In this document: one piece after another, positions 1-64,000 of the stretch
How positions within the stretch are numbered: the first letter of the stretch is position 1
Layout of the letters: each line of letters begins with the position of its first letter
Assembly: GCA_963795745.1 (NCBI GenBank)
Contig: CAWCIT010000008.1
Coordinates: 184,232-248,231 of the forward strand
Direction of reading: 5' to 3'
Source of the DNA: an uncultured Solirubrobacterales bacterium
Lineage (GTDB): Bacteria; Actinomycetota; Thermoleophilia; Solirubrobacterales; Solirubrobacteraceae
Length of the DNA: 64,000 bases
Notes under the pieces: generated by a model
What the model was told of the DNA's origin: nothing
The model's database searches: none
The model's input: only the letters and a program-made list of their open reading frames with translations
Position numbers and translations under genes: made by a program

Positions 1-1
1 C

Positions 2-1015
2 GGGCCGGTGGGCCTGGCCACGGCGTTCTGGGCCGGGATGCGGGAGGCCAGCGCGCGGATCATCGACTCTCTGCCGGAGATCGGCGGCCAGCTGACGACC
101 CTCTATCCGGAGAAGTGGATCTTCGACGTGCCCGGCCACCGCCGCATCCTGGCCAGGGATCTCGTCGAGGAGCTCCGCCAGCAGGCGCTCGAGCAGTTCG
201 ATGTGCCCGTGCACCTGGAGACCACGGCCGAGGCGATCGCGTGGGAGCCCGACCCGCAGGACGAGTCCAAGCAGCTCGTCGTGCTCCAGACGACGGCGGG
301 GGAGATGCGCTCGCGGGCGGTGATCATCGCCGGCGGCCACGGGGCATTCGAGCCGAAGCGGCTGCCGGGCTTCGACATGAGTCCGTGGGAGGGCCGCGGC
401 GCCCACTACCTGGTGGGCGAGAAGTCGGCGTTCGCCGGCCAGCGGGTTCTGATCGTCGGCGGCGGGGACTCGGCCTGCGACTGGGTCGTCAATCTCCTCG
501 ACACGGCCGAGCGGGTCTCGCTCGCCCACCGGCGGGAGGGCTTCCGGGCGCACGAGGCGACGATCAAGCAGGTCATGGACGCCCACGGTGCGGGCCAGGT
601 CGACCTTCACGTGCCGTTCCAGATCCGCCATGTCGAAGGCGACGCGAACGGCGGGATCGAGCGGGTGATCCTCTTCCACACCGAGGACGAGGCGCACGAG
701 ATCGAGGTCGAGGTCGACGCGATCCTGCTCCAGCTCGGCTTCAAGACGGCGCTCGGGCCGCTGCGCGACTGGGGGCTCGAGATCGAGAAGGGGGCGATCG
801 TCGTCGACTCGCTGATGAAGACCAACCTCCACAACGTCTGGGCGTGCGGGGACATCACGACCTTCCGCGGCAAGCTCAAGCTGATCGCCACCGGCTTTGC
901 CGAGTCGGCGATCGCCGTGTCGCAGGCCGTGCACGAGATCCGCCCGGAGGTCAAGCTCCAGCCGAAGTACTCGACCAACACGGGGGTGCCCGGCGCCGTC
1001 GCCGGTCAGACCTGA
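2..1015 (+). CDS. Ferredoxin-NADP(+) reductase, thioredoxin-reductase-like type; the 5' end is outside the window
   Basis: The ORF 8..1015 translation resembles YumC/TrxB-like FNRs (SLPEIGGQLTTLYPEKWIFDVPG, second dinucleotide fold VLIVGGGDSACDW, C-terminal GDITTFRGKLKLIATGF). The N-terminal GxGxxG FAD motif is absent. The frame stays open back to base 2, so the gene starts upstream of the window. Confidence 0.8.
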   Translation, partial: GPVGLATAFWAGMREASARIIDSLPEIGGQLTTLYPEKWIFDVPGHRRILARDLVEELRQQALEQFDVPVHLETTAEAIAWEPDPQDESKQLVVLQTTAGEMRSRAVIIAGGHGAFEPKRLPGFDMSPWEGRGAHYLVGEKSAFAGQRVLIVGGGDSACDWVVNLLDTAERVSLAHRREGFRAHEATIKQVMDAHGAGQVDLHVPFQIRHVEGDANGGIERVILFHTEDEAHEIEVEVDAILLQLGFKTALGPLRDWGLEIEKGAIVVDSLMKTNLHNVWACGDITTFRGKLKLIATGFAESAIAVSQAVHEIRPEVKLQPKYSTNTGVPGAVAGQT

Positions 1016-1649
1016 GCGCGGCGGCGGGAGCCCGGCGATCGGCGCCCTGCGGGCCGCCGATCCGGTTCTGGCCCGCCTGATCGCGGCGATCGGGGACGAG
1101 CCGGAGCGGCGGCGACCGGACCGTCCGCCGCCGGGCGAGCACTACGCGGCGCTCGTGCGGACGATCGCCGGCCAGCAGCTGTCGGTGGGCGCGGCCCGGG
1201 CGATCTGGACGAAGCTGCTCGCCGTGTTCGACGGCCGGCCGCCGACGCCGCAGGAGGTCCTCGATGCCGACCCGGAGGAGCTGCGGGCGGCGGCCGGCTT
1301 CTCGCGGGCCAAGGTCTCCTACCTGCGGTCGCTGGCCGAGCACGTCCTGAGCGGCGAGCTCGAGCTCGAACGCCTGGACGAGCTGCCGGACGAGCAGGTG
1401 ATCGCCGAGCTCGTCGCCGTGCGGGGGATCGGCGAGTGGAGCGCCCACATGTTCCTGATGTTCCAACTCGACCGGCCGGACGTGCTGGCCAGCGGCGACC
1501 TCGGCGTGCGCCGGGCGGTCCAGCTCGCCTACGGGCTCGAGGCGCTGCCGGCCCCGGCGGAGCTGGTCCGGATGGCCGAGGCGTGGCGGCCGCACCGAAC
1601 GACGGCGTGCCGGGTGCTCTGGCGCTCGCTCGAGCTCACCCCGCAGTAG
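897..1649 (+). CDS. HhH-GPD superfamily DNA glycosylase (3-methyladenine glycosylase II / AlkA-like)
   Basis: Motifs seen: IAGQQLSVGAARAIWTKL, a helix-hairpin-helix VAVRGIGEWSAHMFLMF, and an Asp-containing loop DVLASGDLGVRRAV. ATG 897 is the only canonical in-frame start, and it overlaps the upstream gene by 119 nt. The homologous part begins near 1040, so the true start is uncertain. Confidence 0.65.
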   Translation: MPSRRSPCRRPCTRSARRSSSSRSTRPTRGCPAPSPVRPERGGGSPAIGALRAADPVLARLIAAIGDEPERRRPDRPPPGEHYAALVRTIAGQQLSVGAARAIWTKLLAVFDGRPPTPQEVLDADPEELRAAAGFSRAKVSYLRSLAEHVLSGELELERLDELPDEQVIAELVAVRGIGEWSAHMFLMFQLDRPDVLASGDLGVRRAVQLAYGLEALPAPAELVRMAEAWRPHRTTACRVLWRSLELTPQ

Positions 1650-2874
1650 CGGCGCAGGCGCGGGCGGCATCGGGCGGCGGCGGCGAGTTGGGACCGCGGG
1701 CCCCCCAGGCGCGCCAGACGGCGTAGGCCGGCTCGACCCGGTTCAACGCCGTATCGGCGAGCCCGAGGCGGAAGAGCGGATCCTCGCGGAACGTGTACTG
1801 GAAGACGGCGTCGACGCGAGGGTCGGCGTTCCAGTGGGCGAGAGCGAGGGCGAGCTCCCGGCAGGCGGCGGCGGGAGCCTCGGCCCCGGCGGTCGGGGCG
1901 CCGGCCTCGGTGACCCAGATCGGGGCGGCGCAGCCCCGGGCGGCGAGGGCGCGCTCGAGCGCGGTGACGGTCGCCTCGGCGCGGCGGGCGCGGCCGGCGA
2001 GGCCGTAGTGGACGGCCCAGGCGCCGCCCGCGCAGACGACGTCGCCGGGGAGGGCGGCGACGAACTCGCCGATGGAGACGGCCAGCGGCGAGGACGCGAC
2101 GAAGCCGGCGAGGTCGCCGAGGACGAGCCGATGGGGGCGGCCGTCGGCCGCGAGCGCGGCGGCCATCGCCCGAGCCAGGCGGGTGTAGACGGCCGGTGAG
2201 AGGGCGGGGGCGTGGGTTCGGCAGACGGCGCGCTGGGGGCTGATGAAGAGCGGGTGGTTGGGCTCGTTCCATGGGCCCCACCACGGGAGCTCGAGACCGA
2301 CCCCGCGGGCGAGGGCGAGGATCCGGCCGATCAGGGCGCGGTAGGCGGCGAGGGCTCGGGGGGCGAGCGCCCGGGCGGACGGCGGCGTGCCGGGGCGCTC
2401 GCAGCCACCGCCGGGCTGGACGGCCCAGGCGGGGGCGCCGTAGATCACCACGACGGGCGTGAGGCCGGGGTGGGAGGCGATGGCGGCGAACTGGTCGCGC
2501 AGGCCGGCGTAGGGGGCGCAGGGGCCGGCGCCGCGCTCGCAGCCGTCCTGGCGCGCGGTCAGGTCGGCGGGGCGGTCGGCTCGCGGCTGGAGCTTGGCCC
2601 AGTCGACGACGACGCGCATGTAGTCGGGGTGGAGGGCGGCGGCGCGGTCACGCCAAGCGGCGAAGCCGGCCGGGAGGGCGGGGCGGGCAGCGGCGCTCCA
2701 GAGGAGGGCGGGGTTGGGCTCGGTGAGCCCGATCGCCAGACCGCTGCCGCGACGGTGGCTGGCCGGGGCGGCGCCGTGCGGCGTGGTCGCGGGTCCGGCG
2801 GTCCCGCCGCCGCAGGCGGCGAGGAGGGCGGCGGCGGCGGCCAGGCCGGCGAGGGCCGGGCGGCGGCGGATCAG
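1636..2874 (-). CDS. Lipoprotein, clan GH-A-like glycoside hydrolase (TIM barrel); apparent CTG start
   Basis: The tracked ORF 1636..2619 has WWGPWNEPN (an NEP acid/base motif) and IWVTEAG (a TE nucleophile motif). The same frame stays open upstream and encodes a textbook lipoprotein signal, IRRRPALAGLAAAAALLAAC, with no ATG/GTG/TTG. The best start is CTG at 2874, overlapping the erpA stop (cTGA). Confidence 0.6.
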   Translation of the reverse strand: MIRRRPALAGLAAAAALLAACGGGTAGPATTPHGAAPASHRRGSGLAIGLTEPNPALLWSAAARPALPAGFAAWRDRAAALHPDYMRVVVDWAKLQPRADRPADLTARQDGCERGAGPCAPYAGLRDQFAAIASHPGLTPVVVIYGAPAWAVQPGGGCERPGTPPSARALAPRALAAYRALIGRILALARGVGLELPWWGPWNEPNHPLFISPQRAVCRTHAPALSPAVYTRLARAMAAALAADGRPHRLVLGDLAGFVASSPLAVSIGEFVAALPGDVVCAGGAWAVHYGLAGRARRAEATVTALERALAARGCAAPIWVTEAGAPTAGAEAPAAACRELALALAHWNADPRVDAVFQYTFREDPLFRLGLADTALNRVEPAYAVWRAWGARGPNSPPPPDAARACAATAG

Positions 2875-3224
2875 ACGGGCGAGCAGGACTCCGTTCCGGC
2901 AACCCGGAAGGAGGATCCGCAGCCGCAGGCGGCGACGACGTTGGGGTTGTTGACCTTGAACCCGGCGCCGATCAGGGCGTCGACGTAGTCGATCTCCGAG
3001 CCGTCGACGTAGGAGAGGGCGTCGTGATCGACGAGCAGCTTGAGGCCCTTGACCTCGAAGACCTCGTCGTCGTCGCGCTTCTCGTCGAAGGCGAGCTGAT
3101 ACTGAAAGCCCGAGCAGCCTCCACCGCGAACTCCGACGCGGAGGCCGGCGGCCGCGACGTCGTTGCTCTGGGCTGCGAGAAACTCGCGGACCTTGTCTGC
3201 GCCCTTATCGGTGATCGTGACCAT
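2871..3224 (-). CDS. erpA: A-type iron-sulfur cluster carrier/insertion protein (ErpA/IscA/HesB family)
   Basis: A 117-aa product starting MVTITDKGADKVREF, with GGGCSGFQY and a C-terminal CGCGSSF Cys triad. ATG at 3222-3224 was verified in the sequence. The longer tracked ORF (to 3485) is an N-terminal run-on. Confidence 0.9.
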   Translation of the reverse strand: MVTITDKGADKVREFLAAQSNDVAAAGLRVGVRGGGCSGFQYQLAFDEKRDDDEVFEVKGLKLLVDHDALSYVDGSEIDYVDALIGAGFKVNNPNVVAACGCGSSFRVAGTESCSPV

Positions 3225-3266
3225 TTGCCAAGTGTAGCGGTCGGTTCGACTAAGCTTGAAATCGAG

Positions 3267-3494
3267 ATGCCCAGCCCGAACGAGATCAAGCAGCGCATCG
3301 AAGCGGCCATTCCCGGCGCTCTGGCCGATGTCGAGGACTACACCGGCGGGGGCGACCACTTCCGGGCCGTCGTGCGCGCCAGCGCCTTTGCCGGGCTCTC
3401 GCGGATCGAGCAGCACCGACTCGTCTACCGCGTCTTCGGCGAGGAGATCGGCGGGCCGATCCATGCCCTGTCCTTGAAGACGCAAAGCGAGTAG
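3267..3494 (+). CDS. bolA: BolA family protein
   Basis: A 75-aa product, MPSPNEIKQRIEAAIPGALADVEDYTGGGDHFRAVV...SRIEQHRLVY...IHALSLKT, which is the typical BolA fold signature. ATG is at 3267. It lies immediately upstream of a monothiol glutaredoxin, the classic BolA-Grx pairing. Confidence 0.85.
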   Translation: MPSPNEIKQRIEAAIPGALADVEDYTGGGDHFRAVVRASAFAGLSRIEQHRLVYRVFGEEIGGPIHALSLKTQSE

Positions 3495-3503
3495 AGGATC
3501 CCC

Positions 3504-3896
3504 ATGAGCGAGCAGACCGATAATCCCGTCCGCGAGGCGATCGCGACGGCGATCGCCGAGAACGAAGTGATCCTGTTCATGAAGGGCACGCCGCAGGCGC
3601 CGGCGTGCGGATTCTCGGCCCGGGCGGTCCAGGCCCTCCAGGCGCTGGGCACGAAGTTCGCCGGCGTCGACATCCTCCCGGACCCGCGCATCCGGCAGGA
3701 GCTGGTGGCGATCTCGAACTGGCCGACGACGCCGCAGCTCTTCGTGCGGGGCGAGCTCGTCGGTGGGTGCGACATCATCACCGAGATGTTCGACTCGGGC
3801 GAGCTGGCCGACCTGCTGGGCGCCGAGAAGCAGTTCGAGCCGGATCCGGTCGAGCTCGAGCAGGCGCCGATGCAGATCGAGAACCGCCTGGCCTGA
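3504..3896 (+). CDS. grxD: Monothiol glutaredoxin (Grx4/GrxD family, CGFS active site)
   Basis: VILFMKGTPQAPACGFS active site, WPTTPQLFVRGELVGGCDI motif, 130 aa. Confidence 0.9.
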   Translation: MSEQTDNPVREAIATAIAENEVILFMKGTPQAPACGFSARAVQALQALGTKFAGVDILPDPRIRQELVAISNWPTTPQLFVRGELVGGCDIITEMFDSGELADLLGAEKQFEPDPVELEQAPMQIENRLA

Positions 3897-3913
3897 GCGG
3901 CGGACGGCCGGCG

Positions 3914-6268
3914 TCAGCGGGCCGAGGGCAGGATCGTCGTCGTAGGTATCGACCGGACCGGCGGAAGCGGCAGCGTGACCGTGGTCGGGACGCTGGGCCC
4001 CGCCGGCTTGGTCGGGGCCGGCGCGGGTCGCGGCGCGACCGGCGCGGGGCGCTGCGTAATCGGGGCGGCCGGCCGGCGCGTGACCGGTGCGACGACACGC
4101 GGCCGGGGCGCGACCGCCGGCGGCGCGGGCGCCGCCGGCCGGGCGCCGGCCGAGGTCGGCGCGGTGGCGGCGCGCTGCCGGGAGGCGGCGGTTGGGGTGG
4201 CGGCCGCCGCCGCCGGGCGGACGGTCCGGGTCTGGACGCGGCGGGTCGACGTGGACGGAGCCGGTCGCGGGGCGAGCGGCTTGGCGGCGGCCGGTGGGAC
4301 GGTGGCGGCCGGCGGCGCGAGCGCCGCGGGGGCCGAGCCGGCGGCGGGCGAGTTGGCGGCGGGCGACCGATCGCCGGATAGGGACACTCCGCCGACGGCG
4401 GCGGCCGTGCCGGCGCCGACGAGGGCGAGGCCGACCACGGCCGCGCCGATGCGCGCGCGGCGGCGACCCGGTCCCGCGGAGGTCGGCGGCTTCGGGGCCG
4501 ACCGCGCGGACGCCGGCGGCCGGCGGGCGGCGGCGGCTGCTTGCGCCGGCGCCGCGGCCGCGGTCCGCGGGCGCTGAGACGGCGCCTCGGGAGGGCCGGC
4601 GGCGGCCGGCGGCGCGTCGACGGCGTCGGCGCCGCGGCTTCCGTTCCGATGCGGCGCGGGAAGCGCGGCCGCACCGGCGGCGTCGGCGGGCGGCCGGCTC
4701 GAGACCGGCGTGCGACCGGAGTCGGCGGACCGCCGGGCCGGACGCGGCGGCCCGTCGCCACCCGCGGCCCGGCGGGCCGGACGCGGCGGCCCGTCGCCGC
4801 CCGCGGCCCGCCGGGCCGAACGCGGCGGCCCGTCGCCATCCGCGGCCCGGCGGGCCGAACGCGGCGGCCGGTCGGCATCGGAGGGCCGGGGGGCCGAGCG
4901 CGGCGGCTCGTCGCCGTCCGCGGCACGGCGGGCGGGACGCGGCGGCCGGTCGGCGGACGGCGGCGCCAGGCCTTCCACAGCGGCGGCGGCGACCGCGCGG
5001 GCGGGCGGCGGCGCTCCGCCGTCCAGAGCCGCGGCGGGGACCGGGTTGGCCGGCGACAACGCTCCGGCGTCCACGGCCGCGGCGGCGACCGGGTTGGCGG
5101 GCGACGCCGCGCCGCCGTCCAGAGCCGCGGCGGCGACCGGGTCAAAAGCAGAACGGCGTGGCCCGGCGGGCGGGACGGGCCGGTCAGGGGCGGGGCCGAC
5201 GGTCGGTGCCGGGGCGGCGCCGGCCGCAGGCGCGGCGGCGACGCGATCCGACGCCGACCGACCCGCCTCACCGACCGGGGCCGGGCGAGCAATGGACGCC
5301 GCCACCGGCCGCGGCCGGGCCTCGCCGGACACCGGGGGATCACCGGCGATGGCCGACGCCGCCACCGGCCGCGGCCGGGCCTCGCCGGACACCGGGGGAT
5401 CACCGGCGATGGCCGACGCCGTCGCGCGGGCCGGGCGTGCCTCGCCGGACGGTGCCGGGCCGGCTGCGCCGGTGGTGGCGAGCCGGCGCGTCGGGCGCGG
5501 CTCGCCGGCGACGCCCGGGCCGACGATCGGCCGGCGGGAGGCGGGCGCGGCGGTCGATGACACCTCGGCGGCCCGCGCCGGGCCGGGACTGGGACGACGC
5601 GGCGCCGACCGCGGCTGCGGCTCGGCTCCCGGACTCCGCTCGGGCTGAGAGCGCCCCTTGTCTTCCGGGCGCGCCTCGGCCCCCGAGCCCGCCTCGACCC
5701 CCGAGCCGGCCTCGGCTCTCGGGCGTGGGTCGCCCCCCGAGCCGGCCTCGGCCGCCCGGGGCGCGCCGGGGGCGAGGGAGACGCCGCGGTGGAGCTGCCA
5801 CTCGGCGGCGTCGAACCGACCCGCGAGCTCCGCGCAATCCAGACATTCGTCGAGGTGGTGGTAGAGGCGGGCGACCTGGCCGGTTCCGATCCGGCCGTCC
5901 GCTCGCGCCGCCAGCAGTCCCGGCACCGGGCGGCAGCCGCGGCGCAGCCGAGCCAAGCGGGCGAGACGGCTCGCCAGTCGCGCCTGCCGGCGCTCGACCG
6001 CCCGCAGCGCGACCTCCCGGGCCCGCCGGGCCGTGGCCTCGCCGATCGGGCCCTCGTCAACCGTGCCGATCTCGGCGATCGCCGCGGCCACGACCCGATC
6101 CGGGGCCTCCCGGCCCACGACCGCCCGCACGTAGCCGGCGAGCTCGTCCGTCGCCGCGGCGGCCCGCCGACCGACCGGCGACGATGGCCGAGCATCGTTG
6201 TCGAACGATCTCACCACTGCGTTCAGGCTAGCGCGCCGCTGACCCCCCCGGCCCCGGGCCGCCCTCAT
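3914..6268 (-). CDS. Anti-sigma-factor-like single-pass membrane protein (zf-HC2 HxxxCxxC motif) with a long Pro/Ala-rich repetitive linker and ectodomain
   Basis: This frame of ORF 3914..6538 contains YHHLDECLDC (H-x3-C-x2-C), several in-frame tandem repeat families, one clear TM helix (IGAAVVGLALVGAGTAAAVGGV), and a Pro/Ala-rich C-terminal part. I chose ATG 6268 as the start because it forms an ATGA overlap with the stop of the upstream small membrane ORF. The first 90 codons of the tracked ORF look like a shadow frame. The competing ORFs 3778..6195(-) and 4087..6231(+) are Arg-rich shadows. Confidence 0.55.
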   Translation of the reverse strand: MRAARGRGGQRRASLNAVVRSFDNDARPSSPVGRRAAAATDELAGYVRAVVGREAPDRVVAAAIAEIGTVDEGPIGEATARRAREVALRAVERRQARLASRLARLARLRRGCRPVPGLLAARADGRIGTGQVARLYHHLDECLDCAELAGRFDAAEWQLHRGVSLAPGAPRAAEAGSGGDPRPRAEAGSGVEAGSGAEARPEDKGRSQPERSPGAEPQPRSAPRRPSPGPARAAEVSSTAAPASRRPIVGPGVAGEPRPTRRLATTGAAGPAPSGEARPARATASAIAGDPPVSGEARPRPVAASAIAGDPPVSGEARPRPVAASIARPAPVGEAGRSASDRVAAAPAAGAAPAPTVGPAPDRPVPPAGPRRSAFDPVAAAALDGGAASPANPVAAAAVDAGALSPANPVPAAALDGGAPPPARAVAAAAVEGLAPPSADRPPRPARRAADGDEPPRSAPRPSDADRPPRSARRAADGDGPPRSARRAAGGDGPPRPARRAAGGDGPPRPARRSADSGRTPVSSRPPADAAGAAALPAPHRNGSRGADAVDAPPAAAGPPEAPSQRPRTAAAAPAQAAAAARRPPASARSAPKPPTSAGPGRRRARIGAAVVGLALVGAGTAAAVGGVSLSGDRSPAANSPAAGSAPAALAPPAATVPPAAAKPLAPRPAPSTSTRRVQTRTVRPAAAAATPTAASRQRAATAPTSAGARPAAPAPPAVAPRPRVVAPVTRRPAAPITQRPAPVAPRPAPAPTKPAGPSVPTTVTLPLPPVRSIPTTTILPSAR
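4715..4950 (-). repeat. In-frame 39-bp tandem repeats (about 6 units; 13-aa unit RRAA[GD]GDGPPR[PS]A) inside the anti-sigma-like gene
   Basis: gacgcggcggcccgtcgcc recurs at 4741 and 4780, with a variant at 4819, giving a 39-nt period. The protein shows six consecutive 13-aa units. Confidence 0.85.
5295..5414 (-). repeat. Perfect 60-bp tandem duplication (2 full copies plus a partial third) inside the anti-sigma-like gene
   Basis: 5295..5354 and 5355..5414 read identically (gacgccgccaccggccgcggccgggcctcgccggacaccgggggatcaccggcgatggcc). They encode SAIAGDPPVSGEARPRPVAA twice. Confidence 0.9.
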
Positions 6269-6549
6269 CCGCGCCGGCGCCGGCTGCGGCTCGGGGTCAG
6301 GCGCCGCGCCGGCGGCGGCGGCGGCGCCTGCGCTCGCCTTATCTCCTCGACCTCGCGCGCCCGCGCCCGATCCTCGCTGCGGCCGACCTCGAAGAACATC
6401 AGGCTCATGACGACGATCAGGCCGAGCGAGATCAGGGCGATCGACACCGCCTCGGCGGTGACGGTGTCCGACGCGACGATCACCCCGATTCCGGCCGCGA
6501 CCAGGAGTCCAGCCGACCCGTACCACCGGATGCGCCACGCCCTCGCCAC
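6265..6549 (-). CDS. Small membrane protein (2 predicted TM helices), hypothetical
   Basis: The C-terminal part of shadow ORF 6265..7314 is hydrophobic and protein-like (WYGSAGLLVAAGIGVIVAS...VSIALISLGLIVVMSLMFF, then a charged tail). A GTG at 6549 is the first plausible start after the DegV divergent region. Its stop overlaps the ATG of the downstream gene (ATGA). Confidence 0.4.
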   Translation of the reverse strand: MARAWRIRWYGSAGLLVAAGIGVIVASDTVTAEAVSIALISLGLIVVMSLMFFEVGRSEDRARAREVEEIRRAQAPPPPPARRLTPSRSRRRRG

Positions 6550-6609
6550 CGACGCAAACGTAGCGCCTGTGGCGACGGCGCGCCGGCGAGCGTCGGGTAG
6601 GGTGGCGCG

Positions 6610-7476
6610 GTGCGTCCGGTCGCCGTCGTCACCGACACCACCCATTACCTCCCCGACGACCTGCGCGAGCGCCTCGCCGTCAAGCAGGTCAGCCTCTACG
6701 TGAACTGGGGCGAGGGCCTCCAGCGGGAGAGCGACTTCCCCGACTACGACGACTTCTACGCCCGCCTGCGCAGCACGACCGACGTCCCGAGCACCTCGCA
6801 GCCGTCGGTCGGCGACTTCGCCGAGGTCTACGAGCCGCTCCTGGCCAGCGGCCACGACATCGTCTCCCTTCACCTCTCCGGCGGCATCTCCGGCACCTTC
6901 GGCGCCGCCGGCCAGGCCAAGGCGATGCTCGACGAGCGGCAGGGCGACGGCCGGATCCTGGTCATCGACACCGAGAGCGCCTGCGGCGGGCTCGCCTGCC
7001 TGGTGATGGCCGCCGCCGCCGGCGCCCGCGCCGGCGAGGATCTCGACACCGTCGCCGCCCGCGTCCGCGACGCCCGCGCCGAGCTGAAGATCTGGTTCTC
7101 GATCGACACGCTCGAGTACCTCCGCCGCGGCGGCCGGGTCGGCAACGCCCAGGCCTGGCTCGGCGGCGCGCTCAAGATCAAGCCGATCCTCTCCGTCGGG
7201 CGCGAGATCACCCCGATCGAGCGCGTCCGCACCGCCGGTCGGGCCTTCGAGCGGATGGTCGACTACATGCGCAGCCGCCACGACGACGGCGCCGACTGCT
7301 GGGTCATCCAGCACATCCAGGCTCCCGACGTCGCCGACCGCCTGGCCGACCGCGGCCGCGAGATCTTCGGCACCGAGCCCTGGTTCATCTCCGAGCTCGG
7401 CCCCGTGATCGGGACCTACACCGGCCCGGGCATGCTCGGCGTCGGCGGCCTGCCGACCCGCTTCGTCGAGCCTTAG
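6610..7476 (+). CDS. DegV family fatty-acid-binding protein
   Basis: VAVVTDTTHYLPDDL..., TSQPSVGDF, HLSGGISGTFGAA, EYLRRGGR: the typical DegV/EDD-fold signature, 288 aa. Confidence 0.9.
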   Translation: MRPVAVVTDTTHYLPDDLRERLAVKQVSLYVNWGEGLQRESDFPDYDDFYARLRSTTDVPSTSQPSVGDFAEVYEPLLASGHDIVSLHLSGGISGTFGAAGQAKAMLDERQGDGRILVIDTESACGGLACLVMAAAAGARAGEDLDTVAARVRDARAELKIWFSIDTLEYLRRGGRVGNAQAWLGGALKIKPILSVGREITPIERVRTAGRAFERMVDYMRSRHDDGADCWVIQHIQAPDVADRLADRGREIFGTEPWFISELGPVIGTYTGPGMLGVGGLPTRFVEP

Positions 7477-7745
7477 ACGCCGCCGGCGGCGGCCGCGCCT
7501 CGGGACGCCTTGCGCCGCCGGTGGCGGCGGAAGGTGACGAGCCCGCCGAGCCCGGCCAGACCGCCGCCCACCAGGAAGCCGCCGACGACCGACGCCGCGA
7601 GGACGATCGGCTGGTTGCGCTGGAGCTGCTTGCGCCAGTCGGTGATCTCGGCCACCTCGCCCCGCAGCCGGACCACGGACACGGCCAGCGCCTCCCGGTT
7701 GGCCTCGATCGAGGCCCGGATCTCCTCCGGGCTGCGTCCGGCCAT
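7473..7745 (-). CDS. DUF3618-like small membrane protein
   Basis: A 90-aa product, MAGRSPEEIRASIEANREALAVSVVRLRGEV..., followed by a C-terminal TM helix. ATG 7745 overlaps the upstream stop (TGATG). The longer tracked ORF (to 7940) is an extension. Confidence 0.65.
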   Translation of the reverse strand: MAGRSPEEIRASIEANREALAVSVVRLRGEVAEITDWRKQLQRNQPIVLAASVVGGFLVGGGLAGLGGLVTFRRHRRRKASRGAAAAGGV

Positions 7746-8152
7746 CAGTCGCCGCTCACCGACGCCCGGATCTTCCGGGCCTCGTCGATGGCCATGGTCG
7801 GCGTCGGCGGCGCCGCCGCCTTGAGCCACCGCGCGGCCAGGAAGCCGCCGAGGCCGCCCAGCGCGACGAGCAGGAAGGCGACCACGAAGAAGCCCGCGTA
7901 GAACTTGCCCCGCGGGAAGAGCTCGATCGAGATCAGCCACGACAGGCCGTTCAGGAAGTAGAGCAGCGCGAGCAGGGCGAAGATCCCGGCCACCAACCCG
8001 ACCGCAGCGCCCCGCATCAGCTTGTTCAGCTTCTCGAAGATCTCCGCCTTGGCCAGCTCGATCTCCTCCCGGACGAGCAGCGATGCCCGCTCCGAGACCT
8101 CGGTTATGGTCTTGGCCAGGGTCTGCGCCAGCTGAGGATCGTCAGCGGCCAA
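7745..8152 (-). CDS. Holin-X / phage-holin-superfamily-III-like membrane protein (DUF1469-like)
   Basis: A 135-aa product with an amphipathic N-terminus (LVREEIELAKAEIFEKLNKL) followed by two TM helices. This layout is typical of the actinobacterial 'putative holin-X' family. Confidence 0.7.
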   Translation of the reverse strand: MAADDPQLAQTLAKTITEVSERASLLVREEIELAKAEIFEKLNKLMRGAAVGLVAGIFALLALLYFLNGLSWLISIELFPRGKFYAGFFVVAFLLVALGGLGGFLAARWLKAAAPPTPTMAIDEARKIRASVSGD

Positions 8153-8333
8153 GGCGCCTGACGATCATCGCGGCGATCAGGCCACCGGCGAATGCCGCGA
8201 CGACCGCTATCTCCGGTCGCCCGCCGACCAGCCCCACGACCTTGGCCTGCACCTGCGAGATCGGCACCCCGGCGCTCTCCACGGACGCGATCAGGCCGGC
8301 CAGTCCCGTGGACGCCGCCGCCGGCTCGCTCAT
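8142..8333 (-). CDS. Small hydrophobic protein, hypothetical (first gene of the holin-X/DUF3618 unit)
   Basis: A 63-aa ORF with a C-terminal TM segment (EIAVVAAFAGGLIAAMIV). It overlaps the next gene by 11 nt. Confidence 0.4.
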   Translation of the reverse strand: MSEPAAASTGLAGLIASVESAGVPISQVQAKVVGLVGGRPEIAVVAAFAGGLIAAMIVRRLGR

Positions 8334-8340
8334 CGGCGGC

Positions 8341-8475
8341 TCACTCCGGAGGCTCCTCGTCGAACAGCCGGCGCCAGACGATGGCCGCCACCCGGCTGGT
8401 CGCCACGGTGGCCAGGGCTCCGAGTCCCGCCATCAGGCCGGACCACATCAGACGTTTGACGAGCGGATTCTCCAT
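8341..8475 (-). CDS. Short DUF4235-like membrane peptide (tentative)
   Basis: MENPLVKRLMWSGLMAGLGALATVATSRVAAIVWRRLFDEEPPE resembles the N-terminal helix region of DUF4235 proteins. It is very short and the start is uncertain. Confidence 0.3.
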   Translation of the reverse strand: MENPLVKRLMWSGLMAGLGALATVATSRVAAIVWRRLFDEEPPE

Positions 8476-8669
8476 GGGCTCCCAGTCAATCAGATCCGAC
8501 CCGCTGACGGTGAAAATCTGGCGGGCGCCGACGGGCCGGTGGCGGCGCCCCCGAACGCCCAGGATGCCCGCACCGCGCGTCCGCCAACCGCGTCGTCGGC
8601 CGATCCGATCCGGCCTCGCCGTCGTCCCGGCCTCCCGCTTCGCCGGCCCCCTGGCCGGCGGCCGCGCCG

Positions 8670-9275
8670 CTACGCGTCCAGTCCGCCGCAGATCGTCTCG
8701 ACGATGTAGTGCTTGGCCTGCTCGTACTCCGCGTCGCCCTGCTCGAGCACGCCGAAGATCCAGCCCGTCAGCACCTGCTCGATCGCCCCGTAGAAGGCGA
8801 GCGCCGCGAACTGCGGGGCCACCTGCGGGCGGAAGGACCCGTCGGCCTGGGCCTTGGCCACGATCTGCGCGATCAGCACGTAGGCCTCGCTGATCTCCGC
8901 CATGTGCCGCGCGCCGAAGGAGTTGGCCGCCCGCGTGACCTCGACGATGATCACCTTCATCAGGTTCGGGTCGTGGCGGTAGGACTCGACGATGAACGAC
9001 GCGATCGCCGCCAGCTTCTCCCGCGGCGGGAGGTCCTCGGCGTCGACCTCGCGGATCCGATCGAGCATCACCGACCACCGCTCGAGGAAGAGCGTGTCGA
9101 GCACCTCGTCCTTGGAGGCGAAGTAGTGGTAGACGAGCCCGTAGGCCACTCCCGCCTGGTCGGCGATGTCGGCCACGCGGCAGGCGTGGAAGCCGCGGCG
9201 GGCGAAGGTGAGCACCGCCGCGTCGAGGATCTGGCGCCGCTTGTCGGCCGCCGCCTGGCTGCGGGTCGTCGACAT
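8670..9275 (-). CDS. TetR/AcrR family transcriptional regulator
   Basis: A 201-aa product with the N-terminal HTH RRQILDAAVLTFARRGFHACRVADIADQAGVAYGLVYHYFASKDEVL. ATG 9275 was verified and overlaps the upstream stop (TGATG). The tracked 441-aa ORF is a run-on. Confidence 0.9.
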   Translation of the reverse strand: MSTTRSQAAADKRRQILDAAVLTFARRGFHACRVADIADQAGVAYGLVYHYFASKDEVLDTLFLERWSVMLDRIREVDAEDLPPREKLAAIASFIVESYRHDPNLMKVIIVEVTRAANSFGARHMAEISEAYVLIAQIVAKAQADGSFRPQVAPQFAALAFYGAIEQVLTGWIFGVLEQGDAEYEQAKHYIVETICGGLDA

Positions 9276-10132
9276 CAGACGCCCACCGCCGGCCACTCGT
9301 AGGCCTCTGGTCGCCGGTTGGCGAGCGACGGGAGCTGGGCGCGGATCCGCTCGAGCCGGCTCAGGTCGGCCGTCGCCCGGATCTGACCGACGGTGTCCGG
9401 GGCCTGCGCGAGGACCACGCCCCACGGATCGACGATCAGCGACCGCCCGCCCGAGCGCTGGTCGGGCGCGTGGCGTCCGATCTGGTTGGCCGCCACCACG
9501 AACGCCTGGTTCTCGATCGCGCGCGCCCGCAGCAGCGTCTCCCAGTGATCCCGCGTCGTGGCCAGCGTGAACGCCGCCGGCACGACCAGCACGCGCGCCC
9601 CGCGCAGCGCGAGGATCCGGTAGAGCTCGGGGAAGCGGACGTCGTAGCAGACGCTCAGACCCAGCTCGACGCCGCCCGCCGTCGTCGAGGTGACGATCCG
9701 GCTCCCGGGCCGCTCGTGGCGCGACTCCTCGTAGACGACCCCGTCGACCGTCACGTCGAACATGTGGATCTTCCGGTAGACCGCCCGGTCGCGCCCGTCG
9801 GGCCCGATGTGCACCGACGTGTTCGCCAGACGCGGGCCCCCCACCGCCGCCCCGCCGTCGAGCCGCTCGACGATCGAGCCGGCGACGAGGTCGATGCCCA
9901 GCTCGCGGGCCGCTTCCCGAGCCCATGTCAACGCCGGTCCGTCGAGCGGCTCGGCGCCCGCCTCGAGGGCCGGACCCGATCCGAGGAGGCTCCACTTCTC
10001 GGGGAGCAGGATGAGCTCCGCGCCCGCCGCCGCCGCCTCGCGCGTCAGCCGGTCGGCCTCGGCGAGGTTGGCCGCCCGGTCGTCCGTCGAGTTCATCTGG
10101 ACGGCCGCAATTTGGATTGACTGGTCAGTCAA
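9275..10132 (-). CDS. Carbon-nitrogen hydrolase (nitrilase superfamily, Nit/omega-amidase-like)
   Basis: IQIAAVQMNS..., LILLPEKW (catalytic Glu region), YRKIHMFD (Lys), LGLSVCYDVRFPEL (catalytic Cys). A TTG start at 10132 is preceded by GAGG 4 nt upstream. The tracked 752-aa ORF is an N-terminal shadow extension. Confidence 0.85.
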   Translation of the reverse strand: MTDQSIQIAAVQMNSTDDRAANLAEADRLTREAAAAGAELILLPEKWSLLGSGPALEAGAEPLDGPALTWAREAARELGIDLVAGSIVERLDGGAAVGGPRLANTSVHIGPDGRDRAVYRKIHMFDVTVDGVVYEESRHERPGSRIVTSTTAGGVELGLSVCYDVRFPELYRILALRGARVLVVPAAFTLATTRDHWETLLRARAIENQAFVVAANQIGRHAPDQRSGGRSLIVDPWGVVLAQAPDTVGQIRATADLSRLERIRAQLPSLANRRPEAYEWPAVGV

Positions 10133-10156
10133 GGTACCTCGGCAACAATAGCGAGG

Positions 10157-11086
10157 ATGCTCACGGACACCCCCTGGAGCCACGACGGCGCCCCGGCCAG
10201 TTGCGCCTGGTGCGAAGCACCCCTCGCCCGGCCGGCCGGCCGGCGTCGGGGTCGGACGGTGTGCGCCGCCTGCGGCGTGGCCACGACCGATCCCTGGCCG
10301 ACGCCCGCGGCCCTGGCCGACGCCTACGGCGGCGCCTACCGACCGCCTGAGGGCCGCTTCAGCGGACCGGGCGACGCGGTCCTCGAGCTGACCCGCGCCG
10401 CGCTCGCCCGCCGCCTGGACCGGATCGCCCCGCCCGGCCCCGTGCTCGACGTCGGCGCCGGGACCGGCAGCCTCGTCGCCGCGCTGCGCGATCGCGGCCG
10501 GGAGGCGATCGGCCTCGAGCGACAGGCCCGCGGCGACTGGATCCGCGACACGCCGCTGGCCGAGCTCGACGGTCCCTGGGCGGCGATCGTCTTCTGGCAC
10601 TCGCTCGAGCACCTGACCCGGCCCGGCCGCGATCTCGACCGGGCGGCCGACCTGCTCGCCCCCGGCGGCGTGCTCGTCGTGGCGGTTCCCAACGCCGCCA
10701 GCGTCCAGGCCCGCCTGTTCGGCGACCGCTGGCTCGCCCTCGACCTCCCCCGGCACCTCACCCACATCCCGGCCCGCGCCCTGACCGCCCGCCTCGAGGC
10801 GCGCGGCCTGGCCATCGAGCGCGTCAGCCACTGGCGCGGCGGCCAGGTCGTCTTCGGCTGGCTGCACGGCCTCGTCGGCCTCGCCCCCGGCCGGCCGAGC
10901 CTCTACGACGCGGTCCGCCGGCCCCCGGCCCGCTGGCAGGAGCAGGACGGCCGGCGCCGGGCCCAGATCCTCGCCGCGGCGCTCCTGCTCGGTCCGGTCG
11001 CCGGACTCGGCGCCGCGCTCGAGATCGCCCTCGGCCGCGGCGGCACCGTCTACGTCGAGACGCGCAGGCCCGTCGCCATCCCGTGA
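10157..11086 (+). CDS. Class I SAM-dependent methyltransferase with an N-terminal Cys4 zinc-ribbon-like motif
   Basis: CAWCEAPL...CAACG near the N-terminus and the SAM motif I VLDVGAGTGSLV, followed by VFWHSLEHL and GGVLVVAVPN. It is only 24 bp from the divergent nitrilase-like gene. Confidence 0.85.
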   Translation: MLTDTPWSHDGAPASCAWCEAPLARPAGRRRGRTVCAACGVATTDPWPTPAALADAYGGAYRPPEGRFSGPGDAVLELTRAALARRLDRIAPPGPVLDVGAGTGSLVAALRDRGREAIGLERQARGDWIRDTPLAELDGPWAAIVFWHSLEHLTRPGRDLDRAADLLAPGGVLVVAVPNAASVQARLFGDRWLALDLPRHLTHIPARALTARLEARGLAIERVSHWRGGQVVFGWLHGLVGLAPGRPSLYDAVRRPPARWQEQDGRRRAQILAAALLLGPVAGLGAALEIALGRGGTVYVETRRPVAIP

Positions 11087-11139
11087 AGGCATGGCAACGA
11101 CTCGCCACGGCCGGCGATCTCGCGTGATGACATCGAGAC

Positions 11140-11454
11140 TCAGCTGACTCGGAACTCCGTGGCCCGGGCGCCACCCTGGAGGCTGTAGACGGCGAGGCCC
11201 CGCCCGTCGCGGGCGATCGCCACCTGGCCGGAGCTCGCCCCGATGCCGGGGGGCGACAGCGCTCGGCTCGCTCCGATCGCTCCGGCCGGCCCGATCCGGG
11301 AGATGCGCAGGGCCGAGCGCTGGTCCGTGAAGACGACGTAGGTTCTCCCCCGGGGGTCGACGAGGACGTCCGGGGCGCGCTGCGCGTCGCGTCCACCCGG
11401 CCCGGCCACCGGGCGCGACAGCGATCCCCCGATTCGCCCCCGCGCGAGCTCCAC
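11140..11454 (-). CDS. Hypothetical protein or gene remnant
   Basis: A 104-aa ORF with beta-strand-like segments (RTYVVFTDQ, GLAVYSLQ). I recognised no family. It could be a relic. Confidence 0.2.
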   Translation of the reverse strand: MELARGRIGGSLSRPVAGPGGRDAQRAPDVLVDPRGRTYVVFTDQRSALRISRIGPAGAIGASRALSPPGIGASSGQVAIARDGRGLAVYSLQGGARATEFRVS

Positions 11455-11578
11455 CTCCTCGCCTCCCCGCTGAACGTGTCTGCCGCGCCGACGCAGGTGA
11501 TGGCGACTGCTGCCTGACCGCTCGAACCGGCACGCGCGGGGGCCCCTCGCGTACCCGGGCGGCCGCCGATCCTCCGGC

Positions 11579-12283
11579 CTACCCCCCGCTCGCGTGCTGG
11601 CGGCGCAGCTCGGCGAGGAGGAGCTTCGAGTGCATCGCCCCGATCAGCTCGCGCAGCGGCTCGGCCCCGGCGGTGATGATCTCGACCGCCCGGTCGGCGT
11701 CGACCTCCCCGGTCAGGCGGCCCAGCAGCGTGCGCACCTCCTTGGCCACCAGCGGCTCGAGGGCCTCCCGGTAGCGGAGCGTGTCGTAGACGGTGAAGCC
11801 CAGCGTCTCGTCGTAGCCGCTGGCCCGGAAGCGGCCGATCGCCTCGATCACCTTGACGTCGTCCGGGTCGTAGCCGGCCGGCGACGGCGTCAGCACGCCG
11901 AGCTCGGCCAGCCGGTCGAGGGCGGGCTGGGGCACGTCGTAGCGACGGCGGACCTCCTCGGTCGAGATCCGCCGCTGCTGCTGGGAGTGGCTGAGCGCCT
12001 TCTCGATGATCCGGTCCTCGAGCTCGAGCAGCGCCGCCAGCCGCTCCGGCTCCTCGGCCAGCATCCGCTTGATCAGCCGCAGCGGCATGAACCGCTGCTC
12101 CTGGAGGCGCTTGATCAGGCTCAGCCGCTCGACGAACTCCGGCCCGTAGTAGGCCATGTTGCGGCTCGTGCGCACCGGCTCGGGCAGGAGCCCCTCGCGC
12201 AGGTAGTGCTTGATCGTCGGCGCGCTGACCCCCGAGCGCTCGACGAGCTCCGACATCTTGAGCAGGCCGTCGACCGTGCTCAT
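11579..12283 (-). CDS. MerR family transcriptional regulator
   Basis: A 234-aa product with the N-terminal HTH LKMSELVERSGVSAPTIKHYLREGLLPEP. ATG 12283 was verified and forms an ATGA overlap with the upstream CoA-transferase stop. Confidence 0.85.
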   Translation of the reverse strand: MSTVDGLLKMSELVERSGVSAPTIKHYLREGLLPEPVRTSRNMAYYGPEFVERLSLIKRLQEQRFMPLRLIKRMLAEEPERLAALLELEDRIIEKALSHSQQQRRISTEEVRRRYDVPQPALDRLAELGVLTPSPAGYDPDDVKVIEAIGRFRASGYDETLGFTVYDTLRYREALEPLVAKEVRTLLGRLTGEVDADRAVEIITAGAEPLRELIGAMHSKLLLAELRRQHASGG

Positions 12284-13518
12284 CGCGCCCCCGCCCCCGC
12301 CCCCGTCCCCGCCCGCGCGACGGCCCCGTCGCGCTCGAGGGCCGCGATCTCGGCCGCGCCGTAGCCCGCCTCCCGCAGGACTGCCGCCGTGTGCTCGCCC
12401 GGCCCCGGCCCCGGCCGCCGCGCCGGGTCGCCGGGCGTGCGCGACAGCCGGACGGGGATCCCCAGCTGGCGGACCCCGCCGGCCACGCCCGGCTGGTCGA
12501 GCTCGACGACCATGCGCCGGCCCAGCTCGGATTCGAGGGCCTCGTCGAGCCCGAGCACCGGCTCCAGGCAGCAGTCGTGCTCGGCGCCGAACGCCTCCCA
12601 CGCGGCCCGCGTCCGCCCGGCGAAGATCGCCTCGACGGCCCGGTGGACCGCTGACCCGGGAGGCTCGAGCTGGCCGCCGATCAGGTCGTCGCGGCCCACC
12701 CCCCGGCACCACGCGGCCCAGAACTTCGGCTCGAGCGCCCCGAGCGTCACCCAGCCGTCGGCGCACCGGTACGGCCGGTAGCAGACGAGGCCGCCGCCGA
12801 GCTCGAGCCCGCCCCGCGCCGGCGCCGGCGCCGACGCCGACGCCCCGGCCAGGTAGCCGGCGGCGACCAGGGCCAGCCAGGCGAGCGCCCCGTCGGCCAT
12901 GGCCACGTCGACCAGCTGGCCCTCGCCGCTGCGCTCGCGTTCGCGCAGGGCAGCGAGGATGGCGAACGCGGCCAGCAGCGCCCCACCCCCCAGGTCGGCG
13001 ATCTGGCCGGCTGACGTGGCCGGCGGGCCGTCGGCCTCGCCGCTCAGGCCGAGCAGGCCGACCCGGCCCAGGTAGTTGATGTCGTGGCCCGCCCGGTCGC
13101 GCAGCGCCCCCTCCTGTCCGTAGCCGCTGATCGCGCAGTAGACGAGCCCCGGGTTGACCTCCCGCAGGCGCTCGTAGCCGACGCCCAGGCGGTCGAGGAC
13201 CCCCGGACGGAAGGACTCGAGCAGGACGTCGTGGGCGCCGCCCAGGCGCTCCAGCACCTCCCGGCCGCCCGCGGTCCGCAGGTCGAGGACGATCGACCGC
13301 TTGTTGCGGTTGAGCGCCAGGAAGGGCGCCGAGCCGGCCCCGGGCGCCGCGCCCGGGTAGAACGGCGGCCACGCCCGCAGGTAGTCGCCTCCGTCCGGGC
13401 CCTCGACCTTCAGCACCTCGGCTCCGAAGTCGGCCAGGAGCAGCGAGCAGAAGCCGCCCGGAAGCAGGCGCGAGAGGTCGAGCACGCGAATCCCCGCCAG
13501 CGGAAGCCCGTCGCTCAC
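12280..13518 (-). CDS. Family III CoA-transferase (CaiB/BaiF/Frc-like)
   Basis: LAGIRVLDLSRLLPGGFCSLLLADFGAEVLKVE, LNRNKRSIVLDL, VLLESFRPGVLDRLG, HDINY: the classic family III signature. GTG 13518 forms a GTGA overlap with the enoyl-CoA hydratase stop. Confidence 0.9.
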   Translation of the reverse strand: MSDGLPLAGIRVLDLSRLLPGGFCSLLLADFGAEVLKVEGPDGGDYLRAWPPFYPGAAPGAGSAPFLALNRNKRSIVLDLRTAGGREVLERLGGAHDVLLESFRPGVLDRLGVGYERLREVNPGLVYCAISGYGQEGALRDRAGHDINYLGRVGLLGLSGEADGPPATSAGQIADLGGGALLAAFAILAALRERERSGEGQLVDVAMADGALAWLALVAAGYLAGASASAPAPARGGLELGGGLVCYRPYRCADGWVTLGALEPKFWAAWCRGVGRDDLIGGQLEPPGSAVHRAVEAIFAGRTRAAWEAFGAEHDCCLEPVLGLDEALESELGRRMVVELDQPGVAGGVRQLGIPVRLSRTPGDPARRPGPGPGEHTAAVLREAGYGAAEIAALERDGAVARAGTGAGAGAR

Positions 13519-14300
13519 CGGCCGGACCACCGCGGCTCCCGGTGCCCGAAGAAGGCCTCCACCCCCTCGCGCAGGTCGTCGCTCGACATCGCGATCGCCA
13601 GCTGCGCCCGCAGGTACTCGAGCGCGTCGAGGAGCGGCATGTCCATCTGGCGGTACATCGCGTCCTTGCCCATCCGCATCGCCAGCGGCGCCGCCGCCGC
13701 CAGCCGGGTCGCCCAGCCCTCGACGGCGGCTTCGAGCTCGCCCGGCGCGACGACCCGGTTGACGATTCCGGCCTCGCTGGCCGTCTCGGCCGAGATCCGC
13801 TCCCCCAGCAGCAGCAGCTCGCTCGCCCGCTTGCGCGGGACGTTGCGGTAGAGCAGGGCCATGACCATGAACGGGAAGGCGCCGACCCCGAGCTCCGGCG
13901 TCCCGAAGCTCGCCGCCGTGCTCGCCACGACGAGGTCGCAGGCCAGGACCACGCCGACCGCGCCCCCCAGGGCCGCGCCGTCGACCGCGCAGACCGTCGG
14001 CTTCCCCAGCGTCCCGATCAGCTCGAACACGCGCACGAAGCGCCCGGCCCCGTCGTGGCGCTCGACCAGCGGCCGCTCGCCGACGAAGTCCTGGAGGTCG
14101 GCCCCGGCCGAGAAGACCTTGGGATGCCCGGAGGCGAGCACCACACAGCGGACGGCCGGGTCGGCCCGCGCCCGCTCGAGCTCGGCGCACAGCGCCTCGA
14201 GGAGCTCGCCCGACAGGGCGTTGCGCCGCGCCGGGTCGTTCAGGGTGATGCGCGCGACGCCCGCCGCCGTCACGCCGTAGAGCACCTTGGGCTCGCCCAC
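13515..14300 (-). CDS. Enoyl-CoA hydratase/isomerase (crotonase) family protein
   Basis: ITLNDPARRNALS, FSAGADL, VCAVDGAALGGAVGVVLACDL, PELGVGAFP: oxyanion-hole and crotonase motifs, 261 aa. Confidence 0.9.
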   Translation of the reverse strand: MGEPKVLYGVTAAGVARITLNDPARRNALSGELLEALCAELERARADPAVRCVVLASGHPKVFSAGADLQDFVGERPLVERHDGAGRFVRVFELIGTLGKPTVCAVDGAALGGAVGVVLACDLVVASTAASFGTPELGVGAFPFMVMALLYRNVPRKRASELLLLGERISAETASEAGIVNRVVAPGELEAAVEGWATRLAAAAPLAMRMGKDAMYRQMDMPLLDALEYLRAQLAIAMSSDDLREGVEAFFGHREPRWSGR

Positions 14301-14320
14301 GATCCGCCCATCCTACCCAA

Positions 14321-14345
14321 AAGTGAGAAGTACTACTGTTTACTT
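14321..14345. promoter_or_regulatory. Candidate operator: an imperfect palindrome in an AT-richer patch of the divergent acyl-CoA promoter region
   Basis: aagtgagaAGTACTactgtttactt: the arms AAGTGAGAAGT and AAGTAAACAGT (reverse complement) match at about 8 of 11 positions around an AGTACT core. It sits in the 113-bp gap between 13515..14300(-) and 14414..15601(+). Confidence 0.25.
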
Positions 14346-14413
14346 TCCAGTCGGCCCGCGGTACGGTCTGTCGAGCGTTCTCGCCGCCCCATGAGGAAGG
14401 AGCACCGTCGTCG

Positions 14414-15601
14414 ATGGCCATCGCCGAGCAGAGCCTCAAGCCCGACTTCACGGCGCCCCGGCGGCACTTCGTCTTCACCGACGAGCACGACCAGCTGCGC
14501 GAGTCGATCCGTCGCTTCGTGACCCGCGAGCTGCGGCCCCACGCCGAGGAGTGGGAGGAGACGACCTTCCCCGACTGGGTCTTTCGCCGCATGGGCGAGC
14601 TCGGCTTCCTCGGCCTGTCGATGCCCGAGGCCTACGGCGGCCAGGGCGGCGACTACTACTGCAACCTCGTCCTCGCCGAGGAGATGGCCGGGGCCGACTC
14701 GGCCGGCACGGCGATGGGCGTGGCCGTGCACACCGACATGGCGATGCCGCCGCTCGAGCGCTTCGCCACCGAGACCCAGAAGCAGGAATGGCTCGTCCCG
14801 GCCATCCGCGGCGAGAAGATCCTCTGCCTGGGCATCACCGAGCCCGACGCCGGCTCCGACGTCGCCGCGATCAAGACGCGCGCCGTGGCCGACGCCGGCG
14901 ACTACGTCATCAACGGCTCGAAGACCTACATCACCAACGGCCACCGGGCCGACGTGATCATCCTCGTGACCAAGACCGACCCCGCCGCCGGCCACGGCGG
15001 CCTGACGCTGTTCCTCGTGCCGCTCGACGCCCCCGGCGTGACCCGCGAGAAGCGGCTGGTCAAGCTCGGCATGCACGCCTCCGACACGGCGCTCCTGAGC
15101 TTCCAGGACGTCCGCGTCCCCGCGAGCGCCGTCCTCGGCGAGGTCGGTCGCGGCTTCCAGGAGATCATGTGGGAGCTCCAGGGCGAGCGGCTGATCTCGG
15201 CCGCCGGCTGCGTCGCCGCCGCCGAGCGCTGCTTCGAGCGCACGCTCGCCTTCGCCAAGGAGCGCCAGGCGTTCGGTCGGGAGATCGGCCACCACCAGGC
15301 CATCCGCCACCGGTTCGCCGAGATGGCGACCAAGATCGAGACGGCCCGTCAGGTCGTCTACACGACGGCCTGGCGCTTCGAGCGCGGCGACTATCCGGTC
15401 CGGGAGATCTCGATCGCCAAGCTCCACGCCGCCCGGACGGCGGTGGAGGTGGCGGACGACTGCATCCAGATCCACGGCGGTGCCGGCTACATGCGCGAGT
15501 ACGGGATCGAGCGCGTCTGGCGCGACCTGCGCCTGCACCGGATCGGCGCCGGGACCGACGAGATCATGCTCGAGGTCATCGGCCGCAGCTATGGCCTCTA
15601 G
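14414..15601 (+). CDS. Acyl-CoA dehydrogenase
   Basis: A 395-aa product with GITEPDAGSD, YITNG and a C-terminal QIHGGAGYMREYGIERVWRD...IGAGTDEI: canonical ACAD motifs. Confidence 0.95.
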   Translation: MAIAEQSLKPDFTAPRRHFVFTDEHDQLRESIRRFVTRELRPHAEEWEETTFPDWVFRRMGELGFLGLSMPEAYGGQGGDYYCNLVLAEEMAGADSAGTAMGVAVHTDMAMPPLERFATETQKQEWLVPAIRGEKILCLGITEPDAGSDVAAIKTRAVADAGDYVINGSKTYITNGHRADVIILVTKTDPAAGHGGLTLFLVPLDAPGVTREKRLVKLGMHASDTALLSFQDVRVPASAVLGEVGRGFQEIMWELQGERLISAAGCVAAAERCFERTLAFAKERQAFGREIGHHQAIRHRFAEMATKIETARQVVYTTAWRFERGDYPVREISIAKLHAARTAVEVADDCIQIHGGAGYMREYGIERVWRDLRLHRIGAGTDEIMLEVIGRSYGL

Positions 15602-15632
15602 ACGGGGCGCCAATCGACGCAAGGGAGACCGA

Positions 15633-16460
15633 ATGGGAGTTCTCGACGACAAGGTGGCCATCGTCACCGGCTCCGCCCGCGGCATCGGCCTCGCCACCGC
15701 GGAGCTCCTGGCCGAGCACGGAGCCAAGGTCCTGGTCAACGACCTCGACGGCGACGCCGCCCGCGCGGCGGCCGACCAGATCGACGGCGACACGGCGGTC
15801 TTCGCCGGTGACCTCACCCGGCCCGGCGTTCCCGACGACCTCGTGGCCGCGACGATCGACGCCTTTGGCCGGATCGACATCATCGTCAACAACGCCGGCT
15901 ACACCCTCGACAAGCCGATCCACACGATGAGCGACGACTGGTTCCAGCGGATGCTCGACATCCACGTCGTCGCGCCGTTCCGCGTGATCCGCGCCGCCGC
16001 CCCCCACCTGCGCGAGCCGGCGAAGGTCGAGCGGGCCGAGGGGCGGGAGGTGTTCCGCAAGATCGTCAACGTCTCATCGGTCTCCGGCACGATGGGCAAC
16101 GCCGGACAGGCCAACTATGCGGCCGGCAAGTCCGCAGTCGTCGGACTGACCAAGACCCTGGCCAAGGAGTGGGGCCAGTTCAAGATCAACGTCAACGCCG
16201 TCGCCTTCGGCTACATCGAGACCCGGCTGACCGCCGCCAAGGACGAGTCGAACACGATGGAGATCGACGGCCAGCAGGTGCAGCTCGGGATCCCCGACCA
16301 GCTGCGCGGCATGGTCTCGATGCTGATCCCCCTCGGCCGTCCCGGCACCCCGCAGGAGGCCGCCGGCGGCGTGTTCTTCCTCTGCTCGCCCTGGTCCAAC
16401 TACGTCCACGGTCAGGTGCTCAACGTGACCGGCGGCCAGTTCACCGGGATGACGACCTGA
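15633..16460 (+). CDS. Short-chain dehydrogenase/reductase (FabG-like 3-oxoacyl reductase)
   Basis: VAIVTGSARGIG (TGxxxGxG), NNAG, S...YAAGK catalytic triad. ATG 15633 is preceded by AAGGGAGA. The tracked ORF from 15480 overlaps the ACAD 3' end. Confidence 0.9.
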   Translation: MGVLDDKVAIVTGSARGIGLATAELLAEHGAKVLVNDLDGDAARAAADQIDGDTAVFAGDLTRPGVPDDLVAATIDAFGRIDIIVNNAGYTLDKPIHTMSDDWFQRMLDIHVVAPFRVIRAAAPHLREPAKVERAEGREVFRKIVNVSSVSGTMGNAGQANYAAGKSAVVGLTKTLAKEWGQFKINVNAVAFGYIETRLTAAKDESNTMEIDGQQVQLGIPDQLRGMVSMLIPLGRPGTPQEAAGGVFFLCSPWSNYVHGQVLNVTGGQFTGMTT

Positions 16461-16466
16461 CCGCGC

Positions 16467-18026
16467 TCAGGCGAGCGGCACGGCCAGGAGCGTGGCCTGC
16501 GGCGCGGCGCTGCCCTGCGGCGTCAGCTCGGTGACGTAGGCACCGGTGGGGCTCAGCGCCGTGGTCCACAGGCTGACGTGCGTCCGCGGCGCCCGCGGAG
16601 GCGGGCAGCGACTCGGCTCGCTGCCCTGGCTCGTGTGCCCCGGCTCGTGCCCCGCGTCGCGCGAGGAGACGCCGCCGATGCGCAGCAGCACGCGCGCCCC
16701 GATGGCCGTCTGCGCCGACCCGAGGACCAAGCGCTGGTCGCAGTAGGTCGCCCGCTCGTAGAGGAGCCGGTTGCCGAGCAGCGCCGGGTTCAGGAGCTGA
16801 CTCACACCCGACTGGCGCAGCACCTGCCGCCGACCGCTCTGCAGGTCGATCTCGACGATCCGGCTCCCCCGGGGCCCGTTGATCGCGACCACCACCCGGC
16901 TGCCGTCGAGCCCGGGCCGGCCGAGGTCGACCGCCGACGGCTCGGCCGCGACCACGGTCATCGGCGCCAGGGCCGGCAACGGGAAGGCGAACAGCACCTG
17001 GCGCGCGGTCGCGTCCGTCGCCCGGACCACGAGCCAGCCGGCCGAGACCGCGAGCTGCTCGACCGTTCCCGGGACGGTGACCCGGCCGATCGTCGCGCCG
17101 GTGCCGGTGCCGGCGGCGGCGCCGGCGCCGGCGCCGGCGGTGATCACCGTCACCTGCGAGCCGGCGAGAAGCGCCAGGTTCCCGCCGCCGAGCGCCGGGT
17201 CGGCTCCGCTCAGGGCCCGCGGCGGCGCCCCCGACGCGTCGAGCGCCATTCCGGCGCCGCTGGCCGGCGCCTCCCAGGCGAGCAGGTCGCCGCTCACCGT
17301 CGGATCGGTCGCCCCGACGGCCACCGGCGTCACCGCCGCCACGGCGCTCCCCGCCGCGGGCCCGATGGCCAGCGCCGCGGCGCACAGCAGCAGCAGCGCG
17401 CCGTCGAGGCGACGCAGCCACGCCAGCACCACCGGCCGCTCGGCCATCAGCTCGGCGTAGCGGACCGCCCGCACGCCGTCGATCCACGGCGCGAGCGCGA
17501 CCACCGGCAGCGCCCGCCCGGCGCCGAAGGCCACGCCGATCGCGAGGCCGGCGCCCGGGTCGCCGAGCGCCACGCACAGGCCGGCCAGAACCCACACGGC
17601 CATGGTCAGGACGAAGGTCGTGAAGCCCAGCCCCAGCAGCACGCCGTAGAGGCCGCCGGCCACCGGGAGCGGCATCACCCGCCGCCAGTGCTCCGGCACC
17701 TGGCGGCGCACCTGGGGCACGACCCGCACCCCCCGAGCCTCGCCGACCGCCGCCGCCGCGGCGACCGCCACCGCCGCTGCCGTCGCCGCCGGCCGCGCGT
17801 CCCCGCCCCCCAGCGCCCGGCCGAGCAGGGACAGGACGGTGAAGGTCGCCGCGCCCCCGGCCACCGCGCCGGCGGCAAACGTGACGCACGCGGCGAACGT
17901 CGTGCGCCGTCCCCCGGTGTGGCCGGTCGGACCGAGCGTGCTCAGCATCGAGAACCCGCACGGCGACCAGGTGCCGGTCACGCCGGCGGCGAACGCGGTG
18001 GTGGCCAGGATGACGGTGACTAGCAC
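16467..18026 (-). CDS. DsbD_2/CcdA-type (MauF-like) polytopic membrane protein fused to an extracytoplasmic beta-propeller-like domain
   Basis: The N-terminal half has multiple TM helices with a WSPCGF motif in the first helix, as in CcdA/DsbD_2-type thiol-disulfide transporters. The C-terminal ~250 aa has a recurring strand motif (VSGDLLAW, SAGWLVVR, DGSRVVVA, GNRLLYE), as in TolB-like propellers. GTG 18026 overlaps the upstream TAG by 7 nt. The first 50 codons of the tracked ORF are a run-on into the upstream gene. Confidence 0.6.
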   Translation of the reverse strand: MLVTVILATTAFAAGVTGTWSPCGFSMLSTLGPTGHTGGRRTTFAACVTFAAGAVAGGAATFTVLSLLGRALGGGDARPAATAAAVAVAAAAAVGEARGVRVVPQVRRQVPEHWRRVMPLPVAGGLYGVLLGLGFTTFVLTMAVWVLAGLCVALGDPGAGLAIGVAFGAGRALPVVALAPWIDGVRAVRYAELMAERPVVLAWLRRLDGALLLLCAAALAIGPAAGSAVAAVTPVAVGATDPTVSGDLLAWEAPASGAGMALDASGAPPRALSGADPALGGGNLALLAGSQVTVITAGAGAGAAAGTGTGATIGRVTVPGTVEQLAVSAGWLVVRATDATARQVLFAFPLPALAPMTVVAAEPSAVDLGRPGLDGSRVVVAINGPRGSRIVEIDLQSGRRQVLRQSGVSQLLNPALLGNRLLYERATYCDQRLVLGSAQTAIGARVLLRIGGVSSRDAGHEPGHTSQGSEPSRCPPPRAPRTHVSLWTTALSPTGAYVTELTPQGSAAPQATLLAVPLA

Positions 18027-18589
18027 TTGATGCCCGTGTCGTAGTAGTAGGTGCAGAAGACCGCCCGGCCGGCGTAGCAGTAGCCGGTCAGTGCGGCATC
18101 GCCGTTGATGCGCACGGTCGAGTACGAGCAGCAGTCGAGCAGCCGCCGTACGTTGCCGCCGCAGCACCGATACCACGAGCCGTCTACGTAGGTCTTGAAG
18201 TGGAAGCGCTCCGGGATCGCGTCCAGGCAGACCCGGCTGCGCGGCGCCGGCGGCAGCGGCCGGCCGACCGGGTCGACCAGGACCTGTCCGCCCGCGTCGA
18301 CCGCGTGGCCGGCGGCGTTGACCGGCCGGCCGAGGTCGTCGACCGGATGGCCGTCGCGCGCCCGCAGCGGCCGGCCGCGGGCGTCGACCCGGGGCAGCCC
18401 CGTCGGGTGCGGGCAGCTGGCCGTCGTGTAGATGTGGCCACAGAAGTGGAAGGCCTCGGCCGCCGGCGGCCGGGCGAGCCGGCTGCCGCCGGCGGCGGCG
18501 ACGACAGCCGCCCCGACCCGCGCGATGAAGCCCCGCCGCGACGTCGTCCGCGCGACGGCCAGGCCGAGCCCGGGGTCAGCCTTCGGCAT
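18020..18589 (-). CDS. Tat-exported Cys-rich protein, methylamine-dehydrogenase-light-chain (MauA)-like
   Basis: Twin-arginine signal TSRRGFIARVGAAVVAAAGG. The mature part has 10 Cys in MauA-like spacing (FCGH..SCPHP; SWYRCCGG....LDCC; GYCYAG..VFCTYYYD..KC). Compare MADH-L ...AYRDCCG...CPC...IWCFG...YHCT, quoted from memory. A Gly/Arg/Pro/Asp-rich insert with repeated D..GRP[VL] motifs separates the Cys clusters. Confidence 0.6.
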   Translation of the reverse strand: MPKADPGLGLAVARTTSRRGFIARVGAAVVAAAGGSRLARPPAAEAFHFCGHIYTTASCPHPTGLPRVDARGRPLRARDGHPVDDLGRPVNAAGHAVDAGGQVLVDPVGRPLPPAPRSRVCLDAIPERFHFKTYVDGSWYRCCGGNVRRLLDCCSYSTVRINGDAALTGYCYAGRAVFCTYYYDTGIKC

Positions 18590-19466
18590 GGCTCAGCGCC
18601 GCTCGTCGCTCGGCGGTGGCCAGCATGCCCTCGAGTTGGCCCCCGCTGTTGAACGCCCCCTTGGCCAGGACGGTGCCGGCCCGGTCGAGGACCAGCGCGT
18701 ACGGGCTTCCCGGAACTTCGAGCGCCCGCCAGACGTCGTCGTCGGCGTGCTCGTCGAAGCTCAGCATCGACACGAACGGGTCGCGCCCCAGCCAGTCGAG
18801 GGCCGGCTCCAGCGCCCGGCAGAGGGGGCAGCCAGCGGAGGAGAAGACGGCCAGCGCGAGCTTGACGTCGCCGTCGAGGGCGAAGCGTCCGATCAGCGGG
18901 ACCCGGCGACCGAGCGGCGGCCCCTCGTCGGCCAGCTCGAGCGCCAGCTGCGGTCCGAGACGCAGGCGCAGCTCGCCGATCTCCCGGGCGAGCGCGACGG
19001 TGACCACGCCGACGGCGGCCACACCGACCAGGGCGAGGACCAGGCCGGCGGCCAGCCACCCCACGGTCGAGACCGGGGCCCGCGTCACCGACGGCAGCCC
19101 GGCGTACGCGGCCGCCAGGGCGAGATCGCGGGCCACCGCCCGGCGGCTGACCGTCGCCCGCGCGCCGAAGCACGCGCACGGCGCGCCCGTCCCCCCGCGG
19201 CCGATGACCACGGCCAGCGCGAGCCCGAAGGCCGCCATCGCCGCGGCGGCGGCGTAGGCGCCCGCGCGGCTGCCGGCGGCCACGCCCGCGGCCAGCCCCA
19301 GCTCGGCGGCGACGAGCGCCGCCAGCGCCGCCGCCTGCGCGCGCCGCGGCCGGATCCCGAACGTGGCCAGGGCGGACGCGCTGCGCCCCGGGCTGGTCAG
19401 CTTGGCGGCGGCGCTCGCCGCCAGCACGCCGGCGAGCAGCCAGGCCGCAGCCGCATGCGGGCTCAC
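18576..19466 (-). CDS. MauE/DoxX-type membrane protein fused to a thioredoxin-like (MauD/TlpA-like, CPLC) domain
   Basis: The N-terminal TM domain has the MauE hallmark GAPCACFG. The C-terminal domain has LAVFSSAGCPLCRALEP (CxxC) and a thioredoxin-fold-like end, YALVLDRAGTVLAKG. GTG 19466 was chosen because the giant upstream gene stops at 19546. The tracked start at 19628 would overlap it. Confidence 0.7.
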   Translation of the reverse strand: MSPHAAAAWLLAGVLAASAAAKLTSPGRSASALATFGIRPRRAQAAALAALVAAELGLAAGVAAGSRAGAYAAAAAMAAFGLALAVVIGRGGTGAPCACFGARATVSRRAVARDLALAAAYAGLPSVTRAPVSTVGWLAAGLVLALVGVAAVGVVTVALAREIGELRLRLGPQLALELADEGPPLGRRVPLIGRFALDGDVKLALAVFSSAGCPLCRALEPALDWLGRDPFVSMLSFDEHADDDVWRALEVPGSPYALVLDRAGTVLAKGAFNSGGQLEGMLATAERRAALSHAEG

Positions 19467-19545
19467 GCCCCGAGACCTCCCGCACCACCGCCGGCCATCG
19501 GCCCGAGGATAAGGCATACCCCCGGCTTCGCCGGCGGCGATCGGC

Positions 19546-22500
19546 TCAGGGAGCCTTGGCCAGGTAGCTGCGCCCCGCCCGCAGCACGATCTGGCGCCGG
19601 GTGCGGAGGTTGGTGACCGCGACCACACCGCGCTGCACGGCCGTCAGCGTCCCGTCGCAGCGATCCGTCGTCGTCCACATCGTCCCGCGCACCGTCGCCG
19701 CGCTGTAGCGCCCGCGGGTGCGGAACTTCCCCTTGACGTTCGCCCGCAGCAGGGCCAGGACCGTCTTGGGCAGCGCCTTGGCGGCCGCCGTCTGCGCCTG
19801 GCCGACCTGGCCAACCTTGCCGACCTTGGGGACCTTGCCCGCCGCACACCTGCGCGCCGCGGTGCTCCGGAGCACGAGCCTCAGCTCGCTCAGCCCGCGC
19901 TCCTTGCGGTTCTGGAGGAGCTTGAACAGGCCGCCGCCGAAGTTGCCCGCCTGCGTCTGACCCTTGGTCGCGGTCGCCGTGGTCAGCCGGGCCACCCCGC
20001 TCGTCGTGTCGAAGATCGTGCCCACCGGCAACTGGCGCGCCTCGGTCAGCGGCACGAAGCCCACGCCCTTGGCCGCGCTGGTGTGCGCCGAGGCGACGTG
20101 GCCGGTCCCCGGGACGAGCACGTAGACGACCCCGCTGACCGTCGCCGCGTCGACCGACTTGCCGAGCACCGGCGGACCCGGCGGCGGATCGACCGCCGTC
20201 TGGAACGCGGCGTCCCCGCCGCTCGCCACGCCGAGCGCGTTGCTGGCCACGGCCTTCACGTGGTAGGCGCTGTTGGGCAGGAGCCGGGCCACCACGGCCT
20301 TGACCACGTGGTCGGCGAAGTCCGACCCGACGACCTGCTCCGGCGTCGTCGCCGCGTAGGAGACCGCCGCCGCGGTCGCCGGCGCCCCGCTGGCCACGGT
20401 GTACTCGAAGTGCATCGTCGTCGGCGCTCCGCCCGGGTTGATCACGGCCGAGAACTCGACGCTCGTGCTGTTGATGACCTTCGGCGGCCCGGTCACCACC
20501 GTCGCCGCGCGCGGTGTCCCGGTGGGACCGCTGGGACCACTCGGCCCGGCGGGACCGGGGGGACCGGGCGAGCCGCCGACGTAGGTGAACTGGTCGCCCG
20601 CGCCGGCCGGGCTCGTGCCCGACGGTGTGGTCACGGTCACGTCGACGGTGCCCGTGCCGGCCGGCGCGGTGGCCGTGATCTGGGTCGGCCCGTCGACGGT
20701 GAACTGCGCCGGCGCGGCGCCGAAACGGACGAAGCTCGCGCCGGTCAGCCCGGTCCCGGTGATCGTGACCACCGTCCCCCCGGCCGCCGGCCCCGACGTC
20801 GGGCTGATCGCGGTGACCGCCGGCGCCGGCAGCGGGGTCCCGTAGGCGTAGTGGTCGGCGGCGCCCTTCGTGCTCGTCCCGGAGGGCGTCGTCACGGTCA
20901 CGTCGACGGTTCCGGTCCCGGGGGGCGCGACCGTGGTCAGCTGGGTTCCGTCCGCGCTCACGCCGACCACGGGTGCCGGCGCCGAGCCGAAATGCACCGA
21001 GGTCGCGCCGGTGAAGCCGGTGCCGCTGATCACCACGCCGTTGCCGCCGGCCGCCGGGCCCGACGCCGGCGTGACCGCGGTCACCAGCGGTGGCCCGGTG
21101 GGGGGCGCGACGTAGGCGTAGGCGTCGGGCGCCGTGGTCGGGCTCGTCCCGGCCGGGGTCGTCACCCGGACGTCGACGGTGCCGCTGCCGGCCGGCGCGG
21201 TCGCCGTGATCTGGCTTGGGCTCGTGACCGTGAACGCGGTCGCCGGCGTTCCCCCGAAGCTGACGCCGGTCGCTCCGGCGAAGCCCGTCCCGGTGATCGT
21301 CACCGTCGTGCCCCCGGCCTGCGGCCCGGAGATCGGGCTCAGTCCGGTGACCGCCGGCGCCGGCGCGCTGACCACGACCGCCTCGGTCGGGTCCGCGCAG
21401 GCCGTGGTCGAGGTCGGGTAGTTGCCGTCGCCGCTGTAGGTCGCGACGACCCGGTAGGTGCCGGCCAGCGTCGGCGTGAAGCTGTCCGACGCCGCCGCGG
21501 TGCCGCCCCGGGTCAGTGCGTTGGTCGAGGTGAACACGGGCGCCGCGCTGCACGTGGCGTCGGCCGGCCCGAAGACCGCGAACGTCACCGTGCCCGTCGG
21601 TGCCGCCGCGCCCGCCGGCGCCGGCCCGAGCGTGGCGGCATCGTTGAACGACGCGCCGAGCGCGATCGCCTCCGGCCCGGCGTCGGTGGTCAGCGCGAGC
21701 GCCGTCGCCCGGCCGACCGCGGCCGCCTCGGCCGGATCGGCGCACGCCGATGTCGAGGGGGTGTAGTCGGCGTCGCCGGCGTAGCTCGCAATCACCCGGT
21801 AGGTCCCGGCGCTCGACGGCGTGAAGCGGCCCGAGGTCGCCGAGTTCCCGTCGGCGCCGAGCGGGTTGATCGACGTGAACACCGGCGTGGCCGCGCACGT
21901 CGGATCGCCCGGGCCGTAGACCTGGAAGGTCACGCTCCCGCTCGGCGCCGCCGCCCCGGCCGGCACCGGGCCGAGGCTGGCGGTGTCGGCGAACGAGCCG
22001 CCGAGGGCGAGCGAGGCCGGGGCCACCGCGGTCGCCAGGACCAGCGGCGCCCGACCGACGGTGACCGTCTCGCCCGGATCGCCGCACGAGGACGCGGACG
22101 GCAGGTAGTTGGCGTCGCCGCCGTAGGCGGCGACCACCCGATAGGCGCCGGTCCGCGCCGGCGTGAAGCTGCTCGACGTCGCCGACCCGCCGCTGAGCGC
22201 CGCGGTCGCCGTCAAGGCCGGCGCCGACGCGCAGGCCGGGTCGGAAGGGCCGTAGACGTTGAACGTCACCGTCCCGGTCGGCGCCGGCGCCCCGCCCGCC
22301 GGCGGTGCGACCGTGGCCGTGTCGTGGAAGGCGCCGCCCAGGGCGATCGTCGCCGGCGCGACCGCCGTGGCCACCGGCAGGCTCGCCCGGCCGACCACCT
22401 CGGCCTCGGCCGGATCCGCGCATGTCGACGCGGACGCGAGGTAGCTCGCATCGCCGGAGTAGCTCGCGATCACCCGGTAGGTCCCGGGCGCGGTCGGCGA

Positions 22501-24732
22501 GAAGTCGGAGGAGACCGCGGTCGTCCCGGAGGGGTCGACCGCATTGGTCGAGGTGAACAGCGGCGTCGCGGCGCACGTCGGGTCGGCCGGGGCGTAGACG
22601 TTGAAGGTCACGGTGCCCGTCGGCGGCCCCCCGCCCGCGGGCGGGCTGAGCGTCGCGGTGTCGTGGAACGCTCCGCCCACGGCGATCGGAGTCGGCGCGA
22701 CCTGGGTGGCGATGGCGAGCCCCGTCCGGGCGACGGTCACGCGTTCGCTCGGGTCCCCGCACGACGAGGTGGCCGAGTTGTAGTTCGCGTCGCCGCTATA
22801 GGTCGCGACCACCACGTAGGTGCCCGCCGCCGCCGCGGTGAAGGCGCCGGAGGTCACCGACGGGCTGTCGACGAGCGGGACGGTGGAGCTGAAGACCGGG
22901 GACGAGGCGCACTGGGAGTCGTTCAGGTAGACGTCGAAGGTGACCGTCCCGGTCGGTGGCGGCGCGCCCTCGAACGGCGAGCCCACGGTGGCGCGGTCCT
23001 GGAAGCTGCCGCCGACGGCGATCGCGGCCGGCGTGGCCAGCGTGGTGAGCGTCGGCTGCGCCGGATTGACCGTGACCGACTCGGCCGGGTCGCTGCACAC
23101 CGACGCCGAGGGCTGGTAGTTCGCATCGCCGCTGTAGGTCGCGATCACCTGGTAGGTCCCGGCGGCGGTCGGGAAGAAGTTCGTCGACGCCGCTGAGGTT
23201 CCCGCGGCGTTGACCGGATTGGTCGAGGTCAGGACCGGGCTCGCGGTGCATGCCGGGTCACCCGGGCCGTACACGTCGAAGGTCACCGACCCGGTCGGCG
23301 CGGCTGCCCCGGCGACGGCGGGTCCGAGCGTGGCCGTGTCCTGGAAGTTGGCGCCGAGCGTGATCGAGGCTGGCGCGACCTGCGTGGCGATGGCCAGCGG
23401 CGCCGGGCTGACCGTGACCGCCTCGGCCGGGTCGGCGCAGAGCGAGGCCGACGCCGTGTAGTTGGCGTCGCCGCTGTAGCTGGCCACCACCCGATAGGTG
23501 CCGGCGCCCGTCGGCGTGAAGTCGCTCGACGCGGCCATCGTCCCCGACGCGGTGAGCGGGTCGGTCGAGGTGAAGACGGGCGCCGCCGCGCACGACGGGT
23601 CCGCCGGGCCGTAGACGTTGAAGGTGACCGTCCCGGTCGGCGCCGGCACCCCGGCCGGGGCGGGACCGAGCGTCGCGTCGTCGTGGAAGGTGGAGCCCAG
23701 GCCGATCGTCTCCGGCGTCACGTCGGTCGTCACGGCCACCGTCGCCGGGCCGACGCTCACCGACTCCCCCGGGTCGCCGCACGTCGTCGAGGTCGGGCCG
23801 TAGTTGGCGTCGCCGCTGTAGGTGGCGATCACGTCGTAGCCGCCCTGGGTGGTCGGGGTGAACGGGTCGGAGACCGCCGTGGTCCCGGCGGCGTCGACCG
23901 GGTTGGTCGAGCTGAAGACCGAGGAGGTGTCGCAGGAGCTGCCGGTCGGATAGACGACGAACGTGACCGTCCCGGTCGGCGTCGCCGCCCCCGCCGTCGG
24001 GCTCAGGGTCGCCGTGTCCTGGAACGGCGAGCCGACGCCGATCGCCGGCGGGGCGACCTGCGTGGCGATCGGGAGGGCGCCCGGCGAGACCGTGACCTGG
24101 TTGGACGAGCTGCCGCTGCCGGTGACCTGGTCGGTCGCGGTGCCTTGGGCGAAGCCGGCCTGTTCGGTCTGGATGCCGCTCGCGTCGGGGTTCGCGTCGC
24201 CGGCCGGCATCCGGACCACGTCGACGGTGAAGTCGATCACGCACGTCGTGTTCCCGGAGCCGCTGGCCGGACCGAGGACGACGGGGGCGGACGGCGTGAA
24301 CTGAACCTTGCCCTGCAAGGCGTCGACCACCGCGATCGTGAACGTCGTCCCGGCGCAGGCCGTGCCCGCCTCACCGACGCCGGTCGCGCTGAGGCGCAGC
24401 ACCCCGGGGTCCGTCCGCCCCGGCGGGCAGTCGGCGCCGGAGGGGAAGGTGGTGCAACTCGGGACGAGGGTGATCGTGCCGAGCGTGACCGGCAGGGTGT
24501 CCTCGGGCGGGCTCGACTGGTTGGAGATCGTCAGCGTCTCGAGAACCGCGGACTGCCCGACCCTGAGGGAATTGCCACTGGGGATGCTCGGAGCGGCGCT
24601 CAACCCGACGGTGGCCCAGGCCGGGCCGGCGGCCACGCCGAGGAACGCGCCGAGAACCACCAGCGCCAGTACGACCGCGCGCCAGCGGAGAAGCCCCACC
24701 CCGTCGCCGCCCCCCTCCCGCATCGCCCGCAT
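19546..24732 (-). CDS. Giant secreted surface/adhesin-like protein (1728 aa): signal peptide, Cys-containing N-domain, 8 Ig-like (Big_3-type) repeats, 3 IPT/TIG domains, a short collagen-like GXY run, an FN3-like domain and a conserved C-terminal module
   Basis: Signal peptide: RWRAVVLALVVLGAFLGVAAGPAWA. There are eight ~113-aa repeats, each ending YSGDANY..S..C.DP.E.V.V. Three IPT/TIG units have the form SGP.AGGT.VTITGTGF.GA..V.FG...TVDVTVTTP.GTS. The collagen-like run is GPPGPAGPSGPSGPTG. GAGGGA lies 7 nt upstream of ATG 24732. Confidence 0.85.
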   Translation of the reverse strand: MRAMREGGGDGVGLLRWRAVVLALVVLGAFLGVAAGPAWATVGLSAAPSIPSGNSLRVGQSAVLETLTISNQSSPPEDTLPVTLGTITLVPSCTTFPSGADCPPGRTDPGVLRLSATGVGEAGTACAGTTFTIAVVDALQGKVQFTPSAPVVLGPASGSGNTTCVIDFTVDVVRMPAGDANPDASGIQTEQAGFAQGTATDQVTGSGSSSNQVTVSPGALPIATQVAPPAIGVGSPFQDTATLSPTAGAATPTGTVTFVVYPTGSSCDTSSVFSSTNPVDAAGTTAVSDPFTPTTQGGYDVIATYSGDANYGPTSTTCGDPGESVSVGPATVAVTTDVTPETIGLGSTFHDDATLGPAPAGVPAPTGTVTFNVYGPADPSCAAAPVFTSTDPLTASGTMAASSDFTPTGAGTYRVVASYSGDANYTASASLCADPAEAVTVSPAPLAIATQVAPASITLGANFQDTATLGPAVAGAAAPTGSVTFDVYGPGDPACTASPVLTSTNPVNAAGTSAASTNFFPTAAGTYQVIATYSGDANYQPSASVCSDPAESVTVNPAQPTLTTLATPAAIAVGGSFQDRATVGSPFEGAPPPTGTVTFDVYLNDSQCASSPVFSSTVPLVDSPSVTSGAFTAAAAGTYVVVATYSGDANYNSATSSCGDPSERVTVARTGLAIATQVAPTPIAVGGAFHDTATLSPPAGGGPPTGTVTFNVYAPADPTCAATPLFTSTNAVDPSGTTAVSSDFSPTAPGTYRVIASYSGDASYLASASTCADPAEAEVVGRASLPVATAVAPATIALGGAFHDTATVAPPAGGAPAPTGTVTFNVYGPSDPACASAPALTATAALSGGSATSSSFTPARTGAYRVVAAYGGDANYLPSASSCGDPGETVTVGRAPLVLATAVAPASLALGGSFADTASLGPVPAGAAAPSGSVTFQVYGPGDPTCAATPVFTSINPLGADGNSATSGRFTPSSAGTYRVIASYAGDADYTPSTSACADPAEAAAVGRATALALTTDAGPEAIALGASFNDAATLGPAPAGAAAPTGTVTFAVFGPADATCSAAPVFTSTNALTRGGTAAASDSFTPTLAGTYRVVATYSGDGNYPTSTTACADPTEAVVVSAPAPAVTGLSPISGPQAGGTTVTITGTGFAGATGVSFGGTPATAFTVTSPSQITATAPAGSGTVDVRVTTPAGTSPTTAPDAYAYVAPPTGPPLVTAVTPASGPAAGGNGVVISGTGFTGATSVHFGSAPAPVVGVSADGTQLTTVAPPGTGTVDVTVTTPSGTSTKGAADHYAYGTPLPAPAVTAISPTSGPAAGGTVVTITGTGLTGASFVRFGAAPAQFTVDGPTQITATAPAGTGTVDVTVTTPSGTSPAGAGDQFTYVGGSPGPPGPAGPSGPSGPTGTPRAATVVTGPPKVINSTSVEFSAVINPGGAPTTMHFEYTVASGAPATAAAVSYAATTPEQVVGSDFADHVVKAVVARLLPNSAYHVKAVASNALGVASGGDAAFQTAVDPPPGPPVLGKSVDAATVSGVVYVLVPGTGHVASAHTSAAKGVGFVPLTEARQLPVGTIFDTTSGVARLTTATATKGQTQAGNFGGGLFKLLQNRKERGLSELRLVLRSTAARRCAAGKVPKVGKVGQVGQAQTAAAKALPKTVLALLRANVKGKFRTRGRYSAATVRGTMWTTTDRCDGTLTAVQRGVVAVTNLRTRRQIVLRAGRSYLAKAP
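21367..24081 (-). repeat. Array of 8 diverged ~340-bp coding repeats (Ig-like domain repeats) within the giant protein gene
   Basis: A periodic protein motif, PTGTVTF.VYGP.DP.C....VFTSTN...GT.....F.PT..GTY.V.A.YSGDANY, recurs about every 113 aa between residues ~218 and ~1122. Confidence 0.8.
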
Positions 24733-24844
24733 GCCGCTGTCCCTCGCGCCTGTCCCGCCAGCCGATCGATCCCCAAGCCGGGCGCCGCAGAGGCGCCCTG
24801 CGCGATCATACGCCCGAGCGGAGCGACCGGCGCCGACGCCCCGA

Positions 24845-27800
24845 TCAGGCCGCCTTGGCCAGGTAGCTGCGCCCGGCCCGCAGCACGATCTGGCGCCGGG
24901 TGCGGCAGATCAGTGACCACGACCACACCGCGCTGCACGGCCGTCAGCGTGCCGTCGCAGCGATCCGTCGTCGTCCACATCGTGCCGCGCACCGTCGCCG
25001 CGCTGTAGCGCCCGCGCGTGCGGAACCTCCCCTTGACGTTCGCCCGCAGCAGGTTGAGGACCGTCTTCGGCAGCGCCTTGGCGGCCGCCGTCTGGGCGGT
25101 GGCGGCGTTGCCGGCCGGTGGACACCGTTTGGTCGCGCTGCTCTGGGCCACCAGCCGCAGCTCGCTGAGGCCGCGCTCCCGGCGGTTCTGCAGAAGTCGG
25201 AACAGACCGCCGCCGAACTCCCCGGACTGCACCCGGCTCCGGGTGGCGGTCGCCGTGGTCAGCCGCGCCACGCCCTTGCTGGCGTCGAAGATCGTCCCCA
25301 CGGGCAGCTGGCGCGCCTCGGTCAGCGGGATGAAGCCCACGCCCTTGGCCGCGCTCGCGTGGGCCGCGGCGACGTGCCCGGCGCCGGGGAGGAGCACGTA
25401 GACGACGCCGCTGACCGGGACGGCGTTGAACGTCCTCCCGAGCAGCGGGGGCGGCGGTGGGGGATCGGTCGCCGTCTTGAACGTCGCATCCGCGCCCGGG
25501 GTCACGCCCTGGGGATTGGTGGCCACCGCCCGAACGTGGTAGCTGCTGTTCGGGAGCAGGCCGGCGACCCGGGCGGTGACCACGTGGGCGGCGAAGTCGG
25601 ACCCCACCGTCTGCTCCGGCGTGCGCGCGGCGTAGGTGATCGCCGCCGCGCTCGCCCCGGCCGGCGCCACCGCCGCGTACTCGAAGTGCATCGTCGTGGG
25701 CAGGCCCTCGGGGTTGATCGTCGCGGTGAACTGGGCGCTCGAGCTGCTGAGCACCTGCGGCGGACCGACCTGCAACGTCGGCGCCTGGTGTCCCGAACTG
25801 GCCGACCCGACCGCCCCGCCCGCGGTCGCGGCACCGGTCGTCGTACCGCCGGTGGTGGGGGCGCCAGTCGTCCCGCCGCCGGTCGTCCCGCCGCCGGTCG
25901 TCCCGCCGGTCGTCGCACCGCCGGTCGTCCCGCCGCCCGCCGTGCCAGCGCCGGTCGACTGCGGCGGGACGTAGGCGTACCGGTCGGCGGCGCCGGCCGC
26001 GCTGGTCCCGGCCGCTGTCGTCACCGTCACGTCGACGGTCCCCGTCCCCGGCGGGGTGAGGGCTACGAGCCGCGTGCCGGCGGCATCGACGCTCAGGATC
26101 GTCCCGGGCCTCGAGCCGAAGCTGACCGCCTTCGCCCCGCCGAGGCCAGTGCCGAAGACGACGACGCCGTCCCCGCCCGCGGTCGAGCCCGACGCCGGCG
26201 CCAGGCTCGCGATCACCGGGCCGCCGGCGGGCGGACCGTGGGTGACCGTGGTTCCGGGCGCGACGCACGAGGGATCGTCGGCTCCGGTCCAGGTCAGCTC
26301 CACCTGGACCGACCCGGGCGCTCCGGTCTCACCGACCAGGGTGATCAGGAACTGAGGCAGGCCGTTGGCCGTCGCGAGGTTGAGCCCGGTCAGGTCGACC
26401 GCGCCCGTGCTGTCGAGCGGCCGCGAAGGCGCGTTCGGGATCGGATTGCCGTCCCCGTCCTCGAAGGCGACCGAGCCGCTGGTGTAGGTGCCGGGCGCGG
26501 GCGAGAGCACCTTCAGCGAGGTGAACTGGCTTGGCATGCACAGTGAGCTGGGCACGACGACGCCCGAGGCCAGGACGCGGATCGGCCCCTGGCCGCAGCC
26601 GCTCCCGGTGAACGCATCGAAGTTCTGGATCTGACCCGAGCCGCCGTCGGCGTTGACCCAGATGCACGTCGGGCGCTGCGGATCCGGGTTGACCGTGTAG
26701 AGGAAGCTCAGGTTGCTGAGGCTCTTGGGGAAGTTGGCGCACGCCGCGGAGGTGCTGTAGTCGTAGCAGAGGACATGGTCGGTGTTGCCGTCGGGGACGT
26801 AGACGCGGGGGCCCAGCACGAAGGCCGGGCCGTTCCAGCCGTCGGTCGGGGTGATCACGGTGGCCAGTCCGGCCGGGGCGGCGACCGGCGCGCCGGCCAG
26901 GCTGAAGCAGGGGGTGTTGGGGCTGGGCAGGCAGAGCCCGGTGACGGTGCCGGAGGCGCTCAGGAGCGGGAAGGGCGCCCCGTAGTTGGAGGCGTAGGAG
27001 AAGTCGAGCTTGACCGGCCAGGAGCCCGAGCAGTTGCCGCCGGCGGTGGCGTCGTAGCAGGCCAGCTCTTCGGTGCCGCCGACGGTGACCGGGACGATCA
27101 CCTGGCCGGCGATCGCCGCCGTGGCCGGCGCGGGGAAGGTCTGATTCGTGAGGGTCCCGCTCCCGACCGAGACCGCGTACGGCTGCCCGGCGCAGGCGGC
27201 AAAGGTCGTCAGGTCGAAGCAGAGCAGCTTGTTCTCGGCGCCGGTGACGGGGGCGCCGTCGACGTAGTTGAAGGCGTACCAGCGCGTGCCCACCACCACG
27301 GGATCGCTTATCCCACTCGTTCCTGGCGACGCCTCGCCGGCCCCGGTGAGCGCGGTGAACCCGCAGAACGGCTTGGGCGGAGTCGCCGCCGCCTGCGCCG
27401 TGTCGATGCAGACGACACCGGCTGTCTGGTCGTTGGTCCGGGTGGCGAACACGTACAGGTGCCCGCTGGCCTGGTCGAGCCAGAGCCCGGGTTGGCTCGA
27501 GGTGGCGAAGTCGTTGCCGTTCGCGTCGGTGACGGTCTCCGGCGCCCAGCACGGCGAGGCGTCGGTCTGGAGATGGCAGGCGACCTGAAGCGTGCCGGCG
27601 TGGTGGAAGACGTTGTAGACGGCGGTCGGCGTCATCGCGACCGCCCATCCGTCACCGCCGCCGCTGCCGGCGAAGGTCGACGCCGGGGGCACGGGGATGG
27701 TCACCGTGGCCGTGTAGGTCGCCTGCGGCGCGCCCGCCGCCCACGCCGTCTCGACGGACCCGACCGATCCGACGCCGAGCGCCGCCGCGACCGACGCCAT

Positions 27801-27869
27801 CAACAGCCGGAGGCGTCGGCGCCGCCTGCGAATCGGTTGTGAACTTCCTCTCTCCACGAAGGCCCCCAC
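24845..27869 (-). CDS. Large secreted protein: signal peptide, 7-fold Cys-pair repeat (propeller-like) domain, IPT/TIG, Gly/Thr linker, FN3-like domain and the same C-terminal module as 19546..24732. It has an apparent 1-nt frameshift near the 3' end
   Basis: The tracked ORF 24600..27869 matches its paralog up to ...TAVQRGVVVVTDL, then diverges. Alignment to 19546..19625 shows one extra base near 24905. Reading past it in the other frame restores RTRRQIVLRAGRSYLAKAA and a stop at 24845-24847. Signal peptide: RRRRRRLRLLMASVAAALGVGSVGSVETAWA. The start could be GTG 27869 or the GTG 4 codons downstream, which is preceded by AAGGTGGGGG. Confidence 0.75.
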
Positions 27870-27928
27870 CTTCTCGACGCGGCCACGGCCGAGCCTGAGG
27901 GCCGACCGGAGATCTGTCGATTGACCGG

Positions 27929-27957
27929 ATTCTACGCCCCGGGCGGGGGCGGCGCAA
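27929..27957 (-). promoter_or_regulatory. Candidate sigma-70-type promoter for the 24845..27869 gene (-35 TTGCGC, 17-nt spacer, -10 TAGAAT)
   Basis: The minus strand reads cTTGCGCcgcccccgcccggggcgTAGAATccggtc. This is about 55-60 nt upstream of the GTG start, in the only sizeable intergenic gap upstream of the block. Confidence 0.4.
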
Positions 27958-27968
27958 GCGGTCGGCGG

Positions 27969-28745
27969 CTAGCGCTGGGGGAGGGCGAGCCGGCCGCGCC
28001 GGCGGCGGGCTCGGCGGGCGATCGCGACGTGGCCGTGCTCCTCGAGCGCCTCGTAGAGGCCGCGAATCGCCGCGAAGATCTCGTCGGCCACCTCCTGCTG
28101 GCGCTCGCGCGAGGCGCCGGGCTGCGCGTCGAAATGGAGCGCGTCGCCGTAGTGGACGCTGACCCGGGGGAAGCTCAGCCGCTTCCAGTCACGGATCTTG
28201 GCCGACCCGTGGATGGCCACCGGCACCACGGGGGCCCCGGACTCGAGCGCCAGGCGACCGATGCCCGGCTTGGCGCGGTCCTGGAGCTCGCCGGTGCGGG
28301 AGCGTCCGCCCTCGCAGTACATGGCGACCACGCCGCCGCGGGAGAGGATCGTCTCGGCGGTCACGAACGCCTCCTCGTCGCGCGCGCCCCGGCGGACGGG
28401 AAAGACGCCGCCGTGGCTGTAGACCCACTTCATCGGGCCGGTGAACAGCTGCGACTTGGCCATGAACCGGACCTTGCGGCGGATATAGCAGCCGAGGAGG
28501 AAGTGGTCCATGAACGAGAAGTGGTTGGGCGCGAGGATCGCGTGACCTCGGGCGGGGACCTTCTCGGCGCAGATCGACCGCGTCCGCAGCAGCGTGTAGG
28601 CGTAGAGCGAGGTGATCACCCGCACGACGGTGTACACCCAGTTGGGCTCGCGCGTGCGCGACCGCGCGTGGAAGCGGTCGAAGTACTCCTTCGGCCGCGG
28701 GTCCTTGTAGACCTGCTCCTTCATCTGGACCGTCGGGCCGCTCAT
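27969..28745 (-). CDS. plsC: 1-acyl-sn-glycerol-3-phosphate acyltransferase
   Basis: The HX4D motif in LAPNHFSFMDHF, the FMAK motif, and the YCEGGRSRTG and PVVPVAIHG blocks, 258 aa. Confidence 0.9.
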   Translation of the reverse strand: MSGPTVQMKEQVYKDPRPKEYFDRFHARSRTREPNWVYTVVRVITSLYAYTLLRTRSICAEKVPARGHAILAPNHFSFMDHFLLGCYIRRKVRFMAKSQLFTGPMKWVYSHGGVFPVRRGARDEEAFVTAETILSRGGVVAMYCEGGRSRTGELQDRAKPGIGRLALESGAPVVPVAIHGSAKIRDWKRLSFPRVSVHYGDALHFDAQPGASRERQQEVADEIFAAIRGLYEALEEHGHVAIARRARRRRGRLALPQR

Positions 28746-28776
28746 CCGGAAATCGTACGCCGCGCGCCGCCGAAAG

Positions 28777-30252
28777 TTACCCGCGCCCGGGCGTGACGTG
28801 CCCGAGCGCGGCGTGCCAGCCGGCCAGGAGCTCGTCCCGCTCGGCGGGGTCCATCCGCGGCTCGAAGCGGGCGCCCTCGCGCCAGCGGGAGCTGACCCCG
28901 TGCTGCGTCCAGAGGCCGGCGCCGACGCCGGCCAGGCAGGCGGCCCCGTAGGCGGTGGTCTCGGGGAGCCGCGGCAGGACCACCGGCACCGCGAGGACGT
29001 CGGCCTGGAACTGCATCAGCCAGCGGTTGACGCTCGCCCCGCCGTCGGCCCGCAGCTCGGGCAGCGGCGCGTCGCCGGCGGCCTCGATCGCGCGGATCGC
29101 GTCGACCGTCTGGTAGGCGATCGCCTCGAGCGCCGCCCGCGCCAGATGCGTTCGGCCGGTGCCCCGGGTCAGGCCGACGATGGTCCCCCGGGCGTGCGGG
29201 TCCCAGTGGGGCGAGCCGAGGCCGGTGAGCGCCGGGACGAAGTAGACGCCGTCGTTGGACTCGAGCGATCCGGCCAGGGCCTCGGTCTCGGCCGCGGCGG
29301 CGATCACGCCCAAGCCGTCGCGCAGCCACTGGACGGCGGCGCCGGTGACGAAGATCGCCGCCTCGAGCGCGTAGACGAGCGCGTCGCCGATCCCCCACGC
29401 GACGGTGGTCAGAAGGCCGCGGGCGGGCGGCGGCGGGCGGCGGCCGGCGTTGATGAGGACGAACGACCCCGTCCCGTAGGTGTTCTTGCCCATGCCCGTC
29501 GCGAGGCACGCCTGGCCGAAGAGCGCCGCCTGCTGGTCGCCAGCGACGCCGCAGACCTCGACTTGGTGGCCATGGAGCGCGTTCGGGCGGGTTCGGCCGT
29601 GTGGTCCAGCGCTGGGACGGACCTCGGGCAGCGCCCGTTCGGGCACGCCGAACAGGTCGAGCAGTTCGGGGTCCCAGGCGCCGCGGCCGATGTCGTAGAG
29701 GAGGGTGCGCGAGGCGTTCGACGGGTCGGTCGAGAGCTCGCCGGTCAGGTTGAACACGAGCCAGGCGTCGATCGTCCCGAACACGGCGCGACCGTCGCGG
29801 ACGCGCTGGCGCAGGCCGTCGACGTTCTCGATCAGCCACTCGATCTTCGTCGCCGTGAAGTACGGATCGAGCACGAGCCCGGTCCGGGCGCGAACGAGCT
29901 CCTCGTGCCCGGCCGCCCGGAGCTCCTCGCACCGGAACGCCGTCCGCCGGTCCTGCCACACCAGCGCCCGATGGAGCGGCTCGCCCGTCGCCGGATCCCA
30001 GACGACGACGGTCTCGCGCTGATTGGTGATGCCGACGGCCTCGAGCTGGCCGGGGCGGACGCCGGCGTCGTCCAGCGCCTCGCCGGCCACGGCCTGCGTG
30101 ACGAGCCAGATCTCCCGGGCATCGTGCTCGACCCAGCCGGGGCGGGGGAAGTGCTGAGCGAACTCACGATAGGCGCGCCCGACGAGCTCGCCGTCGAGGT
30201 CGAAGACCAGGCACGTCGTGCCGCTGGTCCCCTGGTCGATGGCGAGGATCAT
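28777..30252 (-). CDS. glpK: Glycerol kinase
   Basis: MILAIDQGTSGTTCLVFD..., GWVEHDA.EIW, GITNQRETVVVWD, and C-terminal FGQ.C...G..KNTYGTG and ELRADGGAS.N..LMQFQAD: canonical FGGY/GlpK motifs. ATG 30252 was verified. The tracked ORF adds a 92-aa false extension. Confidence 0.95.
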   Translation of the reverse strand: MILAIDQGTSGTTCLVFDLDGELVGRAYREFAQHFPRPGWVEHDAREIWLVTQAVAGEALDDAGVRPGQLEAVGITNQRETVVVWDPATGEPLHRALVWQDRRTAFRCEELRAAGHEELVRARTGLVLDPYFTATKIEWLIENVDGLRQRVRDGRAVFGTIDAWLVFNLTGELSTDPSNASRTLLYDIGRGAWDPELLDLFGVPERALPEVRPSAGPHGRTRPNALHGHQVEVCGVAGDQQAALFGQACLATGMGKNTYGTGSFVLINAGRRPPPPARGLLTTVAWGIGDALVYALEAAIFVTGAAVQWLRDGLGVIAAAAETEALAGSLESNDGVYFVPALTGLGSPHWDPHARGTIVGLTRGTGRTHLARAALEAIAYQTVDAIRAIEAAGDAPLPELRADGGASVNRWLMQFQADVLAVPVVLPRLPETTAYGAACLAGVGAGLWTQHGVSSRWREGARFEPRMDPAERDELLAGWHAALGHVTPGRG

Positions 30253-30382
30253 CGGCGCGAGGATAGAGCCCGGTTCGCGCCGCCGAGCACGGTGCTCACG
30301 ACGAGCGGGGCGGCGGTGATCGAGCGCCCCGGGTGCGCGACGCGACCAGGGTCGGGTTCGAGAGCCGGGTCGTCGGAAGGGC

Positions 30383-30930
30383 GTGGCCAGGACGCACGCG
30401 TTGGAGGCGCTCATCATCTGCGGGTTCCTGCGGGGCCTCTCGGTGCGCGACGTCGAGGCGGCGCTGGAGGAGTGCTTCGGTGAGCGGGTGATCGGCAAGT
30501 CGACCGTCGCCCGGGTCTGCAAGGACACCGCCGCTCGGTATGCCAGCTGGTGCGAGCGTGACCTGGGCGTCCACGATCTGATCTACCTGTATCTGGACGC
30601 GATCTATCTCAAGCTGCGCCCCGCGGATGAGCCGGCCGAGGGCGTCCTGGTCGCGTGGGGCATCACCCTGGAGAACCAGAAGGTTCTGCTCGGCCTCCAG
30701 CTCGGCGCGCGCGTGAGCTGCGAGTCGTGGCTTGACTTCGGGCGCGACCTGACGCGCCGCGGCCTGCGGGCACCGGCGCTCATCGTCGCCGACGGCGCCG
30801 CGGGGATCTGGAAGGCAACCCGGGAGCTGTGGCCCGGTGCCCGGGAGCAGCGGTGCACGGCGCACGCGTTGTGCGCATCACCGCCAAGTTGCCCGAGCGA
30901 CTGCTCGCTGAGGTCAAGGCCCGCTACCGC
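30383..30930 (+). pseudogene. IS256-family (Mutator-type) transposase remnant: N-terminally truncated, frameshifted and 3'-truncated
   Basis: LIICGFLRGLSVRDVEAAL..., YLYLDAIYLKLR, LVAWGITLENQKVLLGLQ, LIVADGAAGIWKA... are typical Transposase_mut blocks. The continuation ...ITAKLPERLLAEVKARY lies in another frame (ORF 30829..31074). It stops where an oppositely oriented IS110 fragment begins. Confidence 0.8.
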
Positions 30931-31118
30931 CAGCCCGTCATCGCCTCGACCGCGACGATGACCTCCCGGCCCTCGGCCGTCAGACGCGCGAGGAATGCGC
31001 GGACCGTCGCGCGGTTCGCTGGCCGGATCCGGCCGGTCCGGACCTCGCCGGTCGCGACGTCGAGCGCGTCGTAGGTGATCTGAGCGCGATGCACATCCAA
31101 ACCAACGAAAGTCGCCAC
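30931..31118 (-). pseudogene. IS110-family transposase N-terminal fragment
   Basis: MATFVGLDVHRAQITYDALDVATGEVRTGRIRPANRATVRAFLARLTAEGREVIVAVEAMTGW is the DEDD_Tnp_IS110 N-terminal domain only. It is cut off at about 30930. Confidence 0.75.
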
Positions 31119-31310
31119 GAGGGCCTCCCAGCCTCGATCAACAGAGAGACCGATGCTCCGAAACGACCCGGACGGCTCCTCCTACATGCGATCTTTCTCG
31201 CGGGCGATCAGGCCGGCGCGCCGGCGCGGATGCTGGCCGCGACGCCGCAGCCTGCCCGCATTCTCAGGGGGCGTTCCCAGGACAGCAGCGAGCCAGCCGC
31301 CCGTCCCCGG

Positions 31311-31560
31311 GTCAGAGGTCGGCGAAGAACTCCGGCGTGACCCGGATCTCCTCGACCTGGCGGCACGGTTCGCCGGATGCCGAGCTCGTGTTGCTTGGGC
31401 AGACCACAGAGCTGGTCACCATCGATCAGGTCGACCGGCGGCGCGCCGTCGCGTGTTGCTTTCTGCTTCGCGTCGGCGGTGAACCTGCCGGTCGTGATCA
31501 GGAGTCGCCTGTACGGCGTTCTTCGGCCCTGCGCCCCGTCGACGCGACCGAATGGTCGCC
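31311..31560 (-). pseudogene. Mrr-like (type IV restriction endonuclease, Mrr_cat) C-terminal remnant, frameshifted
   Basis: My minus-strand translation gives ...LLITTGRFTADAKQKATRDGAPPVDLIDGDQLCGLPKQHELGI. After a frame change it reads ...QVEEIRVTPEFFADL followed by a stop. This matches the usual C-terminal end of Mrr-type enzymes. No intact N-terminal part is present. Confidence 0.4.
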
Positions 31561-31724
31561 CGCGCCCGCGTTCTATCCGCCCGCGTGGCTAGGCTACCGC
31601 CCGTGGTGGGGGCGAGCAGCCGCCTCAGCTCGACGCCGATCGTCTCCCCCACCCCGCTCGTCAGAGCGGAAGGCACGTCGTTTATCAACCGGTCCAGAGG
31701 AGCGTAGTCGGACGGCCAGACGGC

Positions 31725-32428
31725 ACCTAGCGCCCTACGCACAGCCCGACGTGGAGTGCGTCAGGAAGAAGCGCTGCCGAATTCCGCGGCGGTGATCTCG
31801 CCGCGTTGCAGGGCAAGGGCGATCGCGTGGGGGCGCGTTTGCGCTCCCAGTTTGACGAGGACGTTCTGCAGGTGTGTGCGGACGGTGTCTGGCGAGATGA
31901 AGAGTTCGGCGGCGATCTGCGGGCCGCTTTCGCCGACCGCGACGCGCACGAGGATCTCGCGCTCCCGGGGGGAGAGGCGTCTGCCGCCGGTGGTGGCGGG
32001 GACCGACAGGGGCGCTTCGGTCTGGTTCATCAGGATCGAGAGGTGGAGGCCCGGCACGAAGTTCGGCGTCGCGCTGTACTCGACCGTGATGCGCGTGGAT
32101 TTGGCCGTGCACATCTCCCAGGTACCCTCGCCGCCGGTGTTGCCCGCGGTGAACGTGGGCCAGACCGTTTCGAGGAGCTCTTGGTCCTGGTCAGGCGTGA
32201 AGTCATCGATTCGCTTGCCGATGATCTCCTCGTGGGGGCACTCCAGCAGCAGGCCGCTGGCCTGGTTGCAGTCCACGTAGACGCGAGCGTTGTTGACGAT
32301 CAGCATCGCGTTACGGGTCCGCTCGAACACCGCCTCGAGGTGGTCGTGGCGCCAGTCGCGCGCCGAGCGGAACCCGGAATCGCGGCCAGGAGCGAACCAG
32401 GGACTGGCCGCTTGGTCGGGTACGCGCC
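31725..32428. repeat. Segmental duplication, copy 1 (PAS-LuxR gene plus flanks); continues at 33904..33950 after the IS3 insertion
   Basis: It aligns by eye with 34283..35022 at high identity, for example gtgatctcgccgcgttg[ct]agggcaagggcgatcgcgtgggggcgcgtttgcgctcccagtttgac in both copies. Confidence 0.85.
31761..32428 (-). CDS. PAS-domain / LuxR-type HTH (GerE) transcriptional regulator, copy 1; the 5' end is interrupted by an IS3-family insertion
   Basis: The C-terminus RLSPREREILVRVAVGESGPQIAAELFISPDTVRTHLQNVLVKLG is a LuxR/GerE HTH. A PAS-like region lies upstream (HLEAVFERTRNAMLIVNNARVYVDCNQASGLLLECPHEEIIGKRIDDF). The frame is intact up to the IS junction at ~32428. Any start would now lie in IS-derived sequence. 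Confidence 0.7.
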
Positions 32429-32484
32429 ATCGTTTTGAGACACGAATTTGTTTGGATCGGGTTTCCGAGTCGAAGGAGAAGACG

Positions 32485-32799
32485 ATGGCTCGTCCCCCGA
32501 TGTTCAGCGTGCAGGAGAAGCAGCGGATCGTGCTCAGCGTGTTGCGTGGCGAGGCGAGTGTGGCGGAGGCCGCGCGGCGCAACAAGTGCTCGGAGACGTC
32601 GATCGCGAAGTGGCGTGAGCAGTTCGTGCAGGCCGGCCTGGGTGCGCTGGCGGCGGGGGCGGAGCGGGGACCGTCGGCGCGCGAGGCGCAGCTCGAGCGC
32701 GAGCTCGGCGAGGTGACGCTGGCGCTGGGTGAGGCGCATGTCGAGTTGCGGCTGCTCAAGCGCGAGGGGGCGGGTTTCGCTTTGAGGAGCTTGAAGTGA
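32485..32799 (+). CDS. IS3-family transposase OrfA (HTH)
   Basis: MARPPMFSVQEKQRIVLSVLRGEASVAEAARRNKCSETSIAKWREQF, followed by a leucine-zipper-like tail. AAGGAGA lies upstream of ATG 32485. Confidence 0.85.
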   Translation: MARPPMFSVQEKQRIVLSVLRGEASVAEAARRNKCSETSIAKWREQFVQAGLGALAAGAERGPSAREAQLERELGEVTLALGEAHVELRLLKREGAGFALRSLK

Positions 32800-33713
32800 T
32801 CCGCGTGGAGGCGGGCCTGAGCGTCGAGCGGTTCTGCGCTGTCGCGGGGATCGCGAGGCCGACGTGGTATCGCTGGCGAGAGCGGGCGCTCGGCGGTCAG
32901 CCGGTGAAAGGGCCGTGGCCGCAGCCAACGCGTGATCGGGTGAGCGCGGTCGTGTTGGCGTACGCGCTGCGCTATCCGGCGTGGGGGCATCGAAAGATCT
33001 GGGCGTTGACCGTCGCCGATGGGCACCGCGTCAGCCAGCGCACGGTGCATCGCATCCTCGACGAGCACGGCCTGATCCATCCTGGCCGCTACCAGGCGCA
33101 GCGGCGCGAGCTCGCCCAGGCGCGCAGGCAGACGTTTCATGACCCGCCGACCAGGCGCAACCGGGTCTGGCAGACCGACTTCTCGGAGTTCGAGACCAGG
33201 GCCGGCGGGACGTGGCAACTCGGCGGGGTCGTTGATTACGTCGCGAAGTTCTGCCTGACGTGCCCGGTGACCGCGACGAAGACGTGGCGGGACGCCGTCG
33301 GCGCGCTCGAGGCCGCCAGGGAACGCGCCGGCGAGGTTCTCGGCCACCAGTTGATCGAGGATCTCGTCGATCGCCCGACGGGTGAGCTTCACCCGATCGT
33401 CGTCGTCAGCGACAACGGCCCGTGCTACAAGGCCGGCGCGTTCGCGCGCTACATCGCCTCGCGCCCGGAGTTCGAACACGTCCGCACCCGCCATCGCAGT
33501 CCGCAGACCAACGGGGTGATCGAGCGCTGGTATCAGTCGGTGAAGTACGAGCACCTCTACCTGCACGAGATCGACGACGGCCCCGCGCTCGCCGAGCAAG
33601 TCGCTGGCTACCAGCGCATCTACAACGACGAGCGGCCACACGAAGCGATCGACTGGGCCCGGCCACGCGAGCGCTACACCCAGACCCCCGCCCAACCCGA
33701 CCAGCCGGCATGA
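32796..33713 (+). CDS. IS3-family transposase OrfB (rve/DDE integrase core)
   Basis: WQTDFSEF...VVDYVAK...VVSDNGPCYKA...HRSPQTNGVIERWYQSVKYE: a DD(35)E integrase core. GTG 32796 overlaps the OrfA stop (GTGA). Confidence 0.9.
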   Translation: MIRVEAGLSVERFCAVAGIARPTWYRWRERALGGQPVKGPWPQPTRDRVSAVVLAYALRYPAWGHRKIWALTVADGHRVSQRTVHRILDEHGLIHPGRYQAQRRELAQARRQTFHDPPTRRNRVWQTDFSEFETRAGGTWQLGGVVDYVAKFCLTCPVTATKTWRDAVGALEAARERAGEVLGHQLIEDLVDRPTGELHPIVVVSDNGPCYKAGAFARYIASRPEFEHVRTRHRSPQTNGVIERWYQSVKYEHLYLHEIDDGPALAEQVAGYQRIYNDERPHEAIDWARPRERYTQTPAQPDQPA

Positions 33714-34024
33714 CCGCAACGCCCAAAGCTCTTCCTCCCCGTCCGGGACGATGTCCCGGACCTGGTTGCCCGGCAGCGGCGGCGGCGAGCCTTGTCACCC
33801 GCAGGGCGGCCCAACGGGCCGAGCGCGAAGCGCTTGACCAGGATCGCCGACACCGCTACCCAAGACCCCACATAGCAACGATCTGCCACACACCAACAAC
33901 GACCGCCCGGAATTTCCGGGCTGGGAACTCGGACACGAATACTCCTTGGGAAAGGGACAGTCAAGTGCCGGGAGGGTTGGTGTAGGAGTTCGCCGCTCAC
34001 TTCGTCGGTGGGTGCGTTGGCGCT

Positions 34025-34244
34025 TCAGGCCGCGATGAGGGAGGTGTTCGCCTCCTCGTTGTCTTTCTCGAGAGCGAGCGTCGTCGCGGTCGGGATTTCG
34101 TAGAGGCCGGCCATGGCTCGTCGGCTGGTAGCACGGCCGACGAGCCGCGTCGTTGGCTTTGATTGCGAGCATCGAGACGAGGCGGATCACTGAGGCGTCG
34201 TCGGGGAAGATGCCGACCGTTCGGTTTCGCGGGTGATCTCGCAT
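34025..34244 (-). pseudogene. IS256-family transposase 3'-terminal remnant (frameshifted)
   Basis: ...RNRTVGIFPDDASVIRLVSMLAIKAND... and, after a frame change, ...AMAGLYEIPTATTLALEKDNEEANTSLIAA followed by a stop (34025-34027). This matches the usual C-terminal end of Mutator-type transposases. Confidence 0.5.
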
Positions 34245-34282
34245 GAGGAGCAGTGCGAGCCGTCGCGCTCCGGTCGGCTCCG

Positions 34283-35022
34283 CGCCCTACGCTACAGCCA
34301 GATCGTGGAGTGCGGTCAGGAAGACGCGCTGTCGAATTCCTCGGCGGTGATCTCGCCGCGTTGTAGGGCAAGGGCGATCGCGTGGGGGCGCGTTTGCGCT
34401 CCCAGTTTGACCAGGACGTGCTGCAGGTGCGTGCGGACGGTGTCTGGCGAGATGAAGAGCTCGGCGGCGATCTGCGGGCCGCTTTCGCCGACCGCGACGC
34501 GCAGAAGGATCTCACGCTCCCGCGGCGAGAGGCGTTTGCCGCCGGTGGTGGCGGGGACCTTCAAGGACAGGTCGGACTGCTTCATCAGGATCGAGAGGTG
34601 GAGGCCCGGCACGAAGTTCGGCGTCGCGCTGTACTCGACCGTGATCGCGCGTGGATTTGGCCGTGCACAGCTCCCAGGTGCCCTCACGGGCGGCAGTGGC
34701 CGAGAGGAATTCGGGCCAGGTCGTCTCGAGTAGGTCTTGGTCCTGGTCAGGCGTGAAGTCATCGATTCGCTTGCCGATGATCTCCTCGTGGGGGCACTCC
34801 AGCAGCAGGCCGCTGGCCTGGTTGCAGTCCACGTAGACGCGAGCGTTGTTGACGATCAGCATCGCGTTACGGGTCCGCTCGAACACCGCCTCGAGGTGGT
34901 CGTGGCGCCAGTCGCGCGCCGAGCGGAACCCGGAATCGCGGCCAGGAGCGAACCAGGGACTGGCCGGTGGGTCGGGTACGCCCCGGAATTGCCGGGCTGG
35001 GAACTCGGACACGAATACTCCT
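34283..35022. repeat. Segmental duplication, copy 2 (uninterrupted by IS)
   Basis: See copy 1 (31725..32428 plus 33904..33950). Confidence 0.85.
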
Positions 35023-35048
35023 CGAAGGGACGGCGCGGCGGAGCACAA
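34316..35048 (-). pseudogene. PAS-LuxR regulator, copy 2, disrupted by a 1-nt insertion (or a sequencing error)
   Basis: It is split over ORFs 34512..35048 and 34316..34762. Relative to copy 1 (cgaccgtgatgcgcgtgg), copy 2 reads cgaccgtgatCgcgcgtgg, with the extra c near 34646. This breaks the frame between ...CTAKSTR and ITVEYSATPNF.... Confidence 0.7.
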
Positions 35049-35176
35049 GGTCCGAGCGCGATACAGGCCGACCCCGAAGCATCCATTTGCTGGGCTGAAT
35101 CCTATCGCGTCTGGAAGCTCGCTAACCCTAAGTAAACGGGGATCAGCTAGCTAAAACTCTAACTATCCTGGGGCGG

Positions 35177-35235
35177 ATACGTAAATCGGGGATGCGAATA
35201 CGTCAATCCGGGACGCGAAATACGTCAATAGGGGA
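35177..35235. promoter_or_regulatory. Three direct repeats ATACGT[AC]AAT[n1-2]GGGA spaced 21-22 bp apart, in a low-GC intergenic region
   Basis: The repeats are atacgtaaatcgggga (35177-35192), atacgtcaatccggga (35198-35213) and atacgtcaatagggga (35220-35235). They lie between the LuxR copy 2 (divergent) and the 35462 surface-protein gene. Confidence 0.5.
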
Positions 35236-35461
35236 ACGGCAACGCTGCGGTTTGGGGTACTGCACTAGTAGGCATCGCGACTCTCGAAACCAGGAACCCG
35301 TCCCTGAGTCGTAACCACGGCTGGCTCCACACCGGAGCGAGCCGCAACTAGCACACGCAGCACCGGGACACACAAGGCGGCCCCGGCACTAACGGCTCTA
35401 TCGACGACGGCCCGTCAGCAGACGGTACGCCCAAGCTCCCCAGAGGGCTTAGGAGGCAGCG

Positions 35462-36982
35462 ATGAAGTACTCCCCCGAAGCCCATGCTCGAGCAGCGCAG
35501 ACACCTACCCCTTCGTGGCGCCTGGGGGTGCTCATCGCACTGGGACTCGGTCTTGGCGCCTTCGCCTCGCAGTCCTCCGTTGCGCTGGCCCAGTCCCCCG
35601 TCTCGGCTCCCACCGCCGTCTCGGCACCCACCGCCGTCTCGGCACCCACCGCCGCCATGCCCGTCGCAGTCGTTGCCTCTGCGGCCAGTGCCAGCTCTCC
35701 GCCCGACGTGGCCGGCGCGGCCACCACCGCGTCCAGCGGCGCCTCCGAGCCTGCCGCAGCTGCCGCCGCGCCGAGTACCCCGTCCCCGGCGCCCCAGACC
35801 CCCTCTGCGCCCATCGTCGCCGCCGTCGCGCCGGTTGTCGCCGCGGCCTCTAGCGCCCCGGCCACGCCTAGCGCGCCCATCGTCGCCGCCGTCGCGCCCA
35901 GCGCCCCCGCCACGCCGGCAGTCGCCGCGGCCTCTAGCGCCCCGGCCACGCCTAGCGCGCCCATCGTCGCCGCCTCCCCGCCGGCGACCTCGCCCTCCTC
36001 TGCGCCGGCCGCTGTCCCCCCGCCGCCTAGCGGCCCCCCCGCGTCCAACGCGACCGGCGCGCCCATAGTCGCCTCCACCGCCGCGCCCAGCACCTCCGGC
36101 GCACCGACCCCCGCCGCTGCCATGCCCATCGTCGCTGTAGCCGCACCCGTCGCCCCAAAGCGATCGATTGCCCGCGCAGCCGCCGTGAACGCGGCCGCTC
36201 CGGTCATCGGAACGGTGGATCAGTGCAACAACACGGGCTCCGTCGGGGGCGACACGATCAAGTGCAAGGTCACCGTCACGAATAACTTCGCCTACAACGC
36301 GGCGACGCCCAATAGCCCGACCGGGCTGGCGACGATCGTCACCGAGATCAACTGCACGGGGTCGGCGGTCTGCCCGACCGGGGGCACCACGACCTCGACG
36401 ACCCCGGTGACCAACGTCGATCAATGCAACAACGCCGGCCTGGGCGGAGCCAGCACGGTGACCTGCACCGTGACCGTCACCAACAACCTCACGGGCTACC
36501 CCGTCGGCTCCGCGAGCGACTCCACCGTCGCGCAATGCCAGACGCCCGGCGTAGTCGGCACACTGACCTGCGTCGCCACCCCGCCCGGCAACAACCGCTC
36601 CGGTACCGCCGGCCCCGGCGGGCAAAGCGTCAACCAGTGCAACAGCTCCGGCGGGGCGGGCGGCACCCTGACCTGCACCGCCACGGCTCCTCCCACCCAG
36701 AGCACCGGGCTGCCCATCACGATCAACCAATGCAACGCCTCCGGCAAGACCGGCGCCAGCACCGTCACCTGCACCGCCACGATCACCAACAACTTCAAAG
36801 ACAGCATCCCCGCCGTCGTCGTGCCGCCCGTCGTGACGCCGCCGGTCGTCACGCCCGCCGGTCCCCGTCGTGACGCCGCCCGTCGTCACGCCGCCGGTGC
36901 CCGTCGTGACGCCGCCCGTCGTACGCCCCCGGTGCCCGTCGTGACGCCGCCCGTCGTTACGCCCGCCGGTCGCCCGTCGTGA
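35462..36982 (+). CDS. Secreted Ala/Pro-rich protein with 4-5 novel QCN-type Cys-hairpin repeats. It is probably the 5' part of a single LPXTG surface-protein gene (35462..37618) that is broken in its repeat stalk
   Basis: AGGAGG lies 5 nt before ATG 35462. Signal peptide: WRLGVLIALGLGLGAFASQSSVALA. The N-region has SAPTAV x3 and AAASSAPATPSAPIVAAVAP x3 repeats. The repeated modules are VDQCNNTGSVGGDTIKCKVTVTNNF, VDQCNNAGLGGASTVTCTVTVTNNL, VAQCQTPGVVGTLTCVATPPGNN, VNQCNSSGGAGGTLTCTATAP and INQCNASGKTGASTVTCTATITNNF. A PVVTPP stalk follows, in which the frame is lost. Confidence 0.7.
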   Translation: MKYSPEAHARAAQTPTPSWRLGVLIALGLGLGAFASQSSVALAQSPVSAPTAVSAPTAVSAPTAAMPVAVVASAASASSPPDVAGAATTASSGASEPAAAAAAPSTPSPAPQTPSAPIVAAVAPVVAAASSAPATPSAPIVAAVAPSAPATPAVAAASSAPATPSAPIVAASPPATSPSSAPAAVPPPPSGPPASNATGAPIVASTAAPSTSGAPTPAAAMPIVAVAAPVAPKRSIARAAAVNAAAPVIGTVDQCNNTGSVGGDTIKCKVTVTNNFAYNAATPNSPTGLATIVTEINCTGSAVCPTGGTTTSTTPVTNVDQCNNAGLGGASTVTCTVTVTNNLTGYPVGSASDSTVAQCQTPGVVGTLTCVATPPGNNRSGTAGPGGQSVNQCNSSGGAGGTLTCTATAPPTQSTGLPITINQCNASGKTGASTVTCTATITNNFKDSIPAVVVPPVVTPPVVTPAGPRRDAARRHAAGARRDAARRTPPVPVVTPPVVTPAGRPS

Positions 36983-37232
36983 CGCCGCCCGTCGTTACGC
37001 CGCCGGTCCCCGTCGTGACGCCCCCCGTCGTCACGCCCGCCGGTCGCCCGTCGTGACGCCGCCCGTCGTACGCCCCCGGTCGCCCGTCGTGACGCCGCCC
37101 GTCGTCACGCCGCCGGTGCCCGTCGTGACGCCGCCCGTCGTCGACGCCGCCGGTCGCCCGTCGTGACGCCGCCCGTCGTCACGCCCGCCGGTCGCCCGTC
37201 GTGACGCCGCCCGTCGTCACGCCCCCCGGTCA
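36811..37232 (+). repeat. Degenerate ~36-bp tandem repeats encoding (PVVTPP)n, with unit-length variants that break the reading frame
   Basis: The unit cccgtcgtgacgccgcccgtcgtcacgccgccggtg recurs about 11 times. Several units are 35 or 37 nt (for example ...acgcccgccggtcgcccgtcgtga..., ...gtcgtacgcccccggt...). Stops therefore appear in every frame (ORFs end at 36873 and 36982). Confidence 0.85.
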
Positions 37233-37285
37233 CCACAGTCCCCCGTCGCCCCGTCCCTGTCGCCACCGTCCCGGTCGCGGTTGCC

Positions 37286-37618
37286 GTGCCCGCGGTCGTC
37301 CCGCTCCCGGCTGCTTCATTGCCGGTCACGTCACCGGCGGTTCGTCATGTCGCCCACCGTTATGCCGTCACGACGCACCCCATCTCGACGTCGATGCCGA
37401 CCAAGAGGGAGGCCATTGAGCTCGCGGCGGTCCCCGTGCCGCCCGCGGATAGCGGCGCGGCGAGCACTAGCCAGACGCGGCGCGGCGTAGCCACGAGCTC
37501 GGCCACCTTGCCGTTCACGGGACTCAACGTCATGTGGCTGCTGGTCGGCGGAGTGATCCTGCTGGCGGCAGGGGTGGCGTTGCGGCGCTTCGGCTCGCGT
37601 CGCCAGGGAGTTGAGTGA
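37286..37618 (+). CDS. C-terminal cell-wall sorting signal segment (LPFTG + TM helix + basic tail); a likely 3' part of the broken surface-protein gene
   Basis: ...SSATLPFTGLNVMWLLVGGVILLAAGVALRRFGSRRQGVE followed by a stop. This is the canonical LPXTG / hydrophobic / Arg-rich tripartite sortase signal. The same frame is open upstream into the P/V/T-rich stalk (VTTVPRRPVPVATVPVAVAVPAVVPLP). Confidence 0.6.
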   Translation: MPAVVPLPAASLPVTSPAVRHVAHRYAVTTHPISTSMPTKREAIELAAVPVPPADSGAASTSQTRRGVATSSATLPFTGLNVMWLLVGGVILLAAGVALRRFGSRRQGVE

Positions 37619-37797
37619 TGCTAGCCACCGTCTTTATGATCCTCGCCGCCTGGACGGGCGTGAGCCTGCTGGTCGGTGTCCTCCTCGTGCAAGGTTGGGG
37701 GAGACGCAGGTGCATGCCTGCGGGCCCTCCGATGGCGAATCCCGCCTACCCAGACCTTCACGCCAGCCCGGTCGAGCTTCGGCAAGGAGCGGGCTAA
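37615..37797 (+). CDS. Small hydrophobic ORF (one TM helix), hypothetical; it ends 3 nt before the IS1380 inverted repeat
   Basis: MLATVFMILAAWTGVSLLVGVLLVQGW. The start overlaps the stop of the LPXTG segment (GTGATG). The stop TAA is at 37795-37797. Confidence 0.3.
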   Translation: MMLATVFMILAAWTGVSLLVGVLLVQGWGRRRCMPAGPPMANPAYPDLHASPVELRQGAG

Positions 37798-37800
37798 GCG

Positions 37801-39430
37801 CGGATCCACCGATCGTGTAGGCCGGTTCCGTCCGGTCGTTGCAGAAGAATGACCTCCAGTGCAGGGCTTTTACGGCTGTTGGCGGCAGCCGGGGCCTGCA
37901 ACGGGAGGTCACCTTCGTGGTGCACGATGACAGGCCGGTCGGACTGGACGGGGTCGAGGTCGTTTTTGATGATGAGAAGGTCGTCTCGGACGCGGGTGTG
38001 ATGCTCGTCGCGACGCTCGCCGGGCGCCTCGGGATTGAGGCGTTGGCGGTGGATCTCGTGCGGCTGCGCCCGGGTCGGCCGGGGCCGGCGAACGCGGGGC
38101 GCAAGATCATGGCGCTCGTGTTCGCGATGATCTTGGGCGCTGACAGCATCGATGACTGCCAGGTGCTCCGGGCGGGTCGCACCGGGCGCCTGTTGGGGGG
38201 CTGGATCCCGGCACCGTCGACGTTGGGGACGTTTCTGCGGGCCTTCACCTTCGGGCATGTCAGGCAGCTCGACGCGCTGTTGGGCCGGTCGATCGAGCGG
38301 GCGTGGAAGGCCGGCGCCGGCCCCGGCGAGGGGCGGCTGGTCGTCGATGTCGACAGCTTCGTCGGCGAGGTCTGCGGTCGGTTGAAGCAGGGCGCCAGCT
38401 ACGGCTACACCCGGCTGCTGGGCTACCACCCGCTGCTCGCGACCAGGGCGGACACCAGGGAGACGCTGCACATCCGGCTGCGGAAGGGCTCAGCGAACAC
38501 GCAGCGGGGCATGAAGCGCTTCACCGAGGAGCTGATCGCCCGGGTCAACCGCGCCGGCGCGAACGGCGTGAAGCTCCTCCGCGCAGATTCGGGGTTCTGG
38601 AACACGAAGGTCTTCGAGCTCCTCGAGAACGCGGGCTGGGAATACTCGATCGGGGTGCGGATGATCAAGACCGTCCGCGCTGCGGTCGATCAGATCGCTG
38701 AGGACGCCTGGCAGACGATCGCCTACCCCGATGAGGGCGAGGCGCAGATCGCCGAGACCGTCTACGGCGGCCGGCGCCTGGTCGTCCGGCGGACCCGCCT
38801 GACCGGGGCCAAGCAGGCCGAGCTGTGGCCCGACTGGCGACACTTCTGCTTCCTCACCAACCGCACGGAGGCCGTCGTGCTTGTCGAGGCTGAGCACCGC
38901 GATCACGCCGTCGTTGAGCAGGTCATCAGCGACCTCAAGGACCAGGCGCTCGCGCACTTCCCCTCCGGCGAGTTCAACGCCAACGGCGCCTGGACCGTGC
39001 TCGCCGCCCTCGCGCACAACCTGCTGCGCTGGACCCAGCTCCTCGGCCTGCCCGACACCACAATCCGCGCCGCCCGCACCCTGCGCCGCCGGCTCCTCCA
39101 GATCCCGGGGCGGTTGACGAGCCACGCCCGCGGCTGGACGCTTCACCTCCCCGCCCGCTGGCCCTGGCACGGCGACTACATCGCGGCCCTGAACCGCATC
39201 CGCGCCCTCCCAGCCCCGGCCTGAACGCCGACCACCGACACCGACGACGAGCAGCACACCCCGGGCACACCACCCGCGATCACCCCTGCCCGCGAACCCT
39301 CCAGAAGATCCCCGCTGCGGACGTCAACAACCCGCCCGCCCCGATCACACCGCCAAAACCAACGCCACACCCAGCCCCGACGCCGCCAGCCCCACCTCAG
39401 GCGACCCACCGACCTCGATCGGTGGATCCG
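37801..39430 (+). mobile_element. IS1380-family insertion sequence with perfect 15-bp terminal inverted repeats (CGGATCCACCGATCG)
   Basis: cggatccaccgatcg at 37801-37815 and its exact reverse complement cgatcggtggatccg at 39416-39430 bracket the transposase ORF. I could not see a clear target-site duplication. Confidence 0.8.
37839..39224 (+). CDS. IS1380-family DDE transposase
   Basis: VSDAGVMLVATLAGRLGIEAL, LGADSIDDCQVLR, VVDVDSF, GYHPLLA, LRADSGFW, HFCFLTN, AEHRDHAVVEQVISDLKDQALAHFPSGEFNANGAW: the characteristic IS1380 blocks. The start may be an internal GTG near 37917. Confidence 0.85.
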   Translation: MQKNDLQCRAFTAVGGSRGLQREVTFVVHDDRPVGLDGVEVVFDDEKVVSDAGVMLVATLAGRLGIEALAVDLVRLRPGRPGPANAGRKIMALVFAMILGADSIDDCQVLRAGRTGRLLGGWIPAPSTLGTFLRAFTFGHVRQLDALLGRSIERAWKAGAGPGEGRLVVDVDSFVGEVCGRLKQGASYGYTRLLGYHPLLATRADTRETLHIRLRKGSANTQRGMKRFTEELIARVNRAGANGVKLLRADSGFWNTKVFELLENAGWEYSIGVRMIKTVRAAVDQIAEDAWQTIAYPDEGEAQIAETVYGGRRLVVRRTRLTGAKQAELWPDWRHFCFLTNRTEAVVLVEAEHRDHAVVEQVISDLKDQALAHFPSGEFNANGAWTVLAALAHNLLRWTQLLGLPDTTIRAARTLRRRLLQIPGRLTSHARGWTLHLPARWPWHGDYIAALNRIRALPAPA

Positions 39431-39800
39431 GGCTCATATGGATGAGCGTTTGTCAAGGGGTAGCGCTGATTTTCCGTGGGGCGGCTGGGGGTTGCGGGCG
39501 GGGGTGGCGTGGGCGGTTCCCGGGGCGGGCACGAGCGAAGGTCCGGCGTGTTCGACCGATCTTGGTCAGGCTCATATCGGTTATGAAAGGGAGGCTGTCC
39601 TGGCCGGCGAAGTACTGGGCACCGGAACTGGGGCAGTGGGGAGCAAAGGTCAAGGGCAGGCCGTCGCGCATATGGGCTTTGAGCCCGAGCTGATATCTGG
39701 CCGCCCCTGCGACTTGTCCGGTTGCGCTTCGAGCGCGAATCCGTAGGTGTCGTGTTGCCCGGCCCTCCCCATCGGTTGTCGTCGATGAAAGGAGCTTGAG

Positions 39801-40997
39801 ATGGGACGGACGGTGGCGCTTGATGTGCATAAGCGCTTTGCCGAGGTCGCGGTGCACGAGAACGGCGAGGTCCGCCGCGTGGGGCGCGTCGAGACCAAGG
39901 AGCTCGGCGCTTTCGCTGATTCGCTGCGGCCTGATGATCATGTGGTGCTGGAGTCGACGTCGATGACGTGGGCGATCGCGGAGCTTCTGGCGCGGCGCGC
40001 GGGACGGGTCACGGTGTCCAATCCGATGCGCACGAAGGCGATCGCGTCGGCGAAGGTGAAGTCCGACAAGGTCGACGCGCGGGTCCTGGCGCAGTTGGGT
40101 GCGGCGGACTTTCTGCCGGAGGTGTGGGCGCCTGACGAGCAGACCAGGGAGCTGCGGCGGCGGATCGCTCACCGCTCGAGCTTGGTGCGCCAGCGCACGA
40201 GGCTGCGCAACCAGATCCACGCCGTGCTGGCGCGCAATCTGATCGATCTGGACGTCAGCGACGTGTTTGGCCACAAGGGTCGCCGGCTGCTCGCCGGGGT
40301 CGTGCTGGCCGCGCATGAGCGCGACCAGGTCGATTCGGCGCTGCGGCTGCATGACGCGCTGACCGCGGAGATTGAGCTCGCTGAGCAGCCGTTGGCGCGT
40401 CGCGCTCTTGACGATGAAGGGGTGCGGCGGCTGATGACGATCCCCGGGGTCGGGTCGATCACGGCGCTCTCGATGATCGCGGTCATCGGCGACATCCACC
40501 GGTTCCCGAGCGCCCGCAACCTCGTCGGTTACGTGGGCCTGGATCCCAGGGTGCGCCAGTCGGGGGAGCGCAAGGCTCGCCACGGCCATATCTCCCGGGA
40601 GGGGCAGGCGCACGCCCGCGGCCTGTTGGTCGAGGCGGCGCACTGCGCGATCCGCACCCCCGGGCCCCTGCGCGCCTTTCACGCCCGCGTCAAGGAGCGC
40701 CGCGGGTCGCAGGTCGCGCTGTGCGCGACCGCACGCAAGCTGGCGGTGCTCTCATGGCACCTGCTCACCCGCGGCGAGGACTACCGCCATAGTGCCCAGA
40801 CCATCACGCTGCGCAAGCTCCGCACTTTGCAGCGCAAAGCCGGGGACGGCGGCCCCCGGATCAGTCTCGCCGGCGAGGCATCCCGCAAAGAGCTCGAGCG
40901 GCGTCTGCTCGAGCAAGCCGAGCGCCACTACCGAGTCGAAGTTGCCGCCTACCGGCGGCGCGGCGCGGGTGCCACCAACGGGGACGCGACTCTATGA
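39801..40997 (+). CDS. IS110-family transposase (intact-looking)
   Basis: VALDVHKRF...VVLESTSMTW (DEDD N-domain) and MTIPGVGSITALSMIAVIGDIHRFPSARNLVGYVGLDPRVRQSGE (Transposase_20 HhH domain). AAAGGAG lies upstream of ATG 39801. Confidence 0.9.
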   Translation: MGRTVALDVHKRFAEVAVHENGEVRRVGRVETKELGAFADSLRPDDHVVLESTSMTWAIAELLARRAGRVTVSNPMRTKAIASAKVKSDKVDARVLAQLGAADFLPEVWAPDEQTRELRRRIAHRSSLVRQRTRLRNQIHAVLARNLIDLDVSDVFGHKGRRLLAGVVLAAHERDQVDSALRLHDALTAEIELAEQPLARRALDDEGVRRLMTIPGVGSITALSMIAVIGDIHRFPSARNLVGYVGLDPRVRQSGERKARHGHISREGQAHARGLLVEAAHCAIRTPGPLRAFHARVKERRGSQVALCATARKLAVLSWHLLTRGEDYRHSAQTITLRKLRTLQRKAGDGGPRISLAGEASRKELERRLLEQAERHYRVEVAAYRRRGAGATNGDATL

Positions 40998-41315
40998 GGC
41001 CGTCAATGCGGCAAACGATGCGCGGCAGGCTCGAAGTCCCCAACACCTGCGCTTCTCGTTCCGGGGTCACCCGCGCCAATGAAAATGTACCCCCAGCCCT
41101 TGACGTTTTCATCCGTATGCGAGGGCTGGGTACCTCAAGACCCTTGTTCGTCGCCGGGCGCTGCATTCTAAGAACGGGCGCGGCCCAGCCCGTGGGGTTG
41201 GGTTGCCCATAGCCCGTGGTCGCGGGCCCGTGGATGGCGACGTGTCGGCCTTCGATTGCTCGTGCTCGCCCCGGCAGCCGTCGGCGCCTGGGCGGGGCGA
41301 TATGTCGTGGGGGGT

Positions 41316-42401
41316 TCAGTCGAGCGTGGCGGCCTCCCAGCAGAACGCGGCGAGTTCGCGCGCGCACGCGACGACAACGGTGCCGGTGTGCTTGCCGCGA
41401 CGGGTGCCGAGATGGCGCCAGCGTGCGTTCAGGCGCTGTTGTGCTCGCCAAGCGATCGCCACGACGCGGGGGTCCTGGCCGACTTGGCGGGCAGCGATCG
41501 TCTCACCCACGGCGGCGCGATGGTGGTAGTGATGCGCGGCTTCGACGAGCAGCCGGCGGGCGTGCGGCGGCCCGGCCTTGGTGATCTGGCCCTGCACCCG
41601 CTTGCTGTCTGAGGTGTACTCGCACGGGACGATCCCGAGGAATCCTGAGAGCAGCGCGGGCTTCTCGAACCGCTCGAACGAGCCGATCTCGGCGCACAGC
41701 CCGGCGGCGGTCAGGGTGTCGATCCCCCTGAAGCAGCGCAGCCGGGCGATCGTCTCGGCGTGACTGCTCGCCGGTACGGCTTCCTCGAGGACGCTGATCA
41801 GCGTGCCGCGGCGTTGCGCGAGCGCGTCGACCGCGCAGCGGTAGTCCAGGAACGTCGCGCGCGACAACGCGTCCTCGAAGACGAGCTTCCCAAGCCAACG
41901 CCCGTGCGGCTGCGTCCACGCCCGACCCGGGAAGCGCAGCCCGCGGCGCAGCAGAAACTTCGAGAGGCGATGCCGGGAGCGCATCAGGTCCTTGCGGGCA
42001 TCCTCGATGCAGCGCACCAAATCACGAAACCGCTCGTCGGTCTCGCTCGGCACGAACGCGAACGACAGCTCCCCGGCCGCGAACAACCGCACCAGCCGCT
42101 TCGCGTCGCGCCGGTCGGTCTTGACCCGGTCACCCGGCGACCTGGGAATCGATCCGGGCGCAACGACCCGCACATCAACACCACGCTCCGCGGCTGCCCT
42201 GGCCAGCCCAAACCCCGACGGGCCCGCCTCATACACCGCGCGCACCGGCCGCCCCAGGCCCTCAAGAAACGCCAGCACCACCAGCGCCGGCGCACCCCAC
42301 AACCGCTCCACCTGGAGCTCCCCGGTGACCGGATCGAGAACCGCCGCGACCGTCTGCGCCTGATGCACATCCAGACCCACCAGAGCCATACTCTCCGACA
42401 T
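41316..42401 (-). CDS. IS110-family transposase (a second, different member)
   Basis: MSESMALVGLDVHQAQTVAAVLD..., VYEAGPSGF, and FRGIDTLTAAGLCAEIGSFERFEKPALLSGFLGIVPCEYTSDSKRVQGQITKAG. ATG 42401 was verified. The tracked start 42464 adds 21 aa. Confidence 0.9.
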   Translation of the reverse strand: MSESMALVGLDVHQAQTVAAVLDPVTGELQVERLWGAPALVVLAFLEGLGRPVRAVYEAGPSGFGLARAAAERGVDVRVVAPGSIPRSPGDRVKTDRRDAKRLVRLFAAGELSFAFVPSETDERFRDLVRCIEDARKDLMRSRHRLSKFLLRRGLRFPGRAWTQPHGRWLGKLVFEDALSRATFLDYRCAVDALAQRRGTLISVLEEAVPASSHAETIARLRCFRGIDTLTAAGLCAEIGSFERFEKPALLSGFLGIVPCEYTSDSKRVQGQITKAGPPHARRLLVEAAHHYHHRAAVGETIAARQVGQDPRVVAIAWRAQQRLNARWRHLGTRRGKHTGTVVVACARELAAFCWEAATLD

Positions 42402-42974
42402 GGTCGGCACCTCCCATAGCTGGGGTGTCGGCACCGGGACCACCCCGGCGCCCAGTCCCCGCACACCTATGCGCGGGGTGCCGACCGACTCTGCCTGAAC
42501 CGCCGAACGACCGGCAATCCATAGGGTCTAAGGTGCTCCGCGGACGGCCGTTCACGGCCGGAATTACGGTTCTTGTCGCGGCGCTTCTCGCCTCGAGTGC
42601 CCGGGCCGCCGCAGTGCCGCTGGGGACCGACACCGAGCCTGAGCGGCTCGCGCGGCTCGCCCGGCTGCGCTGGAAGATCGAGCTCAGGCGGCTCCTGGTA
42701 CCGTGCCGTCGAAGACATCTGGTGTCTACACCCACGAGCGCAAGCGCGGGCCACCTCGCCCCCCGTGATCGGCGTCCACGACGAACTCAGCGGCCGGTAC
42801 GGCAGCGCGGCCGAACTGGCGCCATGTGAGCATGTCGCGAGGACGCTCCTGCGAGTCCCGATCCGGACGATAGGGGGCGCTTGGTCCGGCTATTCCAGAC
42901 TTCTGCAATCGCGCCTGTTCTCAGGAGTCCGGCGTCGGCGCGCCTACGGGCGCTCACCCCCGCCGGGCCTGCCG

Positions 42975-43496
42975 TTACGGCCAGGTGAGCTGCTCGGCGA
43001 GCTCGGCGGCCCCGAGCTCGATCAGTCCGCTGCGGGCGACGGCCTCGTACTCGCCGTTACGCAACCCGAGCCACGTGACGATCCCCCCGGCCGGGTCGAC
43101 GATCAGGATCTCGTCGACCTGGTGGGCGGCGTAGAACGGCAGCTTTTGCCAGGTCTCGTCGCCCGGGGAGACGATTTCCACGACGAGCGCCGCCGTCGGC
43201 AGCCACACGCCGGCGGCTCCCGGCCGGTGCAGTCCCCCGTCGGGCACGCGGAAGTCGTGCTCGGACTCGCCGACGTTGAACTCATGCGTCGTGGGGATCA
43301 GGCCCGCCGCCCGGGCTGGGGCGTCGAGGAGCACGGCGAGCTGCTGGGCGATCTGCGCGTGCTCGAAGCTCCGGACGGGAACCAGGTGGCGGACCCCCCG
43401 CCACACCTCGTCGAGGCGGTCGACGCCGGCCCGGCGACGGCGCTCGAGCAACGCCCGCAGCTCGGGCGGCGGGCTGCCGAGCACCAGTGTTGACAC
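42975..43496 (-). CDS. Uma2-family (DUF820) PD-(D/E)xK endonuclease-like protein
   Basis: 173 aa. ...HAQIAQQLAVLL......FRVPDGGL......ALVVEIVSPGDETWQKLPFYAAHQVDEILIVDP matches the Uma2 core (D...E.xS motif). Confidence 0.8.
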   Translation of the reverse strand: MSTLVLGSPPPELRALLERRRRAGVDRLDEVWRGVRHLVPVRSFEHAQIAQQLAVLLDAPARAAGLIPTTHEFNVGESEHDFRVPDGGLHRPGAAGVWLPTAALVVEIVSPGDETWQKLPFYAAHQVDEILIVDPAGGIVTWLGLRNGEYEAVARSGLIELGAAELAEQLTWP

Positions 43497-43545
43497 GCTC
43501 GGAGCCTACCGGCTCACCCCCGGCGGCCCCTCACCCGCCGGCCCC

Positions 43546-43881
43546 TCAGGCGAAGAGCGCCGCCCGCGACCCGACGTCGGGCCGGGCCACCGCGTCGACC
43601 CAGACGTCGCCGTCGCGGACCTCGACCCGGTAGGCGCGGACCGCGAGCTCGTCGGTGTGGCAGCGGCCGCTGGCGAGGTCGAAGCGGCGGTCGTGGAGCG
43701 GGCAGATCACGCAGCCGTCGGCCACGATGCCGTCGGCCAGCGGCCCGCCCCGGTGGGGGCAGCGCTGGTCGAGCGCGTACCAGCCGTGCCGCGTCCTGAA
43801 CACGGCGATCCGCCGTCCGTCGATCTCCACGGCCCGGCCCTCGCCGAGCGGGACGTCGCCCGTGCGGCAGACCCGGGTCAT
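43546..43881 (-). CDS. nirD: Nitrite reductase [NAD(P)H] small subunit (Rieske-like)
   Basis: 111 aa, MTRVCRTGDVPLGEGRAVEIDGRRIAVFR...ALDQRCPHRGGPLADG......VICPLH...FDL.SG. ATG 43881 forms an ATGA overlap with the nirB stop. Confidence 0.9.
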   Translation of the reverse strand: MTRVCRTGDVPLGEGRAVEIDGRRIAVFRTRHGWYALDQRCPHRGGPLADGIVADGCVICPLHDRRFDLASGRCHTDELAVRAYRVEVRDGDVWVDAVARPDVGSRAALFA

Positions 43882-46244
43882 GCCGCCGGCCCGACGACTT
43901 CGACGAACTGGCTCGGGTGGTAGGGGTCGTCGCGCTCGAGCCACGGGTCGCGGACCGCCGCCTTGGCGATGGCCAGCCGCTCGCGCAGCGCCGCCGCCTG
44001 CTCCTCGTCCAGCACGATCTCCCGCAGCCGCTCCAACCCGATGCGCGGGACGAAGGCGTACATGCGCTCCTTGTAGTCGGCGTGCTCGCGGTAGTACTGG
44101 AGGAAGGCGGTGGTCACCCGCAGCGCCTCGGCCGCCGTCTCAACCGTGCAGAGGATGTCGGCCTCGCGCACCGTCGCCCCGGCCGCCCCGCCGATCCGCA
44201 CCTGCCAGCCGCCCTCGACCGCGACCACGCCGATGTCCTTGATCGTCGCCTCGGCGCAGTTGCGCGGGCAGCCGGACACGCCGCTCTTGACCTTGGCCGG
44301 CGTGTGCAGCCCCTCCCACGCCCGCTCCATGTCGATCCCGAGCTGGATCGAGTCGCCCAGGCCGAAGCGGCAGAAGCTCTTGCCCACGCACGTCTTGACC
44401 GTCCGCACGGCCTTGGCGTAGGCGTGGCCCGAGGGCATGCCGATGTCGCGCCAGATGTCGGGCAGATCCTCGCGGCGGACGCCGAGCAGATCGATGCGCT
44501 GACCGCCGGTGATCTTGACCATCGGCACCTCGTACTTCTCGGCCGCGTCGGCGATCCGCCGCAGCTCCGACGGCGTGGTCACGCCGCCGTACATCCGCGG
44601 CACGACCGAGAAGGTGCCGTCGTTCTGGATGTTGGCGTGGACGCGGTCGTTGATGAAGCGCGCGTCGCGCTCCTCGCGGTGGCGGTTGCCGTTGATCTCC
44701 GACACCAGGTAGGCCAGCGCCGGCTTGCAGGCGCCGCAGTCGTGGCCGGTCCCGCACCGCTCGCCGACCGCGCTCACCGCGTCGAGCCCGTGCTCGCGGA
44801 TGACCGCGGCCAGCTCGACGCGCGTCTGCTTGCGGCACGGGCACAGATAGAACGGCTCGTCGGCGGCGTCGCCGCTGATCATGGTCACGATCTCGGCCAC
44901 GAGCGCCCGGCACGAGCCGCAGCCGGTGCCGGCCCGGGTCGCCGCCATCACCTCGCGCGGCGTCGGCAGCCCGTCGGCCACCGCCTGGACGATCTCGCCC
45001 TTGCAGACGCCGTTGCAGTTGCAGACCTGCGCCGCGTCCGGCAGGTCGGCGGCCGTCGCGTTGGTGGCGGCCACCAGGCGGGCCAGCGGGTCGCTCACCA
45101 GCTCCCCGGCGCGCACCGCCTCGAGCAGGTTCTCGTGGCCGCGGATGTCGCCCAGCAGGATCGCCCCGCTGATCTTCCCGTCGCGGAGCACCAGCTTGCG
45201 GTAGATCCGGTCCTCGCGGAACTCGGCGATCGCCGCCTGGTCGGCGTCGGCCTCGCCGATCGAGACCAGGTCGACGCCCATCACCTTGAGCTTGGCCGAC
45301 GGGATGGAGCCGCCGTAGTCGAGCCCGATCCGCCGCAGCACCGTGTCGGCGGCGACCTTGGCCTGCTCGTGGATCGGCGCGACCAGCCCGTAGACGACGC
45401 CCCGATGCTCGGCGCACTCACCGACCGCGAGCACATCGACGGCCGACGTGCGCATGCGGTCGTCGACGACGATCCCCCGCGTACAGGCAACCCCTGCCCC
45501 ACGAGCGAGGGAGATCTCCGGGCGAATGCCGATCGAGACCACGACCAGGTCGGCATCGAGCGAGTCGCCGTCGGCGAACCGGAGCTCCTTGACCCGGCCG
45601 TTGCCGTGCAGGGACGTCGTCTGGCGCCCGAGCTGGACCTCGACGCCGAGGTCGGCCATCGCCGGGGCCAGCATCTCGGCCGCCCCCTGGTCGAGCTGGC
45701 GCTCCATCAGGCGGCCCATCAGGTGCACGACGGTGACCGGCGCCCCCTGGGCGACGACGCCGCGGGCGGCCTCCAGCCCGAGCAGGCCGCCGCCGATCAC
45801 CGCGGCGTGGCGCGCGCCCGACGCCTCGGACCGGATCGCCTCGCAGTCCTCGGGGCCGCGGAAGGGGTAGACGCCCGGGAGGTCGATGCCCTCGATCGGC
45901 GGCATCAGCGGCTGCGACCCGGTGGCCAGGACGAGCGTCGAGTAGGCGAGCGTCTCGCCGCCGCCGAGCGTCACCTCCTTGGCCTCGACGTCCAAGCCGG
46001 TCACCCAGGTGCCCAGGCGCACGTCCACGGAGCGGTCGTCGTACCACTCGCGCGGGCGCAGCTGGAGGGCGTCGGGCTCGTCGCCGGAGACGAGCAGCTC
46101 CGACAGACGCACCCGGTCGTAGGGCAGACGGCCCTCGCCGCAGACGAGGACGATCGGCACCTCGCCGTCGCGGTCGCGGAGCGCCTCGCACACGGCCTGC
46201 CCGGCGATGCCGCCACCGATCACGACGATGGGGGCCAGGTTCAT
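43878..46244 (-). CDS. nirB: Nitrite reductase [NAD(P)H] large subunit (FAD/NAD, BFD-like 2Fe-2S, sirohaem/4Fe-4S domains)
   Basis: IVVIGGGIAGQA, AAVIGGGLLGLEAA, CNCNGVCKGEI (BFD), and the sirohaem-binding Cys cluster TCVGKSFCRFG...GVSGCPRNCAEA. ATG 46244 forms an ATGA overlap with the upstream stop. The tracked 2096-aa ORF is a same-frame run-on. Confidence 0.95.
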   Translation of the reverse strand: MNLAPIVVIGGGIAGQAVCEALRDRDGEVPIVLVCGEGRLPYDRVRLSELLVSGDEPDALQLRPREWYDDRSVDVRLGTWVTGLDVEAKEVTLGGGETLAYSTLVLATGSQPLMPPIEGIDLPGVYPFRGPEDCEAIRSEASGARHAAVIGGGLLGLEAARGVVAQGAPVTVVHLMGRLMERQLDQGAAEMLAPAMADLGVEVQLGRQTTSLHGNGRVKELRFADGDSLDADLVVVSIGIRPEISLARGAGVACTRGIVVDDRMRTSAVDVLAVGECAEHRGVVYGLVAPIHEQAKVAADTVLRRIGLDYGGSIPSAKLKVMGVDLVSIGEADADQAAIAEFREDRIYRKLVLRDGKISGAILLGDIRGHENLLEAVRAGELVSDPLARLVAATNATAADLPDAAQVCNCNGVCKGEIVQAVADGLPTPREVMAATRAGTGCGSCRALVAEIVTMISGDAADEPFYLCPCRKQTRVELAAVIREHGLDAVSAVGERCGTGHDCGACKPALAYLVSEINGNRHREERDARFINDRVHANIQNDGTFSVVPRMYGGVTTPSELRRIADAAEKYEVPMVKITGGQRIDLLGVRREDLPDIWRDIGMPSGHAYAKAVRTVKTCVGKSFCRFGLGDSIQLGIDMERAWEGLHTPAKVKSGVSGCPRNCAEATIKDIGVVAVEGGWQVRIGGAAGATVREADILCTVETAAEALRVTTAFLQYYREHADYKERMYAFVPRIGLERLREIVLDEEQAAALRERLAIAKAAVRDPWLERDDPYHPSQFVEVVGPAA

Positions 46245-49200
46245 GCCCGGATCATGCCCCCGGCCGGTTTCCCCGCCGTCTCGGCATCGTTTCCATCCGA
46301 TGAACGGTCGAGGAGCTCCTCGATCTGCGCCGCGCAGCCGCCGCAGCCGGTTCCCGCCCGGGTGACGTTGCCGACCTGGGCCGCCGTCCGCAGGCCGCCG
46401 CCGGCGATCGCCGCCGCGATCTGCCCTTGGGTCACGGCGTTGCACGAGCAGACGACGGTCTCCGGACCGGGCGCCTGGACCGCGACGGGCGCGCCGCCCG
46501 GCTCGAGCAGCGCGGCCGGGACCGGGTCGCCGCTGCGCAGCAGGCCGGACAGGAGCCGCGCCTCGGCGCTGTCGCCGACCAGGAGCGCCCCGCTCAGGCG
46601 GTCGCCGTCGAGCACGAGCTTGCGGTAGACGCCCCGGCGGGTGTTGCTCTGGACGACCTCGTCGCGGCCGGCGGCGACGCCGCCGGCGAACACCTCGACC
46701 CCGGCGACCTTCAGCGTCGTGGCCCCGATCGTCGCGTGGAAGGCCCCCGGCTGGCCGGCGATCACCGCCCCGGCCACGCGGGCCTGCTCGGCGAGCGGCG
46801 CCCACAGGCCGTAGACGCAGCCGCGGTGCTCGGCGCACTCGCCGACCGCGAACACGCCGGCGGCGCTCGTGCGCAGCTCGTCGTCGACGACGATCCCCCG
46901 GGCGCACTCGAGGCCGGCCGCCCGGGCCAGCGTCGTCTCCGCGCGCACGCCCACGGCGAGCACGACGAGGGCGGCCGGCAGGCGCTCGCCGGTGTCCAGG
47001 TGGACGGCGTCCGGCTCGATCCGCTCGACCGACCGCCCGACGCGGGCGTAGAGGCCGAGGTCGCGCAGGCGCCGGCGGAGGATCGCCGCCGCACCGCCGT
47101 CGAGCTGCTGGGCCATCAGCCGGTCGGCCAGCTCGATCACCGTGACCGTCTTGCCCTGGGCTCGCAGCCCGGCCGCCGCCTCGAGGCCGAGCAGGCCGCC
47201 GCCGACCACGACCGCCGCCCGGCCCGGGGCGTTGCGCAGGGCCTCGACGTCGTGGGCGGTCCGGAAGAGCTGGACGTGCGGCAGGTCGGCACCGGGAATC
47301 GGCGGGCGCACGGCCCGCGACCCGGTGGCCAGGACGAGCCTGTCGTACGGATGGGGCTCGCCGCTGCGGTCGACGACGACGCGGGCGTCGAGGTCGACGC
47401 GGTCGGCCCCGCAGCCGCCGCGCAGGTCGACGCCGTGGGCGGCGTACCAGTCGGCCGGGCGCAGCTGGGTCTCGACGTAGCCGGCGGTCCCGGCCAGGAC
47501 CTTCGACAGGAGCACGCGGTTGTAGGCCGGCCCGTACTCCTCGCCGAGCATCGTCACCCGCAGCGACGGCTCGCGGCGGATCACCTCCTCGACGACCGCC
47601 AGGCCGGCCATGCCGGTGCCGATGACGACGACCCGCTGCGGCGGCCGCGTCCGCCGGCGCCCGGCCGGGAGGCGGGCCGCGCGGGCGGGGCCGGCGAGCC
47701 GGGCGGCCGGGACGGACGGCGCGCCGACGCGCTCGACCCGGACCGCCGCCGCCTTGAGCTCCGGCTGGCGTGAGACCGGGTCGACCGCCCCGTGGGTCGC
47801 CTGGTTGAGCTGGCCGGCCCCGGCCGGCGAGTGGAGGAGGCCCCAGTGGAAGGGCGCGAAGGCGACCCCCCGCGGCAGCTGGTCGTCGAGCCGCGCCGTG
47901 GCCCGGAGCTCGCCCCGCGGCGACACGATCCGGACCTGGTCGCCGGCGGCGATGCCGGCGGCGTCGGCCGGGTGGAGCTCGACGAACGGGTCGCCCGTGC
48001 GCAGGGCCGGCGCCTTCCCCGTCCGGGTCATCGTGTGCCACTGCTCGGCGATCCGGCCGGTGGTCAAGGTCAGCGGGTAGTCGTCGGTCGGCGCCTCGAC
48101 CGGCAGCGCGTGCTCGGTGGCGGCGAACCGGGCCCGGCCGTCGGGCGTCGGGAAGCGGCGGTCGGCGTAGAGGCGGACCGTGCCGTCGTGCTCCTCGGCC
48201 GGACACGGCCACTGGACGCTCCCGGCCCGGCGCAGGCGCTCGTGGCTGAGGCCGCTGACGTCGCACGGCCGCCCGGCGGTGATCGCCGCGAACTCCGCGT
48301 AGACGGCGGCGGCGTCGGGCCAGGCGAACTCGTCGCCGTGGCCGAGGGCCGCGGCCAGGCCGGCGAAGATCCTCCAGTCGGGGCGGGCCTCGCCCGGCGG
48401 GTCGATCAGCTTGCGCACCAGCCCGACCCGGCGCTCGGAGTTGGTCATCGCCCCCTCCTTCTCCGGCCAGGCGGCCGCCGGCAGGACGACGTGGGCGAGT
48501 GCCGAGGTCTCGGTCGGGTGGTGGGCGTCCTGGACGACGACGAGCTCGGCCTGGGCCAGCGCCTCGCGGACCGCGTCCGAGTCGGGCATCGACACCGCCG
48601 GGTTGGTGGCCACGATCCAGATCGCCTTGACCCGGCCGGGGTCGAAGATCTCGGTGGCGGTCAGCCCCGGCCGCGGGTCGATCGGGCCGGGCGTCGACCA
48701 GTGGGCCTCGAGGGCCGCGCGGTCGTCCGCGTCGGCGACCTCGCGATAGCCGGGCAGGAGGTGGGCGAGGCCGCCGGCCTCGCGCCCGCCCATCGCGTTC
48801 GGCTGGCCGGTCAGCGACAGGGGGCCGGCCCCGGGGCGCCCGATCTGCCCGGTGGCCAGGCAGAGGTTGATCAGCGCGCGATTCTTCAGCGTCCCGACCG
48901 TCGACTGGTTGGCGCCCATCGACCACAGGGCCATCGCCCCGCCGGCGCCGGCGAAGCGCCGGGCGGCGAGCTCGATGTCGGCGGCGGCGATGCCGCAGAC
49001 CTCGGCCGCCCGGGCCGGGGGCCACTGGCCCGCGACCGCCCGGGCCGCCTCGAAGCCGGTCGTGCGCCGGTCGATGAAGTCCTGGTCGAGCAGGCCGTCC
49101 CGGTCGATCGTGTGGAGCATGGCGTTCAGCAGGGCGAGGTCGGTGCCGGGCCGGACGGCGAGGTGGAGGTCCGACCCCTTGGCCGTCGGCGTCGGCCGCG

Positions 49201-49774
49201 GGTCGACGCAGATGACGAAGGCGCCCTCGGCCTGGCGCTCGCGGATCCGCGCCCACAGGATCGGGTGGCAGGCGGCGGCGTTCGACCCCAACAGCAGCAG
49301 GCAGTCGGCGAGGGCGAGGTCGGCGTAGGCCGGCGGCGGGCCGTCGAAGCCGAATGCGCCCTTGTAGCCGGCGACCGCGCTCGACATGCACAGGCGCGAG
49401 TTCGAGTCGACGTTGTTGGTGGCCAGGAACCCCTTCGCCAGCTTGTTGACCACGTAGTAGTCCTCGGTCAGGAGCTGCCCCGAGATGTAGAAGGCGATCT
49501 CGCCCGGCTCGTAGCCCCGCAGCCGGGCGGCCAGCCGCTCGAACGCGTCCGGCCAGCCGGTGGGCACGAAGCGGGAGTCGCGGTCCTCGCGCCAGAGGGG
49601 CGTCGTCGCCCGGTCGACCGCGTGGACGGCGGCGGCCAGCTCGAGCGGCTTGCGGCAGGTCCGGCCGTGGCTGACCGGGTGGATCGGGTCGCCCTCGACG
49701 GCGGCCAGGCGGTTGCCCTCGGCGCGCACGATCAACCCGCAGCCGGTGCCGCAGTAGGGGCAGAGGGTTCTCAT
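46241..49774 (-). CDS. Assimilatory nitrate reductase: a molybdopterin (MopB) catalytic domain fused to a NirB-N-terminal-like FAD/NAD(P)H flavoprotein and a BFD-like [2Fe-2S] domain
   Basis: The N-terminal 4Fe-4S motif CPYCGTGCG, then YISGQLLTEDYYVVNKLAKGF, NSRLCMSSAV and the molybdopterin blocks. From about residue 700 onward: VVVIGTGMAGLA, AAVVVGGGLLGLEAA, and a C-terminal CSCNAVTQGQI...AGTGCGGC. 1177 aa. Confidence 0.9.
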   Translation of the reverse strand: MRTLCPYCGTGCGLIVRAEGNRLAAVEGDPIHPVSHGRTCRKPLELAAAVHAVDRATTPLWREDRDSRFVPTGWPDAFERLAARLRGYEPGEIAFYISGQLLTEDYYVVNKLAKGFLATNNVDSNSRLCMSSAVAGYKGAFGFDGPPPAYADLALADCLLLLGSNAAACHPILWARIRERQAEGAFVICVDPRPTPTAKGSDLHLAVRPGTDLALLNAMLHTIDRDGLLDQDFIDRRTTGFEAARAVAGQWPPARAAEVCGIAAADIELAARRFAGAGGAMALWSMGANQSTVGTLKNRALINLCLATGQIGRPGAGPLSLTGQPNAMGGREAGGLAHLLPGYREVADADDRAALEAHWSTPGPIDPRPGLTATEIFDPGRVKAIWIVATNPAVSMPDSDAVREALAQAELVVVQDAHHPTETSALAHVVLPAAAWPEKEGAMTNSERRVGLVRKLIDPPGEARPDWRIFAGLAAALGHGDEFAWPDAAAVYAEFAAITAGRPCDVSGLSHERLRRAGSVQWPCPAEEHDGTVRLYADRRFPTPDGRARFAATEHALPVEAPTDDYPLTLTTGRIAEQWHTMTRTGKAPALRTGDPFVELHPADAAGIAAGDQVRIVSPRGELRATARLDDQLPRGVAFAPFHWGLLHSPAGAGQLNQATHGAVDPVSRQPELKAAAVRVERVGAPSVPAARLAGPARAARLPAGRRRTRPPQRVVVIGTGMAGLAVVEEVIRREPSLRVTMLGEEYGPAYNRVLLSKVLAGTAGYVETQLRPADWYAAHGVDLRGGCGADRVDLDARVVVDRSGEPHPYDRLVLATGSRAVRPPIPGADLPHVQLFRTAHDVEALRNAPGRAAVVVGGGLLGLEAAAGLRAQGKTVTVIELADRLMAQQLDGGAAAILRRRLRDLGLYARVGRSVERIEPDAVHLDTGERLPAALVVLAVGVRAETTLARAAGLECARGIVVDDELRTSAAGVFAVGECAEHRGCVYGLWAPLAEQARVAGAVIAGQPGAFHATIGATTLKVAGVEVFAGGVAAGRDEVVQSNTRRGVYRKLVLDGDRLSGALLVGDSAEARLLSGLLRSGDPVPAALLEPGGAPVAVQAPGPETVVCSCNAVTQGQIAAAIAGGGLRTAAQVGNVTRAGTGCGGCAAQIEELLDRSSDGNDAETAGKPAGGMIRA

Positions 49775-49801
49775 CGTCCGCCGGCATCGTCCCCGGCGGC
49801 G

Positions 49802-49840
49802 GTAACCGGGGCGGGTCGCCCGTGTGAACGCTGGATGAAC
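49802..49840. promoter_or_regulatory. Phased GTAAC / TGAAC / TGAAC direct repeats in the nas-glnA divergent promoter region (candidate GlnR-type site)
   Basis: GTAAC is at 49802, TGAAC at 49825 and TGAAC at 49836. The last two are separated by exactly 6 nt (an 11-bp period). Confidence 0.3.
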
Positions 49841-49887
49841 GGCCTGGGCCGGCGCCGGCCTCGCCGCGGCGGGATACTGGCCGGGCG

Positions 49888-51186
49888 ATGGCGACGAACT
49901 CCGACTTCGTCCTGCGCACGGTCGAGGAGCGCGGAGTCCGGTTCGTCCGGCTCTGGTTCGTCGACGTGCTCGGCCTGGCCAAGTCGATCGCCATTCCCAT
50001 CTCCGAGCTCGAGGCGGCGCTCGAGGGCGGGGTCGGCGTCGACGGCTCGGCCCTGGAGGGGTCGGCCCGGCTGGCCGAGCGCGACGTGATCCTCCATCCC
50101 GACCCGGCGACCTTCCAGATCCTGCCCTGGCGGCCGGACTCGGTCGTCGCGCGCATGTTCTGCGACACGTGCCTGCCCGATCGCTCGCCGTTTCCCGGCG
50201 ACTCGCGCGAGGCCCTCCGACGGGTCCTGTCGGCGGCGGCCGACCAGGGCTACAGCTTCCAGGTCGGGGCCGAGATCGAGTTCTTCCTGTTCTCGGGCGC
50301 GGCCGGCGACGATCCGCCGGTGCCGCTGGACGACGGCGGCTACTTCGACCTCACCGCCCAGGACCTCGGGTCCGACTTCCGCCGGCGGACGATCGAGTAT
50401 CTGGAGCAGATGGGGATCCCGGTCAAGGCCTCCCACCACGAGGCGGCGCCGTCGCAGCACGAGATCGACCTCGAGCACACCGACGCCCTGTCGATGGCCG
50501 ACGCGACCACGACGTTCCGCATCGTGGTCAAGGAGGTCGCCCGCGAGCTCGGCCACTACGCGTCGTTCATGCCGCAGCCGCTCGAGGGTCAGCCGGGCTC
50601 GGGCATGCACCTCCACCTGTCGCTGCTGCACGGCGACGGCGCCAACGCGTTCTCGGGCGCCGGCGACCCGCTGTCGGCCGTCGGCCGCGCCTTCCTCGCC
50701 GGGGTCCTCGGCCACGGCCGCGAGCTGTCGGCGGTCACCAACCAGTGGGTCAACTCCTACAAGCGGCTGGCCGGCGGCGACGAGGCTCCTTCCCATGTCG
50801 GCTGGACCCGCCACGGCCGGGCCGGGCTCGTCCGCGTGCCCGACGGCCGCCCCACCCGGCCGGCCGCGGCCCGCATCGAGCTCCGGTCGCCCGACCCGGC
50901 CTGCAACCCCTACCTCGCCTTCGCCCTGATCCTGGCCGCCGGCCTGCGGGGCATCGAGCGCGGCTACGAGCTGCCGCCGGAGATCGTCGACGAGCCGCCG
51001 GCCGGGACGGCGCGGCTCCCCGAGAGCCTGCACGAGGCAACCGACCTGTTCGACGCCTCCGAGCTCGCCCGCGACGCCCTCGGCGACCGGCTGTGCGACT
51101 GGTACGTGCGCAACAAGCGGCGCGAGTGGGAGGAGTATCGCCGGACGGTCTCGCCGTACGAGCGGCGGCGCTACCTGCGGCTCTGA
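49888..51186 (+). CDS. glnA: Glutamine synthetase family protein (type I-like, 432 aa)
   Basis: VRFVRLWFVDVLG (beta-grasp), FDGS-type region VDGSALEG, EIEFFLF, KASHHEAAPSQHEIDL, SFMPQP...PGSGMHLHLSL, NSYKRL: canonical GS motifs. Confidence 0.9.
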   Translation: MATNSDFVLRTVEERGVRFVRLWFVDVLGLAKSIAIPISELEAALEGGVGVDGSALEGSARLAERDVILHPDPATFQILPWRPDSVVARMFCDTCLPDRSPFPGDSREALRRVLSAAADQGYSFQVGAEIEFFLFSGAAGDDPPVPLDDGGYFDLTAQDLGSDFRRRTIEYLEQMGIPVKASHHEAAPSQHEIDLEHTDALSMADATTTFRIVVKEVARELGHYASFMPQPLEGQPGSGMHLHLSLLHGDGANAFSGAGDPLSAVGRAFLAGVLGHGRELSAVTNQWVNSYKRLAGGDEAPSHVGWTRHGRAGLVRVPDGRPTRPAAARIELRSPDPACNPYLAFALILAAGLRGIERGYELPPEIVDEPPAGTARLPESLHEATDLFDASELARDALGDRLCDWYVRNKRREWEEYRRTVSPYERRRYLRL

Positions 51187-51302
51187 GGCGGCGGGTCGCC
51201 GGCCGGGTCGTGGTCGGCGGGCGGTCTGGGCGGACCGGCGGCCGGGCGCGGCCGGTCCCGCCGAGCGGCGTCCGCCTCCGGCTTGCGGGCCGGCCGGCGG
51301 CC

Positions 51303-52763
51303 TCAGGTGGCCGGGGCGACCGGCGCCGCCCGCCGGCGGCCGCGGCCGTCCGACTCGCGGGCCGCCCGGCAGCGGACGGGCAGGTCGGCCATCAGCCGCT
51401 CGACCTCGGCCCGATCGCGGTCGCGCAGCACGGCATGGACCTTCCGGCCGGCCGTGTCGAGGTGGATGCTGGCCAGACGCAGCCGCCGCTGGAGCGGTCC
51501 GTCGGTCCGGCGGATGCTCTGCACCTTGGCCAGCGGCACCCAGTCGGTCACCCGCCGCAGCCGGCCGCTGGTGGTCACCGCGTAGCGCTCGTTGACGGCG
51601 TAGGAGAGGAACCGGAACCGCAGCGGCGACTTCCAGCGCGCGCGGGCCGGGGGCGGCAGCCGCTGGTCGGTCAGGTGGGGGAACACCCTGGCCACGAGGA
51701 AGGCGGCCTGCTCGTGGCTGCCGACCGGGAGCAGCGCCCGCGCGGCGGCGGCCTGGGAGCGGTCCTGGCGGCCCCGGGCCTTCTGGCTGGCCACGTCCAC
51801 CTCCAGCCGGCACCAGCCGAGCGGCCTCCAGGCCAGGGGCTCGATCATCCGGATCGCCTGGATCCGCCCGCCGGGGATCGTCTCGGCCGAGGTCTCGACC
51901 AGCCCCGAGCGCAGGCGCAGCCCGTCGGGAGCCTCGGCCACGGTCATGCGAAAGTCCCCGTTGAACCGGCGGAACACGCCGGCGAGAAGGCCGAGCAGGG
52001 GCACGGTCCCGCCGCCGATGACGGCGAGGGCGACGCCGGGGGCGGCGACGCCCAGGATGGCGAAGGCGGTGACCAGCGCGCTCAGGAGGAGGCCGGGACC
52101 GCCGAGCAGGCTGGCGGCGACCAGCTGGCCGGTCGGGACGCTCAGGAGCACCTGCTCGGACGGCGCCGCCGTGGCCTCGGGCACCCCGCGGCTCAGGGCG
52201 AGCAGGCGCGCCCGCAGCGTCTCGGCCTCGCCGACGGCGAGGAAGGCCAGACGGCCGGCCTTCCGGCTGCCGCCGGCCAGGCGGATTCGCAGCTCGGCCA
52301 GGCCGACGAGCCGGGCCAGCCCGGGGCGGACCGTGTCGATGGCCTGGATCTGGCTGAGCGGGAAGCGGTCGGAGGTCCGCCGCAGGAGTCCGCTCTCCAC
52401 TTGCAGCACGCCGGCCTCCACCCGCCATCTCGTGACGAGCCAGGAGACCAGGCCGAACCCGAGCAGGAGGGCGACGAGGCCCAGGTGGATGAGGTCGCTG
52501 CCGAGCGATCCCTTCTGGCTGCCGAGCGTGGGTACGACGAGCACGAGGAAGATGGCGATGACCCCCCGCCCGGCTCTGACCAGCGGCGAGAGCGGGTGCA
52601 GCCGCTGCCAGCCGCCCGGCAGCCCGACCGTCGACGGCTCACCGGGCGCCGGGGCTGACTCCCCGGGCGGCGGCAGCGGCTCCCTGGGCGGCGGCGGCGG
52701 CTCCCCGGGCGCCGACTCCCCGGGCGGCGGCGCGGGCGGCGGGGGGTCGGTCGGTCCGGTCAC
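51303..52763 (-). CDS. YdbT-like membrane protein with three bacterial PH (bPH_2/DUF304) domains and a Pro-rich N-terminal tail
   Basis: TM hairpins alternate with segments such as RWRVEAGVLQVESGLLRRTSDRFPLSQIQAID and ...VHAVLRDRDRAEVERL. GTG 52763 forms a GTGA overlap with the upstream stop. Confidence 0.7.
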   Translation of the reverse strand: MTGPTDPPPPAPPPGESAPGEPPPPPREPLPPPGESAPAPGEPSTVGLPGGWQRLHPLSPLVRAGRGVIAIFLVLVVPTLGSQKGSLGSDLIHLGLVALLLGFGLVSWLVTRWRVEAGVLQVESGLLRRTSDRFPLSQIQAIDTVRPGLARLVGLAELRIRLAGGSRKAGRLAFLAVGEAETLRARLLALSRGVPEATAAPSEQVLLSVPTGQLVAASLLGGPGLLLSALVTAFAILGVAAPGVALAVIGGGTVPLLGLLAGVFRRFNGDFRMTVAEAPDGLRLRSGLVETSAETIPGGRIQAIRMIEPLAWRPLGWCRLEVDVASQKARGRQDRSQAAAARALLPVGSHEQAAFLVARVFPHLTDQRLPPPARARWKSPLRFRFLSYAVNERYAVTTSGRLRRVTDWVPLAKVQSIRRTDGPLQRRLRLASIHLDTAGRKVHAVLRDRDRAEVERLMADLPVRCRAARESDGRGRRRAAPVAPAT

Positions 52764-53257
52764 AGTCCCATGGCCTGGGCCTCGCCGGAGGAGGTGAGTT
52801 GATCGCGAAGGCGCCCGGCCTCGACCGCGGGCAGGCCGGGGATGCGCGCGTCACTGGCCGCCGCGGCCGTGTGCATCTGGACCGTGGCCAGCCCGAAGGC
52901 CCGCTCGAACGGGCCGGCGGTGACCTCGACGTACTGCATGCGTCCGTAGGGGATGACCGACATCCGCCGGAACATGACCCCTCGCCTGACCAGCAGGTCG
53001 TCGGCTCGCTCGGCGTAGGCCCAGGCCCGCACGCGCCGTCCGGCCAGGACATCGGCGATCGCGCCGGCGATGCCGAGCCCGGCGACCACCGCCACCGCGA
53101 CGGAGACGGCGCCGCCGGCGGCGAGGACGGCGAGGAGACCGGCGATGACCAGCGTCAGCGTGGTCCCCGCCACCTGATACCGGCGCAGACGCCGCAGCCG
53201 CGATGACGGGACGTTCCATTTCACCTGCCCGTCGTCGACGCCCGCGGCCACCACCAT
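52760..53257 (-). CDS. YdbS-like PH-domain (bPH_2) membrane protein
   Basis: 165 aa, a TM hairpin followed by LLVRRGVMFRRMSVIPYGRMQYVEVTAGPFERAFGLATVQMHTA. This is typical of the YdbS partner of YdbT. Confidence 0.7.
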   Translation of the reverse strand: MVVAAGVDDGQVKWNVPSSRLRRLRRYQVAGTTLTLVIAGLLAVLAAGGAVSVAVAVVAGLGIAGAIADVLAGRRVRAWAYAERADDLLVRRGVMFRRMSVIPYGRMQYVEVTAGPFERAFGLATVQMHTAAAASDARIPGLPAVEAGRLRDQLTSSGEAQAMGL

Positions 53258-53330
53258 CGCGACGACGATAGTGATGGGAGTGCCGCTCCGTGCGCCGCCG
53301 GGTCGCCCGGGTCGGCCGGGTCGGGCGGGG

Positions 53331-54005
53331 TCAGCGACGGCTGCGGTAGACGGCGACGAAGTCGGCGAGCTGGCGGGCCCGGTGGAGGAACCCGCGCAGA
53401 TCGCGGACGGTCGCCCGATGGGCCAGCGCCAGCTCGACCTCGACGATCCGCAGCCCGGCCCGGGACGCGTCGATGGTCATGCCGATCTCCATCCCAAAGC
53501 GGGGGGCGAACGGGAGGACCCGGACGAGCGCCGCCGCCGAGAGGGCGCGCTGGCCGGAGATCGGTGCGGCCAGCGCCGGCCCGCCGCGCCGGCGGATCGC
53601 CCAGCCGGCGAAGCCGCGGGCCAGGCCGAAGCCGCCGCCGGCCCGGTCGGCGAAGGCGGCGACGGCGAGGTCGGCGCCGGCGCGGACCGCCCGGTCGAGC
53701 GCGCCGAGCTCGAGCGCGGTATCCGCGAGGTCGCCGTCGCAGAGCACGTAGACGGTGTCGGGCGATCCGAGCTCGAGCGCCCGGCGGGCGGCCAGCGTGG
53801 CCGTGCCGCCCTTGCCGAGCGGTCGCGCGGCGGCGAGCACCTGCGCGCCGCGGGACCGGGCCACGGCGGCCGTCGCGTCGCGCGAGGCATCGTCGCCGAC
53901 CACGACCGGCGCGCCGGGAAAAGCCCGGGCGAGGGCGTCGAGGGTGGCGCCGAGCCGGTCGGCCTCGTTGCGGGCGGTGATGATGACGATCGTGGGCGGT
54001 GGCAT
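53331..54005 (-). CDS. Glycosyltransferase family 2 protein
   Basis: TIVIITARNEADRLGATLDAL, VVVGDDASRD (DxD-like), LCDGDL, 224 aa. Confidence 0.8.
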   Translation of the reverse strand: MPPPTIVIITARNEADRLGATLDALARAFPGAPVVVGDDASRDATAAVARSRGAQVLAAARPLGKGGTATLAARRALELGSPDTVYVLCDGDLADTALELGALDRAVRAGADLAVAAFADRAGGGFGLARGFAGWAIRRRGGPALAAPISGQRALSAAALVRVLPFAPRFGMEIGMTIDASRAGLRIVEVELALAHRATVRDLRGFLHRARQLADFVAVYRSRR

Positions 54006-54073
54006 CGGGGGCGCGGTCTATTCTCCGCGCCAGTGGTCGCGGTCGACCGCCAGACCCCAAAAGGAGGCAGTGC

Positions 54074-54292
54074 GTGCCCGTAGTCGAGGCCCACATCACC
54101 GGCATCGTCTGGAAGATCGAGTGCGCCGTCGGCGACCGGATCGAGGAGGACCAGACGGTCGCCGTGCTCGAGTCGATGAAGATGGAGATGCCCGTCGAGT
54201 CGGAGTACGCCGGCCGGGTGACCGAGATCCTGTGCGCCGAGGGCGAGGCGGTCAACCAGGGCCAGACGCTGATCGTGCTCAGCGACGACTGA
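54074..54292 (+). CDS. Stand-alone biotinyl/lipoyl-attachment domain protein (BCCP-like, 72 aa)
   Basis: The E[AS]MKM biotinylation motif is in VAVLESMKMEMPVESEYAGRV. AAGGAGG lies 6 nt upstream of GTG 54074. The tracked ORF start 53999 lies inside the divergent GT2 gene. Confidence 0.8.
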   Translation: MPVVEAHITGIVWKIECAVGDRIEEDQTVAVLESMKMEMPVESEYAGRVTEILCAEGEAVNQGQTLIVLSDD

Positions 54293-54361
54293 CGGCGGCG
54301 AGCGTCGGTCGCGAGCGGGCGGGCGGGCGGGCGGGCCGGCCGGCGTCGGGGCCGGCGGGCG

Positions 54362-54377
54362 GAAACGCCGTGGAAAC
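54362..54377. promoter_or_regulatory. GAAAC-n6-GAAAC direct repeat upstream of narK (candidate GlnR-type box)
   Basis: gGAAACgccgtgGAAACacg, with the pentamers at 54362-54366 and 54373-54377 (an 11-bp period), about 185 bp upstream of the narK ATG. Confidence 0.35.
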
Positions 54378-54559
54378 ACGCCGGACTCGTCGTCCTCATC
54401 GGCCGGTCATCGAATCGATATCCGGCCGCCGTAGCTTCCCGGGCCGGAGGTATGTGACTACCCGGGAGGTCTGATGAGCACGGTGGGCGACGGTCGGCGC
54501 ACGGCGCCGGCGGCAGGCGGCAGGCGGGCACGGCGCCGCCGGAGCGGCGAGGCGGGTCG

Positions 54560-56218
54560 ATGAGCACCGGCGTCCGCGCGCCGGCCGCACCGACCTACCG
54601 AGCCGGGACGGCGACCAAGCGCCTCCAGCGGGGTCGGTGGATCGACGAGTGGGAGCCTGAGAACGAGGCGTTCTGGGCGGCGGGCGGGCGGACGATCGCG
54701 CGCAAGAACCTCGCCTTCTCGATCTTCGCCGAGCACCTCGGGTTCTGCGTCTGGGTCCTGTGGACGATCGTCGTCCTCAACCTCGCCTCCGTCGGCATCA
54801 CCATGTCGATCTCCGAGCTGTTCTGGCTGACCGCGGTGCCGAATCTGATCGGCTCGGCCCTGCGGATCCCCTACACGTTCGCGATCCCCCGCTTCGGCGG
54901 GCGCCTGTGGACGACCATCAGCGCGGCCCTGCTGCTGATCCCGGTGACGCTGCTCGCCGCCCTCCTGCCGAGCGCGTGGCTCCACGCGCAGAGCCACGGC
55001 ACGCAGTTCTGGGTCCTGTTCGCGTGCGCGGCGACCGCAGGGGTCGGGGGCGGGAACTTCTCGTCGTCGATGGCCAACATCTCGTTCTTCTACCCGGAGC
55101 GGCGCAAGGGCTTCGCGCTGGGTCTGAACGCGGCCGGCGGCAACCTCGGCGTGGCCGTGACCCAGCTGCTGGTGCCGCTGGTGATCATCGTCGGGGTGCC
55201 GGCGGCGGCGGTGAAGCTGCCGATCCACCCGGTCCACCTGGCCTACGCCGGGCTCGTCTGGATCCCGTTCATCGTCCTGGCCGCGCTCGGCGCCTACCTG
55301 TACATGGACAGCCTGACCCAGGCGCGGACGGACACCAGGGCCTACTCGCAGGCGATCCGCAACCGGCAGACGTGGATCATGTCGCTGCTCTACATCGGGA
55401 CGTTCGGGTCGTTCATCGGCTACTCGTTCGCGCTGCCGCTGGTGATCAAGAACACGTTCCCGGAGTTCCTGGCCCACCATGTGTTCATCGCCACCTACCT
55501 GGCCGGCCTGGGCTTCATGGGCGCGCTGCTGGGCTCGTTGTCGCGTCCGCTGGGCGGCTGGACGTCGGACCGGCTGGGCGGCGCCCGGGTCACGCTGGCG
55601 TCGTTCGTGGGGATGGGCGTGTTCACGGTGACGGCGATCGCCGCCGTCGACGCGCACAGCTTCACGTGGTTCTTCGCGTCCTACATGGTGATCTTCTTCC
55701 TCGCGGGGATGGGCAACGGCTCGGCGTACCGGATGATCCCGGCCATCTTCGCCACCCTGGCCACGCGCCACGTGGCCGAACACGGGGGCGACGACCGGGC
55801 GACGCGGCTGTCGTTCAAGCGCCAGACGGCGGCCGTGATCGGGGTCGCCGGGTCGGTCGGGGCGTTCGGCGGCTTCCTGATCCAGGTCGTCTTCCGCCAG
55901 GCGAGCCTCCACGTGTCGGGCCTCCTGGCGGCGGCGACGGCCAGGGGCAGCAAGGTCACGGCGCCGCTGATGAAGGTGATCGCCACCAGCCACGACCGGG
56001 CGCTCGTCGCGCACGACAAGCTGCTGCTGGCCCACGACAAGGCGGCGGGGCTCCAGGCGAAGGTGGCGATCGCCCACGCCAACGCGCACTGGTCGATCGG
56101 GGCGCTCCAGGTCTTCCTGGGCGCCTACGTGCTGCTCGCGGCGATGACGTGGGTCTTCTACCTGCGCCGGGCGCCGGCGACGAGCAGGCTCCCGAGCCTG
56201 GCCGAGGCGTCGATCTGA
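54560..56218 (+). CDS. narK: MFS nitrate/nitrite transporter (NNP family)
   Basis: 12-TM MFS with nitrate-porter signature regions, GVGGGNFSSSMANISFFYPERRKGFALGLNAAGGNLG and GMGNGSAYRMIP. A ~90-aa C-terminal extension carries an extra TM helix. Confidence 0.9.
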   Translation: MSTGVRAPAAPTYRAGTATKRLQRGRWIDEWEPENEAFWAAGGRTIARKNLAFSIFAEHLGFCVWVLWTIVVLNLASVGITMSISELFWLTAVPNLIGSALRIPYTFAIPRFGGRLWTTISAALLLIPVTLLAALLPSAWLHAQSHGTQFWVLFACAATAGVGGGNFSSSMANISFFYPERRKGFALGLNAAGGNLGVAVTQLLVPLVIIVGVPAAAVKLPIHPVHLAYAGLVWIPFIVLAALGAYLYMDSLTQARTDTRAYSQAIRNRQTWIMSLLYIGTFGSFIGYSFALPLVIKNTFPEFLAHHVFIATYLAGLGFMGALLGSLSRPLGGWTSDRLGGARVTLASFVGMGVFTVTAIAAVDAHSFTWFFASYMVIFFLAGMGNGSAYRMIPAIFATLATRHVAEHGGDDRATRLSFKRQTAAVIGVAGSVGAFGGFLIQVVFRQASLHVSGLLAAATARGSKVTAPLMKVIATSHDRALVAHDKLLLAHDKAAGLQAKVAIAHANAHWSIGALQVFLGAYVLLAAMTWVFYLRRAPATSRLPSLAEASI

Positions 56219-56397
56219 GGGGGCGGGAGTCGGGCCGGCACCGCGTCCGCCCGGGGTCGGGGTCGGCCGGCGCGGGCTCGGCCGGGGGGGTGCGGGCCGC
56301 GCTGGGGCGGGGGTGGAGCGGTGGACCCAGGCGCGGCCGGCGGGTGCAGGTGCGGGGGGTTGACGTCCGGTTGGCCGCGTAAGCTGTCGAGCAACTC

Positions 56398-57537
56398 ATG
56401 CCACCGCTGATCACACGGGATGAGGCCCGGCGCCTCGGGGAGCTCGAGGACCATGAGGCGATCGAGGCCCTGATCGAGCGCGCCTGGCGGGCGCGGACCG
56501 AGCATTTCGGCGACGCGACCGACATGTGCTCGCTGGTCAACGCCAAGTCGGGCGGCTGCGCCGAGGACTGCGGCTTCTGCGCCCAGTCGCGGTACGCGTC
56601 GGCGGATACGCCGATGCACGCGATGATGGAGCCCGAGCAGATCCTCGAGCACGCGCGGGCGGCGGAGGCGGCCGGGGCCCACCGCTTCTGCATGGTCACC
56701 CAGGGCCAGGGGCTCGGCCGGCGGGACTTCGAGAAGGTGCTCGCGGGAGCGCGGCTGGTCGCCGAGCACACGAACCTCAAGCGCTGCGCCTCGATCGGCC
56801 ACACCTCGCCGGAGCGGGCGCGGGCGCTCAGGGAGGCCGGAATCCAGCGGGTCCACCACAACGTCGAGACGGCGGCCAGCTACTACGACGAGGTCACGAC
56901 CACCGTCCGCTACGAGGGACGCCTGCGGACGATCGACGCCGTGCGGGAGGCGGGTCTCGAGACCTGTGTCGGCGGCATCCTCAACCTCGGCGAGACGCGC
57001 GAGCAGCGGGTGGAGATGGCCTTCGAGCTGGCGGGGATCAACCCGACCAGCGTCCCCATCAACATGCTCAACCCGCGGCCGGGGACCAAGTTCGGCGACC
57101 GCGACCACATGGATCCGTGGGAGGCGGTCAAGTGGATCGCGATCTTTCGCCTGATCCTGCCCGAGGCGCTCTTCCGCCTGTGCGGCGGGCGGGTCGAGAA
57201 CCTCGGCGAGCTCCAGTCCCTCGCCGTCAGGGCGGGAATCAACGGGGTGATGATGGGCAACTTCCTGACCACCCTCGGCTCCACGCCGCAGGAGGACCGG
57301 GCGCGGTTCGAGGAGTTGGGGCTGAACGTCGGCCGCCAGCCCGACAACGGGTCCAACCCGCGGCCCGACAACCGGAGCGGCTGGCTCGAGGGCGAGACGC
57401 CGGCGGCCGAACTGCGGGAGCTGCCGCCGCCCCGGCCCGAGCTCGATGTCCGCCTCTGGGATCCGTCGACCCAGCTGCGCTTCCAGGCCAAACGGTCGGT
57501 GCCGGGCCGGCCGGACGGAGCCCGAGCCGGCACATGA
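56398..57537 (+). CDS. bioB: Biotin synthase (radical SAM)
   Basis: CAEDCGFCAQS (CxxxCxxC), the YNHN-type block VHHNVET, GGILNLGE, and a Pro/Arg-rich C-terminal tail. Confidence 0.95.
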   Translation: MPPLITRDEARRLGELEDHEAIEALIERAWRARTEHFGDATDMCSLVNAKSGGCAEDCGFCAQSRYASADTPMHAMMEPEQILEHARAAEAAGAHRFCMVTQGQGLGRRDFEKVLAGARLVAEHTNLKRCASIGHTSPERARALREAGIQRVHHNVETAASYYDEVTTTVRYEGRLRTIDAVREAGLETCVGGILNLGETREQRVEMAFELAGINPTSVPINMLNPRPGTKFGDRDHMDPWEAVKWIAIFRLILPEALFRLCGGRVENLGELQSLAVRAGINGVMMGNFLTTLGSTPQEDRARFEELGLNVGRQPDNGSNPRPDNRSGWLEGETPAAELRELPPPRPELDVRLWDPSTQLRFQAKRSVPGRPDGARAGT

Positions 57538-57556
57538 CCAGGGAGGTAGGCGTCCG

Positions 57557-58897
57557 ATGAGCGAGATCCAGGAGCGCCTCGAGGAGCTGCGCGGGCTCGG
57601 CCTGTACCGGCGGATGCGGATGGTCAGCGGGCCGCAGGGTCCACGCGTGCTGCTCGACGGCAAGCCGGTGCTGCTCCTGTGCTCGAACAACTACCTGGGC
57701 CTGGCCGACCACCCGCGCGTGCGCGAGGCGGCGGCCGAGGCGGCGATGCGCTGGGGCGTGGGCGCCGGGGCGTCGCGGCTGGTCTCGGGGACGATGACCA
57801 TCCACCGCCGCCTGGAGGACCGCCTGGCGGACTTCGAGCGGACCGAGTCGTGCCTGCTCTTCGGCTCGGGCTACCTGGCCAACCTGGGCGTGATCGGGGC
57901 GCTGGCCGGTCGCGACGAGGTGGTCTTCTCCGACGCCCTCAACCACGCGTCGATCGTCGACGGCTGCCGCCTGTCGAGGGCGGAGACGTTCGTCTACGAC
58001 CACGGCGACACCGAGCACCTGGCCTGGGGCCTGCGCCAGGCGGACGGGCGCGGTGCGCTGATCGTCACCGATTCGGTGTTCTCGATGGACGGCGACGTGG
58101 CGCCGCTGGCCGAGCTCGTCGAGCTTGCCCGCCGGTTCGACGTGCGCCTGATGGTCGACGAGGCCCACGCTACGGGCGCGCTCGGGCCGGGCGGCCGGGG
58201 CGCGGTGGCGGCCGCGGGGCTCGAGGGCGAGGTCGACGTGATCGTGGGGACCCTGGGCAAGGCGCTCGGCTCCTACGGCGCCTACGTCTGCTGCGACGCC
58301 GAGATCGCCCAGCTCCTGGTCAACACCGCCCGGCCGTTCATCTTCTCGACCGCACCGCCGCCACCGGCGGTGGCCGGAGCGCTGGCGGCGCTCGAGCTCA
58401 TGGTCGAGCAGCCGCGCCGAGTCGAGCGCCTCCAGGCGGCCGCCGCCCACCTGCGCGATCAGCTCACGCTGGCCGGGGTGCCGGCGCCGGTGTCGGCCAC
58501 GCAGATCGTGCCGCTGGTCATCGGGGACGCGGCCATGACCGTCCGCGTCTGCGAGGGCGCGCTGGCCCGCGGGGTCTTCGCCCAGGCGATCCGGCCGCCG
58601 ACGGTGCCTCCGGGCAGTTCGCGCCTGCGCCTGGCCGTGATGGCCTCGCACACCCACGCCGAGCTCAGCCGTGCGGCCCAGGCGATCGCCGCCGCCGCCC
58701 GCGAGGCCGGGGCCGAGTTCGAGCGTCCGGCGCCGCCGATCCCGCGCCGGGAGCCGGAGCCGGAGCCGGCGCCGGCACCGACGCCGCGCCGGCAGCCCGA
58801 GCCGGCCGCTCGGGGGCTGGCCGACGGTTCGCCCGCGTCGGCGAGTCCGGCGCTGTTCGACTTCGAGTCGGAATCGGCGGTCCCGCGCGCGGCGTGA
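57557..58897 (+). CDS. bioF: 8-amino-7-oxononanoate synthase
   Basis: GLYRRMRMV, LLLCSNNYLGLADHP, SGYLANLG, SDALNHASIVDG, DSVFSMDGD, VDEAHATG, GTLGKALGS (PLP Lys). ATG 57557 is preceded by GGGAGG. A Pro-rich tail follows. Confidence 0.9.
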   Translation: MSEIQERLEELRGLGLYRRMRMVSGPQGPRVLLDGKPVLLLCSNNYLGLADHPRVREAAAEAAMRWGVGAGASRLVSGTMTIHRRLEDRLADFERTESCLLFGSGYLANLGVIGALAGRDEVVFSDALNHASIVDGCRLSRAETFVYDHGDTEHLAWGLRQADGRGALIVTDSVFSMDGDVAPLAELVELARRFDVRLMVDEAHATGALGPGGRGAVAAAGLEGEVDVIVGTLGKALGSYGAYVCCDAEIAQLLVNTARPFIFSTAPPPPAVAGALAALELMVEQPRRVERLQAAAAHLRDQLTLAGVPAPVSATQIVPLVIGDAAMTVRVCEGALARGVFAQAIRPPTVPPGSSRLRLAVMASHTHAELSRAAQAIAAAAREAGAEFERPAPPIPRREPEPEPAPAPTPRRQPEPAARGLADGSPASASPALFDFESESAVPRAA

Positions 58898-59081
58898 GCA
58901 GCCGACGGGGAGCCCGGTGCGCGGCTGCCCGGTGATTGCGACCGGCGTCGGCGTCGGCAAGACGGTGCCCGCGGTCGCCGGTCCGGCGCGCGGCGTGAGC
59001 AGCCGACGGGGAGACCGGTGCGCGGCTGCCTGGTGACCGCGACCGACACGGGGGTCGGCAAGACGGTGCTCGCGGCGGCGA
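58880..59081 (+). repeat. 101-bp tandem duplication (2 diverged copies) spanning the bioF stop / bioD start junction
   Basis: 58880..58980 (gtcccgcgcgcggcgtgagcagccgacggggagcccggtgcgcggctgcccggtgattgcgaccggcgtcggcgtcggcaagacggtgcc...) aligns with 58981..59081 (gtccggcgcgcggcgtgagcagccgacggggagaccggtgcgcggctgcctggtgaccgcgaccgacacgggggtcggcaagacggtgct...). Confidence 0.85.
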
Positions 59082-59695
59082 TCATCGCCGCCCTGGCGGC
59101 GCGCGGCGAGCGGGTCGTCGCGCTGAAACCGGCGGTCACCGGTCTCGACGAGCGGGAGCCCGGCGTCCCGGCCGACCACGAGTTGCTCGGTGCGTGCGCG
59201 GGGATGGCGCCCGACGACGTCGCGCCCCACCGCTTCGGCCCGGCGGCGTCGCCCCACCTGGCGGCCGCGCTCGCCGGGCGGCCGATCGACGTGCCCGGGC
59301 TCGTGGCCCGCGCCCGGGCGAGCCGGGCCGATGCTCTGGTCGTCGAGGGCGTCGGCGGCCTGCTCGTTCCCCTGGCGCCCGGCTGGGACGTCCGGGCCTT
59401 CGCCGTCGCCCTCGGCCTGCCCGTCGTCATCGCCGCCCGACCGGGGCTCGGGACGATCAACCACACGCTCCTGACCGTCGAGGCGGCACGGGCCGCCGGC
59501 CTCGACGTTCGCGCCGTCGTCCTCACCCCGTGGCCGCGCCGGCCGAGTCCGGTCGAGCAGTCCAACCGCGTGACGATCGCCGAGCTCGTGGCGATCCCGG
59601 TGGCCGTCCTCCCCCGGGTCGCCCGCCTTGACCCGGCCGAGCTCGCCGCCGCCGGCGCCGGCCTCCCGCTCGACCGCTGGCTCGGGCCCGCCTGA
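59018..59695 (+). CDS. bioD: Dethiobiotin synthase
   Basis: LVTATDTGVGKTV (P-loop), ALKPAVTG, VVEGVGGLLVP, 225 aa. Confidence 0.9.
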   Translation: MRGCLVTATDTGVGKTVLAAAIIAALAARGERVVALKPAVTGLDEREPGVPADHELLGACAGMAPDDVAPHRFGPAASPHLAAALAGRPIDVPGLVARARASRADALVVEGVGGLLVPLAPGWDVRAFAVALGLPVVIAARPGLGTINHTLLTVEAARAAGLDVRAVVLTPWPRRPSPVEQSNRVTIAELVAIPVAVLPRVARLDPAELAAAGAGLPLDRWLGPA

Positions 59696-59720
59696 GGCGG
59701 CCCCTGCCAGACTGTTCGGT

Positions 59721-61265
59721 GTGAGCGACGAGCACAGGCGCGGTCCGACGCAGGGTCGGAGCGCCCGGACCGCCCGGCTCGGCAAGGTCGCCGCCGGCGG
59801 GGCGGTCCGCTGGGCCGGCGACCGCCTCGACGGGCGCGGCACCCCGGCCGACCGCGACCGCCGGCGGGGCGACCGGATGGTGGCGACCATCGACGCCCTC
59901 GTCGACCAGCTGTCGGTGATGCGCGGCGCGGCGATGAAGGCCGGCCAGGTCCTCTCGACCGTCGAGTTTCCCGGCCTCGAGGCCGATCAGGCCGCCTACC
60001 TGCAGGGCCGGCTGGCCTCGTTGCGCGACAGCGTCCCGCCCGTCGGCTGGCGGCAGATGCGCAAGCTCCTCGAAGCCGAATGGGGCCAGCCGGTCGACGC
60101 CGTGATGGCCGAGATCGACACCGAGCCGGCCGCGGCCGCCAGCATCGGCCAGGTCTACCGCGCCCGGACCCACACCGGCGCCGAGGTGGCGATCAAGGTC
60201 CAGTACCCCGGCATCGCCGAGGCGGTCGAATCGGACATGCGCAACCTCCGCCTGCTCTCGCCGATGCTCCGCAAGCTCATTCCCGGCGTCGAGGTCAAGG
60301 CGCTCCTGGGCGAGCTCAGCGAGCGGATCGCCGAGGAGTGCGACTACGAGCTCGAGGCGGCCAACCACCGGCGACTGCACCGCTACTGGCGCGGCCATCC
60401 GTTCGTGCTCGTTCCGGCGGTCGACGGCGATCTCAGCAACCGCCGCGTCCTGGTGACCGACTGGGTCGACGGCATGGCCTTCGACGCGGTCGCCCGCCAG
60501 GACGACGCCGTCCGCGACCGCTACGCCGAGATCCTCTACCGCTTCTTCTACGCGACGATCACCGGTCTCGGGCTCGTGCTCGGCGACCCCCATCCCGGCA
60601 ACTACCTCCTGTGTCCCGACGGGCGCGTCGCCTTCTTCGACTTCGGCATGCTTCGCCGGCTCCCGGCCGACTACCTCCGCCGCGAGGGCCTCGTCAGCCG
60701 GGCGATCCGCCGCGGCGACGCCACGCTCATGGTCGAGACCCTCCACGACCTCGGCTACCTCCCCGGCCCGACCGCCGACTGGGACGGCGAGCTCCTGCTC
60801 GACTACATGCGCGAGGCGTCCTGGTGGCTCGAGAGCCCCGACCGCCTCGAGCCCAAGGATCTCTGGCGCAGCGCGGCTCCCCTCCGCGGCGAAGCCGGCG
60901 CCGACCATATGCGCCAGCTGCGGCGCATGACCTTCCCCGCCGAGGCCCTCCTCCTGCGCCGCATGGAGGGCCTGCTGTTCCAGAGCGCGACCACGATCCG
61001 GGCCAAGGTCGCCTGGGGGCCGCTGATGCGCGAGCTCGTCGAAGGACGACCCGCCGGCCGGACCGCTCGGCGCCGAGCACGCCCGCTGGCTGGCCGGCGA
61101 GCCGTGGCCGGCCGCGGACCGGCCGGCAGCTACGACGCCGGCGCCAGCGGCCGCAGGGCCGCGCCCAGCAGCTCGGTCAGCGCCCGGCGGTGGCGGGCCA
61201 GTGCGGCCGGCGCCAGCGGGTCCTCGTCGAGCAGGCGGGCCCGGAAGCCGGCGTCCGAGAAGTAG
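59721..61265 (+). CDS. ABC1/UbiB-family atypical protein kinase
   Basis: MRGAAMKAGQVLS, AAASIGQVYRA, VAIKVQYPG, DPHPGNYL, FFDFGM: the canonical ABC1 motifs. A GTG 59721 start was chosen just after bioD. The last ~45 codons are low-complexity and overlap the convergent TetR gene, so the true 3' end is uncertain. Confidence 0.8.
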   Translation: MSDEHRRGPTQGRSARTARLGKVAAGGAVRWAGDRLDGRGTPADRDRRRGDRMVATIDALVDQLSVMRGAAMKAGQVLSTVEFPGLEADQAAYLQGRLASLRDSVPPVGWRQMRKLLEAEWGQPVDAVMAEIDTEPAAAASIGQVYRARTHTGAEVAIKVQYPGIAEAVESDMRNLRLLSPMLRKLIPGVEVKALLGELSERIAEECDYELEAANHRRLHRYWRGHPFVLVPAVDGDLSNRRVLVTDWVDGMAFDAVARQDDAVRDRYAEILYRFFYATITGLGLVLGDPHPGNYLLCPDGRVAFFDFGMLRRLPADYLRREGLVSRAIRRGDATLMVETLHDLGYLPGPTADWDGELLLDYMREASWWLESPDRLEPKDLWRSAAPLRGEAGADHMRQLRRMTFPAEALLLRRMEGLLFQSATTIRAKVAWGPLMRELVEGRPAGRTARRRARPLAGRRAVAGRGPAGSYDAGASGRRAAPSSSVSARRWRASAAGASGSSSSRRARKPASEK

Positions 61266-61801
61266 GTGAAGACGGCGCCGTAGCAGACCTGCATCAGCTC
61301 GAGCGGGTCGTGGCGCCGCAGCCGCCCGGCCGCCATCTCCCGCTCGAGAAAGACGATCGCCCGGTCGAGGAACGGCCGCAGGGCTCCGGCGATGGCGTCG
61401 TCGAGACGTTCGCCGCCGTCCATCGCCTCCCGCCGCAGGATCCGGGCGAAGTCCGGGTGACTGGCGAAGAACGCGAACCCCGCGTCGATGATCGACGCCA
61501 CCTGGTCGAACCCCTCGAGCGCCCCGGATACCGCCGCCTCGGTCTCCCGCACCCAGTCCACCACCGCGCCGGCGATGACCGCTCCGTACAGCTCGGCCTT
61601 CGAGGTGAAGTGATAGAGCAGCGTCGGATGGCTCAGCCCGGCCTGCCCGGCGATGTCCGTCAGCCGCGCGCCCTCGAAGCCCCGCTCGGCGAACTCCCGC
61701 CGCGCCGTGGCCAGAATCCGGGCGCGGGACGGCGACTCGGTCTCGGGGACGATCGCGCTCATGGCGCCGATCATAGGGCCTACCGGCGGCTCTACTGACA
61801 A
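61130..61801 (-). CDS. TetR/AcrR family transcriptional regulator
   Basis: HTH ARILATARREFAERGFEGARLTDIAGQAGLSHPTLLYHFTSKAELY. The start may be an internal ATG (MSAIV..., near 61762). Confidence 0.85.
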   Translation of the reverse strand: MSVEPPVGPMIGAMSAIVPETESPSRARILATARREFAERGFEGARLTDIAGQAGLSHPTLLYHFTSKAELYGAVIAGAVVDWVRETEAAVSGALEGFDQVASIIDAGFAFFASHPDFARILRREAMDGGERLDDAIAGALRPFLDRAIVFLEREMAAGRLRRHDPLELMQVCYGAVFTYFSDAGFRARLLDEDPLAPAALARHRRALTELLGAALRPLAPAS

Positions 61802-61830
61802 GTCAGTAGAGGCGGTATCGTCTCGGTTCC

Positions 61831-64000
61831 GTGAGCGATCAGCTCCCCCAGACGGTCGGTGAACGCCTAGCCGGCGCCACGCTCCTCCTGACCGGCGCCT
61901 CCGGCTTCGTCGCCAAGGCGGTGCTCGCCCTCGTGCTCGAAGTCGTCCCCGACTTCGCCGAGATCCGACTCCTCCTGCGCGCCGCCGACGACGACGCCGC
62001 CCTCGCTCGTCTGCGCGGGCAGATCCTCGCGTCGTCGGCCTTCGCCGCGCTGGACCCGACGGTGGCCGACGCGGCGATCGCCGCCGGACGGCTGCGAGCC
62101 TTTGCCTGCGACCTGATCGAGCATGACCTCGGTCTCGGCGACCGCCGGGCCCTCGATGACGTCGATGTGGCCGTCCACTGCGCCGCGTCCGTCAGCTTCC
62201 AGCAGCCGCTCGACGAGATGCTCGAACTCAACGTGATCGGCACCGCCAACCTCGCCGAGGCCCTGCGCCAGGCGAGCCCGGCCGTCCGCTTCGTCCATGT
62301 CTCGACCGCCTACGCCGCCGGGACGCGTACCGGACTCGTGCTCGAGCGCCCGTCGGGCCAGGGCCCGGCCGAGCCCGACCTCGACGCTCGGGCCGAGCTC
62401 GATGCCGCCCGCGCCTGGCGCCAGGCGCTCGAGGCCGACTCGCGCCTGCCCGACCATCAGGACCGCTTCGTGCGCGACGCCCGCCAGGAGATCGGTCCGG
62501 CCGGCGCGCCGACGATCGGCGCGCGGGCCGAGCAGGCCCGCAAGGCCTGGGTCTACCGCGAGCTCGTCGACCGCGGCCGGTCCCGCGCCCGGGCGCTCGG
62601 CTGGGCCGACGCCTACGCCCTGTCGAAGGCCCTCGGCGAGCGGGCGCTCGTCGCCGGCGACCTCGCCAGCCTGACCATCGTCCGCCCGTCGATCGTCGAG
62701 TCCGCCCTGCGCTCGCCGTTCCCCGGATGGATCGAGGGCCTGAAGGTGGCCGATCCGGTGATCCTCGCCTACGCCAGCGGCATGATCAGCCGCTTTCCCG
62801 GCAATCGCTCGGCCCGACTGGACATCGTTCCCGTCGACCTCGTGGCCAACGCCTGCCTGACCGCCGCCGCCCACCCGCCGGCCCGGAGTCCGCGCGTCGT
62901 CAACCTGACCAGCGGCGCCCGCAACCCGCTCAGCATCGGCGAGATCTCAGAGCTCGTGACCGACTACTTCCGCGAGCGCCCGCTCCCCGACGAGGACGGC
63001 ATGCCCGTCGAGGTGCGCGACTGGCGCTTCTCCTCGAGTGCCAGCGCCCTGCGGGCGATCGACCGCGGCGAGCGCGGGATCACGGCCGCCCGCCGGCTGC
63101 TCGACCATGTGGCGGTGCCCCGTGTCGACGACGTCGAGCGGCGCCTCCACAAGGAGCAGCGACGACTCGAGCGGTTGCGGCTGCTGGCCGACATCTACGG
63201 TCCCTACGTCGAGCTCGACTGCATGTTCGACGACCGTCACGCGCGCGAGCTCCAGGCCGAGCTCCATCCCGACGACCGCGTCCGCCTCGACTTCGACACC
63301 GCCGCGATCGACTGGCCCCGCTACCTCGCCGACGTCCACCTCCCGGCGCTCCGCGCCTTCGTTCCGGCGCCGCCGGCGCCCGCCGCCCGCCGCATCGCCG
63401 CGGGCACGACGATCGCCGACGGGCCGCCGGCGCTGGCCATCTTCGACGTCGAGGGCGTCGTCCTCGACGCCACCGTCGCCCACTTCTACGCCTGGCTGCG
63501 CGGGCGGGGGATGCCGGCACTCGACCACACGATCTGGCTCGCCGGCCTCGCCGCCCGCGTGCCCGGATACCTGCTCGCCGACCGCCGCTCCCGGGCCGAC
63601 TTCAACCGCAGCTTCTACCAGCAGTACCGCGGCCTGCCGGCCGGCGAGCTGCGCGAGCACGCCCGGGCGACCCTCAGCGACTTCATCCTCCCGCGCCTGC
63701 GCCACGACGCCGTCCGCCGGATCCGCGCCCACCGCGCGCGCGGCGACCGGGTGGTCCTCGTCACCGGCGCCCTCGACTTCATGGTCGAGCCACTGCGCCA
63801 CCTGGCCGACGAGCTGATCGCCGCCCGCCTGACCGAGCGCCGCGGGGCGTTCACCGGCGAGCTGGCCGAGCCGCCGCTGAGCGCCGACGGTCGCGCCTCC
63901 CTGGCCGCCCGCCTGGCCGCCGAGCACGACGTCGAGCTGGCGGCCTGCCACGCCTACGGCGACAGCATCAGCGACCTGCCGCTGCTCGAGCTCGTCGGCC
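61831..64000 (+). CDS. Fatty acyl-CoA/ACP reductase (NAD_binding_4, extended SDR) fused to a HAD-IB (SerB-like) hydrolase domain; the 3' end is outside the window
   Basis: This gene is not in the ORF track because it has no stop in the window. My translation from GTG 61831 reads LLLTGASGFVAKAVL (TGxxGxxG), HCAASVSF, VSTAYAAG and YALSKALGE (YxxxK). From about 63430 it reads LAIFDVEGVVLD (HAD motif I, DxD-like), VVLVTGAL and YGDSISDLPLL (motif III). The long shadow ORFs 61867..62874(-) and 62947..63951(-) lie opposite it. Confidence 0.8.
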   Translation, partial: MSDQLPQTVGERLAGATLLLTGASGFVAKAVLALVLEVVPDFAEIRLLLRAADDDAALARLRGQILASSAFAALDPTVADAAIAAGRLRAFACDLIEHDLGLGDRRALDDVDVAVHCAASVSFQQPLDEMLELNVIGTANLAEALRQASPAVRFVHVSTAYAAGTRTGLVLERPSGQGPAEPDLDARAELDAARAWRQALEADSRLPDHQDRFVRDARQEIGPAGAPTIGARAEQARKAWVYRELVDRGRSRARALGWADAYALSKALGERALVAGDLASLTIVRPSIVESALRSPFPGWIEGLKVADPVILAYASGMISRFPGNRSARLDIVPVDLVANACLTAAAHPPARSPRVVNLTSGARNPLSIGEISELVTDYFRERPLPDEDGMPVEVRDWRFSSSASALRAIDRGERGITAARRLLDHVAVPRVDDVERRLHKEQRRLERLRLLADIYGPYVELDCMFDDRHARELQAELHPDDRVRLDFDTAAIDWPRYLADVHLPALRAFVPAPPAPAARRIAAGTTIADGPPALAIFDVEGVVLDATVAHFYAWLRGRGMPALDHTIWLAGLAARVPGYLLADRRSRADFNRSFYQQYRGLPAGELREHARATLSDFILPRLRHDAVRRIRAHRARGDRVVLVTGALDFMVEPLRHLADELIAARLTERRGAFTGELAEPPLSADGRASLAARLAAEHDVELAACHAYGDSISDLPLLELVG

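Follow-up and report, generated by a model that had tools for sequence, protein, structure and literature searches.

MauE-MauD and MauF-propeller fusions encoded on either side of a new family of Tat-exported ten-cysteine proteins in a Solirubrobacterales gene trio

In this study, we have found that three overlapping minus-strand genes, designated A, B, and C, in a 64-kb window (the whole stretch of DNA that was analyzed) encode homologues of MauE, MauD, and MauF, all three of the helpers known to act in the assembly of methylamine dehydrogenase, together with a member of a new family of Tat-exported, cysteine-rich proteins. The trio is not a methylamine dehydrogenase (MADH); it is probably a compact, fused relative of the mauF-B-E-D-A core that dispenses with TTQ chemistry, oxidizes a novel small subunit, and docks that subunit on a propeller. 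As part of this reading, we favor the view that the three genes form a unit complete in itself, coupled in translation and typical of the class Thermoleophilia. A preliminary description of the same DNA had proposed that an orphan set of mau-like accessory genes, two of them domain fusions, serves a distinct cysteine-rich exported protein and not an MADH, and this proposal is borne out by direct comparison with MauE, MauD, and MauF. The relevant features are as follows.

18576..19466, minus strand: gene A, MauE-MauD fusion protein (third-position GC frame; GGAGG upstream; Pfam, NCBIfam, and BLASTP)
19101..19454, minus strand: MauE domain of gene A, four helices (PF07291)
19164..19181, minus strand: P-C-A-C-F-G of gene A, a CXC active-site motif followed by F-G (read from the sequence)
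18579..19046, minus strand: MauD-like part of gene A (BLASTP to genuine MauD; TIGR02661)
18990-19064, minus strand: membrane anchor helix of the MauD-like part of gene A
18819-18830, minus strand: CPLC motif in the thioredoxin-fold domain of gene A
18576..18589, minus strand: overlap of genes A and B, 14 nt, gene A stop (18576) over gene B start
18020..18589, minus strand: gene B, 189 aa, member of a new family of 10-Cys proteins exported by Tat
18452..18589, minus strand: twin-arginine leader of gene B, residues 1-46, with TSRRGF and a cleavage site between A-E-A and F
18023..18451, minus strand: mature protein of gene B, residues 47-189 (alignments)
18020..18026, minus strand: overlap of genes B and C, 7 nt (GTGCTAG), gene C start over gene B stop
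16467..18026, minus strand: gene C, 519 aa, fusion of a MauF-type membrane domain with a beta-propeller
17343..18026, minus strand: MauF-type six-helix domain, gene C residues 1-228 (hhalign)
17949-17969, minus strand: WSPCGFS motif of the MauF-type domain
17679-17717, minus strand: PQVRRQVPEHWRR motif of the MauF-type domain
17613-17651, minus strand: LYGVLLGLGFTTF motif of the MauF-type domain
17505-17528, minus strand: FGAGRALP motif of the MauF-type domain
16470..17342, minus strand: six-bladed beta-propeller, gene C residues 229-519 (AlphaFold2, Foldseek)

The reading frames of the three genes are tracked on the minus strand by a third-position GC content of 0.84 to 0.98 across positions 16467-19400. 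The two overlaps, which had been noted previously, were confirmed. Gene A, when read from GTG 19466, encodes 296 aa and has GGAGG 9 nt upstream of that codon; an alternative start at ATG 19517 would give 313 aa. Gene B ends with TAG at 18022-18020, and gene C starts with GTG at 18026.

Gene A was first described as a MauE-type membrane domain (GAPCACFG) fused to a CPLC thioredoxin-like domain, and both motifs and both relationships were found. The product passes the cut-off of the Pfam MauE model (PF07291; 57.8 bits against 27, E = 1.8e-15) and matches genuine MauE in BLASTP (E = 3e-7). P-C-A-C-F-G, at residues 96-101, lies in the loop that connects helix 3 with helix 4, and K22 (AAKL, 19398-19409) and E56 (AAELG, 19296-19310), in helices 1 and 2, respectively, align with the Lys and Glu of genuine MauE. 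Residues 151-299 align with residues 2-179 of genuine MauD, including the N-terminal anchor (27% identity, E = 9e-12), and CPLC is placed opposite the CPVC of MauD. Among the NCBIfam thioredoxin-fold models, MauD (TIGR02661, an equivalog model) is the sole match, at 29.7 bits, under the cut-off of 188.6, whereas genuine MauD scores 372.9 bits. Judged by these sequence comparisons, gene A has been shown to combine a MauE-type protein, predicted to act as a DsbB-like, quinone-linked disulfide generator, with a membrane-tethered MauD-like thioredoxin. MauE has been reported to replace DsbB in Escherichia coli, with an active site of CXC followed by F-G and a conserved Lys and Glu proposed to bind quinone, and 8.2% of MauE proteins carry a fused thioredoxin fold (2026 preprint, bioRxiv 10.64898/2026.03.05.709764). 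Gene A resembles this generalist system in its CXC-F-G motif, its conserved Lys and Glu, and its thioredoxin-fold fusion, which is analogous to VKOR-Trx; unlike the situation in that report, in which MauF is not mentioned, here MauE and MauD are tied to a single particular client and to a partner in which MauF is joined to a propeller.

Since MauE is a general disulfide generator, its presence alone is no longer evidence of a mau-type system, and it is the link to MauF that carries the argument. The gene C product is identical to a database protein (P0121, 519 aa), and its AlphaFold2 model has a mean pLDDT of 90.4. We know of no Pfam or NCBIfam model for MauF. In hhalign comparisons, the gene C family matched three genuine MauF proteins over the whole membrane domain (99.0%, E = 4.8e-18, 204 columns) and a single MauF protein at 98.4% (E = 9.7e-15); the motifs TWSPCG(Y/F)S, PQ.R.QV, LYG..LGL, and GR.LP are common to gene C and genuine MauF. 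The six helices of the modeled membrane domain are interrupted at WSPCG and GFTTF. This domain had been described as a MauF-like domain of the CcdA/DsbD_2 type; the likeness to MauF, including WSPCGF, is well founded, but the CcdA/DsbD_2 label has no Pfam support. Neither gene C nor genuine MauF matched the Pfam CcdA/DsbD models (PF02683, PF13386) at an E value of ≤0.1, gene C gave no such match even at ≤1, DsbD_TM was seen, at an E value of ≥1.1, in only 3 of 24 gene C family members, and C23 is the only invariant cysteine of the membrane domain in the family, as opposed to the redox-active cysteines in helices 1 and 4 of CcdA/DsbD. Gene C is similar to the DsbD, CcdA, and ScsB relays in having six helices with both ends predicted outside (the topology being deduced), a Pro-Cys at the helix 1 break, and a C-terminal periplasmic domain; unlike these relays, it has no internal repeat signal, reads GFTTF at the helix 4 position, and carries a propeller, not a thioredoxin fold, as its outer domain.

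That the ectodomain is propeller-like, as had been suggested, is supported by the same model, in which it comprises 23 strands in about six blades, and by its best Foldseek matches, the propellers of TolB, YncE, Pizza6, and acylaminoacyl-peptidase (E of about 1e-7 to 1e-6). It is predicted to lie outside the membrane on the basis of the positive-inside rule, and the cysteine pair C429 and C474 co-varies in the alignment. The MADH heavy chain (PF06433) was considered and rejected as an identity for this domain: hhalign gave 0.08% against MauB, there was no PF06433 match in Pfam, and there are about six blades, not seven.

Gene B is, as originally stated, a twin-arginine-exported protein with 10 cysteines: the Tat signal model TIGR01409 scores 21.9 bits against a cut-off of 16.7, and all 10 cysteines are invariant across 123 homologues. 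Apart from the Tat leader model, no Pfam, NCBIfam, or PDB sequence match was found. There are more than 2252 homologues, every one of them named hypothetical. The family comprises more than 2000 clusters at 90% identity, and the median identity of gene B across the whole class is 72%. At 52 of the 143 mature positions conservation is at least 98%, and the near-invariant residues include one Trp, three Tyr, two His, six Asp, and eight Arg; this extreme sequence conservation suggests an enzyme or redox subunit and not a passive structural protein. The mature protein contains the motifs FCGH..TT..CPHP, DGSWYRCCGG, DCC, RINGD, and GYCY and a C-terminal Cys, as well as about six D-x-x-G-x-P-V/L units (residues 64-116) that resemble short beta-hairpin repeat proteins. 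The sole structure model is poor (pLDDT 50), and a Foldseek search with this low-confidence model found nothing.

The proposed likeness of gene B to the MADH light chain must be divided. The leader matched that of the MADH small subunit (hhalign, 95.5%, E = 1.3e-8, 32 columns), and an HMM built from MauA leaders only gave it 25.8 bits, compared with 8.7 bits for the best other of 1125 open reading frames. For the mature domain, however, hhalign probability against the light chain was ≤3%, no PF02975 match was found in Pfam at an E value of ≤1, and a TIGR02659 match (E = 0.25) spanned the leader only, so the suggestion that the cysteine spacing recalls the light chain has no statistical support. 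The preliminary description had itself named a lack of similarity to the light-chain family as grounds against its reading, and the mature domain shows that lack. Accordingly, a methylamine or aralkylamine dehydrogenase light chain was rejected as an identity for gene B, and TTQ was excluded, because it needs two Trp residues and only one, W139, is conserved.

A gene B relative is carried by 438 species genomes. The A-B-C order was the same in 81 of 81 genome loci, the reading frames overlapped in every locus examined, and the module is single-copy; this conservation of the arrangement is far beyond chance. No fourth conserved gene lies beside the trio, and the flanking genes are variable housekeeping genes, including nadA/nadC, ftsEX, prfB, and tkt. 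In the window and its closest relatives, the module is situated directly downstream of genes for very large Ig-like surface proteins that contain cysteines. Across 120 metagenome loci, MauF-type domains had two contexts only, the trio (89 loci) or a canonical mauFBEDA cluster (31 loci), in a scan that could miss a third context because its DNA pattern was drawn from the two known MauF groups. Gene B was present in 65 of 67 testable trio-type loci and gene A in 46 of 46, and none of the 89 carried MauA, MauB, MauG, or MauC; among the canonical loci, MauB was found in 28 of 28 and MauA in 18 of 18 testable cases, and gene B in none. In the window and 81 related loci (1.36 Mb), tblastn detected no MauB, MauA, MauG, MauJ, MauL, MauM, or MauN, and no CxxCH-containing ORF was present in the 64-kb window. 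Thus, in these loci the reported absence of mauB and mauG holds; that of amicyanin holds in that no clear MauC was seen, but one marginal match was obtained (locus L029, E = 0.006).

Canonical mau clusters, such as mauFBEDACJGLMN of Methylobacterium and Paracoccus, have the gene order F-B-E-D-A, and MauB is itself a propeller, encoded next to mauF. The trio therefore retains E, D, and small protein in sequence, with F joined to a propeller as mauF adjoins mauB: a small Tat-exported, Cys-rich gene product with a MauA-like leader comes after E-D, and a beta-propeller comes after F. There are also clear differences. E and D are fused, as are F and the propeller, whereas genuine MauF is a separate protein of about 280 aa encoded next to mauB/mauA; the MADH light chain has 12 cysteines in six disulfides and two TTQ Trp residues, compared with 10 cysteines and one conserved Trp in gene B; the propeller is six-bladed and TolB-like, not of the seven-bladed PF06433 family; MauG, MauJ, MauL, MauM, MauN, and, apart from the marginal match, amicyanin are missing; and the hosts are Thermoleophilia, not methylotrophic Proteobacteria. 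By analogy, the MauF-fused propeller may take the place of MauB, in which case the trio would be "without a heavy chain" only in the sense of homology.

It can be proposed that Tat carries the gene B precursor across the membrane, that cleavage takes place after A-x-A, and that the MauE-to-MauD relay of gene A would then oxidize its 10 cysteines to five disulfides, probably also forming the propeller bond C429-C474. The MauF-type domain would serve as a platform in the membrane, taking up the small protein and placing it on the propeller to which the domain is fused, and the product would be a membrane-anchored complex of a propeller plus a small Cys-rich subunit, following the five-part logic of MauF, MauB, MauE, MauD, and MauA. 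We know of no biochemical role for MauF in any system. Several points weigh against this reading. Mature gene B shows no similarity to MauA, and the propeller, with six blades and not seven, shows none to MauB. Gene A could serve many clients, because MauE is now regarded as a generalist. In addition, the propeller is much less conserved between clades (25 to 40% identity) than gene B (60 to 70%) and the MauF domain, which is not predicted for a tight, obligate subunit interface.

A different explanation would be that gene A is the DsbB-plus-DsbA equivalent of Thermoleophilia for all exported proteins and that genes B and C are ordinary clients or unrelated, merely syntenic neighbors. MauE is a generalist disulfide generator, with MauA found in only 10% of MauE-bearing species (bioRxiv 10.64898/2026.03.05.709764), the trio sits amid housekeeping genes, and the giant surface proteins encoded upstream contain cysteines. 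We nevertheless consider this explanation rather unlikely: gene order is invariant, the frames overlap in every locus examined, in the metagenome loci MauF-type domains never turned up alone but always in the company of MauE and MauD, a propeller, and a Cys-rich small protein exported by Tat, and the gene B leader resembles that of MauA. Less probable still is that gene B is a secreted Cys-rich product of a RiPP-like or toxin-like kind, a very remote prospect suggested by three candidate families of Streptomyces in which mauE, accompanied in one family by mauD, occurs without further mau genes and beside a precursor of at least eight cysteines (Kloosterman et al. 2020, PMC7794033). The trio shares with these families an orphan mauE/mauD pairing beside a small Cys-rich gene in non-methylotrophic Actinomycetota. 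Unlike variable RiPP cores, and unlike those strain-specific natural-product candidates, gene B has a highly conserved mature part of 143 residues that is found class-wide, a Tat leader with a signal-peptidase site, and a MauF-propeller partner, and its module is single-copy, lies among housekeeping genes, and has no tailoring enzymes or exporters nearby.

The trio could also encode a cryptic amine dehydrogenase-like enzyme, in which gene B would be a far-diverged light chain with another protein-derived cofactor and the gene C propeller a membrane-tethered equivalent of the heavy chain. The five-part correspondence, the MauA-like leader, the echo of the invariant YRDCCG of MauA in the YRCCG and DCC of gene B, and the number of nearly invariant mature residues, a pattern usual for an active site together with interfaces, all favor such an enzyme. 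Set against this are the lack of significant similarity between mature gene B and the light chain, the single conserved Trp, which makes TTQ impossible, the six-bladed, TolB-like propeller, and the absence of a linked MauG, flavoprotein or radical-SAM maturase, cupredoxin, or cytochrome, so that we find the idea highly doubtful. Cofactors that might be imagined under this same doubtful reading include one formed by W139, Y140, and a neighboring Cys or a Cys-Tyr or metal site with H52 and H61. In its boldest form, which we regard as a long shot, genes B and C would supply the small and the large subunit, respectively, of a membrane-anchored extracytoplasmic enzyme of a new type that has ancestry and an assembly pathway in common with MADH and a different, possibly self-generated protein-derived or metal cofactor; the fusion would then show that MauF is the membrane dock at which a propeller subunit receives its oxidized small subunit.

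Under the favored reading of a fused mau-core relative, the joining of a complete MauF domain to a propeller has the character of a "Rosetta stone": because mauF also adjoins the propeller gene mauB in canonical clusters, we hypothesize that MauF acts as the membrane dock of the propeller subunit while the small subunit is loaded. Furthermore, MauE, MauD, and MauF travel together outside methylamine metabolism and appear to form a transferable set of three maturation factors for small, disulfide-rich subunits that are exported by Tat; this adds nuance to the recent picture of MauE as purely a generalist. On sequence grounds, gene B represents a large protein family without a domain model and a putative new client of Mau-type helpers. 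Since few exported proteins of Thermoleophilia, an abundant, poorly studied soil class, are as strongly conserved as gene B, its function is likely to matter to the physiology of these bacteria.

To our knowledge, TolB has no link to MauF-type membrane domains, and TolB differs from gene C in being soluble, in having an N-terminal alpha/beta domain, and in binding Pal. In structure, the gene C ectodomain is nonetheless closest to the TolB/PD40 propellers, and the gene C orthologue in one related locus (L001) carries PD40 repeats.

The canonical methylamine dehydrogenase (MADH) cluster, mau, has the order F-B-E-D-A, whereas the trio has the order (E·D)-(small Tat-exported Cys-rich protein)-(F·propeller); each of the five core parts therefore has a counterpart in the trio, E, D, and F through homology and the small subunit and propeller through position and kind only. 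The anatomy of the trio has been shown, and its features, with those of its immediate neighbors, are as follows.

18576..19466, minus strand: gene A, MauE-MauD fusion
18576-18589, minus strand: overlap of genes A and B, 14 nt
18020..18589, minus strand: gene B, Tat-exported protein with 10 Cys residues
18242-18400, within gene B (residues 64 to 116): approximately six short D-x-x-G-x-P-V/L units
18020-18026, minus strand: overlap of genes B and C, 7 nt (GTGCTAG)
16467..18026, minus strand: gene C, MauF-type membrane domain and beta-propeller, 519 aa
15480..16460, plus strand: short-chain dehydrogenase gene, convergent with gene C
19546-24732, minus strand: giant Ig-like protein, 1,728 aa, with eight Big_3_5 and three TIG domains
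24600-27869, minus strand: giant Ig-like protein, 1,089 aa, with TIG

The G+C content of the window is approximately 74%, and a GC3 of 0.84 to 0.98 tracks three consecutive minus-strand frames over positions 16467 to 19400, in agreement with the three open reading frames (ORFs); both gene overlaps noted in the preliminary description were borne out. The GTG start of gene A at 19466 has a GGAGG motif 9 nt 5′ of it, and ATG 19517 is another possible start. The ends of gene C and the short-chain dehydrogenase gene are just 6 nt apart (window 16460-16467), which leaves no space for separate terminators. Immediately upstream of the trio, and sharing its strand, are both Ig-like surface-protein genes; their stop-to-stop ORFs contain 25 and 21 Cys residues, respectively. 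As listed above, the two genes overlap by 133 nt, so that the true start of the 1,728-aa gene is probably further downstream. Homologues of these genes were found upstream of the trio in its closest relatives only (loci L002, L004, L006, L008, and L010 from other genomes), and we rejected the giant proteins as part of the module because this synteny is confined to the closest clade.

Gene A matched the Pfam MauE model (E value, 1.8e-15), and its N-terminal half was 32% identical (E value, 3e-7) to MauE from a genuine Methylobacterium mau cluster (L083; mauFBEDACJGLMN), with the CXC, Lys, and Glu positions lined up. The C-terminal half aligned end to end with the neighboring MauD (E value, 9e-12), including the MauD membrane anchor and CPxC; MauD was also the sole thioredoxin-fold NCBIfam match, at 29.7 bits, far under the equivalog cutoff. 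It has been shown experimentally that MauE substitutes for DsbB in E. coli, that its active site is CXC, then usually F-G, that 8.2% of MauE proteins are thioredoxin-fold fusions, and that MauA occurs in only 10% of species with MauE (2026 preprint, bioRxiv 10.64898/2026.03.05.709764). The active-site motif of gene A reads P-C-A-C-F-G and matches this CXC-F-G pattern; gene A is thus predicted to encode, in a single chain, a DsbB/DsbA-like oxidase of the MauE/MauD type.

Gene C had no Pfam or NCBIfam match, and MauF itself has no model in either database. An AlphaFold2 model based on 113 homologues (pLDDT, 90.4) contained six membrane helices, with breaks at W-S-P-C-G in helix 1 and at G-F-T-T-F in helix 4, followed by approximately 23 strands that form a six-bladed propeller; the best Foldseek matches were TolB, YncE, a designed six-blade propeller, and peptidase propellers. 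In hhalign comparisons, the membrane domain matched one genuine MauF with a probability of 98.4% and a set of three MauF proteins, encoded in independent mau clusters, with a probability of 99.0% (E value, 4.8e-18; 204 columns). This domain is a full-length homologue of genuine MauF, which is the decisive finding for gene C, and the earlier label "MauF-like" was therefore right. The accompanying label "CcdA/DsbD_2-type" was unsupported: there was no Pfam match, C23 was the sole invariant Cys, and no internal repeat was detected between helices 1 to 3 and helices 4 to 6. A DsbD_TM reading was rejected, as the match was insignificant. The propeller had no similarity to the MADH heavy chain, MauB, by hhalign, and a PDB profile search with gene C returned TolB only, weakly (E value, 0.4). 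The size of the ectodomain differs between clades and the MauF-type domain is constant; for example, the orthologue at L001:10570-13659, from another genome, has 1,029 aa and several PD40 repeats.

The product of gene B has a Tat signal over the cutoff and an A-x-A cleavage site. Among 123 homologues, each of the ten Cys residues was invariant, 52 of 143 mature positions were at least 98% conserved, and the median identity was 72%. Searches of Pfam, NCBIfam, and PDB, with the single sequence and a 20-sequence profile, returned the Tat signal and no other match in any of the three. The family is too uniform to yield a good model: AlphaFold2 with 20 sequences gave a poor one (pLDDT, 50), for which Foldseek found no match at an E value of ≤0.001. 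Within the gene B family profile, the stretch of residues 64 to 116 had 12 to 17 matches in giant eukaryote-type proteins that bear short beta-hairpin repeats (Bflower, Lipoprotein_15, or DUF3659). At 50% identity, the family falls into only 315 clusters, many of whose representatives derive from frame-shifted translation of this high-GC locus. Database protein P0242 reads MauE, the thioredoxin domain, and gene B as one 453-aa ORF; we rejected it as a natural fusion because the resulting topology would be inconsistent, and a 1-nt assembly error is probable. P0242 and the frame-shifted representatives are likely to be assembly or gene-calling artifacts across the overlapping junctions rather than fusions.

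The proposed likeness of gene B to the MADH light chain, MauA, extended to the leader only. The comparison used a 24-member light-chain alignment and a Paracoccus MauA sequence checked against PDB entries. In profile-profile comparison, the leaders alone aligned (32 columns; probability, 95.5%; E value, 1.3e-8). The mature parts gave no alignment by hhalign, whether the entire mature part was compared (in local, global, and low-mact modes) or the C-terminal half; just CC-motif matches of 8 to 13 residues were obtained (probability, ≤3%). A hidden Markov model (HMM) built from MauA leaders only scored gene B leaders at 18 to 29 bits, versus 8.7 bits for the best other ORF (n = 1,125); the Tat consensus accounts for much of this signal.

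A gene B relative is encoded in 438 species-representative genomes; in the 80 of these whose loci were listed, all were from Solirubrobacterales, Gaiellales, other Thermoleophilia, or unclassified actinobacterial MAGs. One alternative is that gene A encodes a housekeeping oxidase and that genes B and C are incidental neighbors. The arrangement of the three genes, with gene A represented by its MauD-like part, did not vary in 81 of 81 loci (the 80 listed plus L001): they stood side by side, in one order and on one strand. The MauE half was missed by tblastn in 9 of these loci. No fourth conserved gene was found, the flanks being variable housekeeping genes. When eleven Methylobacterium Mau proteins were compared by tblastn with the window and the 81 loci (1.36 Mb), the matches were to MauF, MauE, and MauD only, always within the trio, apart from one marginal MauC match (L029; E value, 0.006), so that, with this exception, the absence of the heavy chain, MauG, and amicyanin noted earlier holds across these sequences. 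A metagenome scan with a two-motif MauF DNA pattern yielded 120 loci, 89 of trio type (gene B in 65 of 67 testable loci, gene A in 46 of 46) and 31 canonical (MauB in 28 of 28 testable clusters, MauA in 18 of 18). MauA, MauB, MauG, and MauC were in none of the trio-type loci, and gene B was in none of the canonical clusters; in this pattern-biased sample, MauF-type domains were limited to these two contexts. In one mau cluster, a c-type cytochrome gene (L085:1721-2587), not mauF, lies upstream of mauB; MauF is thus not universal even among canonical clusters.

The trio might instead be a true cofactor-bearing enzyme. Gene B has one conserved Trp, which on sequence grounds excludes TTQ, the MADH cofactor, and the CxxCH heme motif was in no ORF of the window. 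A secreted RiPP-like product is another reading, for which there is precedent in Streptomyces (PMC7794033). The most economical model is one of export, oxidation, and loading: the gene B protein would be exported via Tat and then oxidized through a MauE-to-MauD relay, as the established biochemistry of MauE and MauD suggests, and the MauF domain would be the platform in the membrane for its loading onto the attached propeller, a docking step that we infer from just the fusion and the gene order.

The component families are known, and orphan MauE/MauD proteins beside Cys-rich genes have been noted earlier. Literature searches on MauF yielded nothing relevant; as far as the literature searched shows, the MauF link, both fusions (E·D and F·propeller), and the unannotated, class-wide client family are new.

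Elsewhere in the window, positions 4000 to 5800 reach a G+C content of 84.5% and contain many imperfect tandem repeats, whose periods (36, 39, 48, and 60 nt) are all divisible by three; this is probably a low-complexity coding region rich in Pro, Ala, and Gly. One further gene encodes a product that resembles an assimilatory nitrate/nitrite reductase-type fusion:

46241-50350, minus strand: 1,369-aa fusion of a molybdopterin oxidoreductase, a pyridine-nucleotide disulfide oxidoreductase, and a BFD-like 2Fe-2S domain

Follow-up and report, generated by a model that had tools for sequence, protein, structure and literature searches.

A ten-cysteine protein of Thermoleophilia encoded in a MauE-MauD/MauF cassette, a probable client of a thiol-redox maturation module

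Organization of the locus

In the window, i.e., the whole 64,000-nucleotide stretch of Solirubrobacterales DNA that was analysed, a MauE-MauD fusion, a small protein and a fusion of a MauF-like domain with a β-propeller are encoded by consecutive overlapping genes on the minus strand. The start of the small-protein gene overlaps the MauE-MauD stop by 14 nt, while its own stop overlaps the GTG of the next gene by 7 nt; similar overlaps were found in two further loci (L002 and L003). The features of the locus are listed below, with the basis of each assignment in brackets.

18576..19628, minus strand: MauE-MauD fusion, with a four-helix MauE domain carrying CAC-FG, a TM linker and a thioredoxin-like MauD domain carrying CPLC (PF07291, TIGR02661, BLASTP)
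18020..18589, minus strand: predicted Tat-exported protein of 189 aa with ten Cys and one Trp (ORF translation, homologues, alignments)
18452..18589, minus strand: Tat signal peptide, residues 1-46 (TIGR01409 above cut-off, resemblance to MauA leaders)
18401..18451, minus strand: N-terminal motif F-H-F-C50-G-H52-I-Y-T-T-x-S-C59-P-H61-P-T (family alignment)
18242..18400, minus strand: about six tandem 7-8-residue repeats P-[VL]-D-x-x-G-R, residues 64-116 (autocorrelation, AF2)
18023..18241, minus strand: C-terminal eight-Cys domain, residues 117-189, with C121, C142-C143, C153-C154, C171, C179 and C189 (alignments, AF2)
18173..18175, minus strand: codon of W139, the sole Trp of the protein (in GSWYRCCGG; family motif DG[SA]W[YHF]RCC)
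17352..18026, minus strand: MauF-like polytopic membrane domain, residues 1-225 of the third gene product (BLASTP, AF2)
16467..17339, minus strand: extracytoplasmic β-propeller fused to the MauF-like domain, residues ~230-519 (AF2, Foldseek)

The coordinates of the MauE-MauD fusion are those of its longest ORF; translation probably begins further downstream, at ATG 19517 or GTG 19466, because its relatives are 293-303 aa long.

The order of the three genes is intact in all 80 loci examined. Across these loci, the small protein is the best conserved of the three products (59-84% identity, compared with 43-78% for MauE-MauD and 36-85% for MauF-propeller). Beyond the trio, no flanking gene is common to more than 29 of the 80 loci, and those that recur are only housekeeping genes. 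Thus, the search for conserved flanking genes in the 80 loci gave no candidate for a linked cofactor maturase, with neither a radical-SAM nor a flavoprotein gene conserved beside the cassette, and no conserved immunity, protease or exporter gene nearby. A tie to the 1,728-aa Ig-like surface protein encoded upstream was also discarded, this protein being absent from the flanking-gene clusters common to the 80 loci. The cassette contains no gene for an electron acceptor (amicyanin or cytochrome).

The small protein and its family

Thermoleophilia abound in soil, and most of what is known of them comes from metagenomes. Homologues of the small protein number 2,252 at E ≤ 1e-3, with 60-89% identity, and come from more than 500 species genomes; among the 80 loci listed, the hosts are all Thermoleophilia, mostly with one locus per genome. 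In 197 distinct mature regions, the ten Cys are retained in 195 and W139, the sole invariant Trp, in every one, and the mature length is 143-144 aa in 192. Because of the number of homologues and the near-universal conservation of the Cys residues and W139, the 18020..18589 reading frame is a true gene; the idea that it is a degenerate copy was rejected on the family-wide conservation of Cys, W139 and length.

The leader contains the Tat motif TSRRGFIARVG and matches TIGR01409 with 21.9 bits, against a cut-off of 16.7 bits; the signal is likely cleaved after AEA. The mature protein begins with the Cys/His motif, in which C50, G51, H52, T55, T56, C59, P60 and P62 are invariant in the family alignment, and H48 and H61 are kept in at least 90% of it. 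The FCGH (C50) and SCPHP (C59) elements pointed out in the first-pass annotation lie here. The AF2 model, which is confident for residues 65-189 only, has pLDDT below 50 across this motif, which could be either a disulfide loop or a metal site.

The repeats follow. Profile autocorrelation over residues 64-116 gave peaks at lags of 7-8 and 14-15 only, and AF2 modelled the units as short strands at residues 67, 74, 82, 89, 96, 103 and 111 with pLDDT of 86-92. The three motifs read earlier in this segment, DARGRPL (69-75), DDLGRPV (84-90) and DPVGRPL (106-112), are all present. Nevertheless, the segment had been described as an insert of ~70 aa, and neither term holds: the C59-C121 stretch is 61 aa and the repeat itself ~53 aa, and in a family of constant mature length it is a fixed and conserved part. 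The likeness to YD-type repeats extends to the motif, but not to the period of 7-8 residues, and identity with the YD/Rhs family (PF05593, a ~20-residue repeat) was rejected on this period and on the lack of any RHS/YD match in Pfam. Giant proteins that are unrelated but contain generic G-R-[LP]-[VI]-D heptads are also retrieved by the family profile.

All eight Cys of the C-terminal domain are invariant in the family alignments, and the domain was modelled as a helix and a three-stranded sheet with pLDDT of 85-93.

Comparison with MauA

The TTQ cofactor of the methylamine dehydrogenase light chain is built from two Trp residues (W57 and W108 in Paracoccus MauA); both are invariant in 25 MauA sequences. 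The small protein has exactly one Trp in its whole 189 aa, as first noticed from GSWYRCCGG. A single Trp is present in 149 of the 197 relatives, and a second Trp, if present, stands 5 residues before W139, at a site that varies among H, W, Y, Q, S and R. This excludes the case, raised in the first-pass annotation as one that would overturn its reading, in which relatives keep both TTQ tryptophans and the present copy has decayed. Judged from its sequence, the protein cannot form a canonical TTQ, because only one Trp is conserved. The genome, which is 93.3% complete, has no match over the cut-off for PF02975, PF03150 or PF06433, and likely lacks MauA, the di-haem TTQ maturase MauG and the heavy chain MauB, in agreement with the earlier conclusion that no canonical TTQ is made.

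The mature part of the small protein could be linked to MauA, AauA or QhpC by no test, whether Pfam, NCBIfam, profile against PDB, hhalign or Foldseek. The protein matches no Pfam family at E ≤ 1, and thus neither PF02975 nor the QHNDH gamma subunit; TIGR02659 scored 11.2 bits, against a cut-off of 196.85 bits, over residues 11-33 of the signal peptide only. A comparison of the mature parts of the family and MauA with hhalign gave a probability of 1.4%, and in reciprocal HMM searches neither family reached the other above noise. The family profile retrieved no MADH, AADH or other quinoprotein chain from PDB at E ≤ 10, and Foldseek of the model against PDB had a best E of 1.2, with no light chain among the 50 matches listed. 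BLASTP against chain L of 2BBK gave E 0.011, a value for one pairwise comparison, and left a gap of 5 residues at W139. Direct MauA homology of the mature part is therefore unsupported by BLASTP, hhalign, reciprocal HMMs or Foldseek. An assignment of W139 as the quinone Trp and F178 as the counterpart of its partner was reproduced by no alignment method; in the sole recurrent weak alignment, W139 stands opposite MauA residues 35-36, neither of which is a TTQ Trp.

The leader behaves differently. Full-length hhalign of the family against MauA gave a probability of 95.7% (E 9.5e-9), confined to the leader columns. A MauA-leader HMM scored 25-29 bits on the family leaders in the alignments shown, and up to 32.8 bits on those of the locus ORFs, with a weak control consisting of only two other Tat-like ORFs. 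What the protein shares with the MauA family is thus a Tat-type leader and a position beside mauE, mauD and mauF, and its tie to MauA is one of genomic context and Tat leader resemblance. The statement that it is not a standard MauA holds, only W139 being conserved and the comparisons with MauA-family models, folds and profiles being negative. The term 'MauA-like' is not supported for the mature part, in which no similarity to MauA was detectable. The family should not be annotated as 'methylamine dehydrogenase light chain'.

In comparison with MauA and AauA (PF02975, TIGR02659, 2BBK chain L), the small protein is likewise made as a Cys-rich precursor of ~190 aa with a long Tat-type leader that can be aligned with that of MauA, and its gene directly follows mauE and mauD in an operon that also encodes a MauF homologue and a β-propeller partner. 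Unlike them, it has 10 instead of 12 Cys, one conserved Trp instead of two and a 53-aa heptad-repeat segment, its mature sequence, profile and fold are not significantly similar, and its genome has no match for MauG, MauB, MauC or MauJ.

The MauE-MauD and MauF-propeller fusions

The MauE domain of the first gene matches PF07291 (E 1.8e-15, 57.8 bits against a 27-bit cut-off) and Paracoccus MauE (BLASTP E 1e-8), with CACFG opposite CGCF. The following MauD domain reaches TIGR02661 with E 7.8e-7 and 28.7 bits, far under the equivalog cut-off of 188.6 bits, and aligns with Paracoccus MauD (BLASTP E 1e-13) over the TM anchor, the CPLC/CPVC site and the PY loop. On these scores, it would be classed as a MauD-like domain and not as an equivalog.

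MauF has no curated model in Pfam or NCBIfam. Based on BLASTP, the N-terminal domain of the third gene product is similar to Paracoccus MauF, encoded upstream of mauB (L004; E 4e-15, 36% identity over 235 aa), and to the Methylobacterium-type MauF (L006; E 4e-11). The domain has an invariant W-S-P-C-G and a P-Q-x-R-R-Q-x-P-E loop; over ~230 aa, the motifs TWSPCG[FY]S and PQxRxQVP are common to it and canonical MauF. Its AF2 model is all-helical, with pLDDT of ~90. The fused propeller was modelled as all-β with ~23 strands and a mean pLDDT of 88; in Foldseek, it matches the propellers of TolB, YncE and acylaminoacyl-peptidase at E ~1e-6; the 50 matches listed do not include the MADH heavy chain.

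The canonical mau cluster is mauFBEDACJGMN. As in the Paracoccus and Methylobacterium-type clusters, homologues of MauF, MauE and MauD here surround a small Cys-rich gene. In contrast to those clusters, a single gene encodes MauE together with MauD, and MauF continues into a generic TolB-like propeller. The cassette lacks the heavy chain, amicyanin, MauG, MauJ and the ferredoxin-like MauM/N, and its host is a Gram-positive member of Thermoleophilia instead of a proteobacterial methylotroph.

Proposed role of the cassette

To our knowledge, for about thirty years MauE, MauD and MauF have figured solely as helpers of methylamine dehydrogenase, and we know of no function for MauF, the canonical system included. 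MauE has only just been shown by experiment to generate disulfides, as a DsbB-like protein with a CXC active site whose defined motif is CXC-F-G, and ~8% of MauE proteins carry a thioredoxin-fold fusion partner (bioRxiv 10.64898/2026.03.05.709764). The fusion described here resembles the DsbB-like MauE of that report in its CXC-F-G motif, its CxxC thioredoxin-like partner and its occurrence in an organism without MauA. It differs in that its gene is translationally coupled, in an invariant arrangement, to those of one particular ten-Cys protein and a MauF homologue.

In the best reading, a Mau-type module for oxidative folding acts on the small protein, a new client that is extracytoplasmic and rich in disulfides. 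We consider it probable that it is a dedicated client of this thiol-redox maturation module and not a methylamine dehydrogenase light chain. The observations in favour are the Tat signal, the ten Cys, the fixed length, the identities of the helpers, the gene overlaps, the synteny in 80 of 80 loci, the stronger conservation of the small protein than of its two neighbours, the disulfide-generating activity known for MauE, the lack of PF02975, PF03150 and PF06433 matches over cut-off in the genome and the propeller fold; disulfide formation by the cassette, docking to the propeller and the final function are what we infer. Because MauE-type oxidases can be generalists, being neighbours is not proof that the client is dedicated; nevertheless, the invariant cassette with a single ten-Cys protein points to a dedicated role.

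The small protein would be exported through the Tat pathway, and its ten invariant Cys would be oxidized outside the membrane by the CPLC site of the thioredoxin-like MauD domain. This domain would in turn be re-oxidized by the CAC-FG site of the fused MauE membrane domain, with the electrons passing to the quinone pool. The third gene would contribute the MauF-like membrane domain with its one invariant Cys (WSPCG), while the fused propeller probably holds the small protein, by analogy with the MADH heavy-chain propeller, which holds MauA. The predicted product is a rigid, disulfide-locked extracytoplasmic protein of 143 aa, composed of the Cys/His loop, a ladder of six repeats and the eight-Cys β domain.

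Homologues of MauE, MauD and MauF are encoded here in a tight, invariant unit together with a different protein that is just as rich in Cys and is their probable client, and no other mau genes were found; this gives a second, independent system for working out the roles of MauF and MauD. Additionally, an uncharacterised and very strongly conserved exported protein may matter for the envelope or for redox processes.

Some features count against plain disulfides. The Tat route often serves proteins that gain a cofactor in the cytoplasm, and this route, the H-x-C-x-H...C-x-H motif and the invariant Trp near Cys-Cys may leave room for more. Additionally, 60-89% identity between different orders is more than is usual for a secreted protein whose role is only structural.

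Alternative readings

The protein might descend from MauA after all, having diverged extremely, lost TTQ and acquired the repeat, so that 'MauA-like' would be right as ancestry. It occupies the same slot, directly after MauD, its precursor of ~190 aa compares with 175-200 aa for MauA, and the leader likeness takes in slightly more than the Tat motif itself (A-x-x-T-S-R-R-x-F-L-A-R-[LV]-G and an upstream E/L), although the specificity control of that likeness is weak. A weak patch also relates [IV]DG[SA]WYRCCGG to IDGxxCxCCGG of MauA, at 6-9 bits; however, this places W139 on neither TTQ Trp, the Cys differ in number and spacing, and the mature parts meet neither by hhalign or HMM nor by Foldseek, whose insignificant best match of any kind was no MADH or AADH light chain. 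We regard such a descent as rather unlikely.

A metal- or iron-sulfur-binding redox protein is improbable. Here, H48-x-C50-x-H52...C59-x-H61 would bind a metal centre that is inserted prior to Tat export, and four disulfides would be formed by the remaining eight Cys. The conservation of C50, H52 and C59, and largely of H48 and H61, agrees with this, as does the Tat signal, which is typical of cofactor-bearing proteins, and the motif is the only mature segment that AF2 fails to place, as expected of a cofactor-dependent loop. However, the motif matches no curated metal-site family in Pfam or NCBIfam, H48 and H61 are substituted in the divergent member P0125, MauA also has a Tat-type leader and no cytoplasmic cofactor, and C50-C59 might be a simple disulfide loop.

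QhpC, the QHNDH gamma subunit, carries CTQ and thioether cross-links, and LodA and GoxA are CTQ oxidases. As in these systems, where a small and heavily cross-linked subunit has a single cofactor Trp beside Cys and, in QHNDH, a partner that contains a propeller, the small protein could be a quinoprotein or another protein with a cross-linked cofactor. In this purely hypothetical scheme, W139 would be modified and joined to a nearby Cys (C142/C143 or one adjacent in the fold) in a CTQ-like manner, with the MauF-fused propeller as the large subunit. W139 is three residues before the invariant Cys-Cys pair and is surrounded by invariant D136, R141, D152 and Y170; the very high conservation of the family, and a layout of small subunit, propeller and MauE/D/F that mirrors the MADH cluster, also fit. 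On the other side, no sequence similarity to QHNDH or LodA/GoxA was found, either through Pfam or through the PDB profile search, and the cassette is linked neither to a gene for the radical-SAM QhpD, for QhpG or for the flavoprotein LodB nor to any other known Trp-oxidising maturase; the genome has no MauG match and the cassette no gene for an electron acceptor. We therefore hold this reading to be doubtful, and slightly more so its specific form, in which the MauE-D/MauF-propeller machinery or autocatalysis would turn W139 beside Cys-Cys into a new Cys-Trp-type redox cofactor without MauG. Were it true, the cassette would be a self-contained, membrane-anchored quinoprotein widespread in soil Thermoleophilia.

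Finally, the protein could be a secreted Cys-rich toxin, bacteriocin or RiPP-like product that is tailored by the MauE/D enzymes. This was proposed for Streptomyces mauE clusters, decRiPPter having flagged mauE/mauD beside Cys-rich precursors in Streptomyces genomes without other mau genes (PMC7794033). It is very improbable for a mature protein of fixed length, 143 aa, that is so conserved in so many species genomes, all Thermoleophilia among the 80 loci listed and mostly with one locus per genome there, with no conserved immunity, protease or exporter gene nearby.

A conserved three-gene cassette

The ORF of the ten-cysteine protein lies in the middle of three minus-strand genes that overlap by 14 nt and 7 nt. 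The genes of this cassette and of the region downstream are:

18576..19628, minus strand: fusion of a MauE membrane domain with a thioredoxin domain of MauD type (PF07291, BLASTP)
18020..18589, minus strand: ten-cysteine protein, 189 aa
16467..18026, minus strand: MauF-like domain with a C-terminal beta-propeller, 519 aa (BLASTP-type alignments, AF2, Foldseek)
within 13515-16460, minus strand: enoyl-CoA hydratase of a fatty-acid-type cluster
within 13515-16460, plus strand: acyl-CoA dehydrogenase and SDR of the same cluster

The downstream cluster is divergent and unrelated to the cassette. Directly upstream, positions 19546-24732 (minus strand) encode a secreted protein of 1,728 aa that contains eight Big_3_5 Ig-like and three IPT/TIG domains; its gene is not among the flanking-gene clusters common to the 80 loci of the relatives.

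A search of 5.8 billion proteins returned 2,252 homologues of the ten-cysteine protein at E<=1e-3; the best 120 of these are 60-89% identical to it, about 190 aa long, devoid of Pfam domains and all named only "hypothetical protein". When one genome per species was scanned, at least 509 genomes proved to carry relatives, and the 80 loci listed all come from Thermoleophilia (Solirubrobacterales, Gaiellales, Thermoleophilaceae, Conexibacter). The three genes occur in the same order at 80/80 loci, with the ten-cysteine protein as their best-conserved member; no other flanking gene family is found in more than 29 of the 80, and the recurrent ones look like housekeeping genes. Two contigs of MAG JBPCNA01 (83-84% identity to the window protein) and two of MAG CAWHXK01 (63%) each carry a cassette; the second copy could be a paralogue, or could stem from mixed strains or from redundancy among the contigs.

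Features of the ten-cysteine protein

The precursor carries a twin-arginine signal, TSRRGFIARVG (TIGR01409, 21.9 bits; cut-off, 16.7 bits), and is likely cleaved after AEA (residue 46). Its cysteines are C50, C59, C121, C142, C143, C153, C154, C171, C179 and C189, and the mature region contains, as the first-pass annotation had noted, a single tryptophan, W139, within GSWYRCCGG. Among 197 distinct mature regions, exactly ten cysteines are present in 195, the length is 143 or 144 aa in 192, and W139 is kept in all and is the sole tryptophan in 149; the second tryptophan, where present, precedes W139 by five residues, at a position otherwise occupied by H, Y, Q, S or R. The gene is thus real and very conserved, not a decayed copy. 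These counts also exclude the scenario in which relatives keep both TTQ tryptophans, since W139 alone is universal.

Over residues 64-116, the profile autocorrelation has peaks at lags 7-8 and 14-15 and at no others, so this segment is made of P-[VL]-D-x-x-G-R units, about six in tandem; AlphaFold2 modelled each unit as a short strand (pLDDT 86-92). The three D-x-x-G-R-P-[LV] motifs previously named are all present, and the GRP repeat is real, but the stretch from C59 to C121 measures 61 aa, not about 70 aa. Nor is it an insert, as had been proposed: the repeat is a fixed, family-wide part of the protein. The repeat region of the family profile (positions 66-117) also has 13-17 matches in unrelated giant proteins (P0155, P0192 and P0252 in our list), including a eukaryotic I/LWEQ (talin/Sla2-like) protein made of D-E-x-G-R-L-I-D heptads. 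The G-R-[LP]-[VI]-D heptad is thus a short structural repeat that recurs in unrelated proteins, not a sign of homology.

Relationship to MauA

As reference we used 120 true MauA proteins, all with PF02975, and aligned 25 of them, with the Paracoccus light-chain sequence checked against PDB 2BBK chain L; both TTQ tryptophans and all 12 cysteines are invariant in this alignment. Profile-profile comparison with the ten-cysteine family gave a single significant match, restricted to the leader (family columns 13-46, MauA columns 30-63; hhalign probability 95.7%, E 9.5e-9), the background for this similarity being the locus ORFs, with only two other Tat-like ORFs among them. The common pattern is A-x-x-T-S-R-R-x-F-L-A-R-[VL]-G. 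The match (positions 18452-18589, minus strand) includes residues immediately preceding the twin arginines and, following F-L, the A-R-[LV]-G, and the MauA leader aligned is unusually long and conserved. The likeness may reflect an element by which the Mau helpers recognise both leaders, or simply the Tat consensus.

Without leaders, the best alignment comprised 17 columns at 1.4% probability. Reciprocal HMM searches reached 8.6 bits at most, always over a short patch ([IV]DG[SA]WYRCCGG against MauA IDGxxCxCCGG) that sets W139 opposite neither TTQ tryptophan. The family profile found no MADH, AADH or QHNDH chain among all PDB sequences at E<=10, Pfam gave no match to the protein at E<=1, and Foldseek with the AF2 model (pLDDT ~90, residues 65-189) gave nothing better than E 1.2. 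Because all of these tests were negative for the mature part, the name "MauA-like" and membership in the MauA family are not supported by the sequence and model comparisons. The remaining ties to MauA are the gene context, a similar precursor size and the leader; that the mature part descends from MauA, which sequence cannot demonstrate, is possible but rather unlikely. In the 3.58-Mb genome (93.3% complete), no match exceeded the cut-off for PF02975 (MauA), PF03150 (MauG) or PF06433 (MauB). With one conserved tryptophan and no MauG found, a canonical TTQ is excluded, as the first-pass annotation had held.

The partner proteins and a proposed mechanism

The MauE domain of the upstream fusion (PF07291, E 1.8e-15) carries a CAC-FG motif that aligns to Paracoccus CGCF. 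CPLC of its MauD-like domain aligns to CPVC of Paracoccus MauD (BLASTP E 1e-13), with a TIGR02661 score well below the equivalog cut-off.

For MauF, the reference was the gene upstream of mauB in canonical mau clusters, which were retrieved from the surroundings of true MauA genes. Residues 2-221 of the 519-aa protein, for which the protein collection has an identical entry, match the products of the Paracoccus gene (E 4e-15, 36% identity) and of the Methylobacterium-type gene (E 4e-11); TWSPCG[FY]S and PQxRxQVP motifs are common to them. The C-terminal half gave a confident all-beta model (mean pLDDT 88) with Foldseek matches to TolB, YncE and peptidase beta-propellers (E about 1e-6). Two cysteines of the propeller domain (the domain spans positions 16467-17339, minus strand) are kept in the alignment consensus, in TYCxQRL and EPSRCP, and may form their own disulfide; the model gives the loop between them (residues ~452-484) no secondary structure and a lower confidence. 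On a 264-kb JGI metagenome contig (L002:8570-11659), the third gene of one relative encodes 1,029 aa; beyond the MauF-like domain and the first propeller it has ~500 more residues with PD40/Tricorn propeller matches, so the extracytoplasmic part is modular.

In MADH, the light chain sits on the propeller heavy chain. MauE has been shown experimentally to replace DsbB in E. coli, its active site is CXC, and ~8% of MauE proteins carry fused thioredoxin-fold domains (bioRxiv 10.64898/2026.03.05.709764, 2026 preprint). The most economical reading of the identified parts would be Tat export and Mau-type oxidation of the ten-cysteine protein, with electron flow and docking that we infer from this preprint and the MADH analogy. 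After export by Tat, the protein would be oxidised on the membrane's outer face by the MauD-like CPLC domain, which would be recycled through CAC of MauE and the quinone pool, while the MauF-like domain and propeller would assist or hold the client.

The invariant W139 adjoining a Cys-Cys pair, a conserved H-x-C-x-H...C-x-H motif that AF2 fails to place (pLDDT <50) and the very high conservation leave scope for something beyond disulfides; yet neither a linked maturase nor a family match was found for a Cys-Trp-type cofactor or for a metal site, and we consider either one improbable.

Comparison with known systems

Our literature search found no published description of the family or the cassette. 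In Streptomyces, decRiPPter noted mauE/mauD beside Cys-rich ORFs, taken as RiPP candidates (PMC7794033). Of the known systems, the mauFBEDACJGMN cluster comes closest, and it has the same three helper genes (MauE, MauD and MauF). In contrast to that cluster, the cassette system lacks every catalytic or electron-transfer gene, its MauE and MauD are fused together, its MauF-like domain is fused to a propeller, and its client belongs to a different protein family.

Follow-up and report, generated by a model that had tools for sequence, protein, structure and literature searches.

The stretch of DNA that we analyzed (the window; 64,000 nt of one contig from an uncultured Solirubrobacterales bacterium) contains five consecutive genes on the minus strand, designated A, B, P3, P4, and P5, and ORF analysis bore out the order given for them in the original prediction. 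The A–B gap is 112 nt when the end of A is taken as 24845, and the B–P3 gap is 79 nt when P3 is taken to start at the GTG at 19466, in agreement with the predicted values of approximately 110 and 80 nt; P3 and P4 overlap by 14 nt, and P4 and P5 by 7 nt. A terminator scan detected no terminator-like site across positions 16000–29000. The co-directional run had been thought to start at 27929–27957, but it is immediately preceded, in the same orientation, by genes for an acyltransferase (27969..28745, minus strand) and an FGGY kinase, which are syntenic in relatives. The acyltransferase gene and gene A are separated by 99 nt, in which a candidate promoter, TTGCGC-17 nt-TAGAAT (27957..27929, minus strand), can indeed be read; however, it agrees with the consensus at 8 of 12 positions and did not reach the consensus threshold of the scan tool. 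RNA folding also indicated a long imperfect hairpin between B and P3 (19467..19550, minus strand; −51.5 kcal/mol, z = −2.83), with 2 of 200 shuffled sequences equally stable. This hairpin is not conserved in the related locus L001, in which 2 nt separate the two genes; it may act as an attenuator, serve as a processing site, or occlude the ribosome-binding site.

Gene A (24845..27869, minus strand) encodes, according to ORF and domain searches, a secreted protein in which a signal peptide precedes an N-terminal domain containing Cys pairs; a single TIG domain and a Gly/Thr linker then lead to a C-terminal module (Cmod) that gene B has as well. The N-terminal domain contains 16 Cys, that is, 7–8 pairs, consistent with the seven pairs counted previously; six pairs have a C-x7-14-C spacing, with one pair per approximately 55 aa. 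No homologue of this domain was found in any of 80 related loci. The interval proposed as the gene is not one open frame: its length (3025 nt) is not divisible by 3, and the actual ORF continues to 24600. Three-frame translation and tblastn located a +1 frameshift at 24896..24911 (minus strand), where an extra C in CTGCCGCACC (a 1-nt insertion near 24906) shifts the frame of the conserved last 19 aa of A (RTRRQIVLRAGRSYLAKA), whose displaced codons end with the stop TGA at 24847–24845. In the tblastn search, aa 304–322 of the gene B Cmod matched 24907..24851 in a frame different from that of gene A, and the Cmod tail, ..AGxSYLAxAP, is kept in 20 homologues.

Gene B (19546..24732, minus strand; 1728 aa; Pfam Big_3_5, 1.4e−46; TIG, 6.2e−35) encodes a signal peptide followed by an N-terminal domain, eight Big_3_5 repeats (24057–21358), three TIG domains (21357–20533), and a Cmod (20517–19549). 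Each of the eight repeats has one Cys pair, as had been claimed for every Ig-like repeat of this protein; the two Cys are approximately 51 residues apart, the period is approximately 114 aa, and the pairs are retained in the homologues of loci L003 and L009. The two Cmods share 70.5% identity, and each has one additional invariant Cys pair. The Cmod occurs on at least 773 proteins with many types of passenger, and A and B belong to a large Solirubrobacterales family of secreted proteins with a common 320-aa C-terminal module.

P3 (18576..19466, minus strand) consists of MauE (four TM helices) fused to one further TM helix and a thioredoxin domain resembling MauD, in line with the thioredoxin-like/MauE fusion of the original prediction. 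A Shine–Dalgarno sequence, GGGAGG, lies 9 nt upstream of the GTG start at 19466, and an alternative ATG start is present at 19517. P3 matched PF07291 with 57.8 bits (cut-off, 27), matched the MauD family TIGR02661 at 7.8e−7, which is weaker than the family cut-off, and shared 26.7% identity over 161 aa with Paracoccus denitrificans mauD (tblastn, E = 4e−11). Active MauE proteins reportedly share a CXC-F-G site, a TM1 Lys, and a TM2 Glu (bioRxiv 10.64898/2026.03.05.709764). All of these features are present in P3 (K76, E109, and P-C151-A-C153-F-G, numbered from the ORF start at 19628), together with the thioredoxin motif C267-P-L-C270, and P-C-(G/A)-C-F-G, K76, E109, and CxxC are each kept in 71–79 of 79 loci. 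In the same preprint (bioRxiv 10.64898/2026.03.05.709764), MauE is described as a DsbB-like enzyme whose CXC site forms disulfides de novo, with quinone as the probable electron acceptor; it can replace dsbB in E. coli and is argued to act as a generalist oxidase rather than a client-specific factor, and fusions to Trx account for 8.2% of MauE proteins. Judged from its sequence, P3 is predicted to be an oxidative-folding catalyst with its CxxC thioredoxin domain on the outer membrane face.

P4 (18020..18589, minus strand; 189 aa) has a twin-arginine signal, TSRRGF (TIGR01409; 21.9 vs a cut-off of 16.7), and a 143-aa mature domain. Alignment of homologues revealed ten invariant Cys (49, 58, 120, 141, 142, 152, 153, 170, 178, and 188), the motifs FCGH..CPHPTGLPR and WYRCCGG, and a Cys as the last residue. 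All of the 2252 homologues are unnamed and have no Pfam domain; P4 itself had no match in PDB or Pfam, no confident structure model was obtained for it (pLDDT 56), and its fold search matched nothing. The sequence identity of P4 between orders is 60–89%, and in one database protein (P0242), MauE, Trx, and P4 form a single polypeptide. The P4 leader resembled that of the MauA family (hhalign probability 94%, E = 1e−7), although this likeness may largely reflect the generic Tat consensus; mature P4 did not match MauA (hhalign probability 0.25–0.5%) or PF02975. Of the proposed thiol-redox trio, the oxidase P3 stands, whereas the middle gene, P4, which lacks a thioredoxin-like CxxC, encodes no recognized redox enzyme, and P5 is of the MauF type.

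The N-terminal domain of P5 (17331..18026, minus strand) has six TM helices (AF2 model, pLDDT 88) and was identified as a MauF homologue by hhalign and alignment. Its hhalign probability was 98.8% (E = 1.2e−16) against P. denitrificans MauF and 98.2% against Indioceanicola MauF, compared with 0.14% for MauE as the control. Its motifs comprise W20-S-P-C23-G-x-S, which lies in a broken first helix, as well as PQxRRQVPExWRR, LYGxLLGLGF, and GRALP; C23 is missing in one subclade (15 of 66 loci). The C-terminal domain (16467..17330, minus strand) is a six-bladed β-propeller with 23 strands over residues 233–517 in the AF2 model, and the top Foldseek matches in PDB were TolB, acylaminoacyl-peptidase, and other propellers (E of approximately 1e−6 to 1e−7). 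With the Arg-rich loops 1, 3, and 5 on the inside, the propeller is expected to be extracytoplasmic. The TM domain and the propeller form a single ORF in nearly all loci. P5 had been predicted to be a DsbD_2-type reductant transporter, but this assignment was not supported: no DsbD-type match was found in Pfam or NCBIfam even at E ≤ 10, and there is a lone conserved Cys and homology to MauF instead. P5 does resemble DsbD, CcdA, and DsbD_2 in its six-helix membrane domain and in the Pro-Cys motif of its broken first helix; unlike them, it loses its only conserved Cys in that subclade and lacks a counterpart to this Cys in the other half. MauF is not known to occur outside mau clusters; it is reportedly required for the light chain of methylamine dehydrogenase (MADH).

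A genome scan identified 438 relatives of P4, and synteny was compared among the best 80 species-level loci of Thermoleophilia. The order and orientation of P3, P4, and P5 were shared by essentially every complete locus, and all-against-all clustering showed that only these three genes were universal and that only their clusters were common to more than 26 loci. The cassette occurred once per locus, in varied unrelated contexts, in both Solirubrobacterales and Gaiellales. The adjacency to the trio is conserved in six close relatives (L001/L006, L003, L007, L009, L010, and L012), in which a Cmod protein is encoded just upstream. In some of these relatives, its gene and P3 are 2 nt apart or overlap, so co-expression is likely in the closest ones. 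In the remaining approximately 70 loci, the trio was intact and no Cmod protein was encoded within 10 kb, and MauE was absent near the Cmod genes in four of four other loci examined. The slot upstream of the trio contains one or two proteins with differing passenger domains, and the L001 protein in this slot has only 6 Cys. The giant proteins are lineage-specific occupants of this variable slot, which extends from the acyltransferase gene to the cassette, and are recent neighbors of the trio.

The trio resembles the gene clusters for tryptophan tryptophylquinone (TTQ) enzymes. Its closest counterparts are the mauFBEDA part of the mau cluster of Paracoccus denitrificans and Methylobacterium and the aauBEDA clusters of aromatic amine dehydrogenase. 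Homologues of MauF, MauE, and MauD are all represented in the cassette, and the fusions in P3 (E and D) and P5 (F and a propeller) combine the functions of adjacent genes in mauFBEDA. The order E-D-light chain was found in five of five TTQ clusters examined, and P4 occupies the position after the MauD function that is held there by the Cys-rich light chain MauA or AauA; on both sides, a Cys-rich protein of approximately 188 aa with a Tat leader comes directly after the MauD function. A β-propeller protein also belongs to both gene sets. However, mature P4 has no detectable homology to MauA, and the TTQ tryptophans cannot be aligned; the P5 propeller has six blades, whereas MauB has seven, and did not match it (hhalign, 0.6%); and MauG, amicyanin, and cytochrome c are not linked to the cassette, with no MauG, amicyanin, or cytochrome among the conserved neighbors or the window ORFs scanned. 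The order is (E-D)-A'-(F-B') rather than F-B-E-D-A, and the hosts are Thermoleophilia (Actinomycetota) rather than Proteobacteria. P3 also follows the same logic as DsbB–DsbA and VKOR–thioredoxin (actinobacterial VKOR/DsbA, MdbA), in which a four-helix enzyme re-oxidizes an extracytoplasmic thioredoxin-fold oxidase and both parts can form one polypeptide, but those systems use another membrane protein family and have no obligate neighboring client or propeller genes. Similarly, P3 shares the CXC-F-G, the TM1 Lys, the TM2 Glu, and the fusion to a CxxC thioredoxin fold with the pathway of the MauE preprint (bioRxiv 10.64898/2026.03.05.709764), where MauE is a stand-alone generalist; the strict co-inheritance of P3 with proteins such as P4 and P5 is not described there.

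The original prediction regarded the redox genes as a dedicated oxidative-folding or isomerization module for the two giant proteins, with the five genes forming one functional locus and operon. The co-directional genes, short gaps, and lack of a terminator-like site agree with this proposal, as do the regular Cys pairs in both giants (one of them inside the Cmod), the oxidase type of P3, and the adjacency in close relatives. Nevertheless, we consider it improbable, because approximately 70 of the 80 loci lack such proteins within 10 kb, the gene that always accompanies the redox genes is P4, the upstream slot varies in gene number and passenger domains, the N-terminal domain of A occurs in no relative, the four other Cmod genes examined have no MauE neighbor, a stable hairpin lies between B and P3, and no isomerization arm is evident, because P5 is not a reductant transporter of the DsbD type. 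Oxidative folding was thus right in kind, given the CXC-F-G and CxxC domains of P3, but only in kind, because the trio alone is conserved, the giants are found in approximately six relatives, and the four other Cmod genes examined are without MauE.

The single cassette in many unrelated contexts could also be explained if it were the housekeeping folding machinery of Thermoleophilia, with P3 equivalent to DsbB/DsbA or VKOR-Trx and acting on all exported proteins, A and B being two of many clients, and P4 and P5 being accessories rather than client and partner (P4 perhaps a carrier or isomerase of disulfides, P5 a propeller that holds substrates). The complementation of dsbB by MauE and its proposed generalist role (bioRxiv 10.64898/2026.03.05.709764), the resemblance of MauE-Trx to VKOR-Trx fusions, and the conserved Cys pairs in the secreted proteins of these organisms favor this explanation; we regard it as rather unlikely, since two more strictly co-inherited, translationally coupled genes are not required by a general oxidase, P5 is homologous to MauF, P4 has no thioredoxin-like CxxC, and the E-D-small Cys protein order mirrors the client arrangement of the TTQ dehydrogenase clusters. 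Finally, P4 is small, Cys-rich, and without a known fold, and candidate RiPP clusters from Streptomyces, detected by decRiPPter (PMC7794033), place MauE/MauD beside small proteins with at least 8 Cys, again in Actinomycetota and without a link to methylamine metabolism. However, those clusters are putative and encode short peptide precursors, with no MauF-propeller partner reported, whereas P4 has a Tat signal and a conserved mature domain and no leader-core architecture. Its identity between orders is far above that usual for antagonistic effectors, and the conserved neighbors include no protease or ABC exporter. It is therefore very improbable that P4 is a secreted cysteine-knotted effector (bacteriocin-like, RiPP-like, or signaling) cross-linked by P3, with P5 as its exporter, immunity protein, or receptor.

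We favor, with modest confidence, the explanation that P3-P4-P5 (19466..16467) is a self-contained, Thermoleophilia-wide cassette, related to mauF/mauE/mauD, that matures its own ten-Cys protein. P4 is most likely the dedicated client of this cassette, by analogy with MauA in the mau clusters, and both MADH itself and the candidate Streptomyces clusters (PMC7794033) are precedents for MauE and MauD adjoining a Cys-rich client. Homology, motif content, gene fusions, synteny, and distribution were observed here; from these, we infer the oxidation partners, a P4–P5 complex, and an activity of that complex. P4 would be exported, the thioredoxin domain of P3 would introduce five potential disulfides into it, and the CXC site of MauE would then re-oxidize that domain. 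The MauF domain of P5 may help the export or hand-over of P4, and the propeller would dock mature P4, leaving a P4–P5 complex anchored in the membrane. The giant proteins are most likely bystander substrates at most, to which the cassette is not dedicated, and the Cys pairs of A and B may well be oxidized by P3 as general substrates.

Five consecutive co-directional genes occupy the minus strand from 27869 to 16467, as originally predicted: genes A and B, which encode two giant secreted proteins, followed by a trio encoding P3 (a MauE-MauD fusion), P4 (a small Tat protein with ten Cys), and P5 (a MauF-like membrane domain with a propeller). The gene set and the Cys pairs of the original prediction were thus largely real, but the coordinates of A, the promoter strength, the start of the run, and the label of P5 required correction. 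Gene B (24732..19546, minus strand, 1728 aa) contains, according to Pfam, eight Big_3_5 repeats and three TIG domains, and it ends in a C-terminal module. Each repeat carries two Cys separated by approximately 51 residues, and the pairs recur approximately every 114 aa; they are also present in the homologues at the related loci L003 and L009. The Cys pairs proposed for protein A were also found, in an N-terminal domain with 16 Cys, among which six pairs have the spacing C-x7-14-C and lie at approximately 55-aa intervals. The C-terminal module, of approximately 320 aa, is common to A and B, with 70.5% identity between the two copies. Gene A had been placed at 24845..27869, but these 3025 nt do not constitute a reading frame, and the continuous ORF stops at 24600. 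The conserved last 19 residues of A (RTRRQIVLRAGRSYLAKA and the stop) lie in a different frame, after an extra C near 24906 (window 24896–24911), and the terminus ..AGxSYLAxAP was found in all 20 aligned homologues. Because its tail is in another frame, gene A is frameshifted, by either a pseudogenising mutation or a sequencing or assembly error; the shifted ORF runs 245 nt beyond the conserved stop and overlaps the 5′ start of gene B.

The promoter proposed upstream of A (TTGCGC-17-TAGAAT, 27957..27929) is present in the sequence but fell below the scan threshold, and the same-strand run extends further upstream, to an acyltransferase gene and then an FGGY kinase gene. No terminator-like site was detected by a scan of 16000–29000. 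The genes for P3 and P4 overlap by 14 nt and those for P4 and P5 by 7 nt. The most likely start of P3 is the GTG at 19466, with GGGAGG 9 nt upstream. The 84-nt spacer between B and P3 folds into a long hairpin (19467–19550, minus strand, −51.5 kcal/mol, z = −2.83) in which this ribosome-binding site is base-paired. Relatives such as L001, with a gap of 2 nt between these genes, lack the hairpin.

The window has a G+C content of approximately 74%, and its nearest relatives are metagenome-assembled genomes of Solirubrobacterales, with Gaiellales and other Thermoleophilia further off. Outside the block, three different transposase genes are found at 32700–41000 (IS3-type rve, DDE_Tnp_1_4, and IS110 family), where the G+C fraction is 0.68–0.70 as against approximately 0.74, and this region is probably an insertion-sequence island. 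At 4001–6000, the G+C content reaches 84.5%, and an 874-aa ORF (3914–6538, minus strand) has an anti-sigma-like zinc-finger motif (HHLDECLDC), one transmembrane (TM) helix, long Ala/Pro/Arg-rich tandem repeats, and a tail rich in Pro and Ala. A molybdopterin oxidoreductase (Fe4S4, Molybdopterin, and Molydop_binding domains) and pyridine-nucleotide-disulfide reductase, Rubredoxin_C, and BFD-like 2Fe-2S domains are united in a 1369-aa fusion (46241–50350, minus strand), which looks like an assimilatory nitrate reductase joined to its own NAD(P)H reductase.

When one genome per species was scanned, 438 relatives of P4 were found, and the best 80 loci of these were analysed. Among these 80, the order P3-P4-P5 was the same in essentially every complete locus, and all-against-all clustering of the ORFs showed that no families other than P3, P4, and P5 were shared by more than 26 loci. 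Proteins with the C-terminal module occurred upstream of the trio only in L001/L006, L003, L007, L009, L010, and L012, in all of which P4 identity was at least 75%; no such protein was found beside the trio in L008, L011, or any of the more distant of the 80 loci. The synteny of this subclade comprises the FGGY kinase, the acyltransferase, one or two module-bearing proteins, the trio, and a convergent SDR and acyl-CoA dehydrogenase pair. The content of the slot varies: the N-terminal domain of A was found nowhere else among the 80 related loci, and the slot protein of L001 has 1039 aa and only six Cys. MauE was found near none of four other module-bearing genes on long contigs. The proposal of a locus dedicated to the giant proteins and their redox genes is not borne out by an adjacency seen in approximately 6 of the 80 trio loci and in 0 of the 4 other loci. 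The adjacency in one genome overstated the functional link; the selected unit is the trio, with its always-accompanying P4, and the giant proteins are interchangeable cargo of a variable slot.

The C-terminal module itself consists of an FN3-like domain, a domain weakly similar to FecR, and an invariant Cys pair. It gave at least 773 matches, with passenger domains that included TIG, Big_3_5, FN3/PhoD-like, PKD, SdrD-B, and peptidoglycan-binding domains. Only 3 of 22 members matched FecR, with a best E-value of 0.04, and this assignment is a weak lead only. In three of the four other loci (L083, 6001–12722; L084, 6001–13296; L086, 6001–12617), the module-bearing gene adjoins a conserved set that comprises two Ser/Thr kinases, one of them with a GAF domain, and a CHASE2-adenylate/guanylate cyclase. 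Rather than serving as a wall anchor, the module may act as a ligand of CHASE2 sensors or as their partner.

P3 matched the MauE model PF07291 over ORF residues 59–176 with an E-value of 1.8e−15 (57.8 bits; cut-off, 27). In E. coli, MauE can take the place of DsbB; the CXC of its active site lies in the TM3-TM4 loop, just ahead of Phe-Gly, and a Lys of TM1 and a Glu of TM2 are conserved (bioRxiv 10.64898/2026.03.05.709764). All of these reported features are found in P3 (P-C151-A-C153-F-G, K76, and E109), and they are kept in 67–73 of approximately 74 ungapped sequences from 79 related loci. After the fifth TM helix follows a thioredoxin-like domain with the motif C267-P-L-C270, the two Cys of which are invariant in 79 of 79 loci; thioredoxin-fold fusions account for approximately 8.2% of MauE proteins (bioRxiv 10.64898/2026.03.05.709764). 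This domain shared 26.7% identity over 161 aa with the mauD product of P. denitrificans (tblastn, E-value 4e−11). Its score against the MauD model TIGR02661 (7.8e−7, 28.7 bits) is below the equivalog cut-off of 188.6, so it is a MauD-like homologue and not an equivalog. The original proposal of oxidative folding was therefore right in kind, P3 being, by its sequence features, a protein of the oxidative-folding type with predicted disulfide-forming activity, although the client and the identity of P5 were wrong. A database protein of 453 aa (P0242) unites MauE, a thioredoxin domain, and a P4 domain with an RR motif in one chain; barring a sequencing artefact, this is a Rosetta-stone fusion linking P3 and P4. 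The representative search that gave this protein returned mostly fragments and mis-framed translations.

P5 has 519 aa and is identical to a database gene call (P0391). None of its 1901 homologues is annotated; no match to Pfam or NCBIfam was obtained even at E ≤ 10, and a PDB sequence search was empty. An AF2 model (pLDDT 88, pTM 0.73) shows six TM helices, the first broken at W20-S-P-C23, followed by a six-bladed beta-propeller whose top structural matches were TolB and peptidase propellers. Because loops 1, 3, and 5 are Arg-rich, the propeller is predicted from the model to face the cell exterior. In the Foldseek results for the model as a whole, propeller matches took up the entire list. 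When sequence profiles were compared, the membrane domain aligned with MauF of P. denitrificans (hhalign 98.8%, E-value 1.2e−16, 172 columns, 36% identity) and with a second MauF, from Indioceanicola (98.2%, E-value 3.5e−14), whereas the negative control, polytopic MauE, gave 0.14%. P5 and MauF have in common the invariant motifs WSPCG-x-S, PQ-x-R-x-QVP, LYG-xx-LGL, and GR-x-LP. A tblastn search of plasmids with the P5 TM domain gave no match at database scale. MauF itself matched no model in the Pfam and NCBIfam libraries, which explains both the orphan appearance of P5 and its original labelling as a DsbD_2-type reductant transporter. MauF has no described function and is not known from outside mau clusters.

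DsbD-type transporters have one essential Cys in each half of an inverted repeat. P5 has only one motif Cys, found in 51 of 66 loci but not in the other 15, with no second conserved Cys, which contradicts the DsbD_2 label; no DsbD, CcdA, or DsbD_2 model was matched at E ≤ 10 by any of 15 members, and the Cys pattern is likewise unfit for these families. In a subclade of P5 that includes L031, L035, L036, L048, L050, L051, and L061, WSPCGFS is replaced by WSP-SLS, at a site approximately 600 nt past the P4 stop. Because this subclade lacks the sole conserved Cys of the MauF-type domain, that Cys is not universally essential. The heavy chain of amine dehydrogenase, MauB, is a seven-bladed propeller. 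The P5 propeller could not be assigned to this family (PF06433): there was no Pfam match, hhalign gave 0.6%, and the model has approximately six blades. Some P5 homologues are much longer (L002, 10570–13659, 1029 aa; L039, 10213–12849) and, beyond the common part, have additional propeller domains of the Tricorn/PD40 type.

P4 has 189 aa and a twin-arginine signal that scored above the cut-off of TIGR01409. The family alignment shows ten invariant Cys, the motifs FCGH..CPHPTGLPR and WYRCCGG, and a Cys as the final residue. Its 2252 homologues include none that is named and none with a Pfam domain; for P4 itself, neither PDB sequence searches nor Pfam gave a match, and an exact-sequence look-up returned no identical record. 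The MauA light chain (PF02975) has 12 Cys and two Trp that form TTQ. Homology of P4 to MauA was considered and rejected: PF02975 was matched by none of 25 members at E ≤ 10, and hhalign gave 0.25% for the single sequence against 2bbk_L, to which the MauA query was 100% identical, and 0.47% for the profiles of the mature domains. Only the leader resembles that of the MauA family (hhalign 94%, E-value 1.2e−7, 29 columns). An AF2 model of P4 built from 25 sequences had a pLDDT of 55.9 and a best Foldseek E-value of 1.3, with an alignment that was shallow (Neff 1.8) because the family is too uniform. Residues 63–118 (window 18250–18400) form a run of short D-x-x-G-R-P-(V/L) units, and the P4 profile also matched 11–17 tandem DxxGRLID-like units in four giant unrelated proteins (P0272, P0316, P0356, and P0382), one of which looks eukaryotic; this likeness probably reflects a common beta-hairpin repeat and not homology.

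The matches of P3 and P5 establish that homologues of MauF, MauE, and MauD are all present. The canonical mau cluster was found on plasmid 1 of P. denitrificans, in the order mauF-B-E-D-A. As in that cluster, a MauF homologue is encoded together with MauE and MauD functions and a Cys-rich protein with a Tat leader, in essentially all 80 loci, and the two fusions of the cassette (E with D, and F with a B-like propeller) unite functions whose genes are neighbours in mauFBEDA. In the clusters of TTQ amine dehydrogenases, the light-chain gene directly follows mauD (five of five examined), and here P4 follows the MauE-MauD fusion. Unlike the mau cluster, neither the conserved neighbours nor the scanned ORFs of the window include MauG, amicyanin, or a cytochrome. 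Judged from sequence comparison, P4 corresponds to MauA and the P5 propeller to MauB in position and architecture, as analogues for which homology is not demonstrable. The light chain of methylamine dehydrogenase (MADH) reportedly requires MauF. Both MauE and MauD are needed for MADH maturation, in which MauD deals with six disulfides (bioRxiv 10.64898/2026.03.05.709764), and in Streptomyces there is a precedent for Cys-rich precursors adjoining mauE/mauD (PMC7794033). On the megaplasmid of Thermomicrobium roseum (NC_011961.1, 484628–499071; L088), three sites of MauA-like similarity (32% identity) were also observed, one of them annotated as "methylamine dehydrogenase light chain," amid hypothetical proteins of approximately 400 aa and with no annotated mauE, mauD, or mauF nearby; this region may represent a divergent system of the TTQ type in a non-proteobacterial host.

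By analogy with MADH, the simplest mechanism is that P4, exported by the Tat pathway, would be oxidised by the thioredoxin domain of P3, which would in turn be re-oxidised at the CXC/quinone site of MauE; the MauF domain of P5 would assist, and its propeller would dock P4. The main rival explanation is that the cassette is a housekeeping oxidase of these bacteria, which is compatible with the generalist view of MauE (bioRxiv 10.64898/2026.03.05.709764). Whether the cassette serves P4 or the cell at large, A and B may be among its substrates, although it is not a module dedicated to them. A bolder proposal, which we consider rather improbable, is that P4 and the P5 propeller together make up a hitherto unrecognised enzyme or redox protein of Thermoleophilia, anchored in the membrane on its extracytoplasmic side and built on the principle of methylamine dehydrogenase but with a different catalytic centre. 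Such an enzyme would consist of a small, disulfide-laced, Tat-exported subunit on a propeller, matured by homologues of MauF, MauE, and MauD, and the candidate centres would be a metal bound at the invariant C-G-H...C-P-H motif or a protein-derived cofactor of a new type that involves the invariant W138-Y139-R-C-C or Y169-C170. If this were true, the MauF/E/D machinery would be ancient and would serve such subunits in general, not those of TTQ enzymes alone.

The cassette is a new version of the Mau accessory system, and a widely conserved one. In hundreds of Thermoleophilia genomes, MauF is fused to a propeller and tied to both a MauE-MauD fusion and a new Tat protein with ten Cys, which shows that the F/E/D trio extends beyond methylamine dehydrogenase. 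P4 and P5 represent two unannotated families of approximately 2000 members each. Whether MauE is a specialist or a generalist has been newly raised as a question (bioRxiv 10.64898/2026.03.05.709764), and the cassette offers a tractable second system both for this question of client specificity and for the role of MauF.
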